Under the pieces are notes generated by a model that did no database searches, was not told the DNA's origin, and saw only the letters and a program-made list of their open reading frames with translations. A DNA stretch of 63,164 nt, counting the filler, from Candidatus Fermentibacterota bacterium (lineage in GTDB: Bacteria; JAFGKV01), in NCBI GenBank assembly GCA_016928395.1. It is 7 parts of 7 records of this genome, joined end to end, with 100 filler letters (N's around TTAATTAATTAA, not from the genome) between each part and the next. Parts side by side here need not be neighbours in the genome. Positions count along the whole stretch, not along the records: positions 11,988 to 18,286 come from JAFGKV010000142.1; 6 more parts are not named here. One strand, given 5' to 3'. Position numbers and translations under genes: made by a program. This document shows positions 1 through 63,164 of the stretch, one piece after another; position 1 is the stretch's first letter, and every line of letters begins with the position of its first letter.

Positions 1-88
1 TGACAGTCGACGAGCAGGGCCGAACATGTGGCGCTCGGGTCTCCATTGGGGAGGCCTACTGTGTCTTTGACCCGAAGAGGAGAGTGTC

Positions 89-970
89 ATGAGAACCGCA
101 GTGACCTTTGTCGCGGTGGGACTGATGGTCGGCATCGCGTCGGCCCAGGACCAGGGCATCACCAGCGAACGCCACCGGGAGAATGTGGGGCGGATCGTCT
201 GGGCTAAGGAGCGCATCGCGTTCAATGCCCAGGACCGCATTCCGCTGGCAACTGAATTCGAGGCGGGTGAGCCGATCTATGGCCGGGTGTATTTGGCGAA
301 ATCCCTCGTGCGACTGGGCGCAGAGGAGAACGGTGGGACGTGTCCGAACGAGGCGAGCCACTATCGGATCAAGGTGACTATCAATGGCGAACCGAAAGGG
401 GTTCTCAATGAGCAGTGGTTCGAGTCGCCGACGTGGACCACGGTGCAGGTCACTCCGATGCTTGTCCCCGGTGATGAGGGCGACCGGCAGAATCGTGGCA
501 TTGGCGCAAAGTGGATGGAACTGATCAAGGACCTTCCGGATGGTGACCATGCCGTCATGTTCGAGTTCTGGGGCGGGCCCGAGGCCTGTGAGACGAGGTT
601 CGCCGAGGGAGGCTTCACCCTGAAGAAGAAGGGGGCCGTGAAAGCCGCCGTCGGTCTGTTGCCGGAGTCGAAGATGACCGATACAAAGCTGGAGCAGGAG
701 ATGATCCAGGCAGTCAAGGATCAGGGATGGACGAATGAGCACCCTGTCAACGTCGTGATCATAGAGCCCGAGTGGCGGATCATCCGCGATCTGCTGGGGA
801 CCATCATCCGCCGTGAGATCAATACGCATGTAGTGCTCAAGAAGGAGGCCGATGGTTCCTGTAGAGCCAATGACATCTCCTTCACCCAGCAGTACGTCGG
901 TGACGGGAAGTATGGCAAGACAGAGTTCTATGGCCTCGGCCTACGGAGCTACCCCGTGGCCTGTCCATAA
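89..970 (+). CDS. Secreted hypothetical protein (293 aa)
   Basis: Long ORF with AGGAG RBS and N-terminal signal peptide (MRTAVTFVAVGLMVGIASA|QD). No family recognised. Confidence 0.8.
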   Translation: MRTAVTFVAVGLMVGIASAQDQGITSERHRENVGRIVWAKERIAFNAQDRIPLATEFEAGEPIYGRVYLAKSLVRLGAEENGGTCPNEASHYRIKVTINGEPKGVLNEQWFESPTWTTVQVTPMLVPGDEGDRQNRGIGAKWMELIKDLPDGDHAVMFEFWGGPEACETRFAEGGFTLKKKGAVKAAVGLLPESKMTDTKLEQEMIQAVKDQGWTNEHPVNVVIIEPEWRIIRDLLGTIIRREINTHVVLKKEADGSCRANDISFTQQYVGDGKYGKTEFYGLGLRSYPVACP

Positions 971-999
971 GGTGATCGGAGGCCTGGGAGCCTGAAGAG

Positions 1000-1042
1000 C
1001 GCGGAGTGCAACCCGGCATGGGGCGCACTCCGCGTCTGTTTT
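1000..1042 (+). terminator. Probable intrinsic terminator between convergent genes
   Basis: 10-bp stem CGCGGAGTGC (1000-1009) / GCACTCCGCG (1025-1034), followed by TCTGTTTT. Confidence 0.6.
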
Positions 1043-1199
1043 CGCCTCAGCGGCTCGCCACAGGTTCCCGGCAGACTGCCAGGCTATTCCATGGCGGGGC
1101 CACCGCCGCGCCTGCCATCCCAGCTTGCGGGATGAGGCGCTCGCGAAAGCCCCGGTTCCTTCCGGAGTTCTGTGAAGCCGTAGTCTCGCCCGATGGGAG

Positions 1200-2519
1200 T
1201 CAATGCGCCCCTCCGTGGCGGCAGACCATTCTGCGTTTCGCACCCACGCCGGGATGGTCGAAGTAGTAGAAGGAGCTGAACACATCTACATGCTGTTGCA
1301 CCATGACCGTGGTCTCGCGGTCCAGCGGTACGGCGCTGAGATCCGGCACGAGGCCCAGATCGAAGCGGCGCAGGGATGCGAACTCCCGTGTGAGGGGCGC
1401 GGAAGGCAGCGCCGAAAGCAGGTGCATGGGCGTAACGGCCCCGAGACTTCGCAGCGCGGCGGCCAGAGACAGCGTTTCGGCCAGATCGTGAAGCGATTCG
1501 AAGGGGAATCCCCAGACAAAGCTGGCCGTGATTGGGTCGAACCGCCCCTGGAGCACGGCAACCCGGTCGACGATCTCCCCCGCGGGAAGTCCTCGCTTGC
1601 CAATCCGCGACAGCACGCCATCTGCACCGGACTCAATTCCCAGGAATACTCCCGTGCACCCACCCTCGGACAGCGCCGACACCCAGCCCCTCTCCAGGCG
1701 CTCCACCCGCGTGGAGCATGTCCATCGGGCGCCGGACTCGGCCAGCAGACCCACGAGCCGGTCAGCCCGGGCTCGGTCGATCCCGAAGGTGTCATCCACG
1801 AAGCCGAACTCGCACCGCCCAGCCTGCCGTGCCATGGCGCGGACGGTGTCGGCGACCCGCTCCGGAAGGTAATGACGGACCTCGTGGCCCCAGAAGGCGC
1901 TGGTCTCGCAGAAGGCGCAGGAGAAAGGGCAGCCCCTGCTCAGCTCCAGCGGTACCGCCCCATTGTACCGCGCCAAGTCGATCCGCCCGAATGCCGGTGG
2001 TGGTAAGGTGTCGAGGTCGGCGATCCTGGGCCGGATGGGCGTGCACTTGATTCCCAGGGAAGAGGGAATGACAATGCCGGCGATGGCGTTCAGATCCTTG
2101 CCGGCCTGTATCGCGCGCACCAGCTCGGGGAGCGCTTCCTCTCCCTCACCCCGCACAACAATGTCGGCGACAGGGTACGCCCCCAGCAACGCCTCGGCAA
2201 CCGACGCAGGGCCGGGGCCGCCCAGTATCACCGTCTTCTCGGGGAACCTCGTCTTGATCTCACTCAGGGCCCGCACCAGGTGAGGAAGCACATTGACCAT
2301 GGCGCCGATGCCGATGATGCCCGCCGAGTCGTCGGTGATGAAGCGTACAAGCCCCTCCGGCTCGAAGGGCGGGCCGTCCACCAGCTGGTAGTCGCGGAAC
2401 TCGGCGCGGACTCCGGCAGCCTCCAAGGCCGCCAGGAGGCACATGCATCCCAACGGTGGAGACACCACGGGCGCCGGCCCCTGGAGGTGAACCAACGTGA
2501 TGTCAGGCTGCGTGCGCAT
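1200..2519 (-). CDS. B12-binding domain radical SAM protein
   Basis: N-terminal cobalamin-binding region (PPLG.., VILGGPGP, DIVVRGEGE) and the CxxxCxxC motif SRGCPFSCAFC, plus FVDDTF and GIESG motifs. Start chosen at MRTQP; could be 2552. Confidence 0.85.
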   Translation of the reverse strand: MRTQPDITLVHLQGPAPVVSPPLGCMCLLAALEAAGVRAEFRDYQLVDGPPFEPEGLVRFITDDSAGIIGIGAMVNVLPHLVRALSEIKTRFPEKTVILGGPGPASVAEALLGAYPVADIVVRGEGEEALPELVRAIQAGKDLNAIAGIVIPSSLGIKCTPIRPRIADLDTLPPPAFGRIDLARYNGAVPLELSRGCPFSCAFCETSAFWGHEVRHYLPERVADTVRAMARQAGRCEFGFVDDTFGIDRARADRLVGLLAESGARWTCSTRVERLERGWVSALSEGGCTGVFLGIESGADGVLSRIGKRGLPAGEIVDRVAVLQGRFDPITASFVWGFPFESLHDLAETLSLAAALRSLGAVTPMHLLSALPSAPLTREFASLRRFDLGLVPDLSAVPLDRETTVMVQQHVDVFSSFYYFDHPGVGAKRRMVCRHGGAH

Positions 2520-2623
2520 CGCTCTCGCCACGACGCCGTGCGAGCAGTTCACGGTTCACGGGCTAGGGTTCACAGTCGGCCCCTATCCGTGTACCGCTCG
2601 GACTATCCATCCTTCCCCCGTCC

Positions 2624-5600
2624 CTATCCATAGCTGTGAAGGCCAGGGAGAAGATATGTGACGCCCAGAAAGGTGAACAGCAGGGCGGCAAGGCCGACTA
2701 GCACGAGAGCGGCCCAGCCCCGCGATCCACCGAACCCCCCGGACCGGGCGTGGAGTGCCGCGACGAACACCAGCCACGCAACCAAAGCCCAGACTTCCTT
2801 GGGATCCCACCCCCAGTATCTTCCCCAGGCTTCGTAGGCCCATGCTGCGCCGGTGGCGATGCCGATGCCGAGCAGCAGCGTGCCCGCCAGGAGTATGCGA
2901 TGGGCCATGCGCTGGATGTCGTGGGCGCGGGGGCGAGCCAACAGAACGACGCAGAGGCCGGCAGCGAGGAACAGAAAGGCATAGGAGACCATGGTCGAGA
3001 GGATATGCACCTCGCGCCACGGGCTCTGCAAAATGGCAATCGGCGGCCGCACAATCTGCCCCGCAGCCGGAAGAAAGCGGTGCCCCACGGCTCCCGCCAG
3101 GGTCAACACCATAGCTGCAGTGCTCACATGGTGCAGGCCGGTGCGCCAATGGATCGCCACACCGAGGATGGGTATCAGGACAAGCACGAGCGAATATACT
3201 TCCCATGAGTTCATCAAAGGGAGTCGGCCGGCGAAGGCGATCCACCATCCCATGGTTGTGGCCTGCACGACGGTGACCACCGCGATGGGAACCAAGGCCC
3301 AACGCTTCAGACGCGCCAGGGCTGTCACTACTGACGCGTGCACAAGGCACCCTGCCGCGATCCACCAGAGCGCCAGCCGCGGAGGGTCAAGGCGCCGCCA
3401 CGCGACCTCTAGAGCCACTGCGGCCGGTGAGGGAAGCGCCGTTTCCAGGCGGGCACGCTGCTCACGGACCAAGGCCTGCGCCTTTGCCCGGGCCTCAGCC
3501 ATCCTACCGTCACGATAGTGCTCGCCACATTCGGCCCACAGGGTCCTCGCCCAGTCAGGGCAATCCGACTGCGTGGGCGGCACCCACCAGCCATCGCCGC
3601 CGCCCGGCGCCACAGCGATGAGTTCGGCCAACCGTGTGAGCCGGTCCGCGCGTTGCAGCAGCAGGCGGGCAGTCGCCGCCATAGGATCCGAGCGATCCGA
3701 TGCGGTGCTCTCCAGCCTGCTCCTCACCTGGTCAAGCTCGTCGAGGCGAATCCACTCTCCCTCTGATGTCGGGATTGATTCCAGCGCCCCTCCGGTCTTC
3801 AGCAGCGTTTCCCCTTTCCACCTGACCGGGTTCAGCGCCAGCGCCACGAATCCATCGAGGGGATGTCCCGGCAGATCGACTTCCAACTCGATCTCCACGT
3901 CCCGAGCCAGGGTCTCCAGAGGCTTCATCCGCCCTCCCTCGCTGACGACGAGGTACCCCAGCGGCACTGCCGGCGGGTCGGCCATGGTCGGCGCCGCCAG
4001 CATCAACATCACCACTATCGTGGCGGAGCCACTGATCCGTTTCCCGAGATGAAAGAGGAGCCCGATGGTGAGCGCCACGACGCCGATGAATGCCAGCGGT
4101 GCTCCAGGATCACGGGTGATCTGCAGGCCCGACCATGTCGTGCCTTCCTCCGAGCCGAACTCGCTTTGGTAGATCAGCCACCCTCCATGGCGGGCAGGCC
4201 TATTTGTCTGTAGGGTGAGGGGCGAGGTAGACGGATCAGGTGTGACGCCGACACGAATCGTCGATTCGAATACCCGCGGGATAGCGCTGTTGGGGTAGTC
4301 ATCTCGTCGCGCCTGGTCCAGGGCAATCCAGAACGGCAGGTGCGCTGTTCCGGTGAGGGTCAGGGCGTGGGGCGAGCCGTCACTGCCCGGCATCACCACC
4401 TCGGGACCGTCCTCGATAAGCCAGACCGGCTCGTCGAAGCCATCGAAGGAAATCTCTACCGCCGCGGGGGCATCGGACGACTCCGGCGCGGGTTCGACCC
4501 GGGGAACCACCTCTCCGCGCACCAGAAGGCGCTCTACGATAAGCGGGATCCGCAGCGACGGGGTCGGGCTGACGAAAAAGGTGTCCCCTTCGGCGAATCC
4601 GCCTTCGGCCACCGTCTCGCCTGCTGCACACCGGTATCGCCACGCCCCCTCGTCGTGGAACAGATACAAGGCATCATCGGCCGTCGGCATCAGGAACTCG
4701 ATCCCATCGAGGCCAGGCGTACGGGGCCGGGCGAACCCGGGGAATCTGCTGAACACCCAGAGCGTCTCTGGCGGCGCTTCGGCGGCCTGGATGGCCAGCC
4801 GGACCGCGGGGTTGACCGGGGGCCCATCTGCCCGTGAGGCCCCCACCTTGAAGTCTGCAGCATAGTCAAGGACGGCCACGACAAGATCACCGACGGTGCT
4901 CCTCTCGCCTATGTCGGCAGGGATGTCGAGAGGATGCTCGATGCGGCCGCCACCTGTCTCCAAGACTATGCGTGGCTGGCAGAGTAGGCTCTCCGGTACG
5001 CCAAGCACCACCCGCATATGACCTATCTCGGCGTCGTCTGCCCATCCCTCGGCCAACACCAGTTCATGGGAGCCGTGGGGTGTGGCAAGATGCAGGCGTA
5101 CCGCGGGGCGGGCCATCGCATCATCCCTTGGCCGAACCTCAGGACGAATCCGGGCGGCGGGGAGAAAACGAACGAGTCGGCCCGTGCCCACTTCCGGGAT
5201 CGTATATGTGGTGCCCTCTCTGGCGCCGCGGCGAAGGCGTGTGCGAGCAATGACCCGGTCCTCCTGCCCGACCTCGATCCACAATCGCTCGGGAACCTGC
5301 ATCACATTCGTCTGCTCTCCTTCTGCAAGATACACCATGCCCCGTTCCGCACCCCTCGAGGAGAGCAACGCGCCGATGAGCAGAAGACCAAGCCCACAGT
5401 GGGCAAAGAGTAAGGCCGGTGACCGAAGCCGCCGTCGTCGGGCTACGCAGGCCACGAGGATGACGAAGAGAAGGGCGAGAAGCCCGAATAGCCACCACGA
5501 ACCGTAGAGATGGTACGTGGCGCCCGCGGTGCTCGCGCCGTCCCGCGCTTCCCGCAGCGTGATCAAGCCCAGCACTGCGGCGATGCACAGCAGGAGAACG

Positions 5601-5635
5601 GTAGTTGTCTTCAGTGAGGTGATGAGACGCAGCAT
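2624..5635 (-). CDS. ccsA: Fused system II cytochrome c biogenesis protein (ResB/CcsB plus ResC/CcsA)
   Basis: C-terminal WWD motif GAAWAYEAWGRYWGWDPKEVW and terminal GLHSY. N-terminal ResB-like TM segments and large periplasmic domain. Confidence 0.9.
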   Translation of the reverse strand: MLRLITSLKTTTVLLLCIAAVLGLITLREARDGASTAGATYHLYGSWWLFGLLALLFVILVACVARRRRLRSPALLFAHCGLGLLLIGALLSSRGAERGMVYLAEGEQTNVMQVPERLWIEVGQEDRVIARTRLRRGAREGTTYTIPEVGTGRLVRFLPAARIRPEVRPRDDAMARPAVRLHLATPHGSHELVLAEGWADDAEIGHMRVVLGVPESLLCQPRIVLETGGGRIEHPLDIPADIGERSTVGDLVVAVLDYAADFKVGASRADGPPVNPAVRLAIQAAEAPPETLWVFSRFPGFARPRTPGLDGIEFLMPTADDALYLFHDEGAWRYRCAAGETVAEGGFAEGDTFFVSPTPSLRIPLIVERLLVRGEVVPRVEPAPESSDAPAAVEISFDGFDEPVWLIEDGPEVVMPGSDGSPHALTLTGTAHLPFWIALDQARRDDYPNSAIPRVFESTIRVGVTPDPSTSPLTLQTNRPARHGGWLIYQSEFGSEEGTTWSGLQITRDPGAPLAFIGVVALTIGLLFHLGKRISGSATIVVMLMLAAPTMADPPAVPLGYLVVSEGGRMKPLETLARDVEIELEVDLPGHPLDGFVALALNPVRWKGETLLKTGGALESIPTSEGEWIRLDELDQVRSRLESTASDRSDPMAATARLLLQRADRLTRLAELIAVAPGGGDGWWVPPTQSDCPDWARTLWAECGEHYRDGRMAEARAKAQALVREQRARLETALPSPAAVALEVAWRRLDPPRLALWWIAAGCLVHASVVTALARLKRWALVPIAVVTVVQATTMGWWIAFAGRLPLMNSWEVYSLVLVLIPILGVAIHWRTGLHHVSTAAMVLTLAGAVGHRFLPAAGQIVRPPIAILQSPWREVHILSTMVSYAFLFLAAGLCVVLLARPRAHDIQRMAHRILLAGTLLLGIGIATGAAWAYEAWGRYWGWDPKEVWALVAWLVFVAALHARSGGFGGSRGWAALVLVGLAALLFTFLGVTYLLPGLHSYG

Positions 5636-5660
5636 GGCTGGTGCTCGCAGTGCACAGGGT

Positions 5661-5716
5661 TCAGCACAGCCTCTGAGGGCATGCGTACTCAGGTTTCCCG
5701 GGTGAAAAGTGCGGTG
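5661..5716 (-). repeat. Dispersed ~58-bp intergenic repeat, copy 1
   Basis: Reverse complement CCGCACTTTTCACCCGGGAAACCTGAGTACGCATGCCCTCAGAGGCTGTGCTGA aligns with 6619-6677 and 15181-15239. Confidence 0.6.
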
Positions 5717-5883
5717 TTGTAGCCGCGCCGCTCTGGGTCATTCGGCCCGCGCAGAACGCCGGGGCTACCGCTGGAGCGACTCTCCGGCCGAATCCCGCTG
5801 CCCATGTAGTCTCACACGAGGGTTCAGGCCAGGGCCCGCTAGTGGTTCGCGGTTGACGGCGAGCAGTTGCTCCAGACCACCCC

Positions 5884-5927
5884 ATCCAATCATCCATCGT
5901 TCCACCATTCCACTCTTCCATCATCCC
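5884..5927. repeat. Degenerate 8-bp-period tandem repeat
   Basis: ATCCAATC-ATCCATCG-TTCCACCA-TTCCACTC-TTCCATCA, just downstream of the glucokinase stop. Confidence 0.6.
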
Positions 5928-5933
5928 GCCGCC

Positions 5934-6488
5934 TCACTCTCCCTCCACACCGCGGCGGATCGCGCCGATGAGTCCTATTCTCGGGTTGGTCACGACGTGG
6001 ACAGGGATGCGATCCACCAGCGCCCCGAACTGACCCTTGTCGCAGAATGCCGCACGGAACTCATCCCGTTCCAACAGGGAAAGCACACGGCGCGGCATCC
6101 CTCCCGCCAAATAGACGCCGCCGGTCGCAAGCACCTTGAGTGCGAGGTTTCCCGCCTCGGCCGCCAGGACCGATACAAACACCTCCAGGGCCGCATGGCA
6201 GGTGGGGCACTGCACATCATGCCCGAAGGCCGCCTCCACTATCACCGGCGTGGGCTCGTCGCTAACAGCCACCCGCGCCGCGACAACCGGGTCGGCATCC
6301 ATTCCGACGACCTCCCGCATGAAGCGGTAAAGATCTGGAATCGCCATGCCAGAGCACACGCGTTCGTAGCTCACGTGCCCGTACCGAGCGCCCAACCACT
6401 GCAGCAGACTCCCCTCCCGGGCGTTCCGTGGAGCAAAGTCAACGTGACCGCCTTCGGAAGGATAGGCACGATACCTTGTGCCGGTCCA
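5934..6488 (-). CDS. glk: Glucokinase, 5'-truncated at contig end
   Basis: SEGGHVDFAP, HVSYERVCSG, EAGNLALKVLATGGVYLAGG and AFCDKG motifs. Frame is open to the gap. Confidence 0.9.
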   Translation of the reverse strand, partial: WTGTRYRAYPSEGGHVDFAPRNAREGSLLQWLGARYGHVSYERVCSGMAIPDLYRFMREVVGMDADPVVAARVAVSDEPTPVIVEAAFGHDVQCPTCHAALEVFVSVLAAEAGNLALKVLATGGVYLAGGMPRRVLSLLERDEFRAAFCDKGQFGALVDRIPVHVVTNPRIGLIGAIRRGVEGE

Positions 6489-6588
6489 NNNNNNNNNNNN
6501 NNNNNNNNNNNNNNNNNNNNNNNNNNNNNNNNTTAATTAATTAANNNNNNNNNNNNNNNNNNNNNNNNNNNNNNNNNNNNNNNNNNNN
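6489..6588. other. Artificial contig linker
   Basis: N44-TTAATTAATTAA-N44, giving stops in all six frames. Confidence 0.98.
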
Positions 6589-6618
6589 AAAAGCCGCGGC
6601 ACCGCGCACGTACGATGC

Positions 6619-6710
6619 GCCGTATTCTCAACCCCGAAGAACCTGAGTGCGCTCCTCGCCCTCAGAGGCCTTACTGAGCCCTGAATCCTGAACCCTGAAT
6701 CCTGAACCCC
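6619..6710 (+). repeat. Dispersed ~58-bp repeat (copy 2) followed by a CTGAA(T/C)C heptamer tandem
   Basis: GCCGTATTCTCAACCCCGAAGAACCTGAGTGCG...CCCTCAGAGGCCTTACTGA, then CTGAATC-CTGAACC-CTGAATC-CTGAACC. Confidence 0.6.
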
Positions 6711-6730
6711 ATACCCAAAAGGAGACCATC

Positions 6731-7579
6731 GTGAGAGCACTACTCTGCATCATCCTGCTTACGGGCACGGCATTTGCCCAGCAAGCCGCCGATTTGCTGC
6801 CAGAGGACAACCAGATACCCGGATGGGTCAAAGACGGAGAGCCCCAGACCGCACAGACCCCCGAAGAGCTGTACGGACTCATTAACGGAGCGGCCACGCC
6901 CTACTTGGAGAACGGATTCGTGGAGTGCGTCTTCCAAAACTACACTGGCCTCGTCGCCGGCGAGCCGACATTCCTTGAGGCCCAGGTCTTTGACCAGGGG
7001 ACTCAGGAGAATGCCCATGCCGTGTTCGTACTGACGGCAACGGGCCTGGAAACAGCCTGGGACGGCGCCGGTGACGAAGCGCGCATCAACTACATGCTCC
7101 CCTTCAACTTCACCTTGGAGTTCTACCGAAATCGATTCTTCGTACGCCTGAACATCGGCCGGGAAGCAGACTCTCTTCAGGCTCTCCAGGTCATCCAGTC
7201 CTTCGCCTACGCCATGGACGAAGTCGCTGTTCCCGTGGAGCTGCACAGCTTCAACGCCGTTCGTCAGGGGACCCGCTGCGTGGTATCGTGGGTGACCGCC
7301 TCTGAGACCGACTGCTTCGGCTTCGCCGTGCGCCGATCCGGGGTCTGTGACCCTTCCACGGCAGCGGTCATATCCTCCGAATTGATCCGGGGAGAAGGCA
7401 CTTCGGCGGTGCCTCGCCACTATCGTTTCGTGGATGCGTCGCCCCCTGCCGGCCCGGCATTCTATTGGCTTGAGGAATATTCGCTCAGCGGGACCACCAG
7501 GCTCTATGGGCCGGCCCCGATGCTGGATCCGGGGCAGACCTCGTCTTGGGGCCGCATTAAGGCATCATTCTCTTTCTGA
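6731..7579 (+). CDS. Secreted protein: DUF6599-like N-domain, VPVEL-type Ig-like domain, C-terminal SWGRIKA tag
   Basis: AAGGAG RBS with GTG start and signal peptide. LYGLINGAA.PYLENGF motif, then VPVELHSF..WVTASETDCFGF..YWLEE, ending SSWGRIKASFSF. Confidence 0.75.
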   Translation: MRALLCIILLTGTAFAQQAADLLPEDNQIPGWVKDGEPQTAQTPEELYGLINGAATPYLENGFVECVFQNYTGLVAGEPTFLEAQVFDQGTQENAHAVFVLTATGLETAWDGAGDEARINYMLPFNFTLEFYRNRFFVRLNIGREADSLQALQVIQSFAYAMDEVAVPVELHSFNAVRQGTRCVVSWVTASETDCFGFAVRRSGVCDPSTAAVISSELIRGEGTSAVPRHYRFVDASPPAGPAFYWLEEYSLSGTTRLYGPAPMLDPGQTSSWGRIKASFSF

Positions 7580-7627
7580 CAGCGGCGAGGAAAGCAACCC
7601 CGCGTTCACCTGAGGAGCACACTGTAC

Positions 7628-8095
7628 GTGGCCAAGAAGACCGAGGATGGAAGAAAGATCATCGTCTCCAACAGGAGGGCGTTCAGGGACTACCAGATCA
7701 TGGAGAGGATCGAGGCGGGGATCGTGCTGCAGGGAACGGAGGTGAAATCACTGCGGGAGGGCAAAGCATCGCTCGCCGATTCCTACGCTACCGTCGATGG
7801 TGAGGAGGCGTTCCTTCACAACCTGCACATACCTCCCTACGAATGCGGCAACCGCTTCAACCACGAGCCGACACGTACCCGAAAGCTCCTTCTGCACAAG
7901 CGAGAGATCCGCCGGGTTTTGGGTCGATCAACCGAGAAGGGCCTCACGGTGATCCCGCTCTCTCTCTACTTCCTGCGCGGGCGCGTCAAAGTCGAACTGG
8001 CCATCGCCCGAGGAAAACGATCCTACGACAAGCGGGAGGCATTGGCGCGGGAATCGGCCATGCGCGAGATTCAGCGGGAGATGCGTATCCGATGA
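7628..8095 (+). CDS. smpB: SsrA-binding protein SmpB
   Basis: NRRA.., EAGIVLQGTEVKSLR, RKLLLHKREI and GKRSYDKRE motifs. Confidence 0.97.
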   Translation: MAKKTEDGRKIIVSNRRAFRDYQIMERIEAGIVLQGTEVKSLREGKASLADSYATVDGEEAFLHNLHIPPYECGNRFNHEPTRTRKLLLHKREIRRVLGRSTEKGLTVIPLSLYFLRGRVKVELAIARGKRSYDKREALARESAMREIQREMRIR

Positions 8096-9546
8096 GAATC
8101 GTCCCGGTGCTGGCGCTGGCGCTGGCTGCCATGGCCTCAGCAGCCGAATCCCAAGACATTGCCGTGGTCTACTCCGATGGCCGGCCCCCGGTGGCATTGG
8201 CCTCGGTGGTGCGCGACGGCGTGATCTACCATCGCATCAACGAGATCGCCGCCGGGCTGAGCGGTCTGGTGTCGTGGGTTCCGGCCCGCAGACGGGCGGC
8301 AATCATCGCGGGACCAGACTCCATTGCCCTTACCATCGACAGCCGGTTTCTCGTGGTCAATGGGCGCGCCCTCTGCCTCGACCATCCCATCGTGTTCGAT
8401 GAAGGGGCGATCCTGGTGCCCGAGTCATTCGTGCGGGCGGTCCCTTCCCTCTTGACCTCCGTTCGCGCCACCTGGGTGGATTCCCTGGGACAGCTCACGA
8501 TCGAAGGCGTCCCATGCGACGTCACTCTTCTCCGCGTGGTGGAGGATGAGACCTCTGTGCGGTTCGAGATCAGCATCCCGTCCTACGCCACATGGGAGCT
8601 CTCCCCCGTCAGGCATGACTCCGTATCGCTCTTGCTGAACGGCGTCACAGTCTGCCCGTCGGAGTTTGATGGTCTCCTGTCCGATTCATCGTTGGCTTCC
8701 GTTGCCGCGCACCAGGAGCCTGGGCGCGCAGTCATCGTCATGCAGAGAGCGTATCCCTGGGTCGAGGCTCGCTGCACCGCCAGCGGAGGATCCCTGATCC
8801 TCGAGTTGGGCGAGTCGATGGATATCCCTCGCTCGGACAGGCCCATCGGGCGAATCGTCATCGACGCGGGTCATGGCGGATCCGACGCGGGCGCCCGGTC
8901 TCCGGATGGAGCCACGGAGAAGGACGTCACCTTGGCCCTGGCCAAGCTTCTGACCGAGAGCCTGCAAGACCGCGGTCATGATCTCGATGTTTTCCTCTGC
9001 CGGGATGGTGATGTTGACATTCCCGCCACGGTGCGCGTGCAGCGTGCCAATGCCGCAGGAGCCGAGGCGTTCGTGAGCATACACTGCAACTGGTCGTTTG
9101 ATCGATCGTTGTCTGGGCCGCAGGTAGTGTTTCTCCTACCCGCGCTCTCGGGCGGTGCCGGGAGTGTGCGGGCGAGGGAAGGGGTGGTGCTCGCAGGCGA
9201 CATGGCTCCCCACGCACCGTGGCCCGAATCGGGGCCCGGCATGCAGCGGATGTCGGCCTGGGGAACAGTTCACAATCGATGGATTGCAGAGTCTGAGGCC
9301 TTGGCCCATGCCCTCACCGACGCCATGGCCGCGGTTGGCCTTGGGCCGTCGCCTCCCCAGCAGCGTGCGCTGGACACCCTTACCGGTCTTGCCATGCCCG
9401 CGATTCTGGTCGAAGTCGGATACCTGAGCAATCCCATCGAAGCGCGACATCTGCTGACTCTGGAGCACCTGCACACTCTTGCCGGCGCCATGGCCGAGGG
9501 AATCATCGCGTTCGTGGACGACTCGCGGCAGGTTTCCCAGCCGTGA
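8092..9546 (+). CDS. N-acetylmuramoyl-L-alanine amidase (Amidase_3), secreted
   Basis: ATGA overlap with the smpB stop and a signal peptide. IVIDAGHGGSD, EKDVTL, FVSIHCN and MPAILVEVGYLSN motifs. Confidence 0.9.
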   Translation: MRIVPVLALALAAMASAAESQDIAVVYSDGRPPVALASVVRDGVIYHRINEIAAGLSGLVSWVPARRRAAIIAGPDSIALTIDSRFLVVNGRALCLDHPIVFDEGAILVPESFVRAVPSLLTSVRATWVDSLGQLTIEGVPCDVTLLRVVEDETSVRFEISIPSYATWELSPVRHDSVSLLLNGVTVCPSEFDGLLSDSSLASVAAHQEPGRAVIVMQRAYPWVEARCTASGGSLILELGESMDIPRSDRPIGRIVIDAGHGGSDAGARSPDGATEKDVTLALAKLLTESLQDRGHDLDVFLCRDGDVDIPATVRVQRANAAGAEAFVSIHCNWSFDRSLSGPQVVFLLPALSGGAGSVRAREGVVLAGDMAPHAPWPESGPGMQRMSAWGTVHNRWIAESEALAHALTDAMAAVGLGPSPPQQRALDTLTGLAMPAILVEVGYLSNPIEARHLLTLEHLHTLAGAMAEGIIAFVDDSRQVSQP

Positions 9547-9586
9547 CCAGATCCTTCGGCCGCGGCACAGGAAGAGGGTGATCGGC

Positions 9587-10165
9587 ATGGCGAAGCGGCG
9601 ACGACGCAAGGAGGGCCGACTGACAACTCGGCACGCCGTTCTGGCTTCCGCGGCGCTGGGTATCGGCCTGGCGGCCGTTGGCGCATTCCTTCACTATCGC
9701 AGCACGCTGGAACAGCCCGATCCCTCCATTGATCGCATCGCCCGGGAGTCGCCTGATCGCCTGTCGGTGCGGCAGATCATGGTCTGTCATCCCGGAGAAA
9801 ATGGAGAAGGAATGCTATGGTCAACCATGCTGGTTCCTTTGGCTTCCGATGACCCGTCAACGCTGGGGAAGCTCGCGGTGGCGGCGTGGGCCGAGCGCGT
9901 CGCGTTGGCCTGCGGCATGCGCGTGGATCACCCTCTAATTCAACACTTCTTCTATGACGAACGACGGATCGCCTACATAGACTTCGACCCGTCTCTCTAT
10001 GACGGCTGCCCGGTGGGAACCACGGGCGAGCGAGAGATTCTCACCTCGCTTGAGAACACCGTCCGGGCGAATCTCCCCTCAACCGCATCCATCGTCCTGC
10101 TCTCGGGAGGCATCAACGTGACATCGCCATGGGGTCACCTTCTGACCCGTCCAGGGGGCTCTTAG
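9587..10165 (+). CDS. GerMN domain protein
   Basis: Basic N-terminus plus one TM helix. IAYIDF..GTTGE..ILTSLENTV..GH motif. Typical position between amidase and rph. Confidence 0.65.
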   Translation: MAKRRRRKEGRLTTRHAVLASAALGIGLAAVGAFLHYRSTLEQPDPSIDRIARESPDRLSVRQIMVCHPGENGEGMLWSTMLVPLASDDPSTLGKLAVAAWAERVALACGMRVDHPLIQHFFYDERRIAYIDFDPSLYDGCPVGTTGEREILTSLENTVRANLPSTASIVLLSGGINVTSPWGHLLTRPGGS

Positions 10166-10167
10166 CC

Positions 10168-10923
10168 GTGAACGACACCACTCTCGGCAACGAGTTGGTG
10201 CCGCGTCACGACGGCAGATCGCCGGAGCAACCCCGCCCGCTCGGCATCCATCGGGGATACATCGCCCATGCCGAGGGGTCGGCTTTGATAGCCCAGGGGC
10301 GAACTCGTGTCATCTGCGCGGCCTCCGTCAGCACAGCCCTCCCCGAATTCAGACGAGGCACCGGCGGCGGGTGGGTCACCGCGGAGTACGGGATGCTGCC
10401 CCGGGCCACGGCGGTTCGTATGCCCCGGGCGTCAATGCCGACAAACAAACGGGCCGTGGAGATCTCTCGCTTTCTTGGCCGCTGCCTCCGGGCCGTAGTT
10501 GATCTGTACTGGCTGGGACCGTACATGATCCACATTGACTGCGACGTGGTAGATGCCGACGGAGGTACGCGATGTGCTGCCCTCACGGGGGCGTTCGTCG
10601 CCCTTCGTGACGCCATCCAAGCGCTGAAGACCCGCGAAAACCGCCCAGGATGGCCGATTCGTGAGCCAGTGGCAGGCATCAGTGTCGCACTGCTAGGTAG
10701 CAGGCTGCTCGTGGATCCCGATTACGAAGAAGACCACCAAGCCTCCATCGATTTGACCATGGCCGTCACCGAGTCGGGCCGTCTCGTGGAAATCCATGCC
10801 GCCTCAGAAGCAGACCCGTACAGCCGCGAGACGCTGAACCTCATGGTCGATGCAGGCGTTGTTGGCGCACAGAGCGCGTTTCTCGCACAACGAGAATGTT
10901 GGGAGCGAGCGCTCCTTCCATGA
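10168..10923 (+). CDS. rph: Ribonuclease PH
   Basis: R.DGR, AEGSALI..G.TRVIC, GWVTAEYGMLPRAT and DCDVVDADGGTR motifs. Confidence 0.93.
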   Translation: MNDTTLGNELVPRHDGRSPEQPRPLGIHRGYIAHAEGSALIAQGRTRVICAASVSTALPEFRRGTGGGWVTAEYGMLPRATAVRMPRASMPTNKRAVEISRFLGRCLRAVVDLYWLGPYMIHIDCDVVDADGGTRCAALTGAFVALRDAIQALKTRENRPGWPIREPVAGISVALLGSRLLVDPDYEEDHQASIDLTMAVTESGRLVEIHAASEADPYSRETLNLMVDAGVVGAQSAFLAQRECWERALLP

Positions 10924-11531
10924 GACTCGTCATCGCCACTGCCAACCGCGACAAGAGGCTGGAACTCATGGCATTGCTGGATGGCCTGGGGATCGACCTC
11001 CTGCCCATGACCCGGTGGAAGGACCTCGTGTCTCCCGCCGAGACAGGGCGCACCTTGGAGGAGAATGCCACGATCAAGGCGCTCTCCGCAGCGCGACACA
11101 CAGGGCTTCCCGCCGTCGCGGATGATACGGGCCTGGAGGTCGAGGCGCTGAACGGCCGCCCCGGAGTCTTCGCGGCCCGGTTCGCCGGCGAAGGGGCCAC
11201 CTATCGTGACAACCGGGAGAGGCTGCTGCGCGAGATGCTCGGCATTCCCGAGGATCGTCGCGGCGCAGCCTTCAGGACCGTGGCCGCACTGTGCTTTCCC
11301 GACGGGGAGTGCTTCACGGTGGAAGGCAAGTGCATCGGGCGGATCACCGGGGAGGAGCGGGGTGACGGTGGTTTCGGGTATGACTCCATCTTCCTTATCC
11401 CCTCGCTGGGCGTGACCTTCGCTGAGATGACCACCGATCAGAAGAACGCCATAAGCCACCGAAGTCAGGCCCTGGGCAAGATGCGGGAACTCATCACGGA
11501 GCACATCGTGCAAGGTCAAACGGCGACGTAG
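10920..11531 (+). CDS. rdgB: dITP/XTP pyrophosphatase (Ham1 family)
   Basis: ATAN.DK, EENA.IKA, ADDTGLEV, GFGYD and KNAISHR motifs. ATGA overlap with rph. Confidence 0.95.
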   Translation: MRLVIATANRDKRLELMALLDGLGIDLLPMTRWKDLVSPAETGRTLEENATIKALSAARHTGLPAVADDTGLEVEALNGRPGVFAARFAGEGATYRDNRERLLREMLGIPEDRRGAAFRTVAALCFPDGECFTVEGKCIGRITGEERGDGGFGYDSIFLIPSLGVTFAEMTTDQKNAISHRSQALGKMRELITEHIVQGQTAT

Positions 11532-11654
11532 GAGCGTGTAAGGTCCCGAGTTCAGGCAGGACTGCGGGCTCCGCTCCGCTGCGCAGGTCTCGGTTGTCGG
11601 TGGGGCCTCTGGATGCGAGAGCACCCAGGTGTTTCGAGGTCGAGAGTACGGCGG

Positions 11655-11800
11655 GCTGTCGGCTGTCAGGCCCGCCCAGCGCTGCGAGGAACCGTTGCCG
11701 TGGTAGGGGCGACCATCTCTGGTCGCCCGCGGGAGGGCGGGGCTCGGAGTCGGTATCGGTATCGGTATCCAGAGGCGTACCTTTGAGTACGAGTACGTGA
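11655..11800 (+). repeat. GTAG-type REP palindrome with flanking hexamer repeats
   Basis: GTAGGGGCGACCATCTCTGGTCGCCC at 11703-11728, then (GGTATC)n and (GAGTAC)n. The upstream part matches 18432-18502. Confidence 0.75.
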
Positions 11801-11887
11801 ATGTACTCTCAAACGAGTGGGGGCCCCGGGCTCGCCCGGACGATACATCTTGTAACTTCCGGTAGCAATGTATACCGTGCGGGAAGC
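11801..11887 (+). mobile_element. Terminus of an unassembled multicopy element (87 bp)
   Basis: Exact reverse complement of 11988-12074. Both contigs end inside this sequence. Confidence 0.5.
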
Positions 11888-11987
11888 NNNNNNNNNNNNN
11901 NNNNNNNNNNNNNNNNNNNNNNNNNNNNNNNTTAATTAATTAANNNNNNNNNNNNNNNNNNNNNNNNNNNNNNNNNNNNNNNNNNNN
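11888..11987. other. Artificial contig linker
   Basis: N44-TTAATTAATTAA-N44. Confidence 0.98.
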
Positions 11988-12074
11988 GCTTCCCGCACGG
12001 TATACATTGCTACCGGAAGTTACAAGATGTATCGTCCGGGCGAGCCCGGGGCCCCCACTCGTTTGAGAGTACAT
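11988..12074 (-). mobile_element. Terminus of the same unassembled multicopy element (87 bp)
   Basis: Exact reverse complement of 11801-11887. Followed by (GTACTC)n and (GATACC/GATAGC)n repeats. Confidence 0.5.
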
Positions 12075-12261
12075 GCAGAGCCCGTACTCGTACTCGTTTA
12101 CGTACTCGTTCACGGAACCGCATCTCTCGATACCGATAGCGATACCGATAGCGACCCCGAGATAGGAGAAAGGAGTGAGCTGAGAGATGCCCGCTGAGAG
12201 CCCCTCGCGGAGCGAGACCAGTTCGCCCGAACCCGCGCCTGCCGAGGCTCCTCAGAGGCCT

Positions 12262-12519
12262 TCAACTTTCGCGATATGCATCTCGCCGGTGACCAATCCT
12301 CGTCATGAGGATTGTCTCGTTGAGAATGGCGAAGATCACGCGGCACTCGCCGACACGGAACTTCCTCAAGCCGGAGAACCTACCCTTCAGCTCCGGGCAG
12401 GCATGCGCCCGCTCCGGGAGCTCCTCGGCCAGCCGCATCAGAACCCTCTCCGCCTCCGCTCTCCCAAGTCGGTTGAGATCCTTGCCGACGGACTTCTTGA
12501 ATGAAACCCTACACGCCAA
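12262..12519 (-). CDS. RelE/ParE family toxin, apparently orphan
   Basis: 85 aa with GAGG RBS and TTG start. LKG.FSGLRKFRVG..RVIF and IGHRRDAY are RelE-type motifs. Confidence 0.8.
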   Translation of the reverse strand: MACRVSFKKSVGKDLNRLGRAEAERVLMRLAEELPERAHACPELKGRFSGLRKFRVGECRVIFAILNETILMTRIGHRRDAYRES

Positions 12520-12534
12520 GTTCTAACCTCTTTG

Positions 12535-12576
12535 TTGACACCGGAGGCTGTGTGCGCATACATGCATACGTATGCG
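12535..12576 (+). promoter_or_regulatory. Probable sigma70 promoter with overlapping operator of the RHH-PIN operon
   Basis: TTGACA at 12535-12540. Inverted repeat CGCATAC...GTATGCG covers the -10 region, just before the GGAGG RBS. Confidence 0.55.
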
Positions 12577-12585
12577 GAGGTGATC

Positions 12586-12843
12586 ATGGATAGGATCTTG
12601 TCGCTCAGAGTGAGTGAGGCAACGGCAGGGCAGGTCACGGCCCTGGCCCGCAGGCTCAAAGCATCGAAGAAGCGCGTGATCGAAAGCGCAGTGAGCAGAT
12701 ACGCCGCGGAGGTCGAGGCTGAAACCAGGAGAGATGTGTTCGAGGAGACCTGTGGCGCATGGAGTCGGGAAGAGGATCCCGGCCTACTGACGGAGGAATC
12801 ACGGAAGGCATTTCGGGAATCCATGGAGAAGCGCCAGTCATGA
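12586..12843 (+). CDS. Putative ribbon-helix-helix antitoxin (VapB-like)
   Basis: 85 aa. ILSLRVSE beta strand plus two helices. ATGA-coupled to the PIN gene. Confidence 0.7.
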   Translation: MDRILSLRVSEATAGQVTALARRLKASKKRVIESAVSRYAAEVEAETRRDVFEETCGAWSREEDPGLLTEESRKAFRESMEKRQS

Positions 12844-13223
12844 GGGCATATGTAGACGCCGATGTTCTGATCTGGCACTTGCGTGGCGATCGCCGGGCTC
12901 TGCGGTTCCTCAAACGCATGAGGGACACTGCCGGATGCGAACTATGGATCGGTGCGATGCAGCGTGCGGAGGTTGTGTTCTTCATGCGGCCAGAGGAAGA
13001 AGACTCGACGGTGCTGTTTCTTTCTCAGTTCCGGACGGCTCCGGTCGATCAGACGATCGTCGACCGTGCGGCTACGCTCTACCGCACATGGCATCCGAGC
13101 CATGGGATTGATCCGAACGACGCGATCCTGGCGGCCACGACTATCGAGACCGGTGGTCAGATCTACTGCCTGAACACGAAGCATTACCCGATGCCTGCGG
13201 TTGTCGCCAAGAAAGCCTGGTAG
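12840..13223 (+). CDS. vapC: PIN domain toxin (VapC family)
   Basis: AYVDADVLIWHLRG, conserved E, D.NDAILAAT and LNTKHYP PIN motifs. Confidence 0.9.
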   Translation: MRAYVDADVLIWHLRGDRRALRFLKRMRDTAGCELWIGAMQRAEVVFFMRPEEEDSTVLFLSQFRTAPVDQTIVDRAATLYRTWHPSHGIDPNDAILAATTIETGGQIYCLNTKHYPMPAVVAKKAW

Positions 13224-13371
13224 AATCGCCGAGGACCGGGGGGATGGAAGACTGGCATGATGGAATGATGGCACAGAAGACCATCTACCCATCTGGCCAG
13301 GCAAAATGGTGGCAGGGATTGTGGATGTGCCCGGGAGAGCATTCGTCCAGCGGCTGGGTCTCTCCTTCATC

Positions 13372-13770
13372 CCATCGCTATCGTAATCGCTATCGAACCC
13401 GCACGGATCGTGGCCGTCCCGATACCGATGGCGACCCTCGGCGGGCGACCCGAGACGGTCGCCCCGACGACGAGTGATTGACCATCGAACACCCGTAGGG
13501 GCGGGACACTGTGCCCGCCCGCACGGATCCTGGGTCGATATCGATGCCGATACCGATACCGATAGCGACTCCCCGCCCCGAACCCCCGCGGGCGACCAGG
13601 GACGGTCGCCCCTACGACGAAGGGTTGACCACCGGACCCCCGTAGGGGCGGGACGCTGTGCCCGCCCGCACGGATCGTGGGCCGATGGCGATACCGATGG
13701 CGATACCGATGGCGATACCGACTCCCCGCCCCGAACCCCCGCGGGCGACCAGAGGCGGTCGCTTTAGGGT
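13372..13770 (+). repeat. REP/BIME-like mosaic array 1 (period ~147-153 bp)
   Basis: REP-A GTAGGGGCGGGAC(A/G)CTGTGCCCGCCC at 13495 and 13642 alternates with inverted REP-B (GGGCGACCAG.GACGGTCGCCCCTAC and variants) at 13443, 13590 and 13743. Spacers contain (GATACC/GATGGC)n. Confidence 0.9.
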
Positions 13771-14153
13771 TGCACAAGCCCCAACTCAGCCCTCAGGACC
13801 TTCCGGACTGCTCGACAGAGTCGTAGTGCGTGTCGAGCGGTGTCGACGTCGGCAGACTCCCCAGGATACCGCACATGAATGGCATAGGTGCTCAGGGCAT
13901 GCAGCTCCGGGCGCAGCAGGGCCAAATCCGAATGCACCGGGCGCAGTACATCGAGGAGCACGACAAGGTTGTGCGTCCGATCGAATGGCACGTCTGCTTC
14001 CTGCAGCAGGGCCTTGAGGTACTTCTCCACGCATTGCTGGCAATGGAAGCACACGGCGTCGTAGTTGGGGCATATGCGCGCTCGGATCTCCCGACTCGCC
14101 GTCGCGAAATCGGCCTCCGCCTTGGATATCCACTCAGTCGTGAGCGGATTCAT
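13764..14153 (-). CDS. HEPN domain protein (toxin of an HEPN-MNT pair)
   Basis: WISKAEADF, VCFHCQQCVEKYLKALL, RTHNL and RYPG motifs. Confidence 0.92.
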   Translation of the reverse strand: MNPLTTEWISKAEADFATASREIRARICPNYDAVCFHCQQCVEKYLKALLQEADVPFDRTHNLVVLLDVLRPVHSDLALLRPELHALSTYAIHVRYPGESADVDTARHALRLCRAVRKVLRAELGLVQP

Positions 14154-14454
14154 AGAGCAGCCGCCCTGCCTGCACGATTTGCGTCAGAAAGTAGTCGTGA
14201 AGCGCCAACCGGCGGCGTACCTCCTCCGGTCGTCGAACAATGAGATCCAATGGAATCCGCGGTTTGATGGTGCGCAGCACTTCGACGCCTTTCTCCACCC
14301 CTGATCCCTCAAAAGCCATGACCACAAGCATGTCAACATCCGAGTACTTCGAGGCCGTGCCTGTGGCATGAGATCCGAAGAGGATAATGCGTTCGGGCCG
14401 AAAAGCTCGAACGATCGAGTCGCACACCTCCTTGATCTCGTGCTCAGCTGCCAT
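14134..14454 (-). CDS. Minimal nucleotidyltransferase (MNT antitoxin)
   Basis: PERIILFGSHATG...SDVDMLVV (GS..DxD motif). Overlaps the HEPN start. Confidence 0.92.
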   Translation of the reverse strand: MAAEHEIKEVCDSIVRAFRPERIILFGSHATGTASKYSDVDMLVVMAFEGSGVEKGVEVLRTIKPRIPLDLIVRRPEEVRRRLALHDYFLTQIVQAGRLLYESAHD

Positions 14455-14789
14455 TCCGTGTTCTCCCTGTGTACCGGATTCACACAAGTGCTTGACTGGT
14501 GCAGCATCCCGTGCAGCCATGGTGCTCGAGCCGTGAGATGCCACCGAACTAGATTCAACATGTAAGGTTAGCCGGACTAGACGGATTGTCAATCAGTCGA
14601 ATGGATGCCCGACCCGCTAGATCCAAACCGGAGGACGCCAGGAAGAACACCCGCCGCAGATCGTGGCCCCGCACCGCTGGATGCTGTCAAGGGCCACGCG
14701 GCCACCGCTCGTCCAGCTATCCATTCGTCCAAGAGCTCCACGCTTGTCTTCGAGTACACGGGCCTTTCGGCGGTGCCATCTCGTCTTCC

Positions 14790-15180
14790 TCATCGCTCTC
14801 GATATCGAACCCGTAGATCGTGGCCGGCCCGATGGCGATGGCGATAGCGACCCGGCGGGCGACCAGGGACGGTCGCCCCCAAGGCTATTGGTTGACCATC
14901 GGACACCCGTAGGGGCGGGACACTGTGCCCGCCCGCACGGATCGTGGGCCGATGCCGATGCCGATGGCGATAGCGACTCCCCGCCCCGAACCCCCGCGGG
15001 CGACCAGAGACGGTCGCCCCTACGAGGAAGGGTTGACCACCGACCCCCGTAGGGGCGGGACGCTGTGCCCGCCCGCACGGATCGTGGGCTGATGCCGATG
15101 GCGATACCGATACCGATAGCGACTCCCCGCCCCGAACCCCCGCGGGCGACCAGAGACGGTCGCCCCTACGACGAAGGGTT
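14790..15180 (+). repeat. REP/BIME-like mosaic array 2, a direct-repeat counterpart of array 1
   Basis: Inverted REP-B at 14857, 14998 and 15144; REP-A at 14909 and 15049. Same leader and spacers as array 1. Confidence 0.9.
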
Positions 15181-15265
15181 GCCGCACTCTCAACCCTGAG
15201 AAATCTGAACGCGTCCCGCGCCTTCAGGGGCGCGACTGAACCCAGAACCCTGTTCCCTGTAACCT
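15181..15265 (+). repeat. Dispersed ~58-bp repeat (copy 3) with degenerate heptamers
   Basis: GCCGCACTCTCAACCCTGAGAAATCTGAACGCG...CCTTCAGGGGCGCGACTGAACCCAGAACCCTG. Confidence 0.55.
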
Positions 15266-15798
15266 ACTCCCAGCGGGCCATGCAGCAAAATCGGGTGCTG
15301 AATCGTTCTGTTGGTGAGAGCGGGATGAGAGACCTCGAAGAGACGAGGGAGCTCAGGCGCCCGGGGGAAGTGACTATGACCAGAGCAGGGGGTAATCCCG
15401 CCGGCCGTGAGAGCCTGTGGACCGGGCTCGACGCGGTAGTGCCCCACGAGAAGAGGGGGCTCGTGGGGCACGCCGCGTTGCGGCCCCCCGAGGCAGGGCC
15501 GCCGGAATTGCCGGAGCACATCACCGCCAGGCGGTCTGCCGCCTGCGATGCCCTGCCCCGTGCCTGGGCCAGGGTTCGGCAGGCACTGGAGGCATGGGAG
15601 TCGCCCGGGCACATGCAATCACCATAGATACCTCAGAGTCGACAGTATCGCTGGATTGGATCACCGCCCCGCCCGCGTTCAGTGGCGGGCCTGTTCTCTT
15701 CGCCCCATGGATCGCCCCTTCTCCTACTCCCATGGACAGGCTATCTTATTTGCACGTCACACACCGCATACATGGGCCCCTCACGGAGCGAGGAACGC

Positions 15799-18123
15799 GT
15801 GGCAGGTGGGAAGCTCTCCTTCGCAACCATCGATTCGCGGCATGAAGAACTCCTGGCCGGGCTGCCCAAGGCCCCGAAGCCGGCAGCGCTGAAGCTCATT
15901 GCCCACCTCGCCGACCTGCCGGATCTTGTGACGTATCCTCCTGCGCTCTACTACCAGGTCGACACATTGCACAGGCTCGTCGATCTCGTGTTGGATCCAT
16001 TCCCCCTCACCAGCAATCTCCCGCTGCTCACGGACCTTCTCTCCCTCCTGGCGGGCCTGCCCGAGCCGATCGCCGCCCGGCTGCCCCGATTGCCCGAGGC
16101 CCGGGCGCGCCTCGGCGCGCTGCGGTGTCTCGAGCTGGCCGCCCAAGACGACTGGGAGGCGGCAAAGCACGCCCTCCCTGCCGGCGCGGACGTTGGGACC
16201 GCCGAATCGCAGGACATGGATCTGTTACTGGGCTCCCTCGGCGTGCTTCTCCGAGGTGGCGGCGCGGTATGGCCTTTTCATGTGCGGCCCATCCGAACCC
16301 TCTCGCCGGGCACCGTGCTCACCGTATTGGTTGATGGTGAGGGTGTTCCTCCGGAGTGCCGCGAAGCATACCTGGCCACGGTGAACGCTTCAGTCCACCT
16401 GAAGCGATGCTCGCAACCGGGGCCGCCCGTGGTGCGCTCCGTCAGCGATCGCGGAGAAGAACTAGTGGTGGGAGAAGACCTCAGGGATCTCGTGATCGAG
16501 GCGTTGGATCGCACCACGGCTCTGCTGGGCCCCCAAGTGCATGCAAAGCTGCGAACCAGCCAGACGGAGGTCATCCTGGCAATCAGGCATCCGGCTCCGG
16601 TGACGGAGGTGACGGGACGATCCATCCTGCTGCCTCTGATCATCGCTCTGGCCCAGGCCCTGGGTGAACGCCTCAACCTCTCGGCGGTGGTGCGGGCGGA
16701 CAGCGGCGTGGTGTGGACAGGGGATGTGGATTCCTACGGGTCGCTGGAGGCCGTGTCGCACATCGAGGAAAAGATCCACCGGGTGGCATACTCGCGCTGC
16801 AAGGGCTTTGCGTTTCCGGCGCAACAACTGGAGGAAGTAAACGACGCCATCGGCTCAGGCAAAGCCGGAAGGGTTCTCGATGCGATTCCCGTGACGAACC
16901 TGGTGGATCTCCTCGGCCGGGTTTCGGCGGTGTCCATTCAGAGCCGGGGTACTGCCGTTCGCGCCGGCGTGGCGATCAAAAGAAGGGCCAGGCCGCTGGG
17001 GATTGCGGGAGTTGCGGCGGCAGGACTGCTCATCGTGGCTCTGGGCATCGGCCTCCCCCGCATCGCCTCCTGGCTGGACACCACGGTTGCCTCCGCCGCC
17101 TTCACCGAAACCCGCGACAAGATTCAGGTCTTCAATGCCTCCGGCCGCGGGCTGCGGTCGTTCCCCATCGTGCCGACGGAGGGGTTTCGGGTCTTGGCCA
17201 TCGACGTCGACCTCGACGGACGTCGCGAGATCTTCTACGGCACGGGAGTCCGCGATTCCGTGCCCGGCACGCTCTTCTGCCTCGACGATCACGGCAGAGA
17301 ACGCTGGAGGTTTCGCGGCGGGTTTCGCGAGGGCGAGCCGAAACCCTACGACCTCCGCAACACATTCAGCGCCGGCGGCCCCTACGTGCATGATCTGGAT
17401 CATGACGGGCTCAACGAGGTGGTGGCGGTGTTCAACCATTCGCCCTACTCCCCTGGGCAACTGGCGCTGCTGACTCGCGAGGGCGAGTACTTGAGCAGCT
17501 TCTGGCATCCGGGAGCGCTCTACGGCGCGCCGCTGTCCAATGACATGCATGCCGCCGCCTTCGTTGACATCGACCATGACGGCCTGGATGAGATTCTCAT
17601 CGGGGCCACGAACAACCGGCTCAACATGCCGGTGCTGGCCATTCTGGATCCGCGGTCGATCAGGGGAAAGGGGCCGATGTCCCTCGACGATACGACCGGT
17701 GCGAGATGGCAGAGCTATGTCGTGTTCCCCGCATGCCCGCCATTCGAGGAGACGGCGTCCACGGTGGCAAGGCTCGCGGTAATGGAGGTCAAAGCCATCC
17801 GGTGGGAAGGGCAGGACGCGCTCCGGGTAAGCTCATCGGGATACGCGCCGGACGGCACGCTCTGCGGGTTCGCCTACCATCTGGACTATGATCTGAACCT
17901 CTTGTGGTACAATGCCAACGATCAGATCTTGAAGTGGATTCGCCGCGCGCGACGGCGGGGCGAGACCGATGCCGATGTCGACTCCCCGGAGTTCCGCCGG
18001 ATGATGACCGACATCCGGATCATCCCGGGAGATCCGGCGCTGCTCGTGCCACCGGAAAAGGGGTTCCGCCTGATTCCGCGGAAGCCCTCCACGGCTCCTG
18101 GCACGGGTTGGGAACCCTCGTGA
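15799..18123 (+). CDS. Membrane protein with Lon-type (S16) protease-like domain, one TM helix and C-terminal FG-GAP repeats
   Basis: VTGRS(ILL)...WTGDVDSYGSLEAVSHIEEK...FAFPAQQ resembles the Lon_C Ser-Lys core. TM helix at ~16996-17060. DVDLDGRREI, DLDHDGLNEV and DIDHDGLDEI repeats. GTG start after GAGGAA is assumed; alternative ATG at 15772. Confidence 0.75.
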   Translation: MAGGKLSFATIDSRHEELLAGLPKAPKPAALKLIAHLADLPDLVTYPPALYYQVDTLHRLVDLVLDPFPLTSNLPLLTDLLSLLAGLPEPIAARLPRLPEARARLGALRCLELAAQDDWEAAKHALPAGADVGTAESQDMDLLLGSLGVLLRGGGAVWPFHVRPIRTLSPGTVLTVLVDGEGVPPECREAYLATVNASVHLKRCSQPGPPVVRSVSDRGEELVVGEDLRDLVIEALDRTTALLGPQVHAKLRTSQTEVILAIRHPAPVTEVTGRSILLPLIIALAQALGERLNLSAVVRADSGVVWTGDVDSYGSLEAVSHIEEKIHRVAYSRCKGFAFPAQQLEEVNDAIGSGKAGRVLDAIPVTNLVDLLGRVSAVSIQSRGTAVRAGVAIKRRARPLGIAGVAAAGLLIVALGIGLPRIASWLDTTVASAAFTETRDKIQVFNASGRGLRSFPIVPTEGFRVLAIDVDLDGRREIFYGTGVRDSVPGTLFCLDDHGRERWRFRGGFREGEPKPYDLRNTFSAGGPYVHDLDHDGLNEVVAVFNHSPYSPGQLALLTREGEYLSSFWHPGALYGAPLSNDMHAAAFVDIDHDGLDEILIGATNNRLNMPVLAILDPRSIRGKGPMSLDDTTGARWQSYVVFPACPPFEETASTVARLAVMEVKAIRWEGQDALRVSSSGYAPDGTLCGFAYHLDYDLNLLWYNANDQILKWIRRARRRGETDADVDSPEFRRMMTDIRIIPGDPALLVPPEKGFRLIPRKPSTAPGTGWEPS

Positions 18124-18286
18124 GCTCCCCTTCGGACTTCTCCGGTAGCCTTCCGTCCGTTTCGCCGCAAGAGCTTGACGAACTCCACGGCGAGCTGCTG
18201 GCCGGGCTGGAAAACCTGAGCCCCAAGGCCGCAGCCATCCGCCTCATGGCCTATCTCCGAGGCCTGCCCCCTGTCACGACACACCC
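18120..18286 (+). CDS. N-terminal fragment of a tandem paralogue of 15799-18123, truncated by contig end
   Basis: GTGA overlap with the upstream stop. LDELHGELLAGL...AAAIRLMAYLRGLPPVTTH parallels IDSRHEELLAGL...PAALKLIAHLADLPDLVTY. Confidence 0.65.
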
Positions 18287-18386
18287 NNNNNNNNNNNNNN
18301 NNNNNNNNNNNNNNNNNNNNNNNNNNNNNNTTAATTAATTAANNNNNNNNNNNNNNNNNNNNNNNNNNNNNNNNNNNNNNNNNNNN
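18287..18386. other. Artificial contig linker
   Basis: N44-TTAATTAATTAA-N44. Confidence 0.98.
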
Positions 18387-18502
18387 GCTATCGGCTGTCA
18401 GCTATCGGCTGTCAGCTATCGGCTGTCAGCTATCGGCTTTCAGACCCGCCCAGCGCTACGAGAAACCGTTGCCGTCGTAGGGGCGACCGCCCCTGGTCGC
18501 CA
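18387..18502 (+). repeat. 14-bp tandem repeat (4 units) plus GTAG REP
   Basis: GCTATCGGCTGTCA x3 and GCTATCGGCTTTCA (18387-18442). GTAGGGGCGACCGCCCCTGGTCGCC starts at 18477. Confidence 0.85.
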
Positions 18503-18566
18503 GCCGGTGCGGGTTCTGCCACTAGCACTGACTCCGGCGCCGAAAGACCCGGTCATCATCGGCTTC

Positions 18567-19529
18567 TCAGCCAAAGGAGCCGGGTTGCGCGTGGTCCGCC
18601 GGGGCGCGATCCCCAGGCTTGGGGCTCTCCTCGCTAGCGGTGGCCAGACGAGGCCGCAGCCGTATGCCCAGGCGCCCCGCGAGCAGAGCGCCGATGAGCC
18701 CGGGGAGAAGCAGATTGATGAGGAACAGCTCGAATGATGCCTGTACCGCAATGCCCGCTTCGATGCCGTAGCGCGCCAAGGCCAAAGCCGCGGTGGCCTC
18801 GCGAAGCCCGAAACCGGAGATGGTAATGGGGCAGGCTACGGCCAAGAAAATCAGGGGAAGACTTCGGGCAGCCGCGGCAAAGGGTGCCGGACCATGGGCG
18901 GTCAGCAGAAAGTGAAACTGCACCAAATTGAACCCGTAGATGACTGCCGAGAGCACCGCGACCTTGGCCAAGGTGCGCCCATCCAGCCGCTCCAGGGCCT
19001 CGCCCAGAACACGTACTTTGCCGCCCTTGGCGGCCAGGAAAGCCCCGATTCGGGGTGCCGCATGGGCGGCGAAGCCAAACCCGGCGAGGACCGCCGTGCC
19101 TGCCCAGGGGCCGCCGACCTGGAATGCCACGAGGAGCACTGCGATTGCCAGATCTGCCAGGGGATCGGTCAAGGCCATGCCCGAGAGTACGAGGCGGTTT
19201 CCCGGAGGAAACAAAAGCGACGATGCGGCCTGACCCACCCGTCCCGGGGTGATCACGGCGCCGGCGGTGCCCACCAGCAGGCTCGATGCAGCCAGGGGCC
19301 ACCCGGTAGATGGTACGGCTCGTCTGGCCAGGAGCCTCCACCGAACGATCTTCGCCGCAAACCGGGGCACGCCCAGTGCCAGTGCAAGCCCCAGGAGAGC
19401 GGGGTCGGCATCTCGGGCCGCGTGCAGGATTCTGCCCGGCCCGACCTTTGCCACGATGGCGGCCACCAAGGCCAGCGACACCAGAATGCGAAGCAGCCGG
19501 ATGGTGGAGGAGGGTGCGCGAGCCATCAT
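18567..19529 (-). CDS. Lysylphosphatidylglycerol-synthase TM / flippase-like membrane protein (UPF0104)
   Basis: Multi-TM protein with K..RW, TPGRVG and PITISGFGLRE motifs. AGGAG RBS. Confidence 0.85.
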   Translation of the reverse strand: MMARAPSSTIRLLRILVSLALVAAIVAKVGPGRILHAARDADPALLGLALALGVPRFAAKIVRWRLLARRAVPSTGWPLAASSLLVGTAGAVITPGRVGQAASSLLFPPGNRLVLSGMALTDPLADLAIAVLLVAFQVGGPWAGTAVLAGFGFAAHAAPRIGAFLAAKGGKVRVLGEALERLDGRTLAKVAVLSAVIYGFNLVQFHFLLTAHGPAPFAAAARSLPLIFLAVACPITISGFGLREATAALALARYGIEAGIAVQASFELFLINLLLPGLIGALLAGRLGIRLRPRLATASEESPKPGDRAPADHAQPGSFG

Positions 19530-19701
19530 GTCTCCTGGGATTGCGGCAGGTGCCGCGAGGGTCGTATGCATCGTGGCAGACGCGCCAACTACAGCCTCAC
19601 CGGGATACTTGGCAAGGCACACCATGGTTCCTGCGGGTAGCGCGGATGCGCCTCTTGGGCTATCTTGCCTTTACAGGCGAAGGCGGAGAAAGGATGATGG
19701 T

Positions 19702-20952
19702 GTGGCGTATCGCTGTGCGCTCCCATGGCTGCTCGGGTGGCGGCGTTGGACTGCCGCCTTTGGGCTGTGTGCCTTGGTCCAGACAGGCCATGCATACGAA
19801 TCGGAACGGGTCGTGCTGGTAATCATCGACGGTCTCCGCTACTCAGAGGGTCTGGGGGATACGACCCATGCCAATGTGCCCGAGATGTGGGCGCTGGCAT
19901 CAGACGGAGCGATCATCGAGCCCTTTCTGAATGACGGGTACACGTATACCTCGCGGGCCATACCTGCCATCTGGTGCGGATCGTGGACCGAGGTCGACCA
20001 ATTCACCGATCCCGCGTGCGGCGGGCAGCAGAACAACTACTCCCGGGATCCCACGGTGTTTGAGTACTTCCGCAAAGGGCTGGAGCGCCCCCAGGAGGAA
20101 TGCATCTATGTCCTCAAGGATGTGGGCTGCCCATGGAAGGCGAGTTTCGACCCCGACTACGGGCCTGACTACTGGCCCATCTATCGCAGCCAGGGCTACA
20201 CCGACCTCCATGTCTGGCAGCAGGCACAGAGCATTCTGACCACCGAGGCTCCCGAGTTCATGATGCTCTATCTGGCCGAAGTCGACGCCGCGGGCCATTC
20301 AGGGAACTGGGCCTACTATCTCAGCGCCATCGCCACAGCCGATCGCATCGTGGGCGAGCTGTGGGTCCTGTTGCAGGAGATCCCCGCCTATGCCGGGCGC
20401 ACGACCATGCTGGTGACCAATGATCACGGCAGGCATACCTATGATTGGACAGGGCATGGATGTTCCTGCGCCGGATGCCGGACGATCCAGCTTCTGGCCG
20501 TCGGCCCCGACATCGTGCCCAACATCGTGTCGAACCTGCCACGAACACTGCGGGATATCACTCCCACCATCGGCGAGCTGTTGGGGTTCGAGACACCCAG
20601 GGTCACGGGTGAACCCGTGCTGGAGATCCTGCAACCAGCGACCGAGACGTACTGGGAAGAGCCATTGGCAGTCGCCCCCGACCTTGGATTGGCTCCCGTG
20701 TTCTCCGGCGGACCTGGCCCGATTCGTTTTCGACTGGCCCTGCCCCGCGGGGGGCACGGGCGCGTGGCCGTCTACGGTGTGGGCGGGGCCGAGGTGGCGC
20801 GCCCCCTGGACCGGTGGATGCCGGCGGGTAGCCATGACCTGATCTGGGACGCGAAAGACCTTTGGGGAAGGTTACTAGCCCCGGGAGCCTACATCACGAC
20901 GCTCACCATGCCCTACGGGCGACGTGCGGCCGTGACCATTCGAATGCCGTGA
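19702..20952 (+). CDS. Secreted alkaline phosphatase-superfamily enzyme with C-terminal FlgD-Ig domain
   Basis: VVLVIIDGLR, EVDAAGH, TNDHGRH and DITPTI motifs. C-terminal VYGVGG.EV...WDAKD..G..LAPGAY. Start uncertain. Confidence 0.8.
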   Translation: MAYRCALPWLLGWRRWTAAFGLCALVQTGHAYESERVVLVIIDGLRYSEGLGDTTHANVPEMWALASDGAIIEPFLNDGYTYTSRAIPAIWCGSWTEVDQFTDPACGGQQNNYSRDPTVFEYFRKGLERPQEECIYVLKDVGCPWKASFDPDYGPDYWPIYRSQGYTDLHVWQQAQSILTTEAPEFMMLYLAEVDAAGHSGNWAYYLSAIATADRIVGELWVLLQEIPAYAGRTTMLVTNDHGRHTYDWTGHGCSCAGCRTIQLLAVGPDIVPNIVSNLPRTLRDITPTIGELLGFETPRVTGEPVLEILQPATETYWEEPLAVAPDLGLAPVFSGGPGPIRFRLALPRGGHGRVAVYGVGGAEVARPLDRWMPAGSHDLIWDAKDLWGRLLAPGAYITTLTMPYGRRAAVTIRMP

Positions 20953-21043
20953 GCCTCGAGCGCTCAGCGATGTCTACGTAACGCAGTTTTTCAGCCTGTC
21001 GACCAGGGGCTCGTCGGGCTCGGCGATCAGGCCACTCTATGCT

Positions 21044-22564
21044 TCAGGATTCGCCGGGCAGGTAGATCCACATGGGGCGGATGGGCCATCCTGTCCGAGG
21101 ACGGAAGGTCGTCGAATCCCTGAAGGCCGGCATCGCGCGGGGATAGTGTCGATTGACCTCATCCATGAAGAACCAGTCATCGCGGTCAAGAACAACCGCC
21201 GAAATCCGGCCGCTGGAACGCAGATCACTGAACTGCGCTCGAAGGATCGGCCCCTGCCCTTTGGGGTCGCACCCGAGTACATCCGATACCGCCATGCGGT
21301 GCGCCCCGGTTGCCCCTGCCCGAGACGGCCAGAACCCGTGATACGGAACGAGAACCTCTCCCTCGATGCTGGCTAGCATCTCCAGCAGCCACTGCCCTTC
21401 GCGGCGGTCTCGAGTCGTGGGAATCTGGGCCCGGGGGTCGTATGTTAGCCTGGCGAACTGCCCGAGGCAGAGCACCGCGACCGCCATGCGGAGGTGGCGC
21501 CGGCTCGGGCGCTTCTCATTGCGGTCGCGGACCACACCCACTGTCAATCCCGCCAAGACGGCGAGGATCGCGTATGCCGGAATCAGCGTGTTATCATAGC
21601 CGCCGTACTGCATCCGGGGCAACCATGCGCCCGCCACCATGCCTGCAGCCATGCCCAGGTCGATCCATCCTGATCCGCCCCGGCCCACAATGGTTCTCAC
21701 CAGCCACGCCACGGCAAGGAGGGCTGCGAATCCGAAGTTCAGAAGGACATCCCGGGTCCAGAATGCAAGGATCTCGGGGCCGAGCACTCTCCCGGTGAAT
21801 CTCCTCGGGAGGTCGAAGACGTAGTAGCCATACCACCCTTGGGTCGCCAGATGCAGCGTCCCGTGACATGCCGACATCCCGACCACGGTCACGATGCCCA
21901 GGAACAGACCTCTCCGAAAATCCATGACTGCCACCGCGCAGATGAGCACAATGGCGACGGCGAATGCGGTTTGCTTCGTGAGGCTGGCCAGCACGAGCAG
22001 GAGTGCGGCGAGCGCGTCCATCCTGCGTGACGCGCCACACCGAACAAGGCTGAACGATCCCAGTGTCAGGGCCAGGAACAGGCAGTCGGCCCGTGCGATG
22101 TCGAACCACGCGCCACTGGTTCGATAGGTCGCCGCCCACAGGCCCATGGCCACCACCGCTGCGTACAGGCTTCGCGTCTCGCGCCGCACGATGTTCCCAA
22201 TGAGCGCAACGCAGGCAAGGGACGAGGCGAAGGCCACGATGCGGAGCGCCGGGTACCCCAATCCTACGACTCGCGCGACCACTGCCGCTGTCCAACAGAA
22301 CAAAGGCGGATAGGTAAATGGAACGAACGCTGGTGAGGGGGAGACATAGAGAGGCTGGCCGGCACGGATCCTGGCCACATGATCCACCATGCCGCCTTCC
22401 ATCCACTCCAGGTCGAACGGATACCCGAGACGACTCACGGTAATCACGAGATAGGAGCCCAAGGCGGCTAATGAAGCCACCACACAGGCAAGGGACAGAA
22501 TGTCTGCGATGAGGCGCGCCAACGCCGCCGGGGACGTACCGTGAGGCATGGGTGCGTCTTTCAC
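21044..22564 (-). CDS. GT-C fold membrane glycosyltransferase (PMT/ArnT-like)
   Basis: YPFDLEWMEG, YPPLF, WFDIARAD and TKQT motifs. Many TM helices. Confidence 0.8.
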   Translation of the reverse strand: MKDAPMPHGTSPAALARLIADILSLACVVASLAALGSYLVITVSRLGYPFDLEWMEGGMVDHVARIRAGQPLYVSPSPAFVPFTYPPLFCWTAAVVARVVGLGYPALRIVAFASSLACVALIGNIVRRETRSLYAAVVAMGLWAATYRTSGAWFDIARADCLFLALTLGSFSLVRCGASRRMDALAALLLVLASLTKQTAFAVAIVLICAVAVMDFRRGLFLGIVTVVGMSACHGTLHLATQGWYGYYVFDLPRRFTGRVLGPEILAFWTRDVLLNFGFAALLAVAWLVRTIVGRGGSGWIDLGMAAGMVAGAWLPRMQYGGYDNTLIPAYAILAVLAGLTVGVVRDRNEKRPSRRHLRMAVAVLCLGQFARLTYDPRAQIPTTRDRREGQWLLEMLASIEGEVLVPYHGFWPSRAGATGAHRMAVSDVLGCDPKGQGPILRAQFSDLRSSGRISAVVLDRDDWFFMDEVNRHYPRAMPAFRDSTTFRPRTGWPIRPMWIYLPGES

Positions 22565-23717
22565 GCCCCCGGAACTCCTGCAGGATAGACGAGCCTGTAC
22601 ACGTCGACGCCGGCATACCGCGGGCTAGAGAAGCTTCGCGCGAGTCGGTAAGCCTCCGGGAACCACGGCGCCTCCACCAGCTCGCGTTCATTGCCCCACA
22701 GCTCCCGATGCACGATGAGGTAGTCGGGCCTCTACCGGCGGAGCGCCCAGGTGCCGTCGCCCTGGGCCAAGGTATGGCGGGCGACGCCGGGAGTGACCAG
22801 ACCCCACAGGTCGATGATATGGCGCTGCGAGACATAGCCCACGGCGCCGACTTCGAAGGCAGCCACCGTGGCATCCTGTGAGGAGTCGGTTTTGATCCAC
22901 ATCGCGGCTTCCACATAGACAGGATGCCGCGGATACGGCAGCCATCGCCCGAACGCGGCCCCGCACTGGGCGAAGGACACCAGCGTCACCCCCCATGCTG
23001 CGGCCGCGGCCATGGCGCCCCAGGGCCTCTTTTGGCGGGCGAGGCCCACCAGGCCCAGGCCCGCGAGGATGACCACGAGGGGCGACACCACCGAGTAGTA
23101 CCAGATGTAGACATAGGGTACGTTGAGCACAGCGAAGGCTGCCAGATAGCTCCCGGCCCAGAGAGCCAGGGCGCCGGGCACCACGAGGCGGCGACGCAAT
23201 ACCCGCAGGAGTCCGATCACGGCCAAGGGGGCCATGACCGCGATCCAGCGTGACTGCCCCAGGAACCGCGCGGCATAGAAGGGTATGCCGTCGAGGAAGC
23301 GACCGTCCCACACCGCGGCCTGCATGCGTTTGACCGCCAGGGTCTGGGGCCAGGGTGTCCTATAGTAGAGTGTCGCGCACGAGGCCCATGTCCCTGCCAC
23401 TGCGCAGCATGCCAGGCCCGCCTGCACGGGAAGACGGCGATGCCGAAGGGCCCAGACGAGCAGGTACACGGCCGCTGCCACCGCCGCATCGCCTCGGCAC
23501 ACCACCGCAAGCCCCAGAAGGCATCCGGCAAGAACCTGATGCCGCGAGTCCAACAGGAGAAACGCGTTGAGAATCAGCGCGACATACAGGAAGGTCTCGG
23601 CGCCGTAGCCGCCGGTGATCAGGAGAGGATCAAAGACCGCCAGCGAGCCCACCGCCGACATGATCGTCGCCCGGGATCTCTCCCCCCCCCCCCCCCGCCC
23701 CCATCCCCCCCCCCCCC
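22561..23717 (-). CDS. GT-C-like membrane glycosyltransferase, 5'-truncated, with an in-frame TAG at 22732-22734
   Basis: G.ET, CRGD, WPQTL.VK and EVGAVGY..IIDLWGLV motifs. The frame continues 56 sense codons past the TAG (RPDYLIVH...) to a TGA at 22561-22563 that overlaps the next GTG start. Confidence 0.7.
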
Positions 23718-23817
23718 NNNNNNNNNNNNNNNNNNNNNNNNNNNNNNNNNNNNNNNNNNNNTTAATTAATTAANNNNNNNNNNNNNNNNNNNNNNNNNNN
23801 NNNNNNNNNNNNNNNNN
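23718..23817. other. Artificial contig linker
   Basis: N44-TTAATTAATTAA-N44. Confidence 0.98.
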
Positions 23818-24970
23818 AGTTCGCGGTCAGGCGGTGGCAACTTTCGGCGTCGCAGACGGAATCCGGGGGGAGGCGGCGTCTTCCTCCGGCCGAGGCGTCT
23901 ATGGCGTGAACACCGCAACGACGGGGCTGGCGTATGGCATCTATGGCCTAAGCAGCTCCACAGGAGGTGGTTCGGGCGTTGTCGGCAAGGCGCCCCAGTA
24001 TGGGGTGATCGGCGAGGCAGCGAGCACACTGGACTACAGTCTCGGTGTGTGGGGATTCGCATCGAATTCCGCCGGAAGAACATTCGGCGTGTGTGGAAGA
24101 AGCGCGTCGACCGAAGGAACAGGCGTCTGGGGCTGGGCGACCGCCTCGACCGGGAGTACCTGTGGTGTCAGGGGCGAGAGCGCATCCACGGACGGCACAG
24201 GTGTCTCCGGTGTGGCCTTTGCCACCGATGGCCAGACCTACGGGGGCTGGTTTCGGAGCGCATCACCGTCCGGAAGAGGCGTGTATGGCGAGGCACAGGA
24301 TGGGTTCGGTATCTACGGTCTAGGCACCGTAGGTGTAAGTGGCACCACTATCTACGCGGACGGCACGGGTGTTATGGGCGTGGCCGTGGAGACCACTGGC
24401 TCGTCTATTGGCGTGTTCGGGCAAACTAGCTCCCCCTCCGGTTACGGCGTCTACTCCTCGGGCAACTTCGCCGCGTCGGGCACGAAGAGCTGTGTCGTGA
24501 AGACATCGAAGGGGCCGGCGATGCTCTACTGCCAGGAGAGCCCCGAGAACTGGTTCGAGGACTTCGGGGAGGGGCAGCTTATGAACGGCCGCTGCCATGT
24601 CGAGCTCGATCCCCTGTTCTTGGAGACGGCGACTATCAATGGTGCCAACCCCATGAAGGTGTTCATCACGCCGGATGATCCGATGTGCGAGGGAGTCGCG
24701 GTGGTGCGTAGCACAACGGGGTTCGATGTCATCGAGCTGCATGGCGGTGAAGGCAGTTCCAGCTTTGCATACCGCGTCGTTGCCAAGCGAAAAGGGTACG
24801 AATCAAGGCGCCTCGACTACTGCCAGGCGGCAGAGAAAGACTCCTACTTGTTCCCCAAGCTACGGGATCAGGAAGCAGGAAAGGCGTTAGGCGTGAGGGG
24901 GCAGGCGGGTGGCCCTGCTTTCCAGGACACTGGCGGCGAACCCTCTTCGCCACTGGGAGGTGTACAATGA
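23818..24970 (+). CDS. Gly-rich repeat (fibre or beta-solenoid-like) surface protein, 5'-truncated
   Basis: Repeated GV.G.[AS] units, then a C-terminal domain GTKSCVV...LYCQESPENWFEDFGEGQL..G...VELDP.FLE...FAYRVVAKRKGYE. Confidence 0.75.
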
Positions 24971-25530
24971 GGGGCGTGCGTGCAGCGTTGACGGTGGCGC
25001 TGCTCTGCGGGGCAGCCACGGCCCAGACCTACGTCCTGAAGGAGTCGACCTTCGGGTCTGCGGGAGGCGCGATGTCGGGGACGACCTATGCCGTAACCGG
25101 GACCTTGGGGCAGCCGTCGCCGGTGGGCAGCTCCGCGGGCAGCAGCTACCAGACCTACCATGGGTTCTGGCACGCGGCGGGCTGGGCGCCGTTGGACGCC
25201 ATGGTACTTGCCATCACGCTAGTGAGTTCGACTACGGCCCGGCTGAGCTGGGATCCGGTGGCGTTGGCAACGGCGTATGACCTGTACCGGAGCACCAGCG
25301 CCTACTTCACGGCGAGTGGTTCACCGTGGCAGACCGTGAGCGCGCCAACGGTCCAGTACGACTTCACCGACGGGATCGGGAACTTCGCACTGACTCATTA
25401 CTTCAAGGGCAAGGCACGGAACGCGGCGCAGACCTCGCCGGAATCCAACACCGTGGGTGAGTTCGAGCGCAGCAGCACGAGTTCGGCCGCGAAGCCGGGA
25501 GGATTCTCGTTGAGTGCAGGAGAACGCTGA
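24967..25530 (+). CDS. Secreted protein with a GG..S..Y...GTLGQ...GFW domain and a C-terminal SNxVGEF domain
   Basis: GGAGG RBS, ATGA overlap with the upstream gene and a signal peptide. C-terminal domain is shared with 37218-38849 and 45027-47045. Confidence 0.8.
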   Translation: MRGVRAALTVALLCGAATAQTYVLKESTFGSAGGAMSGTTYAVTGTLGQPSPVGSSAGSSYQTYHGFWHAAGWAPLDAMVLAITLVSSTTARLSWDPVALATAYDLYRSTSAYFTASGSPWQTVSAPTVQYDFTDGIGNFALTHYFKGKARNAAQTSPESNTVGEFERSSTSSAAKPGGFSLSAGER

Positions 25531-25546
25531 AGGGATCTGACAAGAT

Positions 25547-25584
25547 CATATAGGACAAGTCCAACATAGGACGAGTCCTATATG
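25547..25584. repeat. 10-bp inverted repeat with an internal ATAGGAC direct repeat
   Basis: CATATAGGAC (25547-25556) / GTCCTATATG (25575-25584), between convergent genes. Confidence 0.55.
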
Positions 25585-25744
25585 GCCAGCGACCCCACTC
25601 CTTCGCGCCTAACGTCGCGCCTACCGCCCGAGGCGTCCTCCCTCACTATCCCATCGCTCCTGTACTCTCACCCACGTTCCGTACTCGGCGGAAGCCCTAT
25701 CCCGCGTTCCGGGTTCCGAGTTCGCAGGCGCGGGTCCGCCTCCC

Positions 25745-28700
25745 TCAGCTCCATCTCGGCTCGGCCAGCAGTCTCCTGGCAAACTGCTCCAGCGTCTGAG
25801 ACGCAGCCAGTCCCCTGACACCCTCAACAGTTTCGACCGCCAGGGTCTTTTCAAGCTTCGCGATGGCCTGCTCCATCGACTCACGGTCTTCCTGGTGAAA
25901 TGGTTGGTCCAGCCCCACCAGAAACGCCTCCAGCGCTCCCGCCATGTCTCCGAACCGATCCTTGAGCCGAGCAACCGCGCGTATGATCTCCACGATCTGC
26001 GGAACAGCTTTGGTCTCGTTGGCAAGGGCCAGCGCGTTTCGGTAGCATTGCTCAGCCTCACGGGACTCATCGAGTTCCATACAGTGATCGGCCCTGAACA
26101 TGAGCGCCATCGTCTGACCATGCCGGTCACCGATGGCCTCTGCCTCATCGTGGGCCTCTTCAAGAATGGCTTTCGCGCAGTCAGGCAGCCCGCGGGCGGC
26201 GAGAGACACCCCCAGATGCGCCAACGTGTTGGCAAGCCCGCGGCGGTCTCCCAATGCCCGTTTGATAGCGACACTCTCCTCGTATCTTCGCACGGCCCCC
26301 TCGTCGTTGCCACGCCGATGGGCCACGATACCCAGCGTGGCCAGCGCACGGGATTCACTCAAGCGGTCTCCGACCGCCCGCGCAAGCACCAGCGCCTCAT
26401 CTGCCAGTCGTCGGGTCTCGGAGAGGTCCCCACGCTGCAGTGCCATACCTGTGAGGTTCTGCAGGACCGTTGCCTTCCCCGGCTTATGATCGATCTGGGT
26501 GAAGATGGCGAGGGCTCGCTCGTAGTGCGTGACTGCTTCGTCGATGCGCCCGAAGCCATCGGCGATGACGCCGAGATTGGCGTGGCATGCACCTTGACCC
26601 TGGAGATTGCCGATATCCTCCCAGGTGACCAATGCGTGTGCGATCAGATCCTTGGCATCATCCGTATCGCCCAAGGCGATGGAGGCGATGCCGGCGGTAT
26701 TGGCCGCGGAGGCCGCGTCGATCCGCAGATCGAGTGCTTCGGCCATCGCCCTCGCTTCCTGTGCCGAATCGCGTGCCTCCTGATAACGGGCAAGCCGATA
26801 GATCAGTGCACTCCAGCATGTCAGCGCCACGGCGAGCGCCTTGAGGCCCCACTCATCTGTCTTCCACGCCTTCCGAAGCGCCTCAACAGTTCCACCGAAC
26901 GCCATCTCCCCCTCGCGAAACCTCGAACGGTGCTCGAAGAACCGGTGCATGCCTCGGAGATAGAAGAGCAGGAGTTCGCTCCGGGAAGCGGACAACGCAT
27001 GTTCCCAGCCCCCACGGATGTTGGCCATCTCTCGTTCTATCTCGTCGAAGACCGACGCTTCACTGGCGGCTGCCAGCCCATGCTCGTGCTTCTGCACGAA
27101 TGCCCCGTAGAACTCTGCGTGCAACTCCTCAGTCTCCGACCGTTCCCCCGGTAAGCGCGTCAGCTCCTCACGGGCGTACTGGTGCAGCAGCTCATGGACG
27201 GAGTATCGGTTGGATCGGTTCCGCGCTATCAGCGACTTGTCGACGAGACGTGAAATGGTCACCAGAGAGGCCCCGACCACTGCCCGCGCAGCCTCCAGGG
27301 TGAATCCTCCGCGGAAGACCGATAGGCGTCGATAGATGCTCTGTTCCGAGTGCCGCAGGAGATTCCAGGAATGGTCGAACACCGCGCGCATGCTCCGGTG
27401 GCGAGGCGGTGCCCCGGGAAGCCGGGCGGCAAGCTGATCGATGTCTTCGGAGAGGCGCCCGGCGATGGCTTCGCAGGGAACGTCATCGACGGATGCAGCC
27501 GCTAACTCGATGCCCAGGGGATTGCCGCCGACAAGCTGGCAGATGGTCGCGATGGATTCCCAGTCTGTTGGCTTAGGGATGAACCCCGCCGAGGCACGTC
27601 GCGCAACATGATGGAATAGCATGAGCGCGGGATGGTTCGCCGGATCGGGAGCATCGGTCGGGGCGGGGACGCCCAACCCGGCGATCTCCACCACGGTCTC
27701 CATCGGCAGACCTGTGCGTTCACGGCTGGTGACCAGGAACACCAGGCCAGAGCCTGCCGCCAGGAGCTCGTCGAGCAGGCCACGGCCGTCCAGGAGGTGC
27801 TCCATGTTGTCGAATACCAGGAGCATGCGTTTACCCTTGAGGAACGCAAGAAGTTGCTCCTTGGGGTCCACCGTCCCGCGGAACGTCGCGCCGACAGCCG
27901 ACGCAACTGCGGGAATCAGAAACGCGGAGGAGGGCACGGGGGCAAGAGGTACGAGATGTGCGCCGTCCTGGAAGAGACCGCGCGCCTCTTCGGCGGCCTC
28001 AATGGCGAGACGGGTCTTGCCGATTCCTCCGGGTCCCACCAGAGAGATGAGCCGATGTGCGCCGTCAGTCAGAAGGTGGAGCAGGTGTTCCTGCTCGCGT
28101 TCCCGACCGATGAACGGCGTCATCCACCCTCCCTGATTGACGCCTTCGGCAGACTGACCGGGGGAATTGATCCTGACAAGGATCTCCTCCAGGAGCTTGC
28201 TCACCATGCCGGCATCGCGCACCCGCTTCGAACGATCCCGATCGAGCATCCATGCGAGCAGCGAGACCAGCGAATCGGGCGCCTCAGGCTGGAATTCGCT
28301 GATCAGGGGAGCAGGCCGCTCTACCAGCCCAGGCAGATCTTCCTCCGTGGCCGGAGTACCGAAAGGGAGCGTGCCCGCCAGCATCTCGAAGACCATCAGG
28401 CCCAGTGACCACAGGTCGGACTCAGGGCCGAGGGATTCCCCCCGGAACCCCTCGGGACTCAAGTAGGCCAGTGTTCCGATCAGCCGTTCAGTCTGTTCTG
28501 AAGGGCTCACAGACGACAGCGCCGCGATGCCGAAATCCGACAGGCGGGGGGTTCCATCGGCAGCCATGAGCACGTTTGCCGGCTTCACATCGCGATGTAT
28601 GACGCCATGCTGGTGGGCGTGGTGCAGAGCGGAGGCCAGGTCAATGGACACCTCGATAGTCCATTGAAGCGAGAAGCGATGCTCTCGCGTCAGGAGATCG

Positions 28701-28984
28701 CGAAGGGATCCGCCGCCGATGAAATCCGTCACTAAGAACGGGATGCCGTGGTGGATTCCCGAGGCGCGCAACTGCACCACACACGGATGCGAAAGCGTTC
28801 CCAGCAAGGCCGCCTCACGCATGAGGGTCTCCTGGAGGCTCTGATCAGCGCCTTCCAGGAGCTTGATGGCAACCGGCTCGCCGTTCAATGTGTCGATTCC
28901 GCGATACACTCGGCCGGAGGCGCCGTGTCCGATGGGGTCGCCGATTGCGAAACGTCTGGCCAGCAGGCCGCTTACCTCATCCAT
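25745..28984 (-). CDS. Ser/Thr protein kinase - STAND NTPase (NB-ARC-like) - TPR protein
   Basis: Kinase motifs IGHGASGRVY, VAIK, HRDVKPAN, DFG and GTLAYLSPE. FIGRE, Walker A GPGGIGKT, Walker B LLVFDNMEHL and GGNPLGIELAA. C-terminal TPRs. Confidence 0.93.
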   Translation of the reverse strand: MDEVSGLLARRFAIGDPIGHGASGRVYRGIDTLNGEPVAIKLLEGADQSLQETLMREAALLGTLSHPCVVQLRASGIHHGIPFLVTDFIGGGSLRDLLTREHRFSLQWTIEVSIDLASALHHAHQHGVIHRDVKPANVLMAADGTPRLSDFGIAALSSVSPSEQTERLIGTLAYLSPEGFRGESLGPESDLWSLGLMVFEMLAGTLPFGTPATEEDLPGLVERPAPLISEFQPEAPDSLVSLLAWMLDRDRSKRVRDAGMVSKLLEEILVRINSPGQSAEGVNQGGWMTPFIGREREQEHLLHLLTDGAHRLISLVGPGGIGKTRLAIEAAEEARGLFQDGAHLVPLAPVPSSAFLIPAVASAVGATFRGTVDPKEQLLAFLKGKRMLLVFDNMEHLLDGRGLLDELLAAGSGLVFLVTSRERTGLPMETVVEIAGLGVPAPTDAPDPANHPALMLFHHVARRASAGFIPKPTDWESIATICQLVGGNPLGIELAAASVDDVPCEAIAGRLSEDIDQLAARLPGAPPRHRSMRAVFDHSWNLLRHSEQSIYRRLSVFRGGFTLEAARAVVGASLVTISRLVDKSLIARNRSNRYSVHELLHQYAREELTRLPGERSETEELHAEFYGAFVQKHEHGLAAASEASVFDEIEREMANIRGGWEHALSASRSELLLFYLRGMHRFFEHRSRFREGEMAFGGTVEALRKAWKTDEWGLKALAVALTCWSALIYRLARYQEARDSAQEARAMAEALDLRIDAASAANTAGIASIALGDTDDAKDLIAHALVTWEDIGNLQGQGACHANLGVIADGFGRIDEAVTHYERALAIFTQIDHKPGKATVLQNLTGMALQRGDLSETRRLADEALVLARAVGDRLSESRALATLGIVAHRRGNDEGAVRRYEESVAIKRALGDRRGLANTLAHLGVSLAARGLPDCAKAILEEAHDEAEAIGDRHGQTMALMFRADHCMELDESREAEQCYRNALALANETKAVPQIVEIIRAVARLKDRFGDMAGALEAFLVGLDQPFHQEDRESMEQAIAKLEKTLAVETVEGVRGLAASQTLEQFARRLLAEPRWS

Positions 28985-29019
28985 GCGGTATGCTCGTGTT
29001 ACTCACCCAGCCTCATTCG

Positions 29020-29406
29020 CTAGTTCACCCAATAGCCATGCCCGAAGAGGGCGGCTCCTGAAAGAAACCACCAGGCCAGCGCCCCCACCACGCTCCAGAA
29101 TCTGGTCAGGGGACGTTCGGAGAAGAAGGCGTTCCTCACCAGCCACAGGAGTAGGCCCGACCCAACGATGTATCCAAGGACTCCGAAATACGCGACCAAC
29201 GGGCTCTTGAGATCCCGCAAGCCACCGATAGGGCCGGTCCATAGCGTCAAGTACGTTGTGGTGCCAATGCCATAATCCACAACCGGCTCATGGGGGAAGA
29301 CGAAAACCGCCAGGTAGACCGAGGCGACCAGGTAGCCAAGGACAACCCCAAGGAACCCATACAGAGGAACTCGTGGAATGCGATACGGATCGATGGGTTC
29401 ACTCAT
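29020..29406 (-). CDS. Small membrane protein (about 3 TM helices)
   Basis: AAGGAG RBS. Overlaps the stop of the upstream gene. Hydrophobic segments. Confidence 0.65.
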   Translation of the reverse strand: MSEPIDPYRIPRVPLYGFLGVVLGYLVASVYLAVFVFPHEPVVDYGIGTTTYLTLWTGPIGGLRDLKSPLVAYFGVLGYIVGSGLLLWLVRNAFFSERPLTRFWSVVGALAWWFLSGAALFGHGYWVN

Positions 29407-30994
29407 GCTGTGCGCTCCTTTCCTGACCGCCAAGCCTACGCCTGGCAGACGATCGGATCCTGGATGCAGATCCGTGTTCAGTACTCACCAGATCCCGTGT
29501 CCACAGGAAGTCACGCTCAAAGGCGCGAAGCAGCCGGGTGCGATCCGCATCCAGACGGGCCAGCTCCTGGTCAATGCCTCGGCTCGGCGACAGCAGGATC
29601 GCATAGAGGAGGTGTTCTTCTTCCACGAAGCCAGCGCCGCAGTCCCCGGCGATGGCGCGGGCATCATCGATACAGCGACGGTAGTTCAAGGTCGCCCGTG
29701 GTGGGTCATCCTGGCTCACGTGAACCGCCACATCGGCACGCCAATCGTCATCCCGGCTCGCGACACCTTCCGCCGAGAGGAACGACCTGACACGCTGCCC
29801 AGAGCGTGCACGGAGGGCTTCTAGCAGGTGCCGGGATTCCAGGGTCCCACGGCTGACTCTTCGCGCCACGGTCTGGGAAAGGCCGAGGATCGACAACGCC
29901 CCCGGGCTCAAGGGGAATTCCAGCGGCACCACGGTATGACGCGCAGCGGCCACATCCAGGGCAAACTCCAGCGAGCAGTCATCCAATCGCCTCTGTGCGG
30001 CGTCCACGGCTTCCCGGAAGGGAAGCGAGTGGCCGGAGTAGAGAGTGACACCGGTTGCCTCCAGCGGTAGCAGCCTGCCGCTGCGTACGGCCTCCCTGAT
30101 CCGTTCCTGAGATTCAATCACCGGCTCGAGGCGTTCGCTGCCGGTCCTCCAACACCCGACCATCGCGTGCTGATCGGCGTGCTCCCCTCGGCAGACAACA
30201 ATCACCACAGGCTGAAGATGCACGCTCTCCAGGCAGGAGGCGAACAGGAGCGATAGGTCGATGCACGTACCCGCGCCAGCACGCGTATGGGGATTCGGGA
30301 TGACCCTGTGCGGTGGCCGAATCGCCTGTCCATCGGTTTCGTAACTGGGAGCCTCAAGAACATACTGGAGATTGTAGCGCACCTGGAGCGTCTCGTAGAT
30401 CTGTCTCACCACGTCTTCAGCCTCCGATCCATCACCTACGGATTGGACGGGTGATGCTCCTCGGCCTCTTTCGAACACAGTCTGGCCGGCGTCTGCAAGA
30501 ATCTGCTGGATGATGAACTGCCCGGGCTGCACATAGCAGGCAAGAGTCTTGCGCGCCTCTTGCGCCAACGACCACTCATAGAAACCCAGGACGAGAACCT
30601 CACTGCGGAAGACCACGTGGCCATCCACCGCGATAGATAGGGTTGCGTACCGACGCGCTTCGAGCCCCTGGAGGCGATCATAGCATAGTTGCAGCGGAAT
30701 CGGCGCGAGCCGAGCAACGGCGCCGTGCCCGAGGGCGTGTACGGGCAATGTCAACGGCAGTGCGTATCCTGGGATGTCGATGGTCAGAGTGAACGGCTCG
30801 ACAGACGAGTCGCTGCGGTTGACAATCTCGATGTGATCGATGATGGGGATATGGCAGTGGTGAAACGCGTAGCTGATCGCGGGTGCACCGACGAACGCGA
30901 TCTCCAGGTCGCCATGGCGGAACCTGCGTGTCGAAGGGGGATTGCTCCTAGACACGGAAGCCGCTCCTTGGACGGGGTCGTGATCTTCTGGCAT
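29399..30994 (-). CDS. Transglutaminase-like (papain-fold) domain protein with two C-terminal Clp-N repeats
   Basis: GQAIRPP...GTCIDLSLLFASCLE...HAMVGCW...LEAT gives a putative Cys-His-Glu set. C-terminal LSPGALSIL...ESRHLLEAL and IDDARAIA...VEEEHLLYAIL. Confidence 0.75.
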   Translation of the reverse strand: MPEDHDPVQGAASVSRSNPPSTRRFRHGDLEIAFVGAPAISYAFHHCHIPIIDHIEIVNRSDSSVEPFTLTIDIPGYALPLTLPVHALGHGAVARLAPIPLQLCYDRLQGLEARRYATLSIAVDGHVVFRSEVLVLGFYEWSLAQEARKTLACYVQPGQFIIQQILADAGQTVFERGRGASPVQSVGDGSEAEDVVRQIYETLQVRYNLQYVLEAPSYETDGQAIRPPHRVIPNPHTRAGAGTCIDLSLLFASCLESVHLQPVVIVVCRGEHADQHAMVGCWRTGSERLEPVIESQERIREAVRSGRLLPLEATGVTLYSGHSLPFREAVDAAQRRLDDCSLEFALDVAAARHTVVPLEFPLSPGALSILGLSQTVARRVSRGTLESRHLLEALRARSGQRVRSFLSAEGVASRDDDWRADVAVHVSQDDPPRATLNYRRCIDDARAIAGDCGAGFVEEEHLLYAILLSPSRGIDQELARLDADRTRLLRAFERDFLWTRDLVSTEHGSASRIRSSARRRLGGQERSAQHE

Positions 30995-31099
30995 CCGGTT
31001 CGTGCCTGATGTCGTAGTATGCGCGCTCCAGGCCCGCGGTCAAGGGCCTGTTCATCTCAGAGAGAAGCTGCCAGACCGCTCGTGTCCGCGCTCGCAAAC

Positions 31100-31265
31100 T
31101 CAGAATCAGAAGTCAGGAGTCGACCCCCCACAACGCGGCACACGGGCGGGCGAGCGGGCTGCCGGCTTCGCTTCGCTCGCAGGCTCCAGGGTTCAGTGGG
31201 GCGGCCTGCCGACTATGGTTCCGCCCCCATCTCCTCGCTCCTCACTCCTATCTCCTCACTTCTCA
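31100..31265. repeat. Intergenic low-complexity heptamer repeats and hairpins
   Basis: CAGAATCAGAAGTCAGGAGTC at ~31101 and TCTCCTC-GCTCCTC-ACTCCTA-TCTCCTC-ACTTCTC at 31230-31264. Confidence 0.5.
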
Positions 31266-31322
31266 AAGCGGCTCTGTCGTTGACCCTGCGCCTGGTCGAG
31301 GGGCGTGAAGCTCCAGCGTAGC

Positions 31323-32045
31323 TCAGTGTCGGACTCTGGTGCTTCGGATTTGCCCTCTGGCGGGAGCCTGCAGCAGCAGGGTGTATTCCCCGTCGGGAAC
31401 GTCCTCAAAGCGGGCTAGGAGGTATGCTTCGCCGGGAACCGCAGCCAATTGAGCCACGCGGGTGAACTCCGACGAGGTGGCGATGAGCACAACAAAAGGA
31501 TGTGGCGCCGCACCCTTGGGGTGGCGCACGGTGACGGCGGATTCGGCGGCATCGGCAACAACACGGAGCATCGGTTCATCGGGGCTCTCTACCATGGCCG
31601 GGCCCCTTCTATCCTTGCCCCGCACGCGGATCGGCGGGGCCACGGGTTCGAATGCGAGGAGCGGGCCGGCCGGAGTCATACGTGGCAGCGCTTCGTCGCG
31701 GATCCACGCCAGTCGTGCCGCAGACTGGAGCCCGATCCGCAGGGCCGCGCTGGTCGACTTCATGAGGTTCCGTGACCAGCGAAGCAGCCTCCGTTCGACC
31801 TCGGACGGGATCTCGGCGTCGAAGGCGTAGCTTCGAAGGCGCTTCCGGAGTTGCGCCAGCGCGGGATCGACCGTATGCCGCGCCGAAAAAACGGCGGCCC
31901 GGTGGTCTCGGAGGAGACGATAGGCCCTTGCCCGCGCCGCGCACTCCGGACACGCGGCCAGATGCAGGTCGAGTCGAAAGCCATCCTCCTCTGCCGCTTT
32001 GCCCGCGACGTACTCGAGTATCCGCATCAGTGAGGGGTGATCCAT
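31323..32045 (-). CDS. Soluble zinc-finger (zf-HC2/ZAS) anti-sigma factor
   Basis: N-terminal H...HLAACPEC (HxxxCxxC). No TM helix. Beta-rich C-terminus (ARFEDVPDGEYTLLL). Lies directly downstream of the ECF sigma. Confidence 0.8.
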   Translation of the reverse strand: MDHPSLMRILEYVAGKAAEEDGFRLDLHLAACPECAARARAYRLLRDHRAAVFSARHTVDPALAQLRKRLRSYAFDAEIPSEVERRLLRWSRNLMKSTSAALRIGLQSAARLAWIRDEALPRMTPAGPLLAFEPVAPPIRVRGKDRRGPAMVESPDEPMLRVVADAAESAVTVRHPKGAAPHPFVVLIATSSEFTRVAQLAAVPGEAYLLARFEDVPDGEYTLLLQAPARGQIRSTRVRH

Positions 32046-32054
32046 CAGAGACTC

Positions 32055-32915
32055 CTATGATCGCGCCGTGTGCCGCTCTTCCATGAGTAACATACCCGTC
32101 TCCAGCGCGTTTCTCGCCCGGCGTCTCACCTTGTGACACCAATCCGAGAGGGAGGCAGAGGGTTTCGGGCCAAAGAAGGTCGAGAGATGCAGATCACCAA
32201 CGGGGCCGGTCAAAGCTCGCGCCCGATCGTACTCCTGCTCCGGGTACACGTCCCGAACAGGTGCAACGAGCCTCTGCCAGAACCACGGACAATGGTCGCG
32301 GCAGAGCGGTCTCCGGCCGGCGTCTGTGAACGCGTGGCGGGACATATCATCATACACGCGCCGCGTGAGGGTGAAGAGCGAGCGGGAGCCGAGTTGTTCA
32401 GCCACTTCGCGTGGGCGCCACTCAAGGAATCCGATGAGACAGAACGCCAAGGCCTGATGCGGCTTTGCGCCGCACGCCAGAACGAGAAGGAGAAGCTCCT
32501 GTGTCGCCGCCTCGATCTCCTGCGATGGTTGGGCAGCGATCTCGGGGATCTCAGCCAGAGGCCTGAGCCGCCGCTGATACTGTGGCGTGGGTTGATCGGG
32601 GGTGGATGCCGCCGCCACGTGAGTTCGGCGTAGATGGTGATCGATCTGGCTGTCTGCCATGACCCGCAAGAGTGTGTAGACAGAAAACTGGGGATCGTAG
32701 CGACCATCCCTGAGAAACGGGAGAGCGGCCGCAAAGGTCTCCGAGACGATGTCGGCGGCATCCGCCGAATGCACCCTTCCGGCGACATAGCCCCGCAAGG
32801 CCTCGAAGAAGTGCTCGTACAACGTGCCGAACGCACTGTCGTCGCCACCCTGAACCCGCGCCGCGAGCTGGCGCTGTTCCTCGGAGGAAAGGTAGCGGTG
32901 GGCCTCTCTGTGCAT
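32055..32915 (-). CDS. ECF-type sigma70 factor with an insertion in region 4
   Basis: Region 2: GGDDSAFGTLYEHF...DAADIVSETF...YDP. Region 4: FLEWRPREVAEQLG...SLSDWCHKVRRR. Confidence 0.8.
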   Translation of the reverse strand: MHREAHRYLSSEEQRQLAARVQGGDDSAFGTLYEHFFEALRGYVAGRVHSADAADIVSETFAAALPFLRDGRYDPQFSVYTLLRVMADSQIDHHLRRTHVAAASTPDQPTPQYQRRLRPLAEIPEIAAQPSQEIEAATQELLLLVLACGAKPHQALAFCLIGFLEWRPREVAEQLGSRSLFTLTRRVYDDMSRHAFTDAGRRPLCRDHCPWFWQRLVAPVRDVYPEQEYDRARALTGPVGDLHLSTFFGPKPSASLSDWCHKVRRRARNALETGMLLMEERHTARS

Positions 32916-33411
32916 GGCACCCTCGTGTAGCCGTCTCTCGTGTCGCACCCCGAAGGACTCCCGCAAAGACCCCATGCGCCGGGGATGCTCCGAGCCGCCG
33001 GCCGCCATCGCAGGGAGCCACGCGCTCGGAACTTGAGCGTCGCGGACGGGGACACTCCGGTTATGCCCTCGCAGAATGCAAGATAGATGCGTATATGCCC
33101 GAGGCAAGATTCCCCCCTGCAGCCACTGTTCGTTCAATCGCATGACGGCGATGGCTCCAGGACACGGGTAGGCCGCCCGTCTGACATCGTTGTTATTCTG
33201 CGTCTAAAAGCATGGGTCGTGCCGCGACGACCGCCCTGCCCCTGAGTCCTCTCTTTCGGCACCCCCTTACACCGCTCCCACGGATGTAATGACTGCAGGC
33301 CACCGTCTCGTTATTGTGCGCGGCAGACACCGCGTTTCGGGAAAGCGCGTCAGATGCTCGTGGTGCCCGACGCCGCCCAGCCGGCGGTCGGACCCGGAAG
33401 TGAGGAGCAGG

Positions 33412-35217
33412 ATGAGGGTACCCATAGATGGTGACCATGGATTGGGCACGACCATAGCCCGGCACGCCCTGCGTCCAGCCTATGCCGTTGCCCTTCTTCT
33501 GGTGGTGCACTTCGCCGCCTGTGCCTGGTCAATCGCCCGCCAGTCCCTCACCTATGACGAATCCAACCACTACGCCTACGGCATGAAGATCAGCCGGCTC
33601 GACCCCGACCTCGGCCCCCACGACAGCAAGATGCCATTCTCCGTTGTCAATACGATTCCGTACCACCTGTCAGTGGCGTTGGGCAAGCTTCCCATCCTCC
33701 ACGGTCTCGCGTCAGGGCTTGCCTCCTTCGACGCCGCGCGGGTGGTCACCGTGTGTTTTTCCCTGCTCCTGGGCGTGGGCGTGTTTCGCTGGAGCCGGGC
33801 TCTGTATGGGGTGCATGGCGCGCTCCTGTCGCTAGCGCTCGTGGCGTTCGACCCGACCATCCTCGCCCATGGATCGCTGGTCACCACGGACCTGTTTGCA
33901 TCGCTCATGGTCCTGGTTGCGCTCTACCGCTACTGGGTGTTCCTCCGGGAACCCACTGTGCCGCATGCGGCCCTGAGCGCTACGACCCTGGGCCTGGCCC
34001 AGCTCTCCAAGTACACCGCAGTCTACCTGTACCCACTGTTCGTGCTGCTCTTCCTCGGGGCAGCCGGCACAAGAACGTGGAGAGACAGGGGCGTTGGAGA
34101 ACCGGGGAGGCTTCTGCGCCGCGGCGCGGGCTTCTTCGCCCTCTTCGTCGCGGCAAGCATCGTGATCATCAATGCGGGATTCCTGTTTCACGGCACGGCC
34201 ACGCCGCTTCGGGACTACCGGCTCCGCAGCCATCTTTTCCTCTCGCTGCAGCGCACACCCCTCCTCCGAAGCCTCCCGCTGCCCCTTCCCGTGCCGTTTG
34301 TCGAAGGCCTCGACCGGGTAAAGCACAACGAGACCACGGGCGCCACCTTTCCGGGCATCTACCTCCGGGGCGAGGTGCGCAGAAGCGGCGAGGAAGGCTT
34401 CCGGGGGTTCAAGACCTACTTCCTGTGGTGCTGGCTCCTGAAGGTGCCGCTGGCGACCCAGCTCCTGGTTTCCATGGCTCTCCTGGGCCTGCTTCGCCCT
34501 GACCCGCGGCGAGGATGGCGGAAAGATGAGGCATTCCTGCTGGTGCCGTCCCTGTTTTTCATGGCCTACTTCTCGCTGTGCTTCAATGCCCAGCTCGGCA
34601 TCCGCTTCCTCCTGCCCATCTTTCCTTTGATGCACATATTCTGCGGAAGGCTGCTCAAGGACTGGCCCGCGGTCTCGCCCAGGCGCCGCGTCGCGTATGG
34701 TACGCTGGTGGTCTATCTCGCTGCATCAGCCGCATCGTATGCGCCGCATTTCATACCCTACTTCAATGAGCTGGTGCCGGATCGTACACGGACATACCGC
34801 TTCCTTGCCGACTCCAACCTGGACTGGGGCCAGGCCACTCCCTCGATCCGCGACTACCTGAGGAGCCATCCGGGCACCCAGTTTCACCCGCCCCATCCCA
34901 TGCCCGGTCGCATCCTGGTGGCCGGCAATGCCTTGGTCGGCCTCACTGATCCGGAGTGGTTCCGGTGGCTCCGGGAGAACTTCGAACCCGTCGGCCATGT
35001 GGCCTATGCCGTGTTTGTGTTCGAGGTGACGGAACACGATCTGAGAGAACTCAAACGGCGGGGTGCACTCTCTCATCCCCTCAAGAATCCCATCGGCCCC
35101 GGGGCGGGCCTCCCCGGCGGTGAGGGGCTCCGCCGGGAGGGTGGGGGTCAGTCCCCTCAGGAGAGGGGAATGGCCCGCTGGATCCAGCCGCCTCCGATGA
35201 CCGTGTCGGCGTCATAG
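33412..35217 (+). CDS. GT-C (family 39, PMT-like) membrane glycosyltransferase
   Basis: SLTYDE, DPTILAHGSLVTTD, SKYT, GIRFLLP and LADSNLDWGQ motifs. GAGGAG RBS. The 3' end overlaps mnmA. Confidence 0.85.
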   Translation: MRVPIDGDHGLGTTIARHALRPAYAVALLLVVHFAACAWSIARQSLTYDESNHYAYGMKISRLDPDLGPHDSKMPFSVVNTIPYHLSVALGKLPILHGLASGLASFDAARVVTVCFSLLLGVGVFRWSRALYGVHGALLSLALVAFDPTILAHGSLVTTDLFASLMVLVALYRYWVFLREPTVPHAALSATTLGLAQLSKYTAVYLYPLFVLLFLGAAGTRTWRDRGVGEPGRLLRRGAGFFALFVAASIVIINAGFLFHGTATPLRDYRLRSHLFLSLQRTPLLRSLPLPLPVPFVEGLDRVKHNETTGATFPGIYLRGEVRRSGEEGFRGFKTYFLWCWLLKVPLATQLLVSMALLGLLRPDPRRGWRKDEAFLLVPSLFFMAYFSLCFNAQLGIRFLLPIFPLMHIFCGRLLKDWPAVSPRRRVAYGTLVVYLAASAASYAPHFIPYFNELVPDRTRTYRFLADSNLDWGQATPSIRDYLRSHPGTQFHPPHPMPGRILVAGNALVGLTDPEWFRWLRENFEPVGHVAYAVFVFEVTEHDLRELKRRGALSHPLKNPIGPGAGLPGGEGLRREGGGQSPQERGMARWIQPPPMTVSAS

Positions 35218-36233
35218 AGCACCACGGCCTGCCCCGGCGTCACCGCAGGCACCGGAGTCTCGAACCGCAGTACGGCCCCGTCCTCACCCGCGTGGCGAAC
35301 CTCGGCCCGTACGGGGCGATGCCCAGAGCGCACCTGGGCCAGGCAGGAGAAGGAGGCACGGCCGGGCCGGACCGCATGCCAGATCATCCCGGAGGCGGTT
35401 AGGCCCGCGGCCAGGAGGTCACCCCGATCCGTGGTCACCGTGATCGCGCCGGTATGCGGGTCGATGCCCTTGACATAGGCGGGTGCACCCAGAGCGATAC
35501 CGAGGCCGCGGCGTTGGCCGACGGTGAAGCGGTGAAACCCATCGTGGGTTCCCAACAGCGACCCATTGGCACTCACGACGGCGCCCGGCCGGCCCGGCTC
35601 ATCGAAGAGAGTGCGTAGGAACTCCGGTAGCTTCTCTCCCAGGCCGACGACGCAGGCGTCCTGGCTCTCGGCGCGGCCGGCGCAGGGGAGCCTGAGGTCC
35701 CTGGCGAGGCTCCGAACCTCTGTCTTGGACAGGTCGCCCAGGGGGAAAATGACCCGGGCCAGGTGGTCACCCGTGAGAGCAAACAGAAAGTATGACTGAT
35801 CCTTGGCGCGATCTCTGGCGCGCAGAAGAACCGGTGCGGCTTCCGGCTCCCGCACGACTCGGGCGTAGTGGCCGGTGGCGATCCAGTCTGCTCCCACATC
35901 GCGCGCCATGTCGAGCAGCGCGTCGAACTTGACGGCCGGATTGCAGATCACGCAGGGATTCGGGGTCCGGCCGCGGGCGTACTCCTCCCAACTGGGCCGA
36001 AGCACGACGTCCCGGAACCGGGAGGCACGGTCAAGGATGCGGAGGTGAATCCCGAGCTGGTCGGCCACAACCTGTGAGCCGGCGACAGGATCCTCGACGG
36101 TGGATGCGGGCTCAGGCGGCTTCAGACGCAAGGTGATTCCGATGACCTCATAGCCTTCTTGCTGCAAAAGCGCCGCCGCCACACTGGAGTCTACGCCACC
36201 ACTCATGGCGACGGCAATGCGCTTCGTCTTCAT
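35157..36233 (-). CDS. mnmA: tRNA-specific 2-thiouridylase MnmA
   Basis: AMSGGVDSS, GRTPNPCVICN, ATGHYA, KDQSYFL, ESQDAC, TVGQRRGLG and VTPGQ motifs. Confidence 0.95.
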   Translation of the reverse strand: MKTKRIAVAMSGGVDSSVAAALLQQEGYEVIGITLRLKPPEPASTVEDPVAGSQVVADQLGIHLRILDRASRFRDVVLRPSWEEYARGRTPNPCVICNPAVKFDALLDMARDVGADWIATGHYARVVREPEAAPVLLRARDRAKDQSYFLFALTGDHLARVIFPLGDLSKTEVRSLARDLRLPCAGRAESQDACVVGLGEKLPEFLRTLFDEPGRPGAVVSANGSLLGTHDGFHRFTVGQRRGLGIALGAPAYVKGIDPHTGAITVTTDRGDLLAAGLTASGMIWHAVRPGRASFSCLAQVRSGHRPVRAEVRHAGEDGAVLRFETPVPAVTPGQAVVLYDADTVIGGGWIQRAIPLS

Positions 36234-36341
36234 GGCGGCCGTGCCACGTCGTGGGTCCTGGCCATGGAGGCGCGGACGGGCGAAGTGTCGCGGCGAATGT
36301 GGAAGTTCTCCGCGCACAGCCGCGTCGCGCGCCACATGACT

Positions 36342-36363
36342 ACTATTCTCATGTTAGAATAGT
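36342..36363. promoter_or_regulatory. Palindromic site ACTATTCT-N6-AGAATAGT, copy 1
   Basis: Perfect 8-bp arms, AT-rich in a GC-rich context. The same arms occur at 48513-48534. Confidence 0.45.
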
Positions 36364-36419
36364 GCCTTTTCGCTCCGCCACCAGGACCGGCCGTCATGAC
36401 TCCGGTTGTGACCTGGCCC

Positions 36420-36949
36420 CGCGGTCGATGGTCTCGCTTTGGGAGCCCATCCGGTAGCCAGCCCTGCAGGTCGAGGGTGACGAAGGAGTGGCCGGCGGCA
36501 CGACAGGTGCTGCTCACAGCTTCGGCTGTCTCGGATTCAGGCAAACGGAAGAAATCGCTCCGCGGAGCTTCGATCCCCGCCACGTCGCCGTGATCCCGCA
36601 GGCCCTGTTCGGCCCGATCGATGTGGGCCAGACGCCGGGGAGGGATCTCCTGGCCATAGGGAATACGCGAGGCCGGGCAAGCAGCGGCAGGCGCGTCCCA
36701 GGTGGGCAGGCCCAATTCATCGGTCATTGCCTGGATCCAGCGCACGCCCAACAGGGGAACAACCGCTTCGACGGCTATTTCATGACTCGCCTGCAGGCGG
36801 GACGTGGCGGTCACGGCCAGAACGCGCTCTCCCAGGGCGTCGTAAGCCGCGGCCAGGAGAAGCGAGCTGTCGACCCCGCCGGAGAAGGCTACCAAAACGC
36901 TGTCCATCCGGGCCAGATGCGTGATCAGGCGATCGTAGTCAGTGATCAT
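36420..36949 (-). pseudogene. larE: LarE-like ATP-dependent sulfur transferase remnant
   Basis: VAFSGGVDSS, LGLPTWD.PA.AC.ASRIPYG and FVTLDL.G are present, but the central region is missing. A GGCT duplication frameshifts the terminal GYRMGS motif. Confidence 0.75.
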
Positions 36950-37217
36950 GCGGTCCCGTCTCCATTCGCCTCCACACGGAGTGACGCCTGGATCCGACAT
37001 ACTACCGGGTTCGGCTCCTTGCCCGATGTCCAGGAAGGGGAGGTCTTCGCCAGCTTCGCCCTTCAGGGCCTCCTACGCAAGTGCTGAGCCATCTGCGCAG
37101 CGACAGAGTCTCCTCGAACTTGACTGTGAATCCCAGGCGGCGCAAGTTGGGAGGTGAAGGCTTTCATAGTGGGACATGTGCCCCGGCGTCATGTCACCTA
37201 CGGCCAGGAGGGGCACC

Positions 37218-38849
37218 ATGAGCCGGCTCGCTTCGATTCTACTTCCGCTCGCGTTTCTGCTGCAGTCTGCAGAGTCGCAGAAACCCATGAGCGTGATCCA
37301 CACGCTGTCATCTCTGGAGCAGCCTGATTATTCCTTCGGTCGGTCGGTCGCGTTCATCGGCGACGTGAGCGGCGACGGTGTCGCCGACATCCTGATCGGG
37401 GATTCCGGGTTCAGGGCATGCGTCTTCTCAGGCAAGACCGGCGCGTTGCTGCGCACATTAGGATCGCCTTCCGAAGAGGTTGGCGACTTCGGCTTCTCAG
37501 TGGCTGGGCTCGCTGATGTAACCGGCGACAACGTCTCAGATCTCATTGTCGGCGCCCCGGCAGAGGACTCTGGAGCATCTGCCGCTGATGCGGGCAGATC
37601 CTACGTGTTCTGCGGGGTGACGGGGACTGTTGCACAGACTCTCATCTCTCCACACGAGGAGGAGTCGGGGCGTTTCGGCCACGCGGTGGCAGGGGTTGAC
37701 GATGTTGACGGCGACGGCATCGACGACCTGATCGTGGGAGCTCCATACGAGAATCCTGGAACATCGCCACCGGACGCGGGGCGTGTCTACGTCTTCAGCG
37801 GGGCGACCGGCATGGTGATACGTGAGCTTGTGTCGCCCGGCGAGATCTACGGTCAGGCAGGCGGGCATTTCGGTGCGTCGGTCTGCGGCGCTGGGGATCT
37901 GGATGGCGATGGCACTCCCGACGTCGTGGTTGGGGCACCCGGCGAGCACCCACCTTCGGGCGAGCTCGGGCCAGGTCGAGTGTATGCCTTTAGCGGCGCG
38001 ATAGGGCTACCCCTGTGGACAGGAGCCTCCCTCGACCTCGAAGACGGCGGCGGGTTTGGGTTGTCGATTTCGATGGTGGGAGACATCGATGGCAATGGCA
38101 TTTCCGAGTGCCTGGTGGGCGCTCCCTTTGAGGACGATGACTGGTTCATCTTCAACTGCGGGCGCGCCTACATCCTGAGCGGCGCTGCCGGGACGGCGGT
38201 TCGCATTGTGCAGCCGCCCTATGGAGAGCGGGACGGGCAGTTTGGTTTCAGCGTCTCGTGCGCAGGGGATATTGATGGGGACGGGTGTTCCGACTACATC
38301 GTGGGCGCGCTGCTGGAGGGACTATCGCCAGAGGGCGAAGACTGGATCGGCCGTGCCCATGTGTTCAGTGGTGCTTCCGGAGAGGCGGTGTGGTCGCTCG
38401 ACTCCCCCAATCCATGGTACGGCGGGAGTTTCGGCATTGCCGTGGCAGGAGGCTTCGATGTGACCGGCGACGGGGTGCCTGAAGTCATCGTGGGCGCCCC
38501 TGGTGAGAACCCTGCACGTGCCTACGTGTACGGTCCCGAGATGGTGCTCAACGGACAGGTCGAGGGGGGAGCGCTGGCTCTCTCGTGGACCCCTGTGGTC
38601 GGTGCATTCCAGTATTGGGTCTATGGGGCGGAAAACGCTGCCTACTGCCTGCCCGGCATGGCTCCGGGCTACGAAGACCGCCTGGTGGTCCTCCCTCCTA
38701 GCACTGAGTCGTGGAGTAGCTCTCACGGAATCGGCGACCCGAACAGCAACTGGGCTTACGTGATACTGGCGGTCAGCTCAACCGAGTCGGAGCTCTGCCG
38801 TTCCGGCCGCGCGGGAGAACACGACTTCGACGTCGGCTATCTTCCATAA
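37218..38849 (+). CDS. Secreted integrin-alpha/FG-GAP beta-propeller protein with C-terminal SxxAGEHD domain
   Basis: AGGAGG RBS and signal peptide. Seven FG..V...D..GDG..D..VGAP-type repeats. Confidence 0.9.
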   Translation: MSRLASILLPLAFLLQSAESQKPMSVIHTLSSLEQPDYSFGRSVAFIGDVSGDGVADILIGDSGFRACVFSGKTGALLRTLGSPSEEVGDFGFSVAGLADVTGDNVSDLIVGAPAEDSGASAADAGRSYVFCGVTGTVAQTLISPHEEESGRFGHAVAGVDDVDGDGIDDLIVGAPYENPGTSPPDAGRVYVFSGATGMVIRELVSPGEIYGQAGGHFGASVCGAGDLDGDGTPDVVVGAPGEHPPSGELGPGRVYAFSGAIGLPLWTGASLDLEDGGGFGLSISMVGDIDGNGISECLVGAPFEDDDWFIFNCGRAYILSGAAGTAVRIVQPPYGERDGQFGFSVSCAGDIDGDGCSDYIVGALLEGLSPEGEDWIGRAHVFSGASGEAVWSLDSPNPWYGGSFGIAVAGGFDVTGDGVPEVIVGAPGENPARAYVYGPEMVLNGQVEGGALALSWTPVVGAFQYWVYGAENAAYCLPGMAPGYEDRLVVLPPSTESWSSSHGIGDPNSNWAYVILAVSSTESELCRSGRAGEHDFDVGYLP

Positions 38850-38869
38850 CATCTCCGCATCGCGAAATG

Positions 38870-38900
38870 CACGGGGGCGGGCCCGGAGGCCCGCCCCGTG
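38870..38900. terminator. GC-rich hairpin between convergent genes
   Basis: CACGGGGGCGGGCC-CGGA-GGCCCGCCCCGTG. No clear U tract. Confidence 0.45.
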
Positions 38901-38916
38901 AGGCACCAATCGGATT

Positions 38917-41900
38917 CTACTCAGCAGCGACAATGGTGAGCATCGCGCCCGTGGAGTAGGCGTTGAACTCCGGGGCGTACATGGATTGCACCGTGGCGGG
39001 TGAGACCTTGAAGGTCCCCGCCATGTTGGCCCGCAGCCGGTACTTGAACGTGTACTCACCCACGGGCACGCGCTCGAAGAAGAAGTTGTTCCCCGAGTCG
39101 CGCACCTCCTCGTACCAGCCGATGCCAAGATCCCATTTGAACCGCGACACCGCGTTTTCAGGCTCGAGCCCGGCAGCCCGGGGATCGCGCAGGTGTACAT
39201 ACTCGGCCTCGTGCTTTGACCGCAGCGAGATCTGCACCTCGATCTGATCACCGACCGCGATCTTTGTGCCCTCCGCCAAAGGCTTGAGCACGAATCCACT
39301 GCCCGTGCTCTCCCGCCGGAAGTAACGCCTGGAGACCTGGAAGAAGTCGCCACGCTCCGCGTCGGGCAGTTTCTCGGTGGAGAAGTGCCAGGTTGCCGAG
39401 GCAAACGCGAATCCTTTTGCCTCCTTTTCCACTACGACGGTGGCGGTCTCGGGGCCCACCTTGTCACCAGGGATTACGATCTGATTCTTCTTGCCGGTGT
39501 ATTCGTCGGGCTCGAACGTGAAGGTCACCGTCTGGTTGCCGACGGTGACCGTGGCATCTTCGCGAATCCCCAGTGCTCCCTCGGCTTTCAGATAGTGGAT
39601 TAGCGAGTAGATTACCTCGGCCGTGGCCTTGGTCGACTTCCACTGGTTCAGCTTCTTGTTCAGCAGAAGCCACTGCACCAGCCCGTCGCGGTGGGGATCC
39701 TGCGGCCGCAACTCCGTGAGAGTTCGCAGGGCGAAGGCATGGGTTTCAATTGTGTCGTTGTACCACAGCCACGACCGGTCTTCCTGGGCCCAGAAGGTGC
39801 CCTGGTCGTCGGTGCGCTTCGCCGAGTCCATGACGCTGTCCCACACGAGCTGGGCATCGTCGAGACGGCCCGCCCGCTTGAGCGTGAGGGTTAAGTAGCC
39901 CTTGAGATAGGGCGAGTGCTCCCGCCAGTGCTTGAAGGAGAACGCGAGGATCTCCTCCCGCTCCTCGGGCGTGAGCATGTCGCCCGTCCACGAGGGATCG
40001 GGGTAGCAGGTCGCTACATAGTTCAACAGGGTCAGGAACTCCCAGCAGCAGTCCTTGTCCATCATGACCCGCAGCTCATCCCGGAAATACCGTGCCAGGT
40101 AGGACCAGCCGCGTCGCACCATATCCTTCGGCACATCCACGCCGAACTCCAACCCCTTGGCGAAGCCGTGCATGATGTACAGGGTCATGTAGGGCGACGG
40201 GGGGCCGCCCGGCCACCACGGGAAGGCGCCCAACGAGGTTTGCGCCTTGCGCAGCTTGGCCAAGGCTACGTCGCGTTCCGCCTTGGCAACGCGGGAGTCC
40301 AACACATTGGTCAGGCCATGGCCGCTGTCCCTCCCGCCCTGGGCCTGCTGCAACCATGGGCTCTCCTCCAGAAGCATCGTGCGGTTGGGATCCGCCTCGT
40401 CAAAGGTCTCCAGCCTGGTCTGGCGCGCGGCGAACTCGGCAGCCATGCTCTGGATTGCCGGATACTGGTCGTACAGGCTGGACACGATGCCCGTGGAGAG
40501 GAACCGGTTCAGGGTTTGCTCTGTGCACTCATAGGGATAGTTCACCAGGTAGGGCAATGCCTGGAGCACCGTGAAGAACAACTGGGCATCCACGGTGACC
40601 ACCATCTGGTCGTTCACCAAAGTTGGGTCGCCGCCGTGTGCCAGATCCTCGAAAGTCATAACCTTGCGATCCTTGTTGCGCAAGGTCACGAAGCGTGACT
40701 GCACCAGATGCATGCGCCCGGGTAGCACGGGCAATGGCCGCAGTTCGCCGTCGCTCAGATCGCCAGAGCGAGCCATAACCTTGAACGCCGCCGTACCGAC
40801 CTTCTTGGGCGCTGCGACCGTGAACGAGACACTGGTCCCACCCCCAGGCGAGACATTGAACGGTTGGCGCGCGTGGTCCTGCGACAACCCAAAAGCCTCC
40901 AAGAGGCTCTCATGTGTGTCAGGGTCGATGATATCCAAAGTGACGTCGCCCTGCATCGGCGCGTCCGAGGCATTGTTCACCACGACCTTGATCTCGGCCC
41001 GATCGCCTTCGCGCAGGAACCGAGGCACATAGGGGCGGACCATAAGATCCTTCACGGTCTTGGCTTCCACCGTCCGCGCTCCGGAACGAAGATCGCGGGT
41101 CACGGCGTGGATCCAGACATTCCATGCGGTCACGGCATCGGGCACCGTGAACTGGATGGAGGTGCTGCCATCGCGATCGGTGATGAGGTGCGGTTCCCAG
41201 AAGGCCGTTTCCGCGAAGTCGCTCCGCAAGGCCTCCTCGGCCGGCGCCTCTGAAGCTGCCGGGGCTTCGGCGGGCTTCTCCGCGTCGGCAACCTCTTCCC
41301 GCCCACCGACATTGCTCTGGGCACTCAGCACGTCCGCAGAACCCTCGGCCTCCATTGCCATCGGCGCGGGGGGTACGGCCGAGCGCATCACTGATCCTGA
41401 CTTGAAGTGCATGTGATCCATGCGGCCTCCCGGGCCTCCGATCCCATAGCTGTCGTAGGCCTTCAGGCGGTCGACGCTGGGAACAGGATAGCCCAAGGGT
41501 TCACTGAAGTAGGCATGCTCGAAGATCTCGCCGTCCACGCTCCCCAGGCTAATTCTGTAGGCGGGGGCGCCCGCGCGGGTCGGGTACAAGAACCGGGGAT
41601 TTGGCGGCGAATGGGGGGCGAAGATATCCAGGCTGCGATCGTACATGTAGGCGAGAATCTCCGCGGCATTGGCCTCCAGGGGTGAATCGTCGGGGCCTTT
41701 GACCGTCACCTTCCACTCCTCGTGGGATCCCGGGGTCAGCTTGTCGCGGAACGTGGAGAAACTCACCGCGAGATCCTTGTTGTCCCACGGGACGTAGATC
41801 GCCTGGGAGAACTGCATGATCTGATGGTCCGCCACGGTCATGACCGTGAGGCCGAATCCCCCGCGGTCGTCTTCGCCCACGGGGATATCGATGATGGTCG

Positions 41901-42440
41901 AGTCTCGACCCGCGGTGAGCACGCGGCGATGGGCGAGGGCGCCGCCCTTATAGATATCCACGTACAGGGGCGCGCCCTGGACCCCCGAGAACACCAGCAC
42001 GCGGGCGGTGCCGCCCACCGGAACGAAACCCTTCTCCACTTTTGCCACCAGAGGCAAGGGCAAGACGGTTGTGGGGCCGGCAACCATGAACTCCCGGGAG
42101 GTTTCGTAGATTGCCCCGAAATCATCCTTTGTTTCGTAGGTAATCCGGTAAGCGCCGGGCGGCAGCTCATCCAGCTGCACGGGGGCCGAGCCGGTGTCAT
42201 TGTGGATCGTGACGCCATGGGATCGCTCGGGACCGTTCTTCCAGGTTCGCAATGTCCGCTCCGGGGAGTAGCTTCGATCCCATCGGGGGCGAAGGCTGTC
42301 TCCCGGGGTGTGATACGCATCGGCCGGATCTCCCGGGGCGCCCACCATCTCGAGCTCGTCCGCCGGGAGCAAGGCACGGGCCGGCTGCTCCAACGCGTAC
42401 AGCCTCCAGGCGCCGTTGCCCGCACGGCCGGCGCCGTCGA
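38917..42440 (-). CDS. Bacterial alpha-2-macroglobulin family protein, 5'-truncated
   Basis: LRSDFAETAFW.P.L, FTVPDAVTAW, PRFLREGD, YPYECTEQ and terminal MYAPEF motifs. Confidence 0.92.
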
Positions 42441-42540
42441 NNNNNNNNNNNNNNNNNNNNNNNNNNNNNNNNNNNNNNNNNNNNTTAATTAATTAANNNN
42501 NNNNNNNNNNNNNNNNNNNNNNNNNNNNNNNNNNNNNNNN
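42441..42540. other. Artificial contig linker
   Basis: N44-TTAATTAATTAA-N44. Confidence 0.98.
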
Positions 42541-42577
42541 GCTTGATGGTCGCCCACTTCGAATGTCCCGACATCGT

Positions 42578-44638
42578 CTACTCCTCCAAGGCCGCCTTTG
42601 CGTCTGCGATAACCCGCTCGGAGATTTCACCCGGCACTTCTTCGTAGTGGCTGAAGCTTCTCGAGTGCATCGCGCGCCCCTGAGTCAGAGAACGGAGTTG
42701 AGTGGAATAGCGATCCAATTCGGCCATGGGCACCGCTGCCCGGACGGTCTGATACCCGGCCCTACTCTCCACGCCCTGGATCTTGCCGCGTCGGGAGCTG
42801 AGATCACCCATCACATCTCCCAAGAACTCCTCAGGAACAACCACGTCCACCATGTAGATCGGCTCCAGCAACACGGGCCGGCACTGTTCCATTGCCTTCT
42901 TGAACCCCATGGATGCCGCGATCTTGAATGCCATGTCAGAGGAGTCTACATCATGGTACGAACCGTCGAACAGGGATACGCGGGCATCCACGACAGGATA
43001 CCCCGCCAGCACGCCGGCGTTCATCGCCTCACGAATCCCCTTCTCGACCGCCGGGATGTATTTCCCGGGGACCACCCCTCCAACGATGGCATCGACAAAC
43101 TCGAATCCGCTGCTGCGGGGCAGAGGTTCAACGCGGAGCCAGACATCACCGTACTGGCCTCTGCCTCCGGTCTGTTTCTTGTACTTCCCTTGGACCTCGG
43201 CCTTTCCTTTGATGGTTTCCCGGTAAGGTATCTTCGGGCGAGACTGGTCAACCTGAACCCCGAACCGGCTCTTGAGCCGCTTGACCATCAGGTCGATGTG
43301 GAGTTCTCCCATGCCCCAGATCACTGTCTGTTTCAGCTCGGGATCGATGACCACCCGAAGGGTTGGATCCTCTTCCATGAGCCTGGCGAGGCCCGAGGAG
43401 ATCTTGTCTTCATCACCCTTGCTCTTGGCCTTGATGGCAGAGGCGATAACCGGTTCGGGGAAGTCTATCTTCGGCAGCACCAGCGTGTGGCGTTTGCCGC
43501 ATAGTGTGTGGCCCGTGTCCGTGCCCTTCAGCTTGACCAATCCTCCCATGTCACCTACGACTGCCTTCTGCACATCTTCCCGTTCCTTGCCGCGCACTGC
43601 CTGGATCTGGTTTATCCGCTCGGACGATCCCGTGACGGCATTCGTGACCTCGGTACCGGCCTCCAGTTCACCGGAATAGACGCGGAACAGAAGCACCTCA
43701 CCCAAATGCCGCTCGTAGAGTTTCTTGAACACGAACAGCGCCAAGGGTCCCGCGGGATCAGGGTCGAGCAACATCTCCTCTTGGCCCTTCAGGGCTTTCA
43801 CCGGTCCACGTTCCGTGGGATTCGGCAGGAAAGAGGCTGCTGCGTCCAAGAGCTTCAGGGCCCCGGTCTCATCATCAGCACAGGTCACCAACAGGGGGAA
43901 GATCTCGCCCCGAACGGTGGCGATGCGCAGACCTTCCCGCAGCCGATCATCCGGAAGAGTTCCTTCCTCCAGGTACAGTTCCAGGAGCCCCTCGTCGGTC
44001 TCGGCGACGCTCTCCATGAGCTTCGAACGGTACTCGGCCACTTCATCGGCCATCTCCGCCGGCACGGGCCCTTTGCTTCCATCGCGAAACACCGCTTCAT
44101 TGCCCAAGATGTCCACGATTCCCCGGAAGTTGCCCGCGAGGCCGATGGGGAGAGAGATGGCCACGACACCCGGACCGAAGCTCTTGGCGGCAGCCTCCAG
44201 GAGGGCCTCGAATTCGGCGTGATCTTTGTCCGGCTTGTTCACGACGAACAAGGCCGGCAGCCCGGACTTCCGCGCTTCATCCCACACCCGCTGGGTGCCA
44301 ACCGCAACTCCCCCAGTGGCGTCCAGAACGACCAGCACGCTGTCCGCAACGCGCAGCGCGCCCACGACCTCACCCACAAAATCGAGGTAGCCGGGGGTGT
44401 CCAGAAGGTTGATCTTGCAGCCGGCATGCTCCACGTAGGCCAAGCCGGTGGAGATGGTCATCCTGCGTTCGATCTCATCCGGATCGCTGTCGAGGATCGA
44501 AGTGCCCTGATCCACGCTCCCTCGTCTGCCTACCGCCTTGGCGGCGTGAAGTAAGGCTTCAGCGAGACTGGTCTTGCCGCACCCGCCATGGCCGATGACC
44601 GCGATGTTCCTGATGTCACTGGGCTGGTATTCCTTCAC
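42578..44638 (-). CDS. fusA: Elongation factor G, EF-G2-type paralogue
   Basis: IRNIAVIGHGGCGKT, DTPGYLDF, NKPD, GMGELH, KKQTGGRGQYG and DGSYHDVDSS motifs. GAGGAG RBS with GTG start. Confidence 0.93.
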   Translation of the reverse strand: MKEYQPSDIRNIAVIGHGGCGKTSLAEALLHAAKAVGRRGSVDQGTSILDSDPDEIERRMTISTGLAYVEHAGCKINLLDTPGYLDFVGEVVGALRVADSVLVVLDATGGVAVGTQRVWDEARKSGLPALFVVNKPDKDHAEFEALLEAAAKSFGPGVVAISLPIGLAGNFRGIVDILGNEAVFRDGSKGPVPAEMADEVAEYRSKLMESVAETDEGLLELYLEEGTLPDDRLREGLRIATVRGEIFPLLVTCADDETGALKLLDAAASFLPNPTERGPVKALKGQEEMLLDPDPAGPLALFVFKKLYERHLGEVLLFRVYSGELEAGTEVTNAVTGSSERINQIQAVRGKEREDVQKAVVGDMGGLVKLKGTDTGHTLCGKRHTLVLPKIDFPEPVIASAIKAKSKGDEDKISSGLARLMEEDPTLRVVIDPELKQTVIWGMGELHIDLMVKRLKSRFGVQVDQSRPKIPYRETIKGKAEVQGKYKKQTGGRGQYGDVWLRVEPLPRSSGFEFVDAIVGGVVPGKYIPAVEKGIREAMNAGVLAGYPVVDARVSLFDGSYHDVDSSDMAFKIAASMGFKKAMEQCRPVLLEPIYMVDVVVPEEFLGDVMGDLSSRRGKIQGVESRAGYQTVRAAVPMAELDRYSTQLRSLTQGRAMHSRSFSHYEEVPGEISERVIADAKAALEE

Positions 44639-45026
44639 TCCTCATACTCCTCTCTGGAAGCCGCGCTTTCACCGCCCCACCGGGGCGCTGTGACCACTCC
44701 TGGAACGGCAGGTTGGGCCACACTGTTGGGGTCTATCATGATTGTGCCAGAGACCATAGTCTTGTCGAGTACAGGACAATCCAGAATAATACTCTCCTAC
44801 GCGTCACGTCGTCAAGCAGCGACTGATGGGTCGCAGCGGCAGGATTCGCGGGAGGATTGGGGAGAGATGAGACCGCTCGCCTCGCTCTTATTGCCGTGCC
44901 GTACGCATTGAACCCGAGTACTTCGTGCACACCTCCCGTCCGCTTGACCCGGTGGAGCAGTACCGGTTTCTTGACTGACATCGTTCTCAGGGGCCTATCC
45001 GTACAGCCGGCCCAATGGAGGATTCC

Positions 45027-47045
45027 ATGCCCGGGTTCAGAATCAGACCTCCGTTCATCGGACTACTGGGCATCCTGCTTTCCGCTTCGTCTCTTGATGG
45101 GCAGCCCTGGGAGCAAGACGACCTTCTCTTCAATCCCAGCGGTGTTCCCTCTCTTGCGTTTTCCCAGCCACGTTTCGCCGATCTGGATGCTGACGGGGAT
45201 TTTGATTTGATTCTCGGCAGTATCGATGAAGCACCACTCTATTTCATCAACGACGGAAGCGCCACCAGCCCGTCTTTTCACCTGGAGCCGGAGGTTTTCT
45301 GGCCCGTTTCAGCCCTCGATGCCGAAGTCGGCGTGTGCGCGGATCTCGATAGCGACCTTGACCTTGATTTTGTCAGCGGTGGTTTCTCCGGGCTGAATCT
45401 CTTTGAGAACATCGGTGACGTTTCCCAACCCTCATTTCACAAGGTCGACGGTTTCTTCCAAGGGATGACGGTGGGCTACAATCCCGTACCGACGTGCGGC
45501 GATATTGATGGCGACGGCGACCACGACCTGCTTGTCGGTCTCAGCGAGGATGGTCGTCTGAAGTTCTATGTCAATACGGGCACGCCTGATTCGGCCGTCT
45601 TCTCCGAACTCCAATCCCAGATGTGGTTTGACGTCGGGCTGTACGCATACCCCTGGTTCGCCGATCTGGATACCGATGATGATCTCGATCTGCTAGTGGG
45701 TCGAGATGGGACGGGGTTTTTCTACTATCGCAATGTGGGCGACGTAACTGCATGGCAGTGGCAACCCGACAATGCAGTGTTCTCAGGGCTGGCACACACC
45801 ACATACTGGAACTCGCCATGTCTGGTCGATCTCTCGGGCGACGGTAACAAGGACCTCGTCTATGGCACGGCGGCCGGGCCTCTGAACTACTACATCAATA
45901 CCGGTAGCCCCTCAGCTCCCACGTGGACGGTGGAAAGCGGCCCTTTCGGCGGGGTGATCGACGTAGGAGGCGCCAGTTCGCCGTTTCTGTTTGATTTCGA
46001 TGGTGATGGTGATCTGGATCTGGTGAGTGGCACCCAACTGGGGAATATCAAGTACTACCAAAATACCGGTTCCGCCCAGACGCCGGCCTGGGAGCCCGAC
46101 CATGCTCGTTTCAGCGCCATCGATCACTCCATCTACTCGGCGATATGCCTTGGCGACGCCGATGGGGATTCACTGCCCGATGCCGTGGTCGGCGACATGA
46201 ATGGCCAGCTCTTCTTTCACAGAAACACGGGCACAAGCTTTGTCTTTGACGAGTCCGTCCTCGCGGGTATCGATGTGGGCTACACATCGGTGCCGCGACT
46301 GACCGACATGGATGCCGACGGAGATCTCGATCTCGTGGCAGGGAATGAGGCAGGCAATCTGTTCTACTTCCGAAACACGGGCGATGCCGAATGGCCCGAA
46401 TGGACTCTGGCGCCGGGCTTTTTCGGCGGGATCGACGTGGGGAGCTACTGTTCTCTCACCATGGGCGACCTGGATGGCGATGGCGATAGGGATCTTGTGA
46501 CGGGCAACATCTCTCACGAAATCCAGTTCTTCAGGAATGTCGCGGGTATGTGGATTGAGGATCCAACCGTCGTGGCCGGGATCTTTGCGGGACAGAATGC
46601 GGCGCCCGCGTTTGGCGATTTGGATGAGGATGGCGACCTGGATCTCACCATCGGCAACTATGAAGGCACGTTCAACTACTACCAGAACATGATTTCCGTG
46701 GATTCGACCCCACCCGAGGCCGTGTCGGACCTCACGGTTGCTTTGGCAGGGAGTTTGTTCGCGCTTCAATGGTCGGCGGTGACGGCCGACACGGCCGGTG
46801 CGCCGGAGACGGTAGATCGCTATGTCGTGTATCGAGGTGACTGGGCTTATTTCGTGCCCACGGCCGCGGAATCGCTGGGCGCCACCTCCGGCACCAGCTA
46901 TGCCGACAGTAGCTCGTTCAGCCCATCGGTGAACGTGTCGTATCTTGTGAAAGCCCTTGACGCCAACGGCAACTGGTCGGCCGAATCAAACAGGGTGGGC
47001 GAGTTCGATCTGGAGCTGTTGTCAGCCAAGGGCGCGGCTCGGTAG
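45027..47045 (+). CDS. Secreted FG-GAP/VCBS repeat protein with C-terminal SNRVGEFD domain
   Basis: GGAGG RBS and signal peptide. About ten DxDxDGDxDL repeats. Confidence 0.9.
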   Translation: MPGFRIRPPFIGLLGILLSASSLDGQPWEQDDLLFNPSGVPSLAFSQPRFADLDADGDFDLILGSIDEAPLYFINDGSATSPSFHLEPEVFWPVSALDAEVGVCADLDSDLDLDFVSGGFSGLNLFENIGDVSQPSFHKVDGFFQGMTVGYNPVPTCGDIDGDGDHDLLVGLSEDGRLKFYVNTGTPDSAVFSELQSQMWFDVGLYAYPWFADLDTDDDLDLLVGRDGTGFFYYRNVGDVTAWQWQPDNAVFSGLAHTTYWNSPCLVDLSGDGNKDLVYGTAAGPLNYYINTGSPSAPTWTVESGPFGGVIDVGGASSPFLFDFDGDGDLDLVSGTQLGNIKYYQNTGSAQTPAWEPDHARFSAIDHSIYSAICLGDADGDSLPDAVVGDMNGQLFFHRNTGTSFVFDESVLAGIDVGYTSVPRLTDMDADGDLDLVAGNEAGNLFYFRNTGDAEWPEWTLAPGFFGGIDVGSYCSLTMGDLDGDGDRDLVTGNISHEIQFFRNVAGMWIEDPTVVAGIFAGQNAAPAFGDLDEDGDLDLTIGNYEGTFNYYQNMISVDSTPPEAVSDLTVALAGSLFALQWSAVTADTAGAPETVDRYVVYRGDWAYFVPTAAESLGATSGTSYADSSSFSPSVNVSYLVKALDANGNWSAESNRVGEFDLELLSAKGAAR

Positions 47046-47193
47046 AGCCGCGATCACACTTCGAAAGAGCCCCCCCCTTCCCGGGGCGCGCGCTGCACTT
47101 TCCTGCGGGTTCCAAAGAGTCAGGGCTTTCCCCTTCTCTCAGGCGGGGTCTCCTGCGTGCCGGAAAGGCACGCAGGAGACAAACGCGTTTCCT

Positions 47194-47988
47194 CTACTTG
47201 ATGGGCAGTTCGCCGTGAGGGCGAGCCGCGCCGCCCTCGTAGACCCGTTGAGTTCCGAAATCCATCGGGGCGAATCGGTTCACATCGGTGATTGATACGC
47301 TACGGTTCGCGGCGACCGCGAAGTCAAACACATGCCAGTACTCGCCGACAGTACCACCGGCCCGGGAGGCATCGTAGGTCCTGTGTTGGCCCGCGATATC
47401 GAGGTCGACCAGCGCCGGGGACTGGGCAATGGTGCCTGATCCTGAGTACAGATGCACGAAGTATGAGTAGGTGCCCTCATACAGCCCGAAACCCGAGATG
47501 ATCTCCGGCCCGAACGAGGATGTATCATCGGTGTCCAATGCGGTATAGGGGTGCTCCGTGAGGGATCCCATGCTGTAGTAAGCGATATGGTAGAGATCCC
47601 AGTTGGGATCCCATGTCATGGGGATGAAGAGGTGGGAGTCGAGATCCGAGGGATTCTCGCCCCAGCGCAACGCTACGGAGAAGGCAGGCTCTCGCAACAC
47701 CAGCGGCGCGCCAAGCTGCACCGGGCAGTTCTGGCCGATGTCAACCCTGACAGGTTCACTGGCATAGCTGCCCTTGATCGCCCGGATCTCCACGGTGGAG
47801 TTCTTCAGTGCGCGAACGATGAAATGCCCCGAAGCATCGGTGAAGGCCTCGTCAAGGTAGGTTACGGTGACGCCCTGGCTCAGCACCCGGGCGTCGCTGA
47901 CGGGAAGCCCCTGATCGCTGACTACGTTGCCCTCAACAGTGCAGACATCGTCGAGGGGGAAATCCCAGTTCCACGTGCTCAGGTGGGA
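47194..47988 (-). CDS. Extracellular protein with a YfaP/DUF2135-like C-terminal domain, 5'-truncated
   Basis: VALRWGENPSDLDSHL...LDTDDTSSFGPEII...GTYSYFVH motif, preceded by a prealbumin-like TD..G.F segment. Confidence 0.7.
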   Translation of the reverse strand, partial: SHLSTWNWDFPLDDVCTVEGNVVSDQGLPVSDARVLSQGVTVTYLDEAFTDASGHFIVRALKNSTVEIRAIKGSYASEPVRVDIGQNCPVQLGAPLVLREPAFSVALRWGENPSDLDSHLFIPMTWDPNWDLYHIAYYSMGSLTEHPYTALDTDDTSSFGPEIISGFGLYEGTYSYFVHLYSGSGTIAQSPALVDLDIAGQHRTYDASRAGGTVGEYWHVFDFAVAANRSVSITDVNRFAPMDFGTQRVYEGGAARPHGELPIK

Positions 47989-48088
47989 NNNNNNNNNNNN
48001 NNNNNNNNNNNNNNNNNNNNNNNNNNNNNNNNTTAATTAATTAANNNNNNNNNNNNNNNNNNNNNNNNNNNNNNNNNNNNNNNNNNNN
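47989..48088. other. Artificial contig linker
   Basis: N44-TTAATTAATTAA-N44. Confidence 0.98.
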
Positions 48089-48203
48089 ACTCCCCACCCC
48101 GTCTCGCAAACGCGGAACATCCGCTGCAACGAACCTTCGATCGTCGGGATAACAGCGAAGCGTGCGATCGATCAACTCGTGAAACAGCCGCTTCACGCTC
48201 TCG

Positions 48204-48460
48204 TGCTTGGCCACCGTGGTCTTTCCGCGATCGGCGGAGGTCTCGGGTCTGTCTCTCGTAATCACCGCGTACATCTTGGATGCGAAGCCGAAGGGAGAGG
48301 TAGTATGGCGACGGCAGTAACCCCAGGGATTGAGGATATGGTCACGAAGTGCACTGCCATGGTCTCCGATGTGCTCAGATTGCCGGTGCGAAGCGTATGG
48401 CTAGACTATGACGAAGAGGCGGATGTTCTCTCCATGAGCTTCCGCAGGCCGCAGCGAGCT
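48204..48460 (+). pseudogene. Remnant of a DUF4258-like / DUF2283 two-gene module
   Basis: 3' fragment ...LVITAYILDAKPKGEVVWRRQ* (stop at 48318-48320) overlaps ATG 48305 of MATAVT...WLDYDEEADVLSMSFRRPQRA, after which DUF2283 similarity stops. Confidence 0.6.
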
Positions 48461-48511
48461 GAGCGATCACGAATGATTCCCCGTGCCCAGGTCCTGTGGA
48501 CTGGCTCATGC

Positions 48512-48535
48512 CACTATTCTAAATCGAGAATAGTG
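48512..48535. promoter_or_regulatory. Palindromic site CACTATTCT-N6-AGAATAGTG, copy 2
   Basis: Perfect 9-bp arms, matching 36342-36363. Confidence 0.45.
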
Positions 48536-48796
48536 TCCCGGCCTGATGCTTCCGGCCTCCGCGGCGGGAAAGTCGCGAATCGCAGACCGGACCGACTCTT
48601 CCGTACAGCCTGACAAGAGGGGCCGCGTCAGTGCGTGCGGGTCCGCCCGGTAGCCTCAATGACCGGGCTCAGGCCCTCGCAGTCCCTCGCCACCCCGACA
48701 CGCAATCAGAGGCGTTCGCCTTTTCTATCGATTGACATGTGCCGAAAAGAGGTGCGCATATCTCGGCGAATGACGGCAACGGAGGCGCGCCAGTGG

Positions 48797-50002
48797 TCAA
48801 GGCTCGCGGATCAGGGGGTGCAGGGCTTTGGCGATGCGTGAGGCCACCACCGCGCTGCCCGCCAAGGACAAGTGAATGCCGTCCCGGGAGAAAAGCGCGG
48901 CCACGTCCCGAGGCGGCAGGTGTGCCAGTTCGCGTTCCAGATCCACCAGCAGGGCGCCGCGCTCCCGCGCGACTTCGCGCACGATCTCATTGTACTGCCG
49001 GTGCAGCGCCTGAGACCTTTGCTTGCCCGAGGCGAAGCCTTTCCTGACAAGGTAGTCTGGCGTATCCCATCGGTAGTGTGACGTGGGCGCCGTCAAGAAC
49101 AGCACGGGAACACCGCCTCCCGTGAGTCGGTCGTGGATGTAGCCGAGATTACCGCGGTACTCTTCCGGTGACACGCGGAGTTCGTTCAGCGGATGCGGTC
49201 TGCTTCCCCTGAGGCCATCGGCCGCCCAGGCCGCCAACTGGGCCAGGCGTAGTGTGCCCAACCACCGGCCGGCGCCGCGGGAGGCCGGCGCGGGGGAGAC
49301 GGTCTTGCGTCTGTCCGGGGCGCCATAGGCCTGATAGTGATCGTTCCACCCGAAGAGCACGACGGCAGCGTCGGGCTCCAAGGCTGAGCCGTAGAGATCC
49401 GCCAGCACCGTCCCCTGGTATGAGCTGTAGCCGGCGGCCGCCAGGCTGACACAGTCAAAGCGGAGGGTGTCGGGGCCATCCAGATTGAGCAGATGACCCA
49501 CCACATCGGGGAATCCCTGTTCCGTCACCGAGTCGCCGAAGAAGAGGATTCTGAAGCATCCCGCCGGCTTTGGGATCTGGACTTCCCGGCCCACGAAGCC
49601 CAAGGAATTCACGTTCTTGTCGTCGCGGTTTCGCCTCCAGAACAGCTTCTCGTCCGGCTCCAAATAGGCAAATCCGGTGGGCCGGGGATACCCGAACTGG
49701 ATTCCAGCCTCATACCTGAAGTCGCGAAGGCGCAGGAGTAGTTCGGGCACGACGATGAGCCCATTGAGCACCGCCAAGGCCACAACGGCATTGAGAATGG
49801 CGGTATGCCGAATCCGAGGAGTGCCGTGCCACAGCCCCAGACACGCCAAAGCAAAGACGGCCACCGGGACCATGCCCGCGCGAGAGTGGGCGAGTGCCAT
49901 GGACAGGACTAACGACGCGAGAAACGACACCACGCTCAGCGCCCGGGTCAGGCGCACATCACGGGAAAGCATGCGGCACCTCTTGGCTCGCTTCGCGAGC
50001 AT
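48797..50002 (-). CDS. Membrane-anchored SGNH/GDSL hydrolase family protein
   Basis: N-terminal TM helices. NSLGF, GDSVT, GYSSYQG, GWND and DGIH blocks. Confidence 0.88.
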   Translation of the reverse strand: MLAKRAKRCRMLSRDVRLTRALSVVSFLASLVLSMALAHSRAGMVPVAVFALACLGLWHGTPRIRHTAILNAVVALAVLNGLIVVPELLLRLRDFRYEAGIQFGYPRPTGFAYLEPDEKLFWRRNRDDKNVNSLGFVGREVQIPKPAGCFRILFFGDSVTEQGFPDVVGHLLNLDGPDTLRFDCVSLAAAGYSSYQGTVLADLYGSALEPDAAVVLFGWNDHYQAYGAPDRRKTVSPAPASRGAGRWLGTLRLAQLAAWAADGLRGSRPHPLNELRVSPEEYRGNLGYIHDRLTGGGVPVLFLTAPTSHYRWDTPDYLVRKGFASGKQRSQALHRQYNEIVREVARERGALLVDLERELAHLPPRDVAALFSRDGIHLSLAGSAVVASRIAKALHPLIREP

Positions 50003-50127
50003 ATGGCGGTTGATGGTTCGCAGTTTTGGCGTCGCGGATCACGCCACATCCACGGGTTTCATTTCGCCGCGACTTCACGGTTGTGCCGACAGCACGTAGT
50101 CTCCCCGTGCACTTCGCCATCGGTAGA

Positions 50128-50565
50128 TCACGGTTCATGGATCACGCCTCCTAATCCATCCTTCGGTTCTTCCGGTCCCCGTCCTCCGATGGTGTGCATC
50201 TCGGGGTGGCGAATCCGGTCTACCCGCAGGGGAGGGCGTAGCCGTGAGGAGATGAGAAACAAAGCCCACAGGCTGGCGAGTTCGTCGGGCCTGCCATGCA
50301 GAATGTAGACCGCCAATCCTCCCAGCAGGAACACGGCCCTGGCGGCTCCATGGAGAACGATCGAAAGCCGGGAATGGGCCGATGCCAGCATGCTGCACAC
50401 CTGCAGCATGGCGCCCGAGGCATAGCTCAGCAGCAGGAGTAGCACCGAGACCGCGCCGGTGTCCGCCACCCAGGGCGGAAACGGGACCACGGCATGGTAG
50501 AGGAGTATGCTCACACCCCACAGGGGCATCACCATCCACTGCGTTGACGGGCGTTTCACGGACAC
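50128..50565 (-). CDS. Hypothetical small membrane protein
   Basis: Hydrophobic ORF filling the space between the tRNA promoter and the SGNH gene. Start uncertain. Confidence 0.4.
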   Translation of the reverse strand: MSVKRPSTQWMVMPLWGVSILLYHAVVPFPPWVADTGAVSVLLLLLSYASGAMLQVCSMLASAHSRLSIVLHGAARAVFLLGGLAVYILHGRPDELASLWALFLISSRLRPPLRVDRIRHPEMHTIGGRGPEEPKDGLGGVIHEP

Positions 50566-50583
50566 ACCCCCATCGGGAGGGTC

Positions 50584-50612
50584 TTGACCCGTGCACACAT
50601 CCGCGCTAACCT
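50584..50612 (+). promoter_or_regulatory. Sigma70 promoter of tRNA-Leu
   Basis: TTGACC (50584-50589), 17-bp spacer, TAACCT (50607-50612), about 30 bp upstream of the tRNA. Confidence 0.6.
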
Positions 50613-50641
50613 CAACGGCTCTTGAGGCAGTTGGGCCCGAT

Positions 50642-50725
50642 GCCGGAGTGGTGAAATAGGCAGACGCGCCGGACTCAAAATCCGGTGGCCTCCGGGCCGT
50701 GTGGGTTCGAGTCCCACCTCCGGCA
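50642..50725 (+). tRNA. tRNA-Leu (anticodon CAA), CCA not encoded
   Basis: Acceptor stem GCCGGAG/CTCCGGC plus discriminator A. Anticodon arm CCGGA-CTCAAAA-TCCGG. Long variable arm. T-arm GTGGGTTCGAGTCCCAC. Confidence 0.97.
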
Positions 50726-50742
50726 CTCGACAATGAGTCTTC

Positions 50743-51807
50743 TTACTTTCCGGCGCCACCGATGACACTCTCCACCGCGCGGCGACCGACAGGGGAATCG
50801 AAGCTCTCGATGGCCAGGAATTCCCCCCTGGTTGCCCCGTACACAATGCCTCCCGAATGATCCACCTCCCGCAACCGTCCCTTGCCATCGGGCGTCTCAC
50901 GCACCTCGCCCAGATCGCCCAGGAGGGCTCTGAGTGCCTCGGCGGCATCCTGCGGGGAGTTCATCCGGCAGAGAAGCACCTCGTCGTCTGTATTCCTGCG
51001 ATGCAGGTTCTCTCCGAGCGTGCGTGGGCCCGTGGGGTCTCTGAATACGATTCGCCACAGATCGCGCGGCGAAGCACCCAGCCTGGCCGCCAGTGACCCC
51101 ATCAACAGCCCGTCAGCCTGATGCCATCCCAGAGCGACCCATCCCTCGATTGGGGCGGGCAAAGCCCAGGACGGAGGCGCTGCGGACAGCACCCGATGTT
51201 CAAGTTCGAAGGGGCCATGGCGCCCGGTCGTGCGGGCATGGGCATCCACTACCGCTCCGGAGAGCATCCGCCCGTCCAACAAGGCGCCGACCGCCCCGGC
51301 CACTCCCTCGGGGAACCTGCCCGAGAGGCTGATCATCCAGGTCAACGGCGTATCCGGCCCCGGCGCCGTCGCGTCATGGGCGACCACGGCGTATGGGTTT
51401 CTGCGGGGTTCGATGACGCCGGCGGATCGCCCTTCCACGTCTCCCGCACCGAACAGGTAGAGCCCCCGTACGGGGAATGCCGCAGGTCCCTGGTATTCCG
51501 TCGTCCGCCACCAGACGCTGGGGTGGTCGCGCAGTACCTGGTTGGAGTTCTCCGTCCCCACTACGATGAGGTGATAGGAGGAGGCCTGGTCTGGGTGTGC
51601 GGCAACCCATGTGTCGGTGAGCAGCCGCGTCGAGGGGTCAGCCGGATCCAAGGCACGGCAGATGCGCAGCGCTTCCTCCCGCTCCGGTGCCGATGCCCCT
51701 TCGCCGATGACGACCCGGGTTCCGGTTCCCAGCCAGTCCAGCAGGGGAGGCGCAGACGAGGCGCCATGGAACAGGAGGACTGCAAGTATGAAAACGTGCT
51801 TACTCAT
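50743..51807 (-). CDS. Secreted hypothetical protein
   Basis: Signal peptide. HLIVVGT..SN segment. Overlaps the upstream stop by 8 bp. Confidence 0.7.
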   Translation of the reverse strand: MSKHVFILAVLLFHGASSAPPLLDWLGTGTRVVIGEGASAPEREEALRICRALDPADPSTRLLTDTWVAAHPDQASSYHLIVVGTENSNQVLRDHPSVWWRTTEYQGPAAFPVRGLYLFGAGDVEGRSAGVIEPRRNPYAVVAHDATAPGPDTPLTWMISLSGRFPEGVAGAVGALLDGRMLSGAVVDAHARTTGRHGPFELEHRVLSAAPPSWALPAPIEGWVALGWHQADGLLMGSLAARLGASPRDLWRIVFRDPTGPRTLGENLHRRNTDDEVLLCRMNSPQDAAEALRALLGDLGEVRETPDGKGRLREVDHSGGIVYGATRGEFLAIESFDSPVGRRAVESVIGGAGK

Positions 51808-54800
51808 CGCGCACCTGCACCAGAGCGGCCCCGGCGGCGGGCAGCACAACCTCTATGATCACACCTCTGTCGATGTGCTTTACCCCGAGGGTGTTTCCCC
51901 CGAGCAGCTCTGCGGCATGGCGGACGCGGCCTGTCGTCCGAAGGAGCACGGGCGCGGTTCGAGCCTCGCCCCGCTCCTCCAGCACAACGACCACCAGGCC
52001 ATAGGGGCCGTCAAAGGCATAGGAAGAGATGCCTTCCGGCGCGGACACATCAAAGGAGCTCATCCCTTTCAGGTCATGCACGAATCGTCTGACGGCCGCA
52101 TAGTCCTCGGTGGCGCCGTCGTCCCAGAAGGGGCCCTTGACATTGCCTTCGGGCAAGAGCTTCACCGACGGGGATCCCAGCACGGCCTCGTCGATACCCA
52201 CGTAGGAGGCAATCAGACGCGGCGTAAGGCCCATTCCCACCACTCCCACCGGGATGCCTCGATCGAGACAGAGGCGTAGGCCTGCACGCTCCTCGCTTGA
52301 TAGGGCGCCGGGCACGGGGATAATCACACCGTCGGGCAAAGTGGATGTCCCCACCTTGTCCAACCGGGCCATGCCCGAGATGGGCAGCCCCGCCTCTCTG
52401 AGCATGCCGAAGAGTCTGGCCGAATCTCCCATGATGACTTCGTCTTGGCCGGGGGAAGGCAATCGAGGGCCGACGGCCGCCATTACAAACCCTCGCGGCC
52501 GCCGTGGCCGGATGGCCTCAGCCGTGGCATAGAGCTCCTGGAGGGCGTGCCAATCCTCCTGAAAGGCGACATGGCCGCCCCGCGTGCTGCGGGACGAGAG
52601 CGCAAGCCAGGTCTGCCATCCACCGAGCCATGAGACCCCTCCTCCGTCGGCATAGGTTTCCACCGGTACCCACCCTTCGTCCGAGGCGGCCATCATCCAG
52701 AACAAGTCGGCATTCTGCCGGCGGATAAGCTCGGCCTTGGCGATGCGTTCCGCTCCGATGCCGCCCAGCATCTCCATGTGGTAGTGGCCCACGCGGCCTT
52801 TGGGCGCCAAGGCCTTGCCGAGAGAGACCAAGTAGGTAGGCACATGATAGTCCCGGCCGGCTCTCACGTTCCAGGCATCGGACGAGGACAGAGAGAACAG
52901 CTCCTGCCATGACTCGGCGAAGCGCTCCACCTCGGGGATCCTCAGGATGGTGGGAAAGAGGGGGAGGTCGAACTGGTCGGTCAGATGGGAGCCCGAGGAG
53001 ACTGACTGCAGCTCATCCCTGACAATCCGATGCGCAGGCAGCGCTACCTCGGTGGCAACGAAGTAGCGCCAGTCGGGGTTCAAATCTCCCAGGGCCAAGG
53101 CGGCGATGCTGTCAGCCGCAAGACCTATCAAAGCGGGCTCTCCACGGCTCTGCATCCATCGAGCGAACACGGCAAGATGCTGGGGATGCACAAAGGCTGA
53201 CGGCCACGGAATGCCGTTGAACCCATCCACGAGACTGGCGCTGATGGTGAGGGTTTCACCGGTCCACGTGTGGCGGGCAAGCCTTCGAATGATCTCGGCA
53301 TTCCAGGCCCGGTAGTGCACCCCATTGGGCAGGAAGCAGAAGGAATTGGGAAGGAAATCGCACCAGGGCTGACCAGGACGGGTCCGGGCGAACGGCCCCC
53401 ACGCGATCCCCGTGTCGGCATGGGCGCACAGGTTTTCCTGGGCGAACTGCAGCGGGTCACCGAACTCATAGAGAGATCCCAAGACCTGCACCCCCTTGGC
53501 TCGGTCCCAGATGCAGCTTCGGAGATCCGTCGGCGAAGAGACCAGAACCCGGGCATGAGACTGTGCGTCGCCCAGACGGGCGTCGACCCGGTACACTGAG
53601 GGAGGGGGAGGACTCATCCGCCACTCTGAGACGCTCCATGGCGACCCGGACCGCCGGACGGGGATCTCGACGAGTTGTACCGGCGTTCCCTGGACCACGT
53701 CCCGGGCTGTTACAGCAACCTGTCCGTGGGCCGGATCCCAGGACTCCACGAAAAACCTGATCTCCTCACCCGGCATGAACAAGGGGTACTGGCCCGCGGG
53801 CCCCATACCCTGGGGGAAGTCGGCATCGGCCCGCGGCCACGTGGCGAAACGCTGGGGAGTCCGGCGCGAGAGAGGCGTGTGCCACACAGTGACAGTGGGG
53901 CCGGGCCGCCGTACCGCGGTCTCGACACGGAACAGGCACCGCTGATGCTCCTCGGACAGGAGCGCTACCTCCAGCCACAGCGGGGTATCGCCCGTGGCGG
54001 TCTCGTATCTGACCAGCTCATCCCGGGAGGGCCAGGGTATCACGAAGGATGTCGTGCCCGCGCCGGGCCGAAGATCCAGATCGTGGGAACAGAGCAGGCT
54101 CCGTTGCCAATCCCGGAAACGGTAGCGCACGTGCATCGGCCGGGAATTCCGGCGCCGAAGGCCGACGGTGATGCCTCCTGGGCCTGAGTCTATGGGCCCC
54201 AGCAGCATATCCTCGCTGACCAGCTCGCGGATTGCCAGAACCAGGAGCTGGGAGGTATCCTCATGGAGGAAGCGTTGCTTCGAGGCTTGCACGTCCGACC
54301 AGTCGAGTTCCCGGGGGTCTTCCAGACGCAGCGGCACCGAGAACGATGCGACCCGTCCGCGCCCGACAGTTCTGACGGCCAGGGCCGGCTCTTTGTCTTC
54401 CCACTGCCACAAGGCCTTCTGTACCGGCTGGCGAAACGTGGGCCGGTCCAGAGGCTGGTCGAGGGTGATACCCGAGCCGGTGCAGAGCACCGCACGACCG
54501 CCCGGATACACCAAGGGAACACGGTCCGAGGCACCCCACACGCCGACCTGCACGGTGGAACACGGCGGGAGCACCCATGATCCGTCAGCGCAGGGACGGC
54601 CCAGTGCGTCATCAGACCACACTCCCCGCACAGGTCCGAAGCGCGAGCCTTCGACGCAGATCTGGTGGTTTTGACCGGACGGAAGCGAGACCTGAAGGAC
54701 CCGGGGCTCGCTACGCTCGCTTAGGGCGCTCCAGGTGGCGGCATCTACCAGCGGGACGGGGTCGTGGGCTGCGCGGCTCTGGAGAGCCCAGGGAGTCAGG

Positions 54801-56107
54801 TCGGGCGAATCGCTCAAGACCTCGGGGTTCAGCACCAACGCCGTCTTTCCGGCAGCAACGGCAGCTCGCACCAGCGACGGCGCCGCGGCACCGTCCACGA
54901 CAACGATATCCGCATCGTCCTGTTCGGCAGGTGCAAGCCCCATGAGGCCAAGCCGGTTCCACGGCAACCCCATGGAGCCCCAGACCGTGCCCACCGGGGC
55001 CGCATCATGGGGGGCGGCGGTCTGGGCACGCATGGCCGCAATCAACGAAGGACTCAGCAGCGCGGGCGCGGAACAGGCCATGACGCGTCCCGCGCCGTAT
55101 CGGGCGCTGGTGAGCAAAGGGCTCGCCCTGGGATCGTCACCGGTGATCTCCACGCGGTGGGCCCACGCCAAAGGGGAGAGGTTCCACTTCGCCGTTTCCC
55201 GGGTGCCGGGCCGCGCGAAGTGGGGGTGATCTGGGAGGTGGATTGCCGCGGTCACATCGACCAGACCCTCGTCTGGCCCCATCCCTGCCCCGAGAGGACC
55301 CACTGCCCGGGGCAGAACCGCGCCAACCCGCTCGGCCGATGGGCCCAGCACGGTGGGAAGTATCCGCTCCAAGGGCGTGTCCTCCCACAGTCGGCCCTTG
55401 TCGTAGAACACACACACAACCGTACCGCCCGTCCTCGCCCAATTCTCGATCGCCGCCCCCGACGCCCCTGAGAGAACCACTCGGCTGGACAGGATCAGCA
55501 GGTCCACGCCCGCCAGGGTCTCCTCTGTACAGCGAACCGAAAGGTCCGTTGGTCCCGCCAGGCCCCCGCGATTGGGATCTCCGGAGTCTTCGGGATTGAC
55601 GACCCTGACAGCTAGCGTGTTCAATCCTGGGCGAAGACCCGCAAGCTCAGCGTCCAAATCACCCCAATACCCGCCGCCGGCACCGATCCTTCGGCCGTTG
55701 AGAAATACCGTTACCGAGTCTTCCAGAGCCCGCAGCGTCAGGCACGGAGAAAGGGCCCCAACGCCGGCACTGCGTAGTGTGCGCCGGTACCACGCGACCC
55801 CCGTGTACCGGATGCCCCTGGCCTGCCACGGCGCACCCGTTTCCATTGGCTGCCACCCGGGGCCGTCGGCAAACGCCCAGCCCCCGGCACCGGTGTCCTC
55901 GGGATCGGCGATCCACTCCCAGGCATCCTGCCATGCAGGGAAGGGATCCATGGTAGTCACCGATGCGCCGGCACGCTCCACGGCATCCCTGAGGGGCATT
56001 GACTCGTCGCCGGGCGGTGCCAGAAGAAGCACCCTGTGACGGGGCTCCTCGGCGCACGACGTCACGGTCAGGGCGAGAACGACAATGGTGAAAAGGCAAC
56101 GGTGCAT
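51800..56107 (-). CDS. Large secreted multidomain protein with a GH2-type galactose-binding-like N-domain; possible glycoside hydrolase
   Basis: Signal or lipoprotein-like N-terminus. YTGVAWYRR...VFLNGRRIG...LRPGLNTLAVRV...GGL motif. The rest is not confidently assigned. Confidence 0.65.
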   Translation of the reverse strand: MHRCLFTIVVLALTVTSCAEEPRHRVLLLAPPGDESMPLRDAVERAGASVTTMDPFPAWQDAWEWIADPEDTGAGGWAFADGPGWQPMETGAPWQARGIRYTGVAWYRRTLRSAGVGALSPCLTLRALEDSVTVFLNGRRIGAGGGYWGDLDAELAGLRPGLNTLAVRVVNPEDSGDPNRGGLAGPTDLSVRCTEETLAGVDLLILSSRVVLSGASGAAIENWARTGGTVVCVFYDKGRLWEDTPLERILPTVLGPSAERVGAVLPRAVGPLGAGMGPDEGLVDVTAAIHLPDHPHFARPGTRETAKWNLSPLAWAHRVEITGDDPRASPLLTSARYGAGRVMACSAPALLSPSLIAAMRAQTAAPHDAAPVGTVWGSMGLPWNRLGLMGLAPAEQDDADIVVVDGAAAPSLVRAAVAAGKTALVLNPEVLSDSPDLTPWALQSRAAHDPVPLVDAATWSALSERSEPRVLQVSLPSGQNHQICVEGSRFGPVRGVWSDDALGRPCADGSWVLPPCSTVQVGVWGASDRVPLVYPGGRAVLCTGSGITLDQPLDRPTFRQPVQKALWQWEDKEPALAVRTVGRGRVASFSVPLRLEDPRELDWSDVQASKQRFLHEDTSQLLVLAIRELVSEDMLLGPIDSGPGGITVGLRRRNSRPMHVRYRFRDWQRSLLCSHDLDLRPGAGTTSFVIPWPSRDELVRYETATGDTPLWLEVALLSEEHQRCLFRVETAVRRPGPTVTVWHTPLSRRTPQRFATWPRADADFPQGMGPAGQYPLFMPGEEIRFFVESWDPAHGQVAVTARDVVQGTPVQLVEIPVRRSGSPWSVSEWRMSPPPPSVYRVDARLGDAQSHARVLVSSPTDLRSCIWDRAKGVQVLGSLYEFGDPLQFAQENLCAHADTGIAWGPFARTRPGQPWCDFLPNSFCFLPNGVHYRAWNAEIIRRLARHTWTGETLTISASLVDGFNGIPWPSAFVHPQHLAVFARWMQSRGEPALIGLAADSIAALALGDLNPDWRYFVATEVALPAHRIVRDELQSVSSGSHLTDQFDLPLFPTILRIPEVERFAESWQELFSLSSSDAWNVRAGRDYHVPTYLVSLGKALAPKGRVGHYHMEMLGGIGAERIAKAELIRRQNADLFWMMAASDEGWVPVETYADGGGVSWLGGWQTWLALSSRSTRGGHVAFQEDWHALQELYATAEAIRPRRPRGFVMAAVGPRLPSPGQDEVIMGDSARLFGMLREAGLPISGMARLDKVGTSTLPDGVIIPVPGALSSEERAGLRLCLDRGIPVGVVGMGLTPRLIASYVGIDEAVLGSPSVKLLPEGNVKGPFWDDGATEDYAAVRRFVHDLKGMSSFDVSAPEGISSYAFDGPYGLVVVVLEERGEARTAPVLLRTTGRVRHAAELLGGNTLGVKHIDRGVIIEVVLPAAGAALVQVRDE

Positions 56108-57786
56108 TAGAGATCACACGGCTTCACGAAGAACGTCACCCAGGGTGTGGCGAGGTCGGGGTGGCCAGCGGGTACGACACGGAAAGCCCAGGGGTTGTAG
56201 TGGGACAAGGTATTCCAGAAGGTTGGGGTGAATGGTCCAAAGAGCACCCCATCCGGTTCGGATGGTATGGCGCCTTCCACGCGATAGGTTCCTTCACCCA
56301 CGACATACTCGATGTTCATATCGCCACGTCCCTCCGCGTTGAGGCGAACGCCGAGCCTTCCGTCTGATGCGGCAAACGCCAGGCTGTCGCCAGGCTGTGG
56401 AGAGATGATAACGGGCCGTACGGCAGGCCCTTGGTCTCGGCTGTCATGGGCCCAGAGAGGCGCCCGGTACAAGCTGCGGCATCTGGCGAGCCATGACTCC
56501 AGGAGCCCCTCGAGGCTGTCCGCCATGCCCGGATGGAGCGCGGAGCATTCAGACAGCTCCATGGGGTCACTCTCGATGTGAAAGAGCTGGCGCGTCGAGG
56601 CGGCGGCCTCGTCCCGCCGTACCAGTTTCCACCTGTCCGTGCGCACGGCACGTAGGCGGATACCCTGCATCTGGGCCGTGGCCTGGTACCCGCCCAGGAC
56701 TGATGAGACGAACACGGGCTGCGGCGGAAGAGGCATGCCTTTCAGCAGGGGTGTGAGCGATCTGCCCTGCACGCCTTCAGGAATCGGCACTCCCACGAGG
56801 TCGAGTACCGTGGGCATGATGTCCACGAGCTGCACCAGATCCTTTGACCTTTGGCCACCTTGCAGGCCCTGCGGCCAGGATACGATGAGAGGTATGCGGA
56901 GCTCCTCGTCGTAGAGGGTGCTGGTGAGCGAGGTGCTGGCATGGCCGATATTGCCATGTTCCAGCAGTTCCTCCCCGTGATCGGCCGAAATGATGACCAC
57001 GGTGTTGGAGTCTATACCCAAAGAGCGGAAACGATGGAACAGAGGCTGGAAGAAGAGTGAGTCAGCCTCGGCGACCTGGCCGTCGTACAGGCCGCGAACC
57101 CAGCCGGTGTCCGTTGCGGCGAAGCTCAGCTTCCCTTCGGGGAGCAGGAGTGCATTCCTGACGGTGGCGATGCGTTCCTGCGTCGCGGGATCCCGTGGTA
57201 CGTCCTGGGGCATGAACAGCGAATCAAAAGGGGGAGAGGGATTGTAGGGCTGATGCAGGTCGCGGAAGTGATAGTAGAGGAAGAATGGCTGGTTCGATGT
57301 CGCGTAGTCATCGAGCCACCGGAACAGTATGTCGTGGCCTGTGGTGAGGAACTCCTGCTTCTGTGGGAAGTCATGGAACCTTAGATTCTGGTAGTTTGGG
57401 GAACCGACGAGATAGCAGATGTCAGGCGCGTGATATCCCGCATCTGCCAAGACGCCGGCCAGAGTTGCCACGGCCCTGGAAAGGCTCTTTTCCCGGGTGT
57501 CGACGCCGTGGGCGGGCTCATGACGCCCCGTGAGGCACGACACCAAGGAGGCCGAGGTCCATGCCGAGTTCGCGAACGCATTGGTGAACATCGTCCCTGA
57601 AGAGGCAAGGCTGTCCAGAGTCGGGGTAAGGGGCTTCCAATACCCCATGGATCCAAGGCGATCCGGTCGAAGCGCGTCCACCGTGATGAGCACCACATTG
57701 GGAGTCTCGGCACGGGCCGGGCCGGCCACCGCCGGCGCGCCAAGAAGCGCGGCGAGAAGAATGACAGAAGCAAAGGGGCGCACCAT
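56107..57786 (-). CDS. Sulfatase-like hydrolase or transferase, secreted
   Basis: PNVVLITVDALRPD, TPTLD, SADHGEE..EHG, LYDEELRIPLI and DIMPTVLD motifs. The canonical C/SxPxR motif is replaced by WTSAS. Confidence 0.85.
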   Translation of the reverse strand: MVRPFASVILLAALLGAPAVAGPARAETPNVVLITVDALRPDRLGSMGYWKPLTPTLDSLASSGTMFTNAFANSAWTSASLVSCLTGRHEPAHGVDTREKSLSRAVATLAGVLADAGYHAPDICYLVGSPNYQNLRFHDFPQKQEFLTTGHDILFRWLDDYATSNQPFFLYYHFRDLHQPYNPSPPFDSLFMPQDVPRDPATQERIATVRNALLLPEGKLSFAATDTGWVRGLYDGQVAEADSLFFQPLFHRFRSLGIDSNTVVIISADHGEELLEHGNIGHASTSLTSTLYDEELRIPLIVSWPQGLQGGQRSKDLVQLVDIMPTVLDLVGVPIPEGVQGRSLTPLLKGMPLPPQPVFVSSVLGGYQATAQMQGIRLRAVRTDRWKLVRRDEAAASTRQLFHIESDPMELSECSALHPGMADSLEGLLESWLARCRSLYRAPLWAHDSRDQGPAVRPVIISPQPGDSLAFAASDGRLGVRLNAEGRGDMNIEYVVGEGTYRVEGAIPSEPDGVLFGPFTPTFWNTLSHYNPWAFRVVPAGHPDLATPWVTFFVKPCDL

Positions 57787-58072
57787 CTTGTCTCCGAGTC
57801 TAAGGAACATGCCGTGAGTGACTAGTCCATACTCAGGCGCCGCAGCATCCTACACCCCTGCCTTGTGGGGCACCTGCGAACAGCCGACGCAGCAGCCATT
57901 CACCTCTCGGTTCGGCAGCACTCCGCGACGTGCCAACCGAGCGCATCTGTTCCGGGATGGCGTCTCACGGGTCGGCAGCCGGGAACCCAGACAGCAGGCG
58001 GCGGGTTCTCAGCGCAGCGAATGGGGTCTATGACGAGTTTTGCCCGAACAAGATACACCGAAAGGGGACGAT

Positions 58073-58753
58073 ATGTTCTTCTGGGATCCAACCTTCTTTC
58101 TCCTCATTCCGGCCATGCTCTTGGCCGTGTATGCCCAGTCAAAGGTACAGCGGGCTTTCGCGGAGCTCTCACACGTCCGTGCCCGGCGTGGTCTCAGCGG
58201 CGCCGAAGTCGCCTCGACTATCCTCCGCGCCAATGGGCTGGCTACGGTGGAGGTCGAGCCGCAGCAGGGAACTCTTACCGATCACTACGATCCGCGGGTT
58301 CGGCGGGTCAGGCTGTCGGAGCCTGTGTACGGCGGCAGGTCGCTGGCTGCAGTCGGTGTCGCGGCCCATGAGGTCGGTCATGCACTCCAACATGCCTCAG
58401 GGTATATGCCACTGCGTTTTCGCCACGGGCTGCTGGGCCCTGCCCAGCTGGGAAGTACCCTGGCGTGGCCCTTGGCCTTGATCGGGCTACTGATGGGGAG
58501 TCCCAAGCTCCTTGACATCGGCATCATCCTGTTCTCAGGGGCAGTGCTTTTCCACGTCGTGACGCTGCCGGTGGAGTTGAACGCCTCCCGAAGGGCGTTG
58601 ACGCAGCTTGTCTCCACAGGCGTTCTGGCGCCGGATGAAATCCCCGGTGCCCGCAAGGTGCTACAGGCGGCCGCTTTGACGTATATTGCCGCGGCAGCCG
58701 TGGCCGTGATGAATCTACTCAGATTGCTCATCCTCAGACAGAGCCGCGACTAG
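58073..58753 (+). CDS. Membrane zinc metallopeptidase (YugP / Zn_peptidase_2)
   Basis: LTDHYDP, AAHEVGHALQH, TLPVELNASRRA and VLQAAALTY motifs. Confidence 0.92.
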   Translation: MFFWDPTFFLLIPAMLLAVYAQSKVQRAFAELSHVRARRGLSGAEVASTILRANGLATVEVEPQQGTLTDHYDPRVRRVRLSEPVYGGRSLAAVGVAAHEVGHALQHASGYMPLRFRHGLLGPAQLGSTLAWPLALIGLLMGSPKLLDIGIILFSGAVLFHVVTLPVELNASRRALTQLVSTGVLAPDEIPGARKVLQAAALTYIAAAAVAVMNLLRLLILRQSRD

Positions 58754-58765
58754 TAGGAAGGCATC

Positions 58766-59302
58766 ATGCGAACGGTCAACCTCATCAATACGGGCGGCAC
58801 CATCGAGAAGGCCTACCAGGAGACCGATGGGAGCCTGTTGAATCTGGATGCCCGCCTGGATTCCTTTCTCCGCCGCATCCGCCTCCCCGACGTACGGTTG
58901 CGCACGACGCGGCTCATGAATGTCGACAGCCTCCAGATGGGCCAGGAGGATCGGGACTTGGTGGCCCACACCGTGGCGGTGAAACAGAGGGAAGGCTATC
59001 CCATCGTCGTCACCCACGGTACGGATACCATGGTGGAAACGGGTAAGGCCATCAAGGCGGCTCTGGCCGACCCGACGGTCGCCGTGATCATGACGGGCGC
59101 CATGGTGCCGCTGGGGTTTGAGAACTCCGACGGTCTCCAGAATCTGGCGGAGGCGATCTTCGCGACGCTGTTCTTGCCTCCTGGGGTGTGGGTCGTCATG
59201 CACGGGCAGGTCTTTCCCGTGGACAATGCCCGCAAGAACCGCGAGCGTGGAACGTTCGAAGTACTGGATCCGCAACTTCCCTCGACACCCCTGTGCCGAT
59301 AG
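58766..59302 (+). CDS. Short asparaginase-domain protein
   Basis: TGGTIEK, DSL, HGTDTM and TGAM.P motifs. N-terminal domain only. Confidence 0.88.
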   Translation: MRTVNLINTGGTIEKAYQETDGSLLNLDARLDSFLRRIRLPDVRLRTTRLMNVDSLQMGQEDRDLVAHTVAVKQREGYPIVVTHGTDTMVETGKAIKAALADPTVAVIMTGAMVPLGFENSDGLQNLAEAIFATLFLPPGVWVVMHGQVFPVDNARKNRERGTFEVLDPQLPSTPLCR

Positions 59303-61686
59303 CGTCGCCGGAAGGGCTCTGCGGTGATACGCTGGCCCGCTGGCTGGGCGATCACCTTCTGCCGCTGGTGCAAAAGCCGGGGCGATACTGTGGAGGGGAG
59401 TGGGGCGTTACCCGACGGGATTGCCTGCCCCACGGTGGCAGCGCCCTGCTGGCCTTCCCCGATGTCTATGAGATAGGGGCCGGTCATGTGGGGGTGGCTC
59501 TCCTGAAGGACGCCATCGAAGCTCACCCGGGGATGGCGGCCGAACGAGCGTTCTGCCCATGGCCGGATATGGAACACCTCATGCGGCGCCACGGCGTCGA
59601 ACTATACTCCATCGAATCATTCCTGCCTGCGCGGCTGTTCGATGTGCTGGGTATCACCATACAGCACGAAATGTCGTTCACCAACATCCTCACCCTCATT
59701 GATCTGGCCCGCATCCCGCTGAGGCAGGCCGAGAGGGCCGCTACAGATGCGTACGTGGTCGGGGGCGGTCCGGGAACCTGCAATCCTGAACCCATGGCCG
59801 ATTTCTTCGACCTCTTCATCATAGGCGATGGCGAGGAGGTCTTTCCAGGGGTTGTCGCTCTGCTGGCTGAGGGCCGGCATCGCCGCCGGCCACGGAACGA
59901 GGTATTGCGGCAGGTCGCCGACGTGCCGGGGGTCTATGTGCCCAGCCTCTACCGGGTTGACGAACGTGAGCCGAGGGGCACACCAGTCCCCGTGGATTTT
60001 GCTCCGCCCTCCATCAGTGCCGCTCGAGTGCAGGCGCTTCGGTCAGACTACCCTGCGCCACCGGTCCCTCTGATCGCATCGACCCAGGATCGGCCCGCGG
60101 TGGAGATTATGAGGGGATGCCCACGGCACTGCCGCTTCTGCCAGGCCAGGAAATACTATGGTCCACCACGGCTGCGGTCTCCCGACGAAATCGTGCATCA
60201 GGCCGTCGAGGCGACCGCCGCAACGGGGTGGAATGAGGTGTCTCTGCTCTCCCTCTCCACCGGTGACTACCCCCGGCTGGCCGACCTGGCGGAGACCTTG
60301 AATCGGTATCTGCTGCCCCGCCGCATCGGAATGTCACTTCCCTCGCTCCGCGCCGAAAGTTTCACCGAAGATGTGTGTAGAGAGCTGGCCAGAAGTCACC
60401 AGCGCGGGCTCACCTTGGCGCCCGAGGCCGGTACCGAGCGACTCAGGGCTCATGTCGGCAAGACCCTCACCGACGATGATCTTCTCCGAGCCGTGGAACT
60501 GGCCTACTCGCACGGATGGACCAATGTCAAGCTGTACTTCATGGTGGGCCTTCCCGGGGAGACCGAGGAAGACGTCGAGGCCATCGGACGCCTGGTGCGG
60601 CGCGTCGTCGACTCCGCGCGGCGTCACGGCGGTCGCCGTCTCGGGGTGAGCTGCGCTCCCTTCGTCCCCAAACCCCAGACAGAGTTCCAGCGGGAAGCGT
60701 GTGTCGCCCCGGATATCATCGCAGACAGGCAGCGACGGGTTAGATCGCTGATGCCGCGCAAGATTGTCGACTATTCGTGGAGGGATCCGAGGATATCCCG
60801 ATGGGAGACCGTGTTCGCCCGGGGTGATAGGCGCCTTGGATCGGTGGTGATGGATACGTGGCGCCGGGGCGCGCGATTTGACGAATGGGAGAGCAGTTTC
60901 CAGGCGGATCTGTGGAGTGAGTCGGCCCGAAGCCTCGATCTCGATGCCCTCACCCGAGAGATCCATCCCGACCAGCCTCTCCCTTGGTCGCATATCCGTT
61001 TCGACGGCGAGCCACCACGGCGTGTGGCCCTGCGGCATCAGGAAGAACTGCCCGTGAGTGCCCTGTGCGTGGGGATTGAAGGACCGGCTCCCGGTCTTCA
61101 CCGGATGCGGGTCGCATACCGCAAAGATGGGCTGCGGCGGTTCCTGTCGCACCTTGACATGGCTAGAATCTGGCATCTGATACTGAGGCGGGCAGATGCG
61201 CACCTGGCATACTCGACGGGTATGGTCCCCCGTCCGAGGCTGGCCTTCGGCCCCGCGCTTCCGTTGGGAATACCCAGTGATGGAGAGTTGATGGAATTCT
61301 GGACCGAACGAGCCGATCCTACGATGTTGTTGACGCATATGGCCGCGCAGTGCCCGGAGGGCATCGAGATCATCTCTCTTCGAGAGGTTTCGCCGGGTGC
61401 ACCGTCACTGGATAGCGACATCGCCATCGCAGACTATGAGGTGCGTGGTACGGGGGGGAGGCCTGAACCAGACGCGGTGCCTCCCGGTGTCATGGGACTC
61501 GTTGTGGCCGAAGGTATGCTACGGTTCTCCATTCATCTGAAGACCAAGGGTGCCCCAAAACCCCGGGACCTAGCGGCACACCTATGCGGCGTTGCGGGAG
61601 ATGAATCCCTGTTGCTCTCCATCAGACGGACGGCTCTGTGGGCCCTGCGAGATGGCGTGCGGGTTTCGCCCATGGAAGACGCGTAG
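59293..61686 (+). CDS. TIGR03960-type radical SAM protein fused to a TIGR03936/DUF2344 domain
   Basis: VQKPGRY.GGE, FPDVYEIG, NPEPMADF, RGCPRHCRFC, APEAGTERLR and KLYFMVGLP motifs. C-terminal RFLSHLD...PRPRLAFGPALPLG. Start uncertain. Confidence 0.9.
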   Translation: MPIASPEGLCGDTLARWLGDHLLPLVQKPGRYCGGEWGVTRRDCLPHGGSALLAFPDVYEIGAGHVGVALLKDAIEAHPGMAAERAFCPWPDMEHLMRRHGVELYSIESFLPARLFDVLGITIQHEMSFTNILTLIDLARIPLRQAERAATDAYVVGGGPGTCNPEPMADFFDLFIIGDGEEVFPGVVALLAEGRHRRRPRNEVLRQVADVPGVYVPSLYRVDEREPRGTPVPVDFAPPSISAARVQALRSDYPAPPVPLIASTQDRPAVEIMRGCPRHCRFCQARKYYGPPRLRSPDEIVHQAVEATAATGWNEVSLLSLSTGDYPRLADLAETLNRYLLPRRIGMSLPSLRAESFTEDVCRELARSHQRGLTLAPEAGTERLRAHVGKTLTDDDLLRAVELAYSHGWTNVKLYFMVGLPGETEEDVEAIGRLVRRVVDSARRHGGRRLGVSCAPFVPKPQTEFQREACVAPDIIADRQRRVRSLMPRKIVDYSWRDPRISRWETVFARGDRRLGSVVMDTWRRGARFDEWESSFQADLWSESARSLDLDALTREIHPDQPLPWSHIRFDGEPPRRVALRHQEELPVSALCVGIEGPAPGLHRMRVAYRKDGLRRFLSHLDMARIWHLILRRADAHLAYSTGMVPRPRLAFGPALPLGIPSDGELMEFWTERADPTMLLTHMAAQCPEGIEIISLREVSPGAPSLDSDIAIADYEVRGTGGRPEPDAVPPGVMGLVVAEGMLRFSIHLKTKGAPKPRDLAAHLCGVAGDESLLLSIRRTALWALRDGVRVSPMEDA

Positions 61687-63140
61687 TGCGTACCGAAGTC
61701 TTCATCAACGCAGACCCTCGGGAGACGCGGGTCGCGGTTCTGGAAGACGGAAAGCTGGTTGAGCTGTGGGTGGAGCGGGCGGACAACCTGCGCATGATGG
61801 GTGACATCTATGTGGGTGCCGTGCAGTCGGTGCTGCCCGGTATGCAGGCGGCGTTTGTAGACCTGGGCCATGAACGGGCGGGGTTCCTTCACGTCTCAGA
61901 CATGACCCTCCGCCCGCCGGAAGGCGAGACGGCGCCGGTAACCTGCACCGCCATAGGTGACCTTCTCAAGGAAGGCCAGCGGATCCTCGTGCAAGTGGTG
62001 AAGGAACCCACCGGCACCAAGGGGCCGCGCCTCAGTACGATGATCTCCCTTCCGGGACGGTATGCGGTGTTGATTCCCCAGGGAGCATCAGTAGGCATCT
62101 CTCGTCGTATCGCAGATGGCACCGAGCGGGAGCGGCTTCGCTCCATCGGCGCCGAGGTGGTCCCCCCCGACATGGGGCTCATCCTCCGCACCATGGCCCA
62201 GGGCGTCGAGTCCCATGTCTTGGCGGAGGACGTCAAGAATCTCGTGCGGAAGTGGTCCGGTATCTCCCGCCGCGCGGCGGAAGTTCGGGGCCCGATGCTT
62301 CTCCACCGGGAGGATGGGGTCGGAATGTCGGCCGTGAGAGATACGTTCGGTGCCGATGTCGACCGACTGGTCGTGGACGATCGCACCCTCTATCGCGCCA
62401 TTGTGAGGAGCCTGGAGGGGGCCTCCACGACACTGAGAGACAGAGTTGAGCTATATGAGCACGACGTGCCGGTGTTTGAGTATTTTGGTGTTGAACGCGA
62501 GCTGCAGGAGCTGATCAGCCGCCGAGTCACTTTGCCCAAGGGAGGATCCTTGGTCATCGAGCAGACCGAAGCCCTTGTGGTAGTGGACGTAAATACGGGG
62601 CGTTATGCGGGGGGTCGAGACCTGGAGGAGACGGTATTCAACACCAATATGGAGGCCGCCGACGAGATCGCCCGACAACTGCGGCTGCGCGATCTTGGGG
62701 GCATCATCGTTATCGATTTCATCGATATGGAGGATCTGAGCCATCGCGAGCAACTGGTGGGGAGGCTCCAAGCGGCGTTGACCAGGGATCGTGCGCACAC
62801 CCGGGTTTTGCCGGTGAGCGAACTTGGAGTCGTGGAGATGACGCGGGAGCGTATCAGGCCCAGTCATGCGGACACGATGATGGAGCCCTGCCCCGCGTGC
62901 GATGGGACGGGCCGCGTCATGTCGCTGCTTTCCTCGGCCCTTGACCTGGATCGCCGGCTACGATCCATTATGGCGGCCGGCGATGCGGAGCGAGTGTGCA
63001 TCGAAGTAAGTGGGATGCTGAATGAGTATCTCGCCGCACAGTGGGGCGAGCGCTGGGAGCAGACGAAACGGGAGTGCACGGTGGTAGTCGGCGACAGCAC
63101 GGCGGGCTATCCCAAAGAACCGTTTCGAGTGATTACGTAG
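61686..63140 (+). CDS. rng: Ribonuclease G/E family protein
   Basis: GDIY.G.V..VLPGMQAAFVD.G, QVVKEP.GTKGPRL, DVNTG, ARQLRLRDLGGII.IDFIDM and CPACDGTG motifs. Confidence 0.93.
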   Translation: MRTEVFINADPRETRVAVLEDGKLVELWVERADNLRMMGDIYVGAVQSVLPGMQAAFVDLGHERAGFLHVSDMTLRPPEGETAPVTCTAIGDLLKEGQRILVQVVKEPTGTKGPRLSTMISLPGRYAVLIPQGASVGISRRIADGTERERLRSIGAEVVPPDMGLILRTMAQGVESHVLAEDVKNLVRKWSGISRRAAEVRGPMLLHREDGVGMSAVRDTFGADVDRLVVDDRTLYRAIVRSLEGASTTLRDRVELYEHDVPVFEYFGVERELQELISRRVTLPKGGSLVIEQTEALVVVDVNTGRYAGGRDLEETVFNTNMEAADEIARQLRLRDLGGIIVIDFIDMEDLSHREQLVGRLQAALTRDRAHTRVLPVSELGVVEMTRERIRPSHADTMMEPCPACDGTGRVMSLLSSALDLDRRLRSIMAAGDAERVCIEVSGMLNEYLAAQWGERWEQTKRECTVVVGDSTAGYPKEPFRVIT

Positions 63141-63164
63141 CTGCGGGAGACAGGAGTGAGGAGA

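Follow-up and report, generated by a model that had tools for sequence, protein, structure and literature searches.

A putative transmembrane sensor-protease combining an ATPase-less Lon-type domain with an FG-GAP-type propeller in a Fermentibacterota bacterium

The product of a 774-codon gene of a Candidatus Fermentibacterota bacterium (P0001) consists of four parts: a helical N-terminal domain, a Lon (S16)-type domain, one membrane helix and an FG-GAP-type β-propeller. It is tentatively interpreted as a dimeric transmembrane sensor-protease (probability about 45 %). The order of the domains, their fold, a conserved Ser-Lys dyad, the lack of an ATPase, a topology deduced from charge bias and, in the model, a two-fold dimer are directly supported, while we infer catalysis, control by a ligand and the identity of ligand and substrate.

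The window, i.e., the whole stretch of DNA that was analysed (63,164 nucleotides, filler included), consists of concatenated contigs, of which the one carrying the gene occupies positions 11988-18286. The true neighbourhood of the gene is therefore limited to this range, with 3.8 kb of genuine DNA upstream and 0.16 kb downstream. The gene is part of an open reading frame spanning 15682-18123 and likely starts with GTG 15799. A Shine-Dalgarno-like motif precedes this codon but not the alternative start ATG 15772, and a database protein 98 % identical to P0001 begins at the same codon. Codon-position GC of P0001 (0.69/0.48/0.78) is gene-like; no promoter was predicted in the DNA ahead of the gene. 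Every sequence feature named in a preliminary description of this DNA was found in its place. The features are as follows.

15785..15794, + strand: Shine-Dalgarno-like GGAG/GAGGA, 5 nt ahead of GTG 15799 (read directly)
15799..18123, + strand: whole gene P0001, 774 codons plus stop, encoding a 774-aa protein
15799..16263, + strand: N-terminal all-helical domain of no known family, residues 1-155 (model)
16264..16950, + strand: residues 156-384, Lon (S16)-type peptidase domain without ATPase (profile, Foldseek, PADLOC)
16621..16623, + strand: codon of Ser275, candidate nucleophile, motif G-R-S (VTGRS) (alignment)
16771..16773, + strand: codon of Lys325, candidate general base (HIEEK) (alignment)
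16951..17076, + strand: helix 385-426, basic juxtamembrane stretch plus membrane span (hydropathy, model)
17077..18048, + strand: FG-GAP/VCBS-type β-propeller-like domain, predicted extracytoplasmic, residues 427-750 (Pfam, model)
17203-17220, 17392-17409 and 17566-17583, + strand: exact DxDxDG loops at residues 469, 532 and 590 (motif search)
18049..18120, + strand: non-conserved C-terminal tail, residues 751-774 (missing from most relatives; pLDDT 31-40)
18120..18286, + strand: first 55 codons of a tandem paralogue, truncated at the contig end (tblastn)

The preliminary description had recognised a segment resembling the Lon/S16 protease core, which is borne out by profile as well as structure comparison. 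In the PDB, a family profile of 13 rows hit 49 different sequences (E ≤ 10), all but one of them (48/49) Lon or CalpL; the best match reached E 4.7e-5, the CalpL entry only E 0.28. The AlphaFold model of residues 1-398 (pLDDT 89.3, pTM 0.87) yielded 189 Foldseek matches in the PDB at E ≤ 1e-3, those listed being all Lon or Lon-like, with E values of about 1e-8 for Lon proteolytic domains. Target-normalised TM scores to isolated Lon proteolytic domains amount to 0.73 (3wu4_B), 0.75 (1rr9_A) and 0.73 (1xhk_B); the isolated domains matched include those of E. coli and M. jannaschii Lon. The full-length model repeats the match to the Lon proteolytic domain, with only Lon among the matches listed. 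Furthermore, the PADLOC model CARF_LON matches residues 274-357, i.e., the Lon part only (E 1.7e-4), and the five matches at E ≤ 1e-3 in a viral fold library are exclusively Lon-type proteins of giant viruses and phages. Pfam Lon_C (PF05362) does not match P0001 even at E ≤ 10, nor did the Pfam and NCBIfam scans of the protein return any Lon match. Among 17 relatives, four match Lon_C at E ≤ 1 and one passes the gathering score (P0010, 25.6 bits vs. a cut-off of 21.1). Since the Lon_C score is missed, yet the family profile reaches Lon structures, P0001 represents a divergent S16 relative rather than a Pfam-defined member. Modelling of the segment against Lon, which had been proposed as a check, thus supports the fold via AlphaFold and Foldseek but not the Pfam assignment. 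The only matches in a single-sequence PDB search of P0001, to designed TIM-barrels and designed propellers, were regarded as artefacts of composition or repeats.

The serine at codon 16621 and the lysine at codon 16771, earlier proposed as the catalytic pair, are both present and align with the dyad of A. fulgidus LonB. In the comparison of the profile with the PDB, Ser275 corresponds to the serine of the G-D-S-A-S motif and Lys325 to the lysine of V-T-Q-K-I-E, residues Ser509 and Lys552 of that protein. In the model, Ser275 is located immediately before helix 277-291 and Lys325 within helix 322-330. Conservation of the pair among homologues proved to be complete: Ser275 is kept in 16/16 sequences covering its column and Lys325 in 17/17, in an alignment that takes in Bacteroidetes-type relatives just 18-19 % identical to P0001. 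Gly308 and Gly314 are kept in 17/17 sequences as well, and Thr307 in 16/17. Both Ser275 and Lys325 belong to only 9 invariant positions of the cytoplasmic part in the 12 longest relatives. When all 17 relatives are considered, they are among 5 positions that either are invariant or never vary where a sequence covers them. The motif around the serine reads G-R-S-I-L-L-P (Gly-Arg-Ser-Ile-Leu-Leu-Pro) in P0001, and a distant clade carries the more classical motifs G-S-S-L-G-A-A-L-T and L-T-G-G. The reported lack of AAA+ Walker motifs extends to the family, with the Walker A pattern present in 0/20 family proteins and no AAA domain matched by Pfam in P0001 or its relatives. Judging solely from the start points of Atlas and Foldseek alignments, residues ~62-155 might derive from the AAA lid of Lon.

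The N-terminal domain, described beforehand as helical, is modelled with helices only (residues 8-151, pLDDT about 90) and forms one compact unit with the Lon-like domain. No match of this domain was obtained in Pfam, NCBIfam or PDB sequences, and neither a DNA-binding nor another output fold was recognised; motifs conserved in the family alignment include RHEEL and LFYHVD. The single transmembrane helix postulated to follow KRRAR (16978-16992) agrees with the sole strong hydrophobic segment of the protein, residues 399-423 (16993-17067; Kyte-Doolittle 2.3, next best 1.59), within a helix 385-426 that is continuous in the full-length model. In all family proteins of 300 aa or more (16/16), this membrane helix is flanked by 4-6 K/R on its N side and by 1-3 K/R together with 1-3 D/E on its C side. 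Such a charge bias supports a cytoplasmic location of the predicted peptidase and an outside location of the propeller, in agreement with the topology originally suggested.

The three D-x-D-x-D-G FG-GAP repeats noticed at the outset are reflected by three exact motifs and by Pfam scores above the respective thresholds (FG-GAP_3, 35.7 bits, cut-off 26.9; FG-GAP, 25.4 bits, cut-off 22.1). The domain is modelled as all-beta with about five four-stranded sheets (DSSP; pLDDT mostly 85-95), and its profile matches PQQ-type designed propellers and 3hxj. The number of DxDxDG loops ranges from 0 to 3 per relative, so that not all are kept; mean family identity of the propeller (42 %) equals that of the Lon-like domain as a whole. 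An Atlas structure search with residues 427-774 yielded look-alike clusters at TM 0.70-0.73 (TM score only). Look-alikes include (i) a 704-aa Ignavibacteriota cluster of 150 members, for which the cytoplasmic part was matched too, (ii) a 521-aa cluster with Trans_reg_C in 97 % of its members, and (iii), at TM 0.55, a cluster with Peptidase_C14 in 95 % of its members. As a lead only, these structural look-alikes may point to a sensor role of the propeller.

Self-pairing of the cytoplasmic part was predicted with an ipSAE of 0.63 (median of three runs), as compared to 0.00 for the best of three controls. At least 94 % of contacts are common to the runs, and the partner pLDDT is at least 84. The mark applied is attained for 20 of 30 solved same-chain pairs and for 1 of 23 solved single chains; these counts hold only roughly, because a custom alignment was used. 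The interface is composed of residues 240-252, 294-298, 312-315, 366-373 and 380-382 and adjoins the membrane-entering helix. Since the same residues are involved on both copies, the modelled assembly is a two-fold dimer, which we take to suit a dimeric receptor rather than a Lon-like ring. Resemblance to Lon domains already crystallised may account for part of the result, which is silent on regulation. Of the earlier idea that ligand or phage contact could trigger oligomerisation, the controlled prediction supports the pairing of cytoplasmic parts.

As a sensor-protease, P0001 would span the inner membrane once, the N-terminus facing the cytoplasm and the C-terminus lying outside. The part in the cytoplasm is presumably formed by the helical domain packed on an ATPase-less Lon (S16)-type domain that keeps the Ser-Lys pair. 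The propeller, with its three calcium-loop motifs, would bind, in a calcium-dependent manner, a ligand from the envelope or the environment, most likely a glycan or a cell-surface component. The ligand-induced change would travel along the paired helices through the membrane, and the Lon-type domain would in turn cleave, in a limited manner and without ATP, either a target in the cytoplasm or the helical N-domain of its own chain.

A precedent for such a mechanism is CalpL, described as an ATP-independent Lon-domain protease that is activated by ligand-driven filament formation and then cleaves the anti-sigma factor CalpT (10.1101/2024.05.08.593097). P0001 shares with CalpL and CARF-Lon proteins a Lon-type Ser-Lys domain that lacks an ATPase and is fused to a sensor, in P0001 a candidate sensor. 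In CalpL, a ligand is reported to drive the self-association that activates the protease, which then makes a single specific cut. CalpL differs from P0001 in being soluble and in sensing via a cytoplasmic, cyclic-oligoadenylate-binding SAVED or CARF domain, whereas the candidate sensor of P0001 is an extracytoplasmic propeller; Pfam matches neither SAVED nor CARF in P0001. Genes resembling calpT or calpS and CRISPR genes are absent from the contig, as are candidate substrate genes of the kinds sought (sigma or anti-sigma factor, transcription factor).

Among the proteases of MEROPS family S16, LonA, LonB and LonC share with P0001 the fold of the proteolytic domain (TM 0.73-0.75) and the aligned Ser-Lys pair. 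They differ in that P0001 has no AAA+ or AAA-like module, is modelled as a two-fold dimer vs. their hexameric chamber (a contrast drawn by inference), carries G-R-S-I-L-L-P around the serine and possesses an additional extracytoplasmic propeller. LonB of archaea is inserted in the membrane, and LonC acts independently of ATP hydrolysis (PMC3391209). DdcP (YlbL) of Bacillus subtilis is a membrane-anchored S16 peptidase without ATPase that removes a single specific regulator, YneA (PMC8767453). DdcP has a PDZ domain and an extracellular protease domain; the peptidase of P0001 is predicted to be cytoplasmic, and no PDZ domain was matched in it by Pfam.

Alternatively, P0001 might be a constitutive, ATP-independent clean-up peptidase tethered to the membrane, signal-free like LonC, with the propeller merely anchoring or positioning it. 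MtaLonC, lacking ATPase activity, still degrades unfolded proteins and peptides (PMC3391209), and together with the membrane insertion of LonB, the conserved catalytic pair and the lack of any visible partner or substrate gene on the contig this lends the alternative some weight. The modelled two-fold dimer, however, differs from the head-to-tail ring that we take to form the degradation chamber of Lon, and a large propeller as well conserved as the present one would be costly as a mere anchor. Moreover, the same type of propeller accompanies an output domain for DNA binding in one cluster of the Atlas lead, and a family of 14 representatives among 1.84 billion proteins is ill suited to housekeeping. 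A clean-up function is considered unlikely, and its confirmation would make P0001 a modest addition to the S16 family.

Members of the family are annotated only as "hypothetical" or "VCBS repeat-containing", and profile search for further relatives just returned four already known ones. The distant, Bacteroidetes-type members are collinear homologues (hhalign probability 98.1 %, E 1.1e-13, 423 columns). A locus scan with a 4-row alignment retrieved a single locus, in which the gene is the only one on a contig of 2,569 bp.

Distinctly improbable, too, is a self-processing receptor, in which the Lon-type domain would cut its own N-domain or juxtamembrane helix and the released fragment would serve as the message; the tandem paralogue could then act as partner for cleavage in trans. 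The strongly conserved N-domain (RHEEL, LFYHVD), its tight modelled packing on the peptidase (pTM 0.87) and the missing separate substrate gene on the contig would be in line with this proposal. The same holds for the second paralogue following directly downstream, the GTG start of which (18120) overlaps the P0001 stop as GTGA. The cleavage site, however, is purely hypothetical, and the N-domain displays no recognisable DNA-binding or other output fold that a released fragment could employ.

Genes for ParE, RHH, PIN and HEPN/MNT proteins are located on the same contig 1.2-3.5 kb upstream, separated from the P0001 gene by ~1.2 kb of repeats and non-coding DNA. The preliminary description had placed the gene next to a toxin-antitoxin (TA) island; the TA genes do exist and share the contig with P0001, to which they are linked by adjacency only. 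A further alternative, building on the phage contact suggested initially, is that P0001 might be an anti-phage surface sensor functionally tied to the TA genes, phage contact leading to cytoplasmic cleavage and then to dormancy or death. Apart from the TA genes, this is favoured by the match of the MNT protein, the sole neighbour matching PADLOC-DB 2.0, to the PADLOC candidate family PDC-S09, by the CARF_LON match of the Lon part and by CalpL as a precedent for an immune effector with a Lon domain. No complete known defence system was recognised on the contig with PADLOC-DB 2.0, however, and tblastn against 72,556 plasmid and 50,697 phage records revealed no relative. In addition, the Fermentibacteria relatives suggest a Gram-negative organism; in that case, the propeller would be periplasmic and the outer membrane would shield it from phage particles. 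With the repeats and non-coding DNA between the gene and the TA genes also arguing against it, an anti-phage function appears very unlikely.

The Lon-like domains of RadA/Sms and BrxL, which are fused to DNA-acting ATPases, are not known to be proteases. That the Lon-like domain of P0001 is likewise a non-catalytic dimerisation or scaffold module, the protein serving mainly in envelope or adhesion functions with a cytoplasmic anchor, is the least probable alternative, since the same fold with similar Foldseek scores of RadA (5lkm, 8rxc) and BrxL (8emc, 8emh), whose matches are nearly as good as those of genuine Lon proteases, the failure of Pfam Lon_C and the departure of Gly-Arg-Ser-Ile-Leu-Leu-Pro from the usual Gly-Pro/Asp-Ser-Ala-Gly are opposed by retention of Ser275 and Lys325 in every covering sequence despite about 18 % overall identity, by the more classical motifs of the distant clade and by the lack of an ATPase in the family.

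An architecture with the sensor outside, one helix and the output inside is known from integrin alpha chains, which are single-pass receptors carrying an external FG-GAP propeller, and from membrane-bound regulators of the ToxR/CadC type. P0001 differs from these by a peptidase domain as candidate output, and the relation may be viewed as an analogy plus a structural lead, the ToxR/CadC-type likeness being provided by the look-alike propeller joined to Trans_reg_C. Bacterial transmembrane signalling mainly involves phosphorylation, second messengers or multi-protease cascades destroying anti-sigma factors. The preliminary description had not recognised the architecture as a described one, and literature searches likewise found no report of an FG-GAP/VCBS propeller combined with a Lon domain. 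It is doubtful whether P0001, as a cytoplasmic Lon-type peptidase directly controlled by a dimeric periplasmic propeller, represents the first recognised bacterial transmembrane receptor-protease, with a swappable sensor module also linked to caspase-like peptidase and ToxR-like DNA-binding outputs. If it did, one-step proteolytic signalling across the membrane would be a general design. A single chain sensing outside and cutting inside would constitute a much shorter signalling route. By such a chain, switchable, site-specific Lon proteases without ATPase, such as CalpL, would extend from the sensing of cytoplasmic nucleotides to that of the envelope. Moreover, a function could be assigned to "VCBS repeat-containing" or "hypothetical" proteins in Fermentibacteria- and Bacteroidetes/Ignavibacteria-type genomes.

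As to other features, an Rfam scan of the contig returned one sub-threshold match to a snoRNA model and nothing else. The truncated paralogue shares 45 % identity with residues 5-47 of P0001 (tblastn, E 4e-4) and has a codon-position GC of 0.71/0.49/0.76. The N run of the linker begins at 18287, directly after this fragment.

The gene at 15799-18123 (+) encodes a protein of 774 residues with a helical N-domain (1-155), a Lon (S16)-type domain (156-384), a membrane helix and an FG-GAP propeller, a composition that suits a dimeric single-pass sensor-protease: (i) the propeller would serve as ligand-binding module outside the cell, (ii) paired helices would link outside and inside, and (iii) an ATP-independent Lon-type peptidase would provide the output inside, cleaving either a cytoplasmic target or its own N-domain to a limited extent. 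CalpL (10.1101/2024.05.08.593097) is a precedent for an ATP-less Lon domain that is activated through ligand-driven assembly and then cuts one specific protein.

The open frame spans 15682-18123 (+). Its first possible start (15682) is covered by a terminator-like element:
15671-15690 (+), GC-rich hairpin followed by CTGTTCTCTT, ~110 nt before the start of the gene
A start at 15799 clears this hairpin. The GTG at 15799 is preceded by GGAG/GAGGA at a distance of 5 nt, no motif of this type lies ahead of the ATG at 15772, and a 98 %-identical database protein has the same start codon. Thus, the previously assigned coordinates and length were accepted. Codon-position GC (0.69/0.48/0.78) resembles that of the adjoining genes.

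Direct scans were silent on the Lon identity of the middle segment: Lon_C gave no Pfam match to the protein even at E<=10, neither NCBIfam nor a single-sequence PDB search yielded a Lon match, and only FG-GAP_3 and FG-GAP exceeded Pfam cut-offs, with nothing else notable. The question was settled by the family context. A profile from the aligned cytoplasmic parts of the family (13 rows) retrieved 49 different PDB sequences (E<=10), 48 of them Lon proteases or CalpL, with the proteolytic domain of A. fulgidus LonB as top match (E 4.7e-5). In the alignment of profile and LonB, G-R-S of the family stands opposite G-D-S of LonB and the family Lys opposite the Lys of V-T-Q-K-I-E, LonB residues which we take to be the catalytic Ser509 and Lys552. 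The AlphaFold2 model built from the 13-row alignment is confident (pLDDT 89.3, pTM 0.87); with this cytoplasmic model (residues 1-398), Foldseek gave 189 PDB hits at E<=1e-3, all Lon or Lon-like among the matches listed. For the Lon proteolytic domains of E. coli and M. jannaschii solved in isolation, the target-normalised TM is 0.73-0.75. The Lon-type core proposed in the preliminary description is thereby borne out, as are the residues named there, i.e., Ser275 in VTGRS (codon 16621) and Lys325 in HIEEK (codon 16771). In the model, Ser275 is located where helix 277-291 starts, and Lys325 within helix 322-330, the same placement as in Lon. Moreover, the PADLOC CARF_LON model aligns with residues 274-357 (E 1.7e-4), and Pfam Lon_C matches 4 of 17 relatives at E<=1, one of them above the gathering score. 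The N-terminal 155 residues, lacking any family match, are all-helical in the model and form one unit with the Lon-like domain, against which they pack.

The family is rare: a search of 1.84 billion proteins with the cytoplasmic part gave only 14 representatives at E<=1e-3, and a word-indexed search of 5.8 billion gave 4. Nearly all long relatives measure 749-795 aa and share the layout. Three proteins of 569-701 aa from Bacteroidetes-labelled MAGs, reached via a 140-aa fragment, share only 18-19 % identity with the protein of 15799-18123, but are collinear homologues over 423 columns that begin in the Lon core, cross the membrane helix and reach the propeller end (hhalign probability 98.1 %, E 1.1e-13); they carry the more classical motifs G-S-S-L-G-A-A-L-T and A-L-T-G-G. 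Counted over 17 aligned sequences, the expected dyad is invariant (Ser275 in 16/16 covering sequences, Lys325 in 17/17), as are Gly308, Gly314 and Ser332 (each 17/17), followed by Thr307 (16/17). The Lon core (266-340) is the best conserved part of the close clade (mean identity 49 %, versus 39 % in the helical domain and 42 % in the propeller). This pattern in the aligned sequences argues for a working active site rather than a mere scaffold.

The sole strong hydrophobic segment (residues 399-423) follows KRRAR (16978), and one dominant segment of this kind is present in all 16 family members that reach 300 aa. The 15 residues ahead of it contain 4-6 Lys/Arg in each of the 16, and the flank behind it 1-3 Lys/Arg offset by 1-3 Asp/Glu; under the positive-inside rule this puts the N-terminal half in the cytoplasm, in agreement with the postulated protease inside and propeller outside. 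The full-length model (pLDDT 85.7) has an unbroken helix 385-426, succeeded by an all-beta domain with about five sheets of four strands each, plus two short helices. The three foreseen D-x-D-x-D-G repeats are DVDLDG, DLDHDG and DIDHDG (from residues 469, 532 and 590). Through the motif at 485-513, the profile of the propeller has further matches to PQQ-type designed propellers and to 3hxj; the C-terminal 24 residues are unconserved and poorly modelled.

Two copies of the cytoplasmic part gave a median ipSAE of 0.63 over three runs, whereas the best of three controls scored 0.00; the mark was reached by 20/30 proteins solved as one-chain pairs and 1/23 solved single (a rough calibration, own alignment used). 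Contacts agreed to at least 94 % between runs, with a partner pLDDT of at least 84, and the prediction supports self-binding. Identical residues form the interface on both copies (240-252, 294-298, 312-315, 366-373, 380-382), including self-contacts such as 246-246; we therefore read the predicted assembly as a dimer with two-fold symmetry, which sets it apart from the head-to-tail ring of Lon. The interface contains the nearly invariant Gly244 and Asn293 and stops just short of the helix entering the membrane, as would be expected for a dimeric receptor.

A sensor function of the propeller is a lead from an Atlas structure search. Among the look-alikes (TM 0.70-0.73) are an Ignavibacteriota cluster (704 aa), which matches the cytoplasmic part too, and a cluster of 521 aa with a Trans_reg_C DNA-binding domain in 97 % of members; a Peptidase_C14 cluster reached TM 0.55. 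The main rival to a ligand-controlled sensor-protease is a LonC-like peptidase (LonC: PMC3391209), tethered to the membrane and constitutively active.

As regards known systems, the putative sensor-protease would be closest to CalpL/CARF-Lon in its way of working, but lacks their defining sensor and partner features. Fold and dyad are common to S16 peptidases; Lon proper, however, has an ATPase, whereas the present protein has none (Walker A pattern in 0 of 20 family proteins collected, as anticipated) and stays under the Pfam Lon_C threshold. DdcP/YlbL (PMC8767453) is likewise an S16 peptidase that is anchored in the membrane and lacks an ATPase, but it carries a PDZ domain and is oriented outward. 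The architecture, unrecognised in the preliminary description, was not found in the literature searched, which comprised sources other than subscription journals and supplements; we rate it as a variant on known ATPase-less Lon-domain peptidases, not described earlier in that literature.

On the contig (11988-18286), the reported toxin-antitoxin island is present upstream (12262-14592):
12262-12519 (-), ParE toxin
12532-12843 (+), RHH protein
12759-13223 (+), PIN-domain protein
13764-14153 (-), HEPN, paired with MNT
14134-14592 (-), MNT nucleotidyltransferase, PADLOC candidate family PDC-S09 (E 4e-8)
13432-13774 and 14846-15194, tandem pairs of a ~146-nt intergenic repeat on both sides of HEPN/MNT; shorter pieces at 12116-12172
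15280-15627 (+), 115-codon ORF, candidate small gene just upstream
A phage-sensing role is conceivable, with adjacency to the toxin-antitoxin genes as the only point in its favour. This contig carries neither a sigma/anti-sigma factor nor a transcription factor or a CRISPR gene. The ~600 nt ahead of the gene at 15799-18123 contain no recognisable gene; the 115-codon ORF is somewhat gene-like in codon-position GC (0.71/0.57/0.76), without Pfam or PADLOC match. A GTG at 18120 overlaps the stop (GTGA) and opens a second gene, which is cut off by the contig end after 55 codons. Its product resembles the start of the 774-residue protein (45 % identity across the first 44 aligned residues, E 4e-4), so that the family is tandemly duplicated here. 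The ~146-nt repeat, with GATACC/GATAGC-like hexamer runs and a hairpin GGGCGACC...GGTCGCCC, has the look of a small repeat element without coding function.

The window strings seven contigs into a pseudo-molecule and is not one genome stretch; gene order across linkers is therefore meaningless, and beyond 18286 there are no real neighbours. GC is even throughout (~0.58-0.67). Genes on the other contigs are of ordinary bacterial types (EF-G, RNase E/G, radical SAM enzymes, alpha-2-macroglobulin). The linkers and further features of these contigs are as follows:
6489-6588, 11888-11987, 18287-18386, 23718-23817, 42441-42540 and 47989-48088, six linkers N44-TTAATTAATTAA-N44
25745-28984 (-), 1,079-aa protein with Ser/Thr protein kinase domain, TPR repeats and AAA_16 region, a layout resembling STAND signalling proteins
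37176-38849 (+) and 45015-47045 (+), another two proteins with FG-GAP repeats
51800-56107 (-), 1,435-aa ORF without Pfam match at E<=1e-5
Both FG-GAP proteins are unrelated to the putative sensor-protease, its propeller giving a best tblastn match of only E 3.1 with the former and nothing at E<=10 with the latter. The contig next in the window starts (18387-18500) with a 14-nt unit (GCTATCGGCTGTCA-like) in four tandem copies, followed by a hairpin GGGGCGACC...GGTCGCC similar to the repeat on contig 11988-18286.
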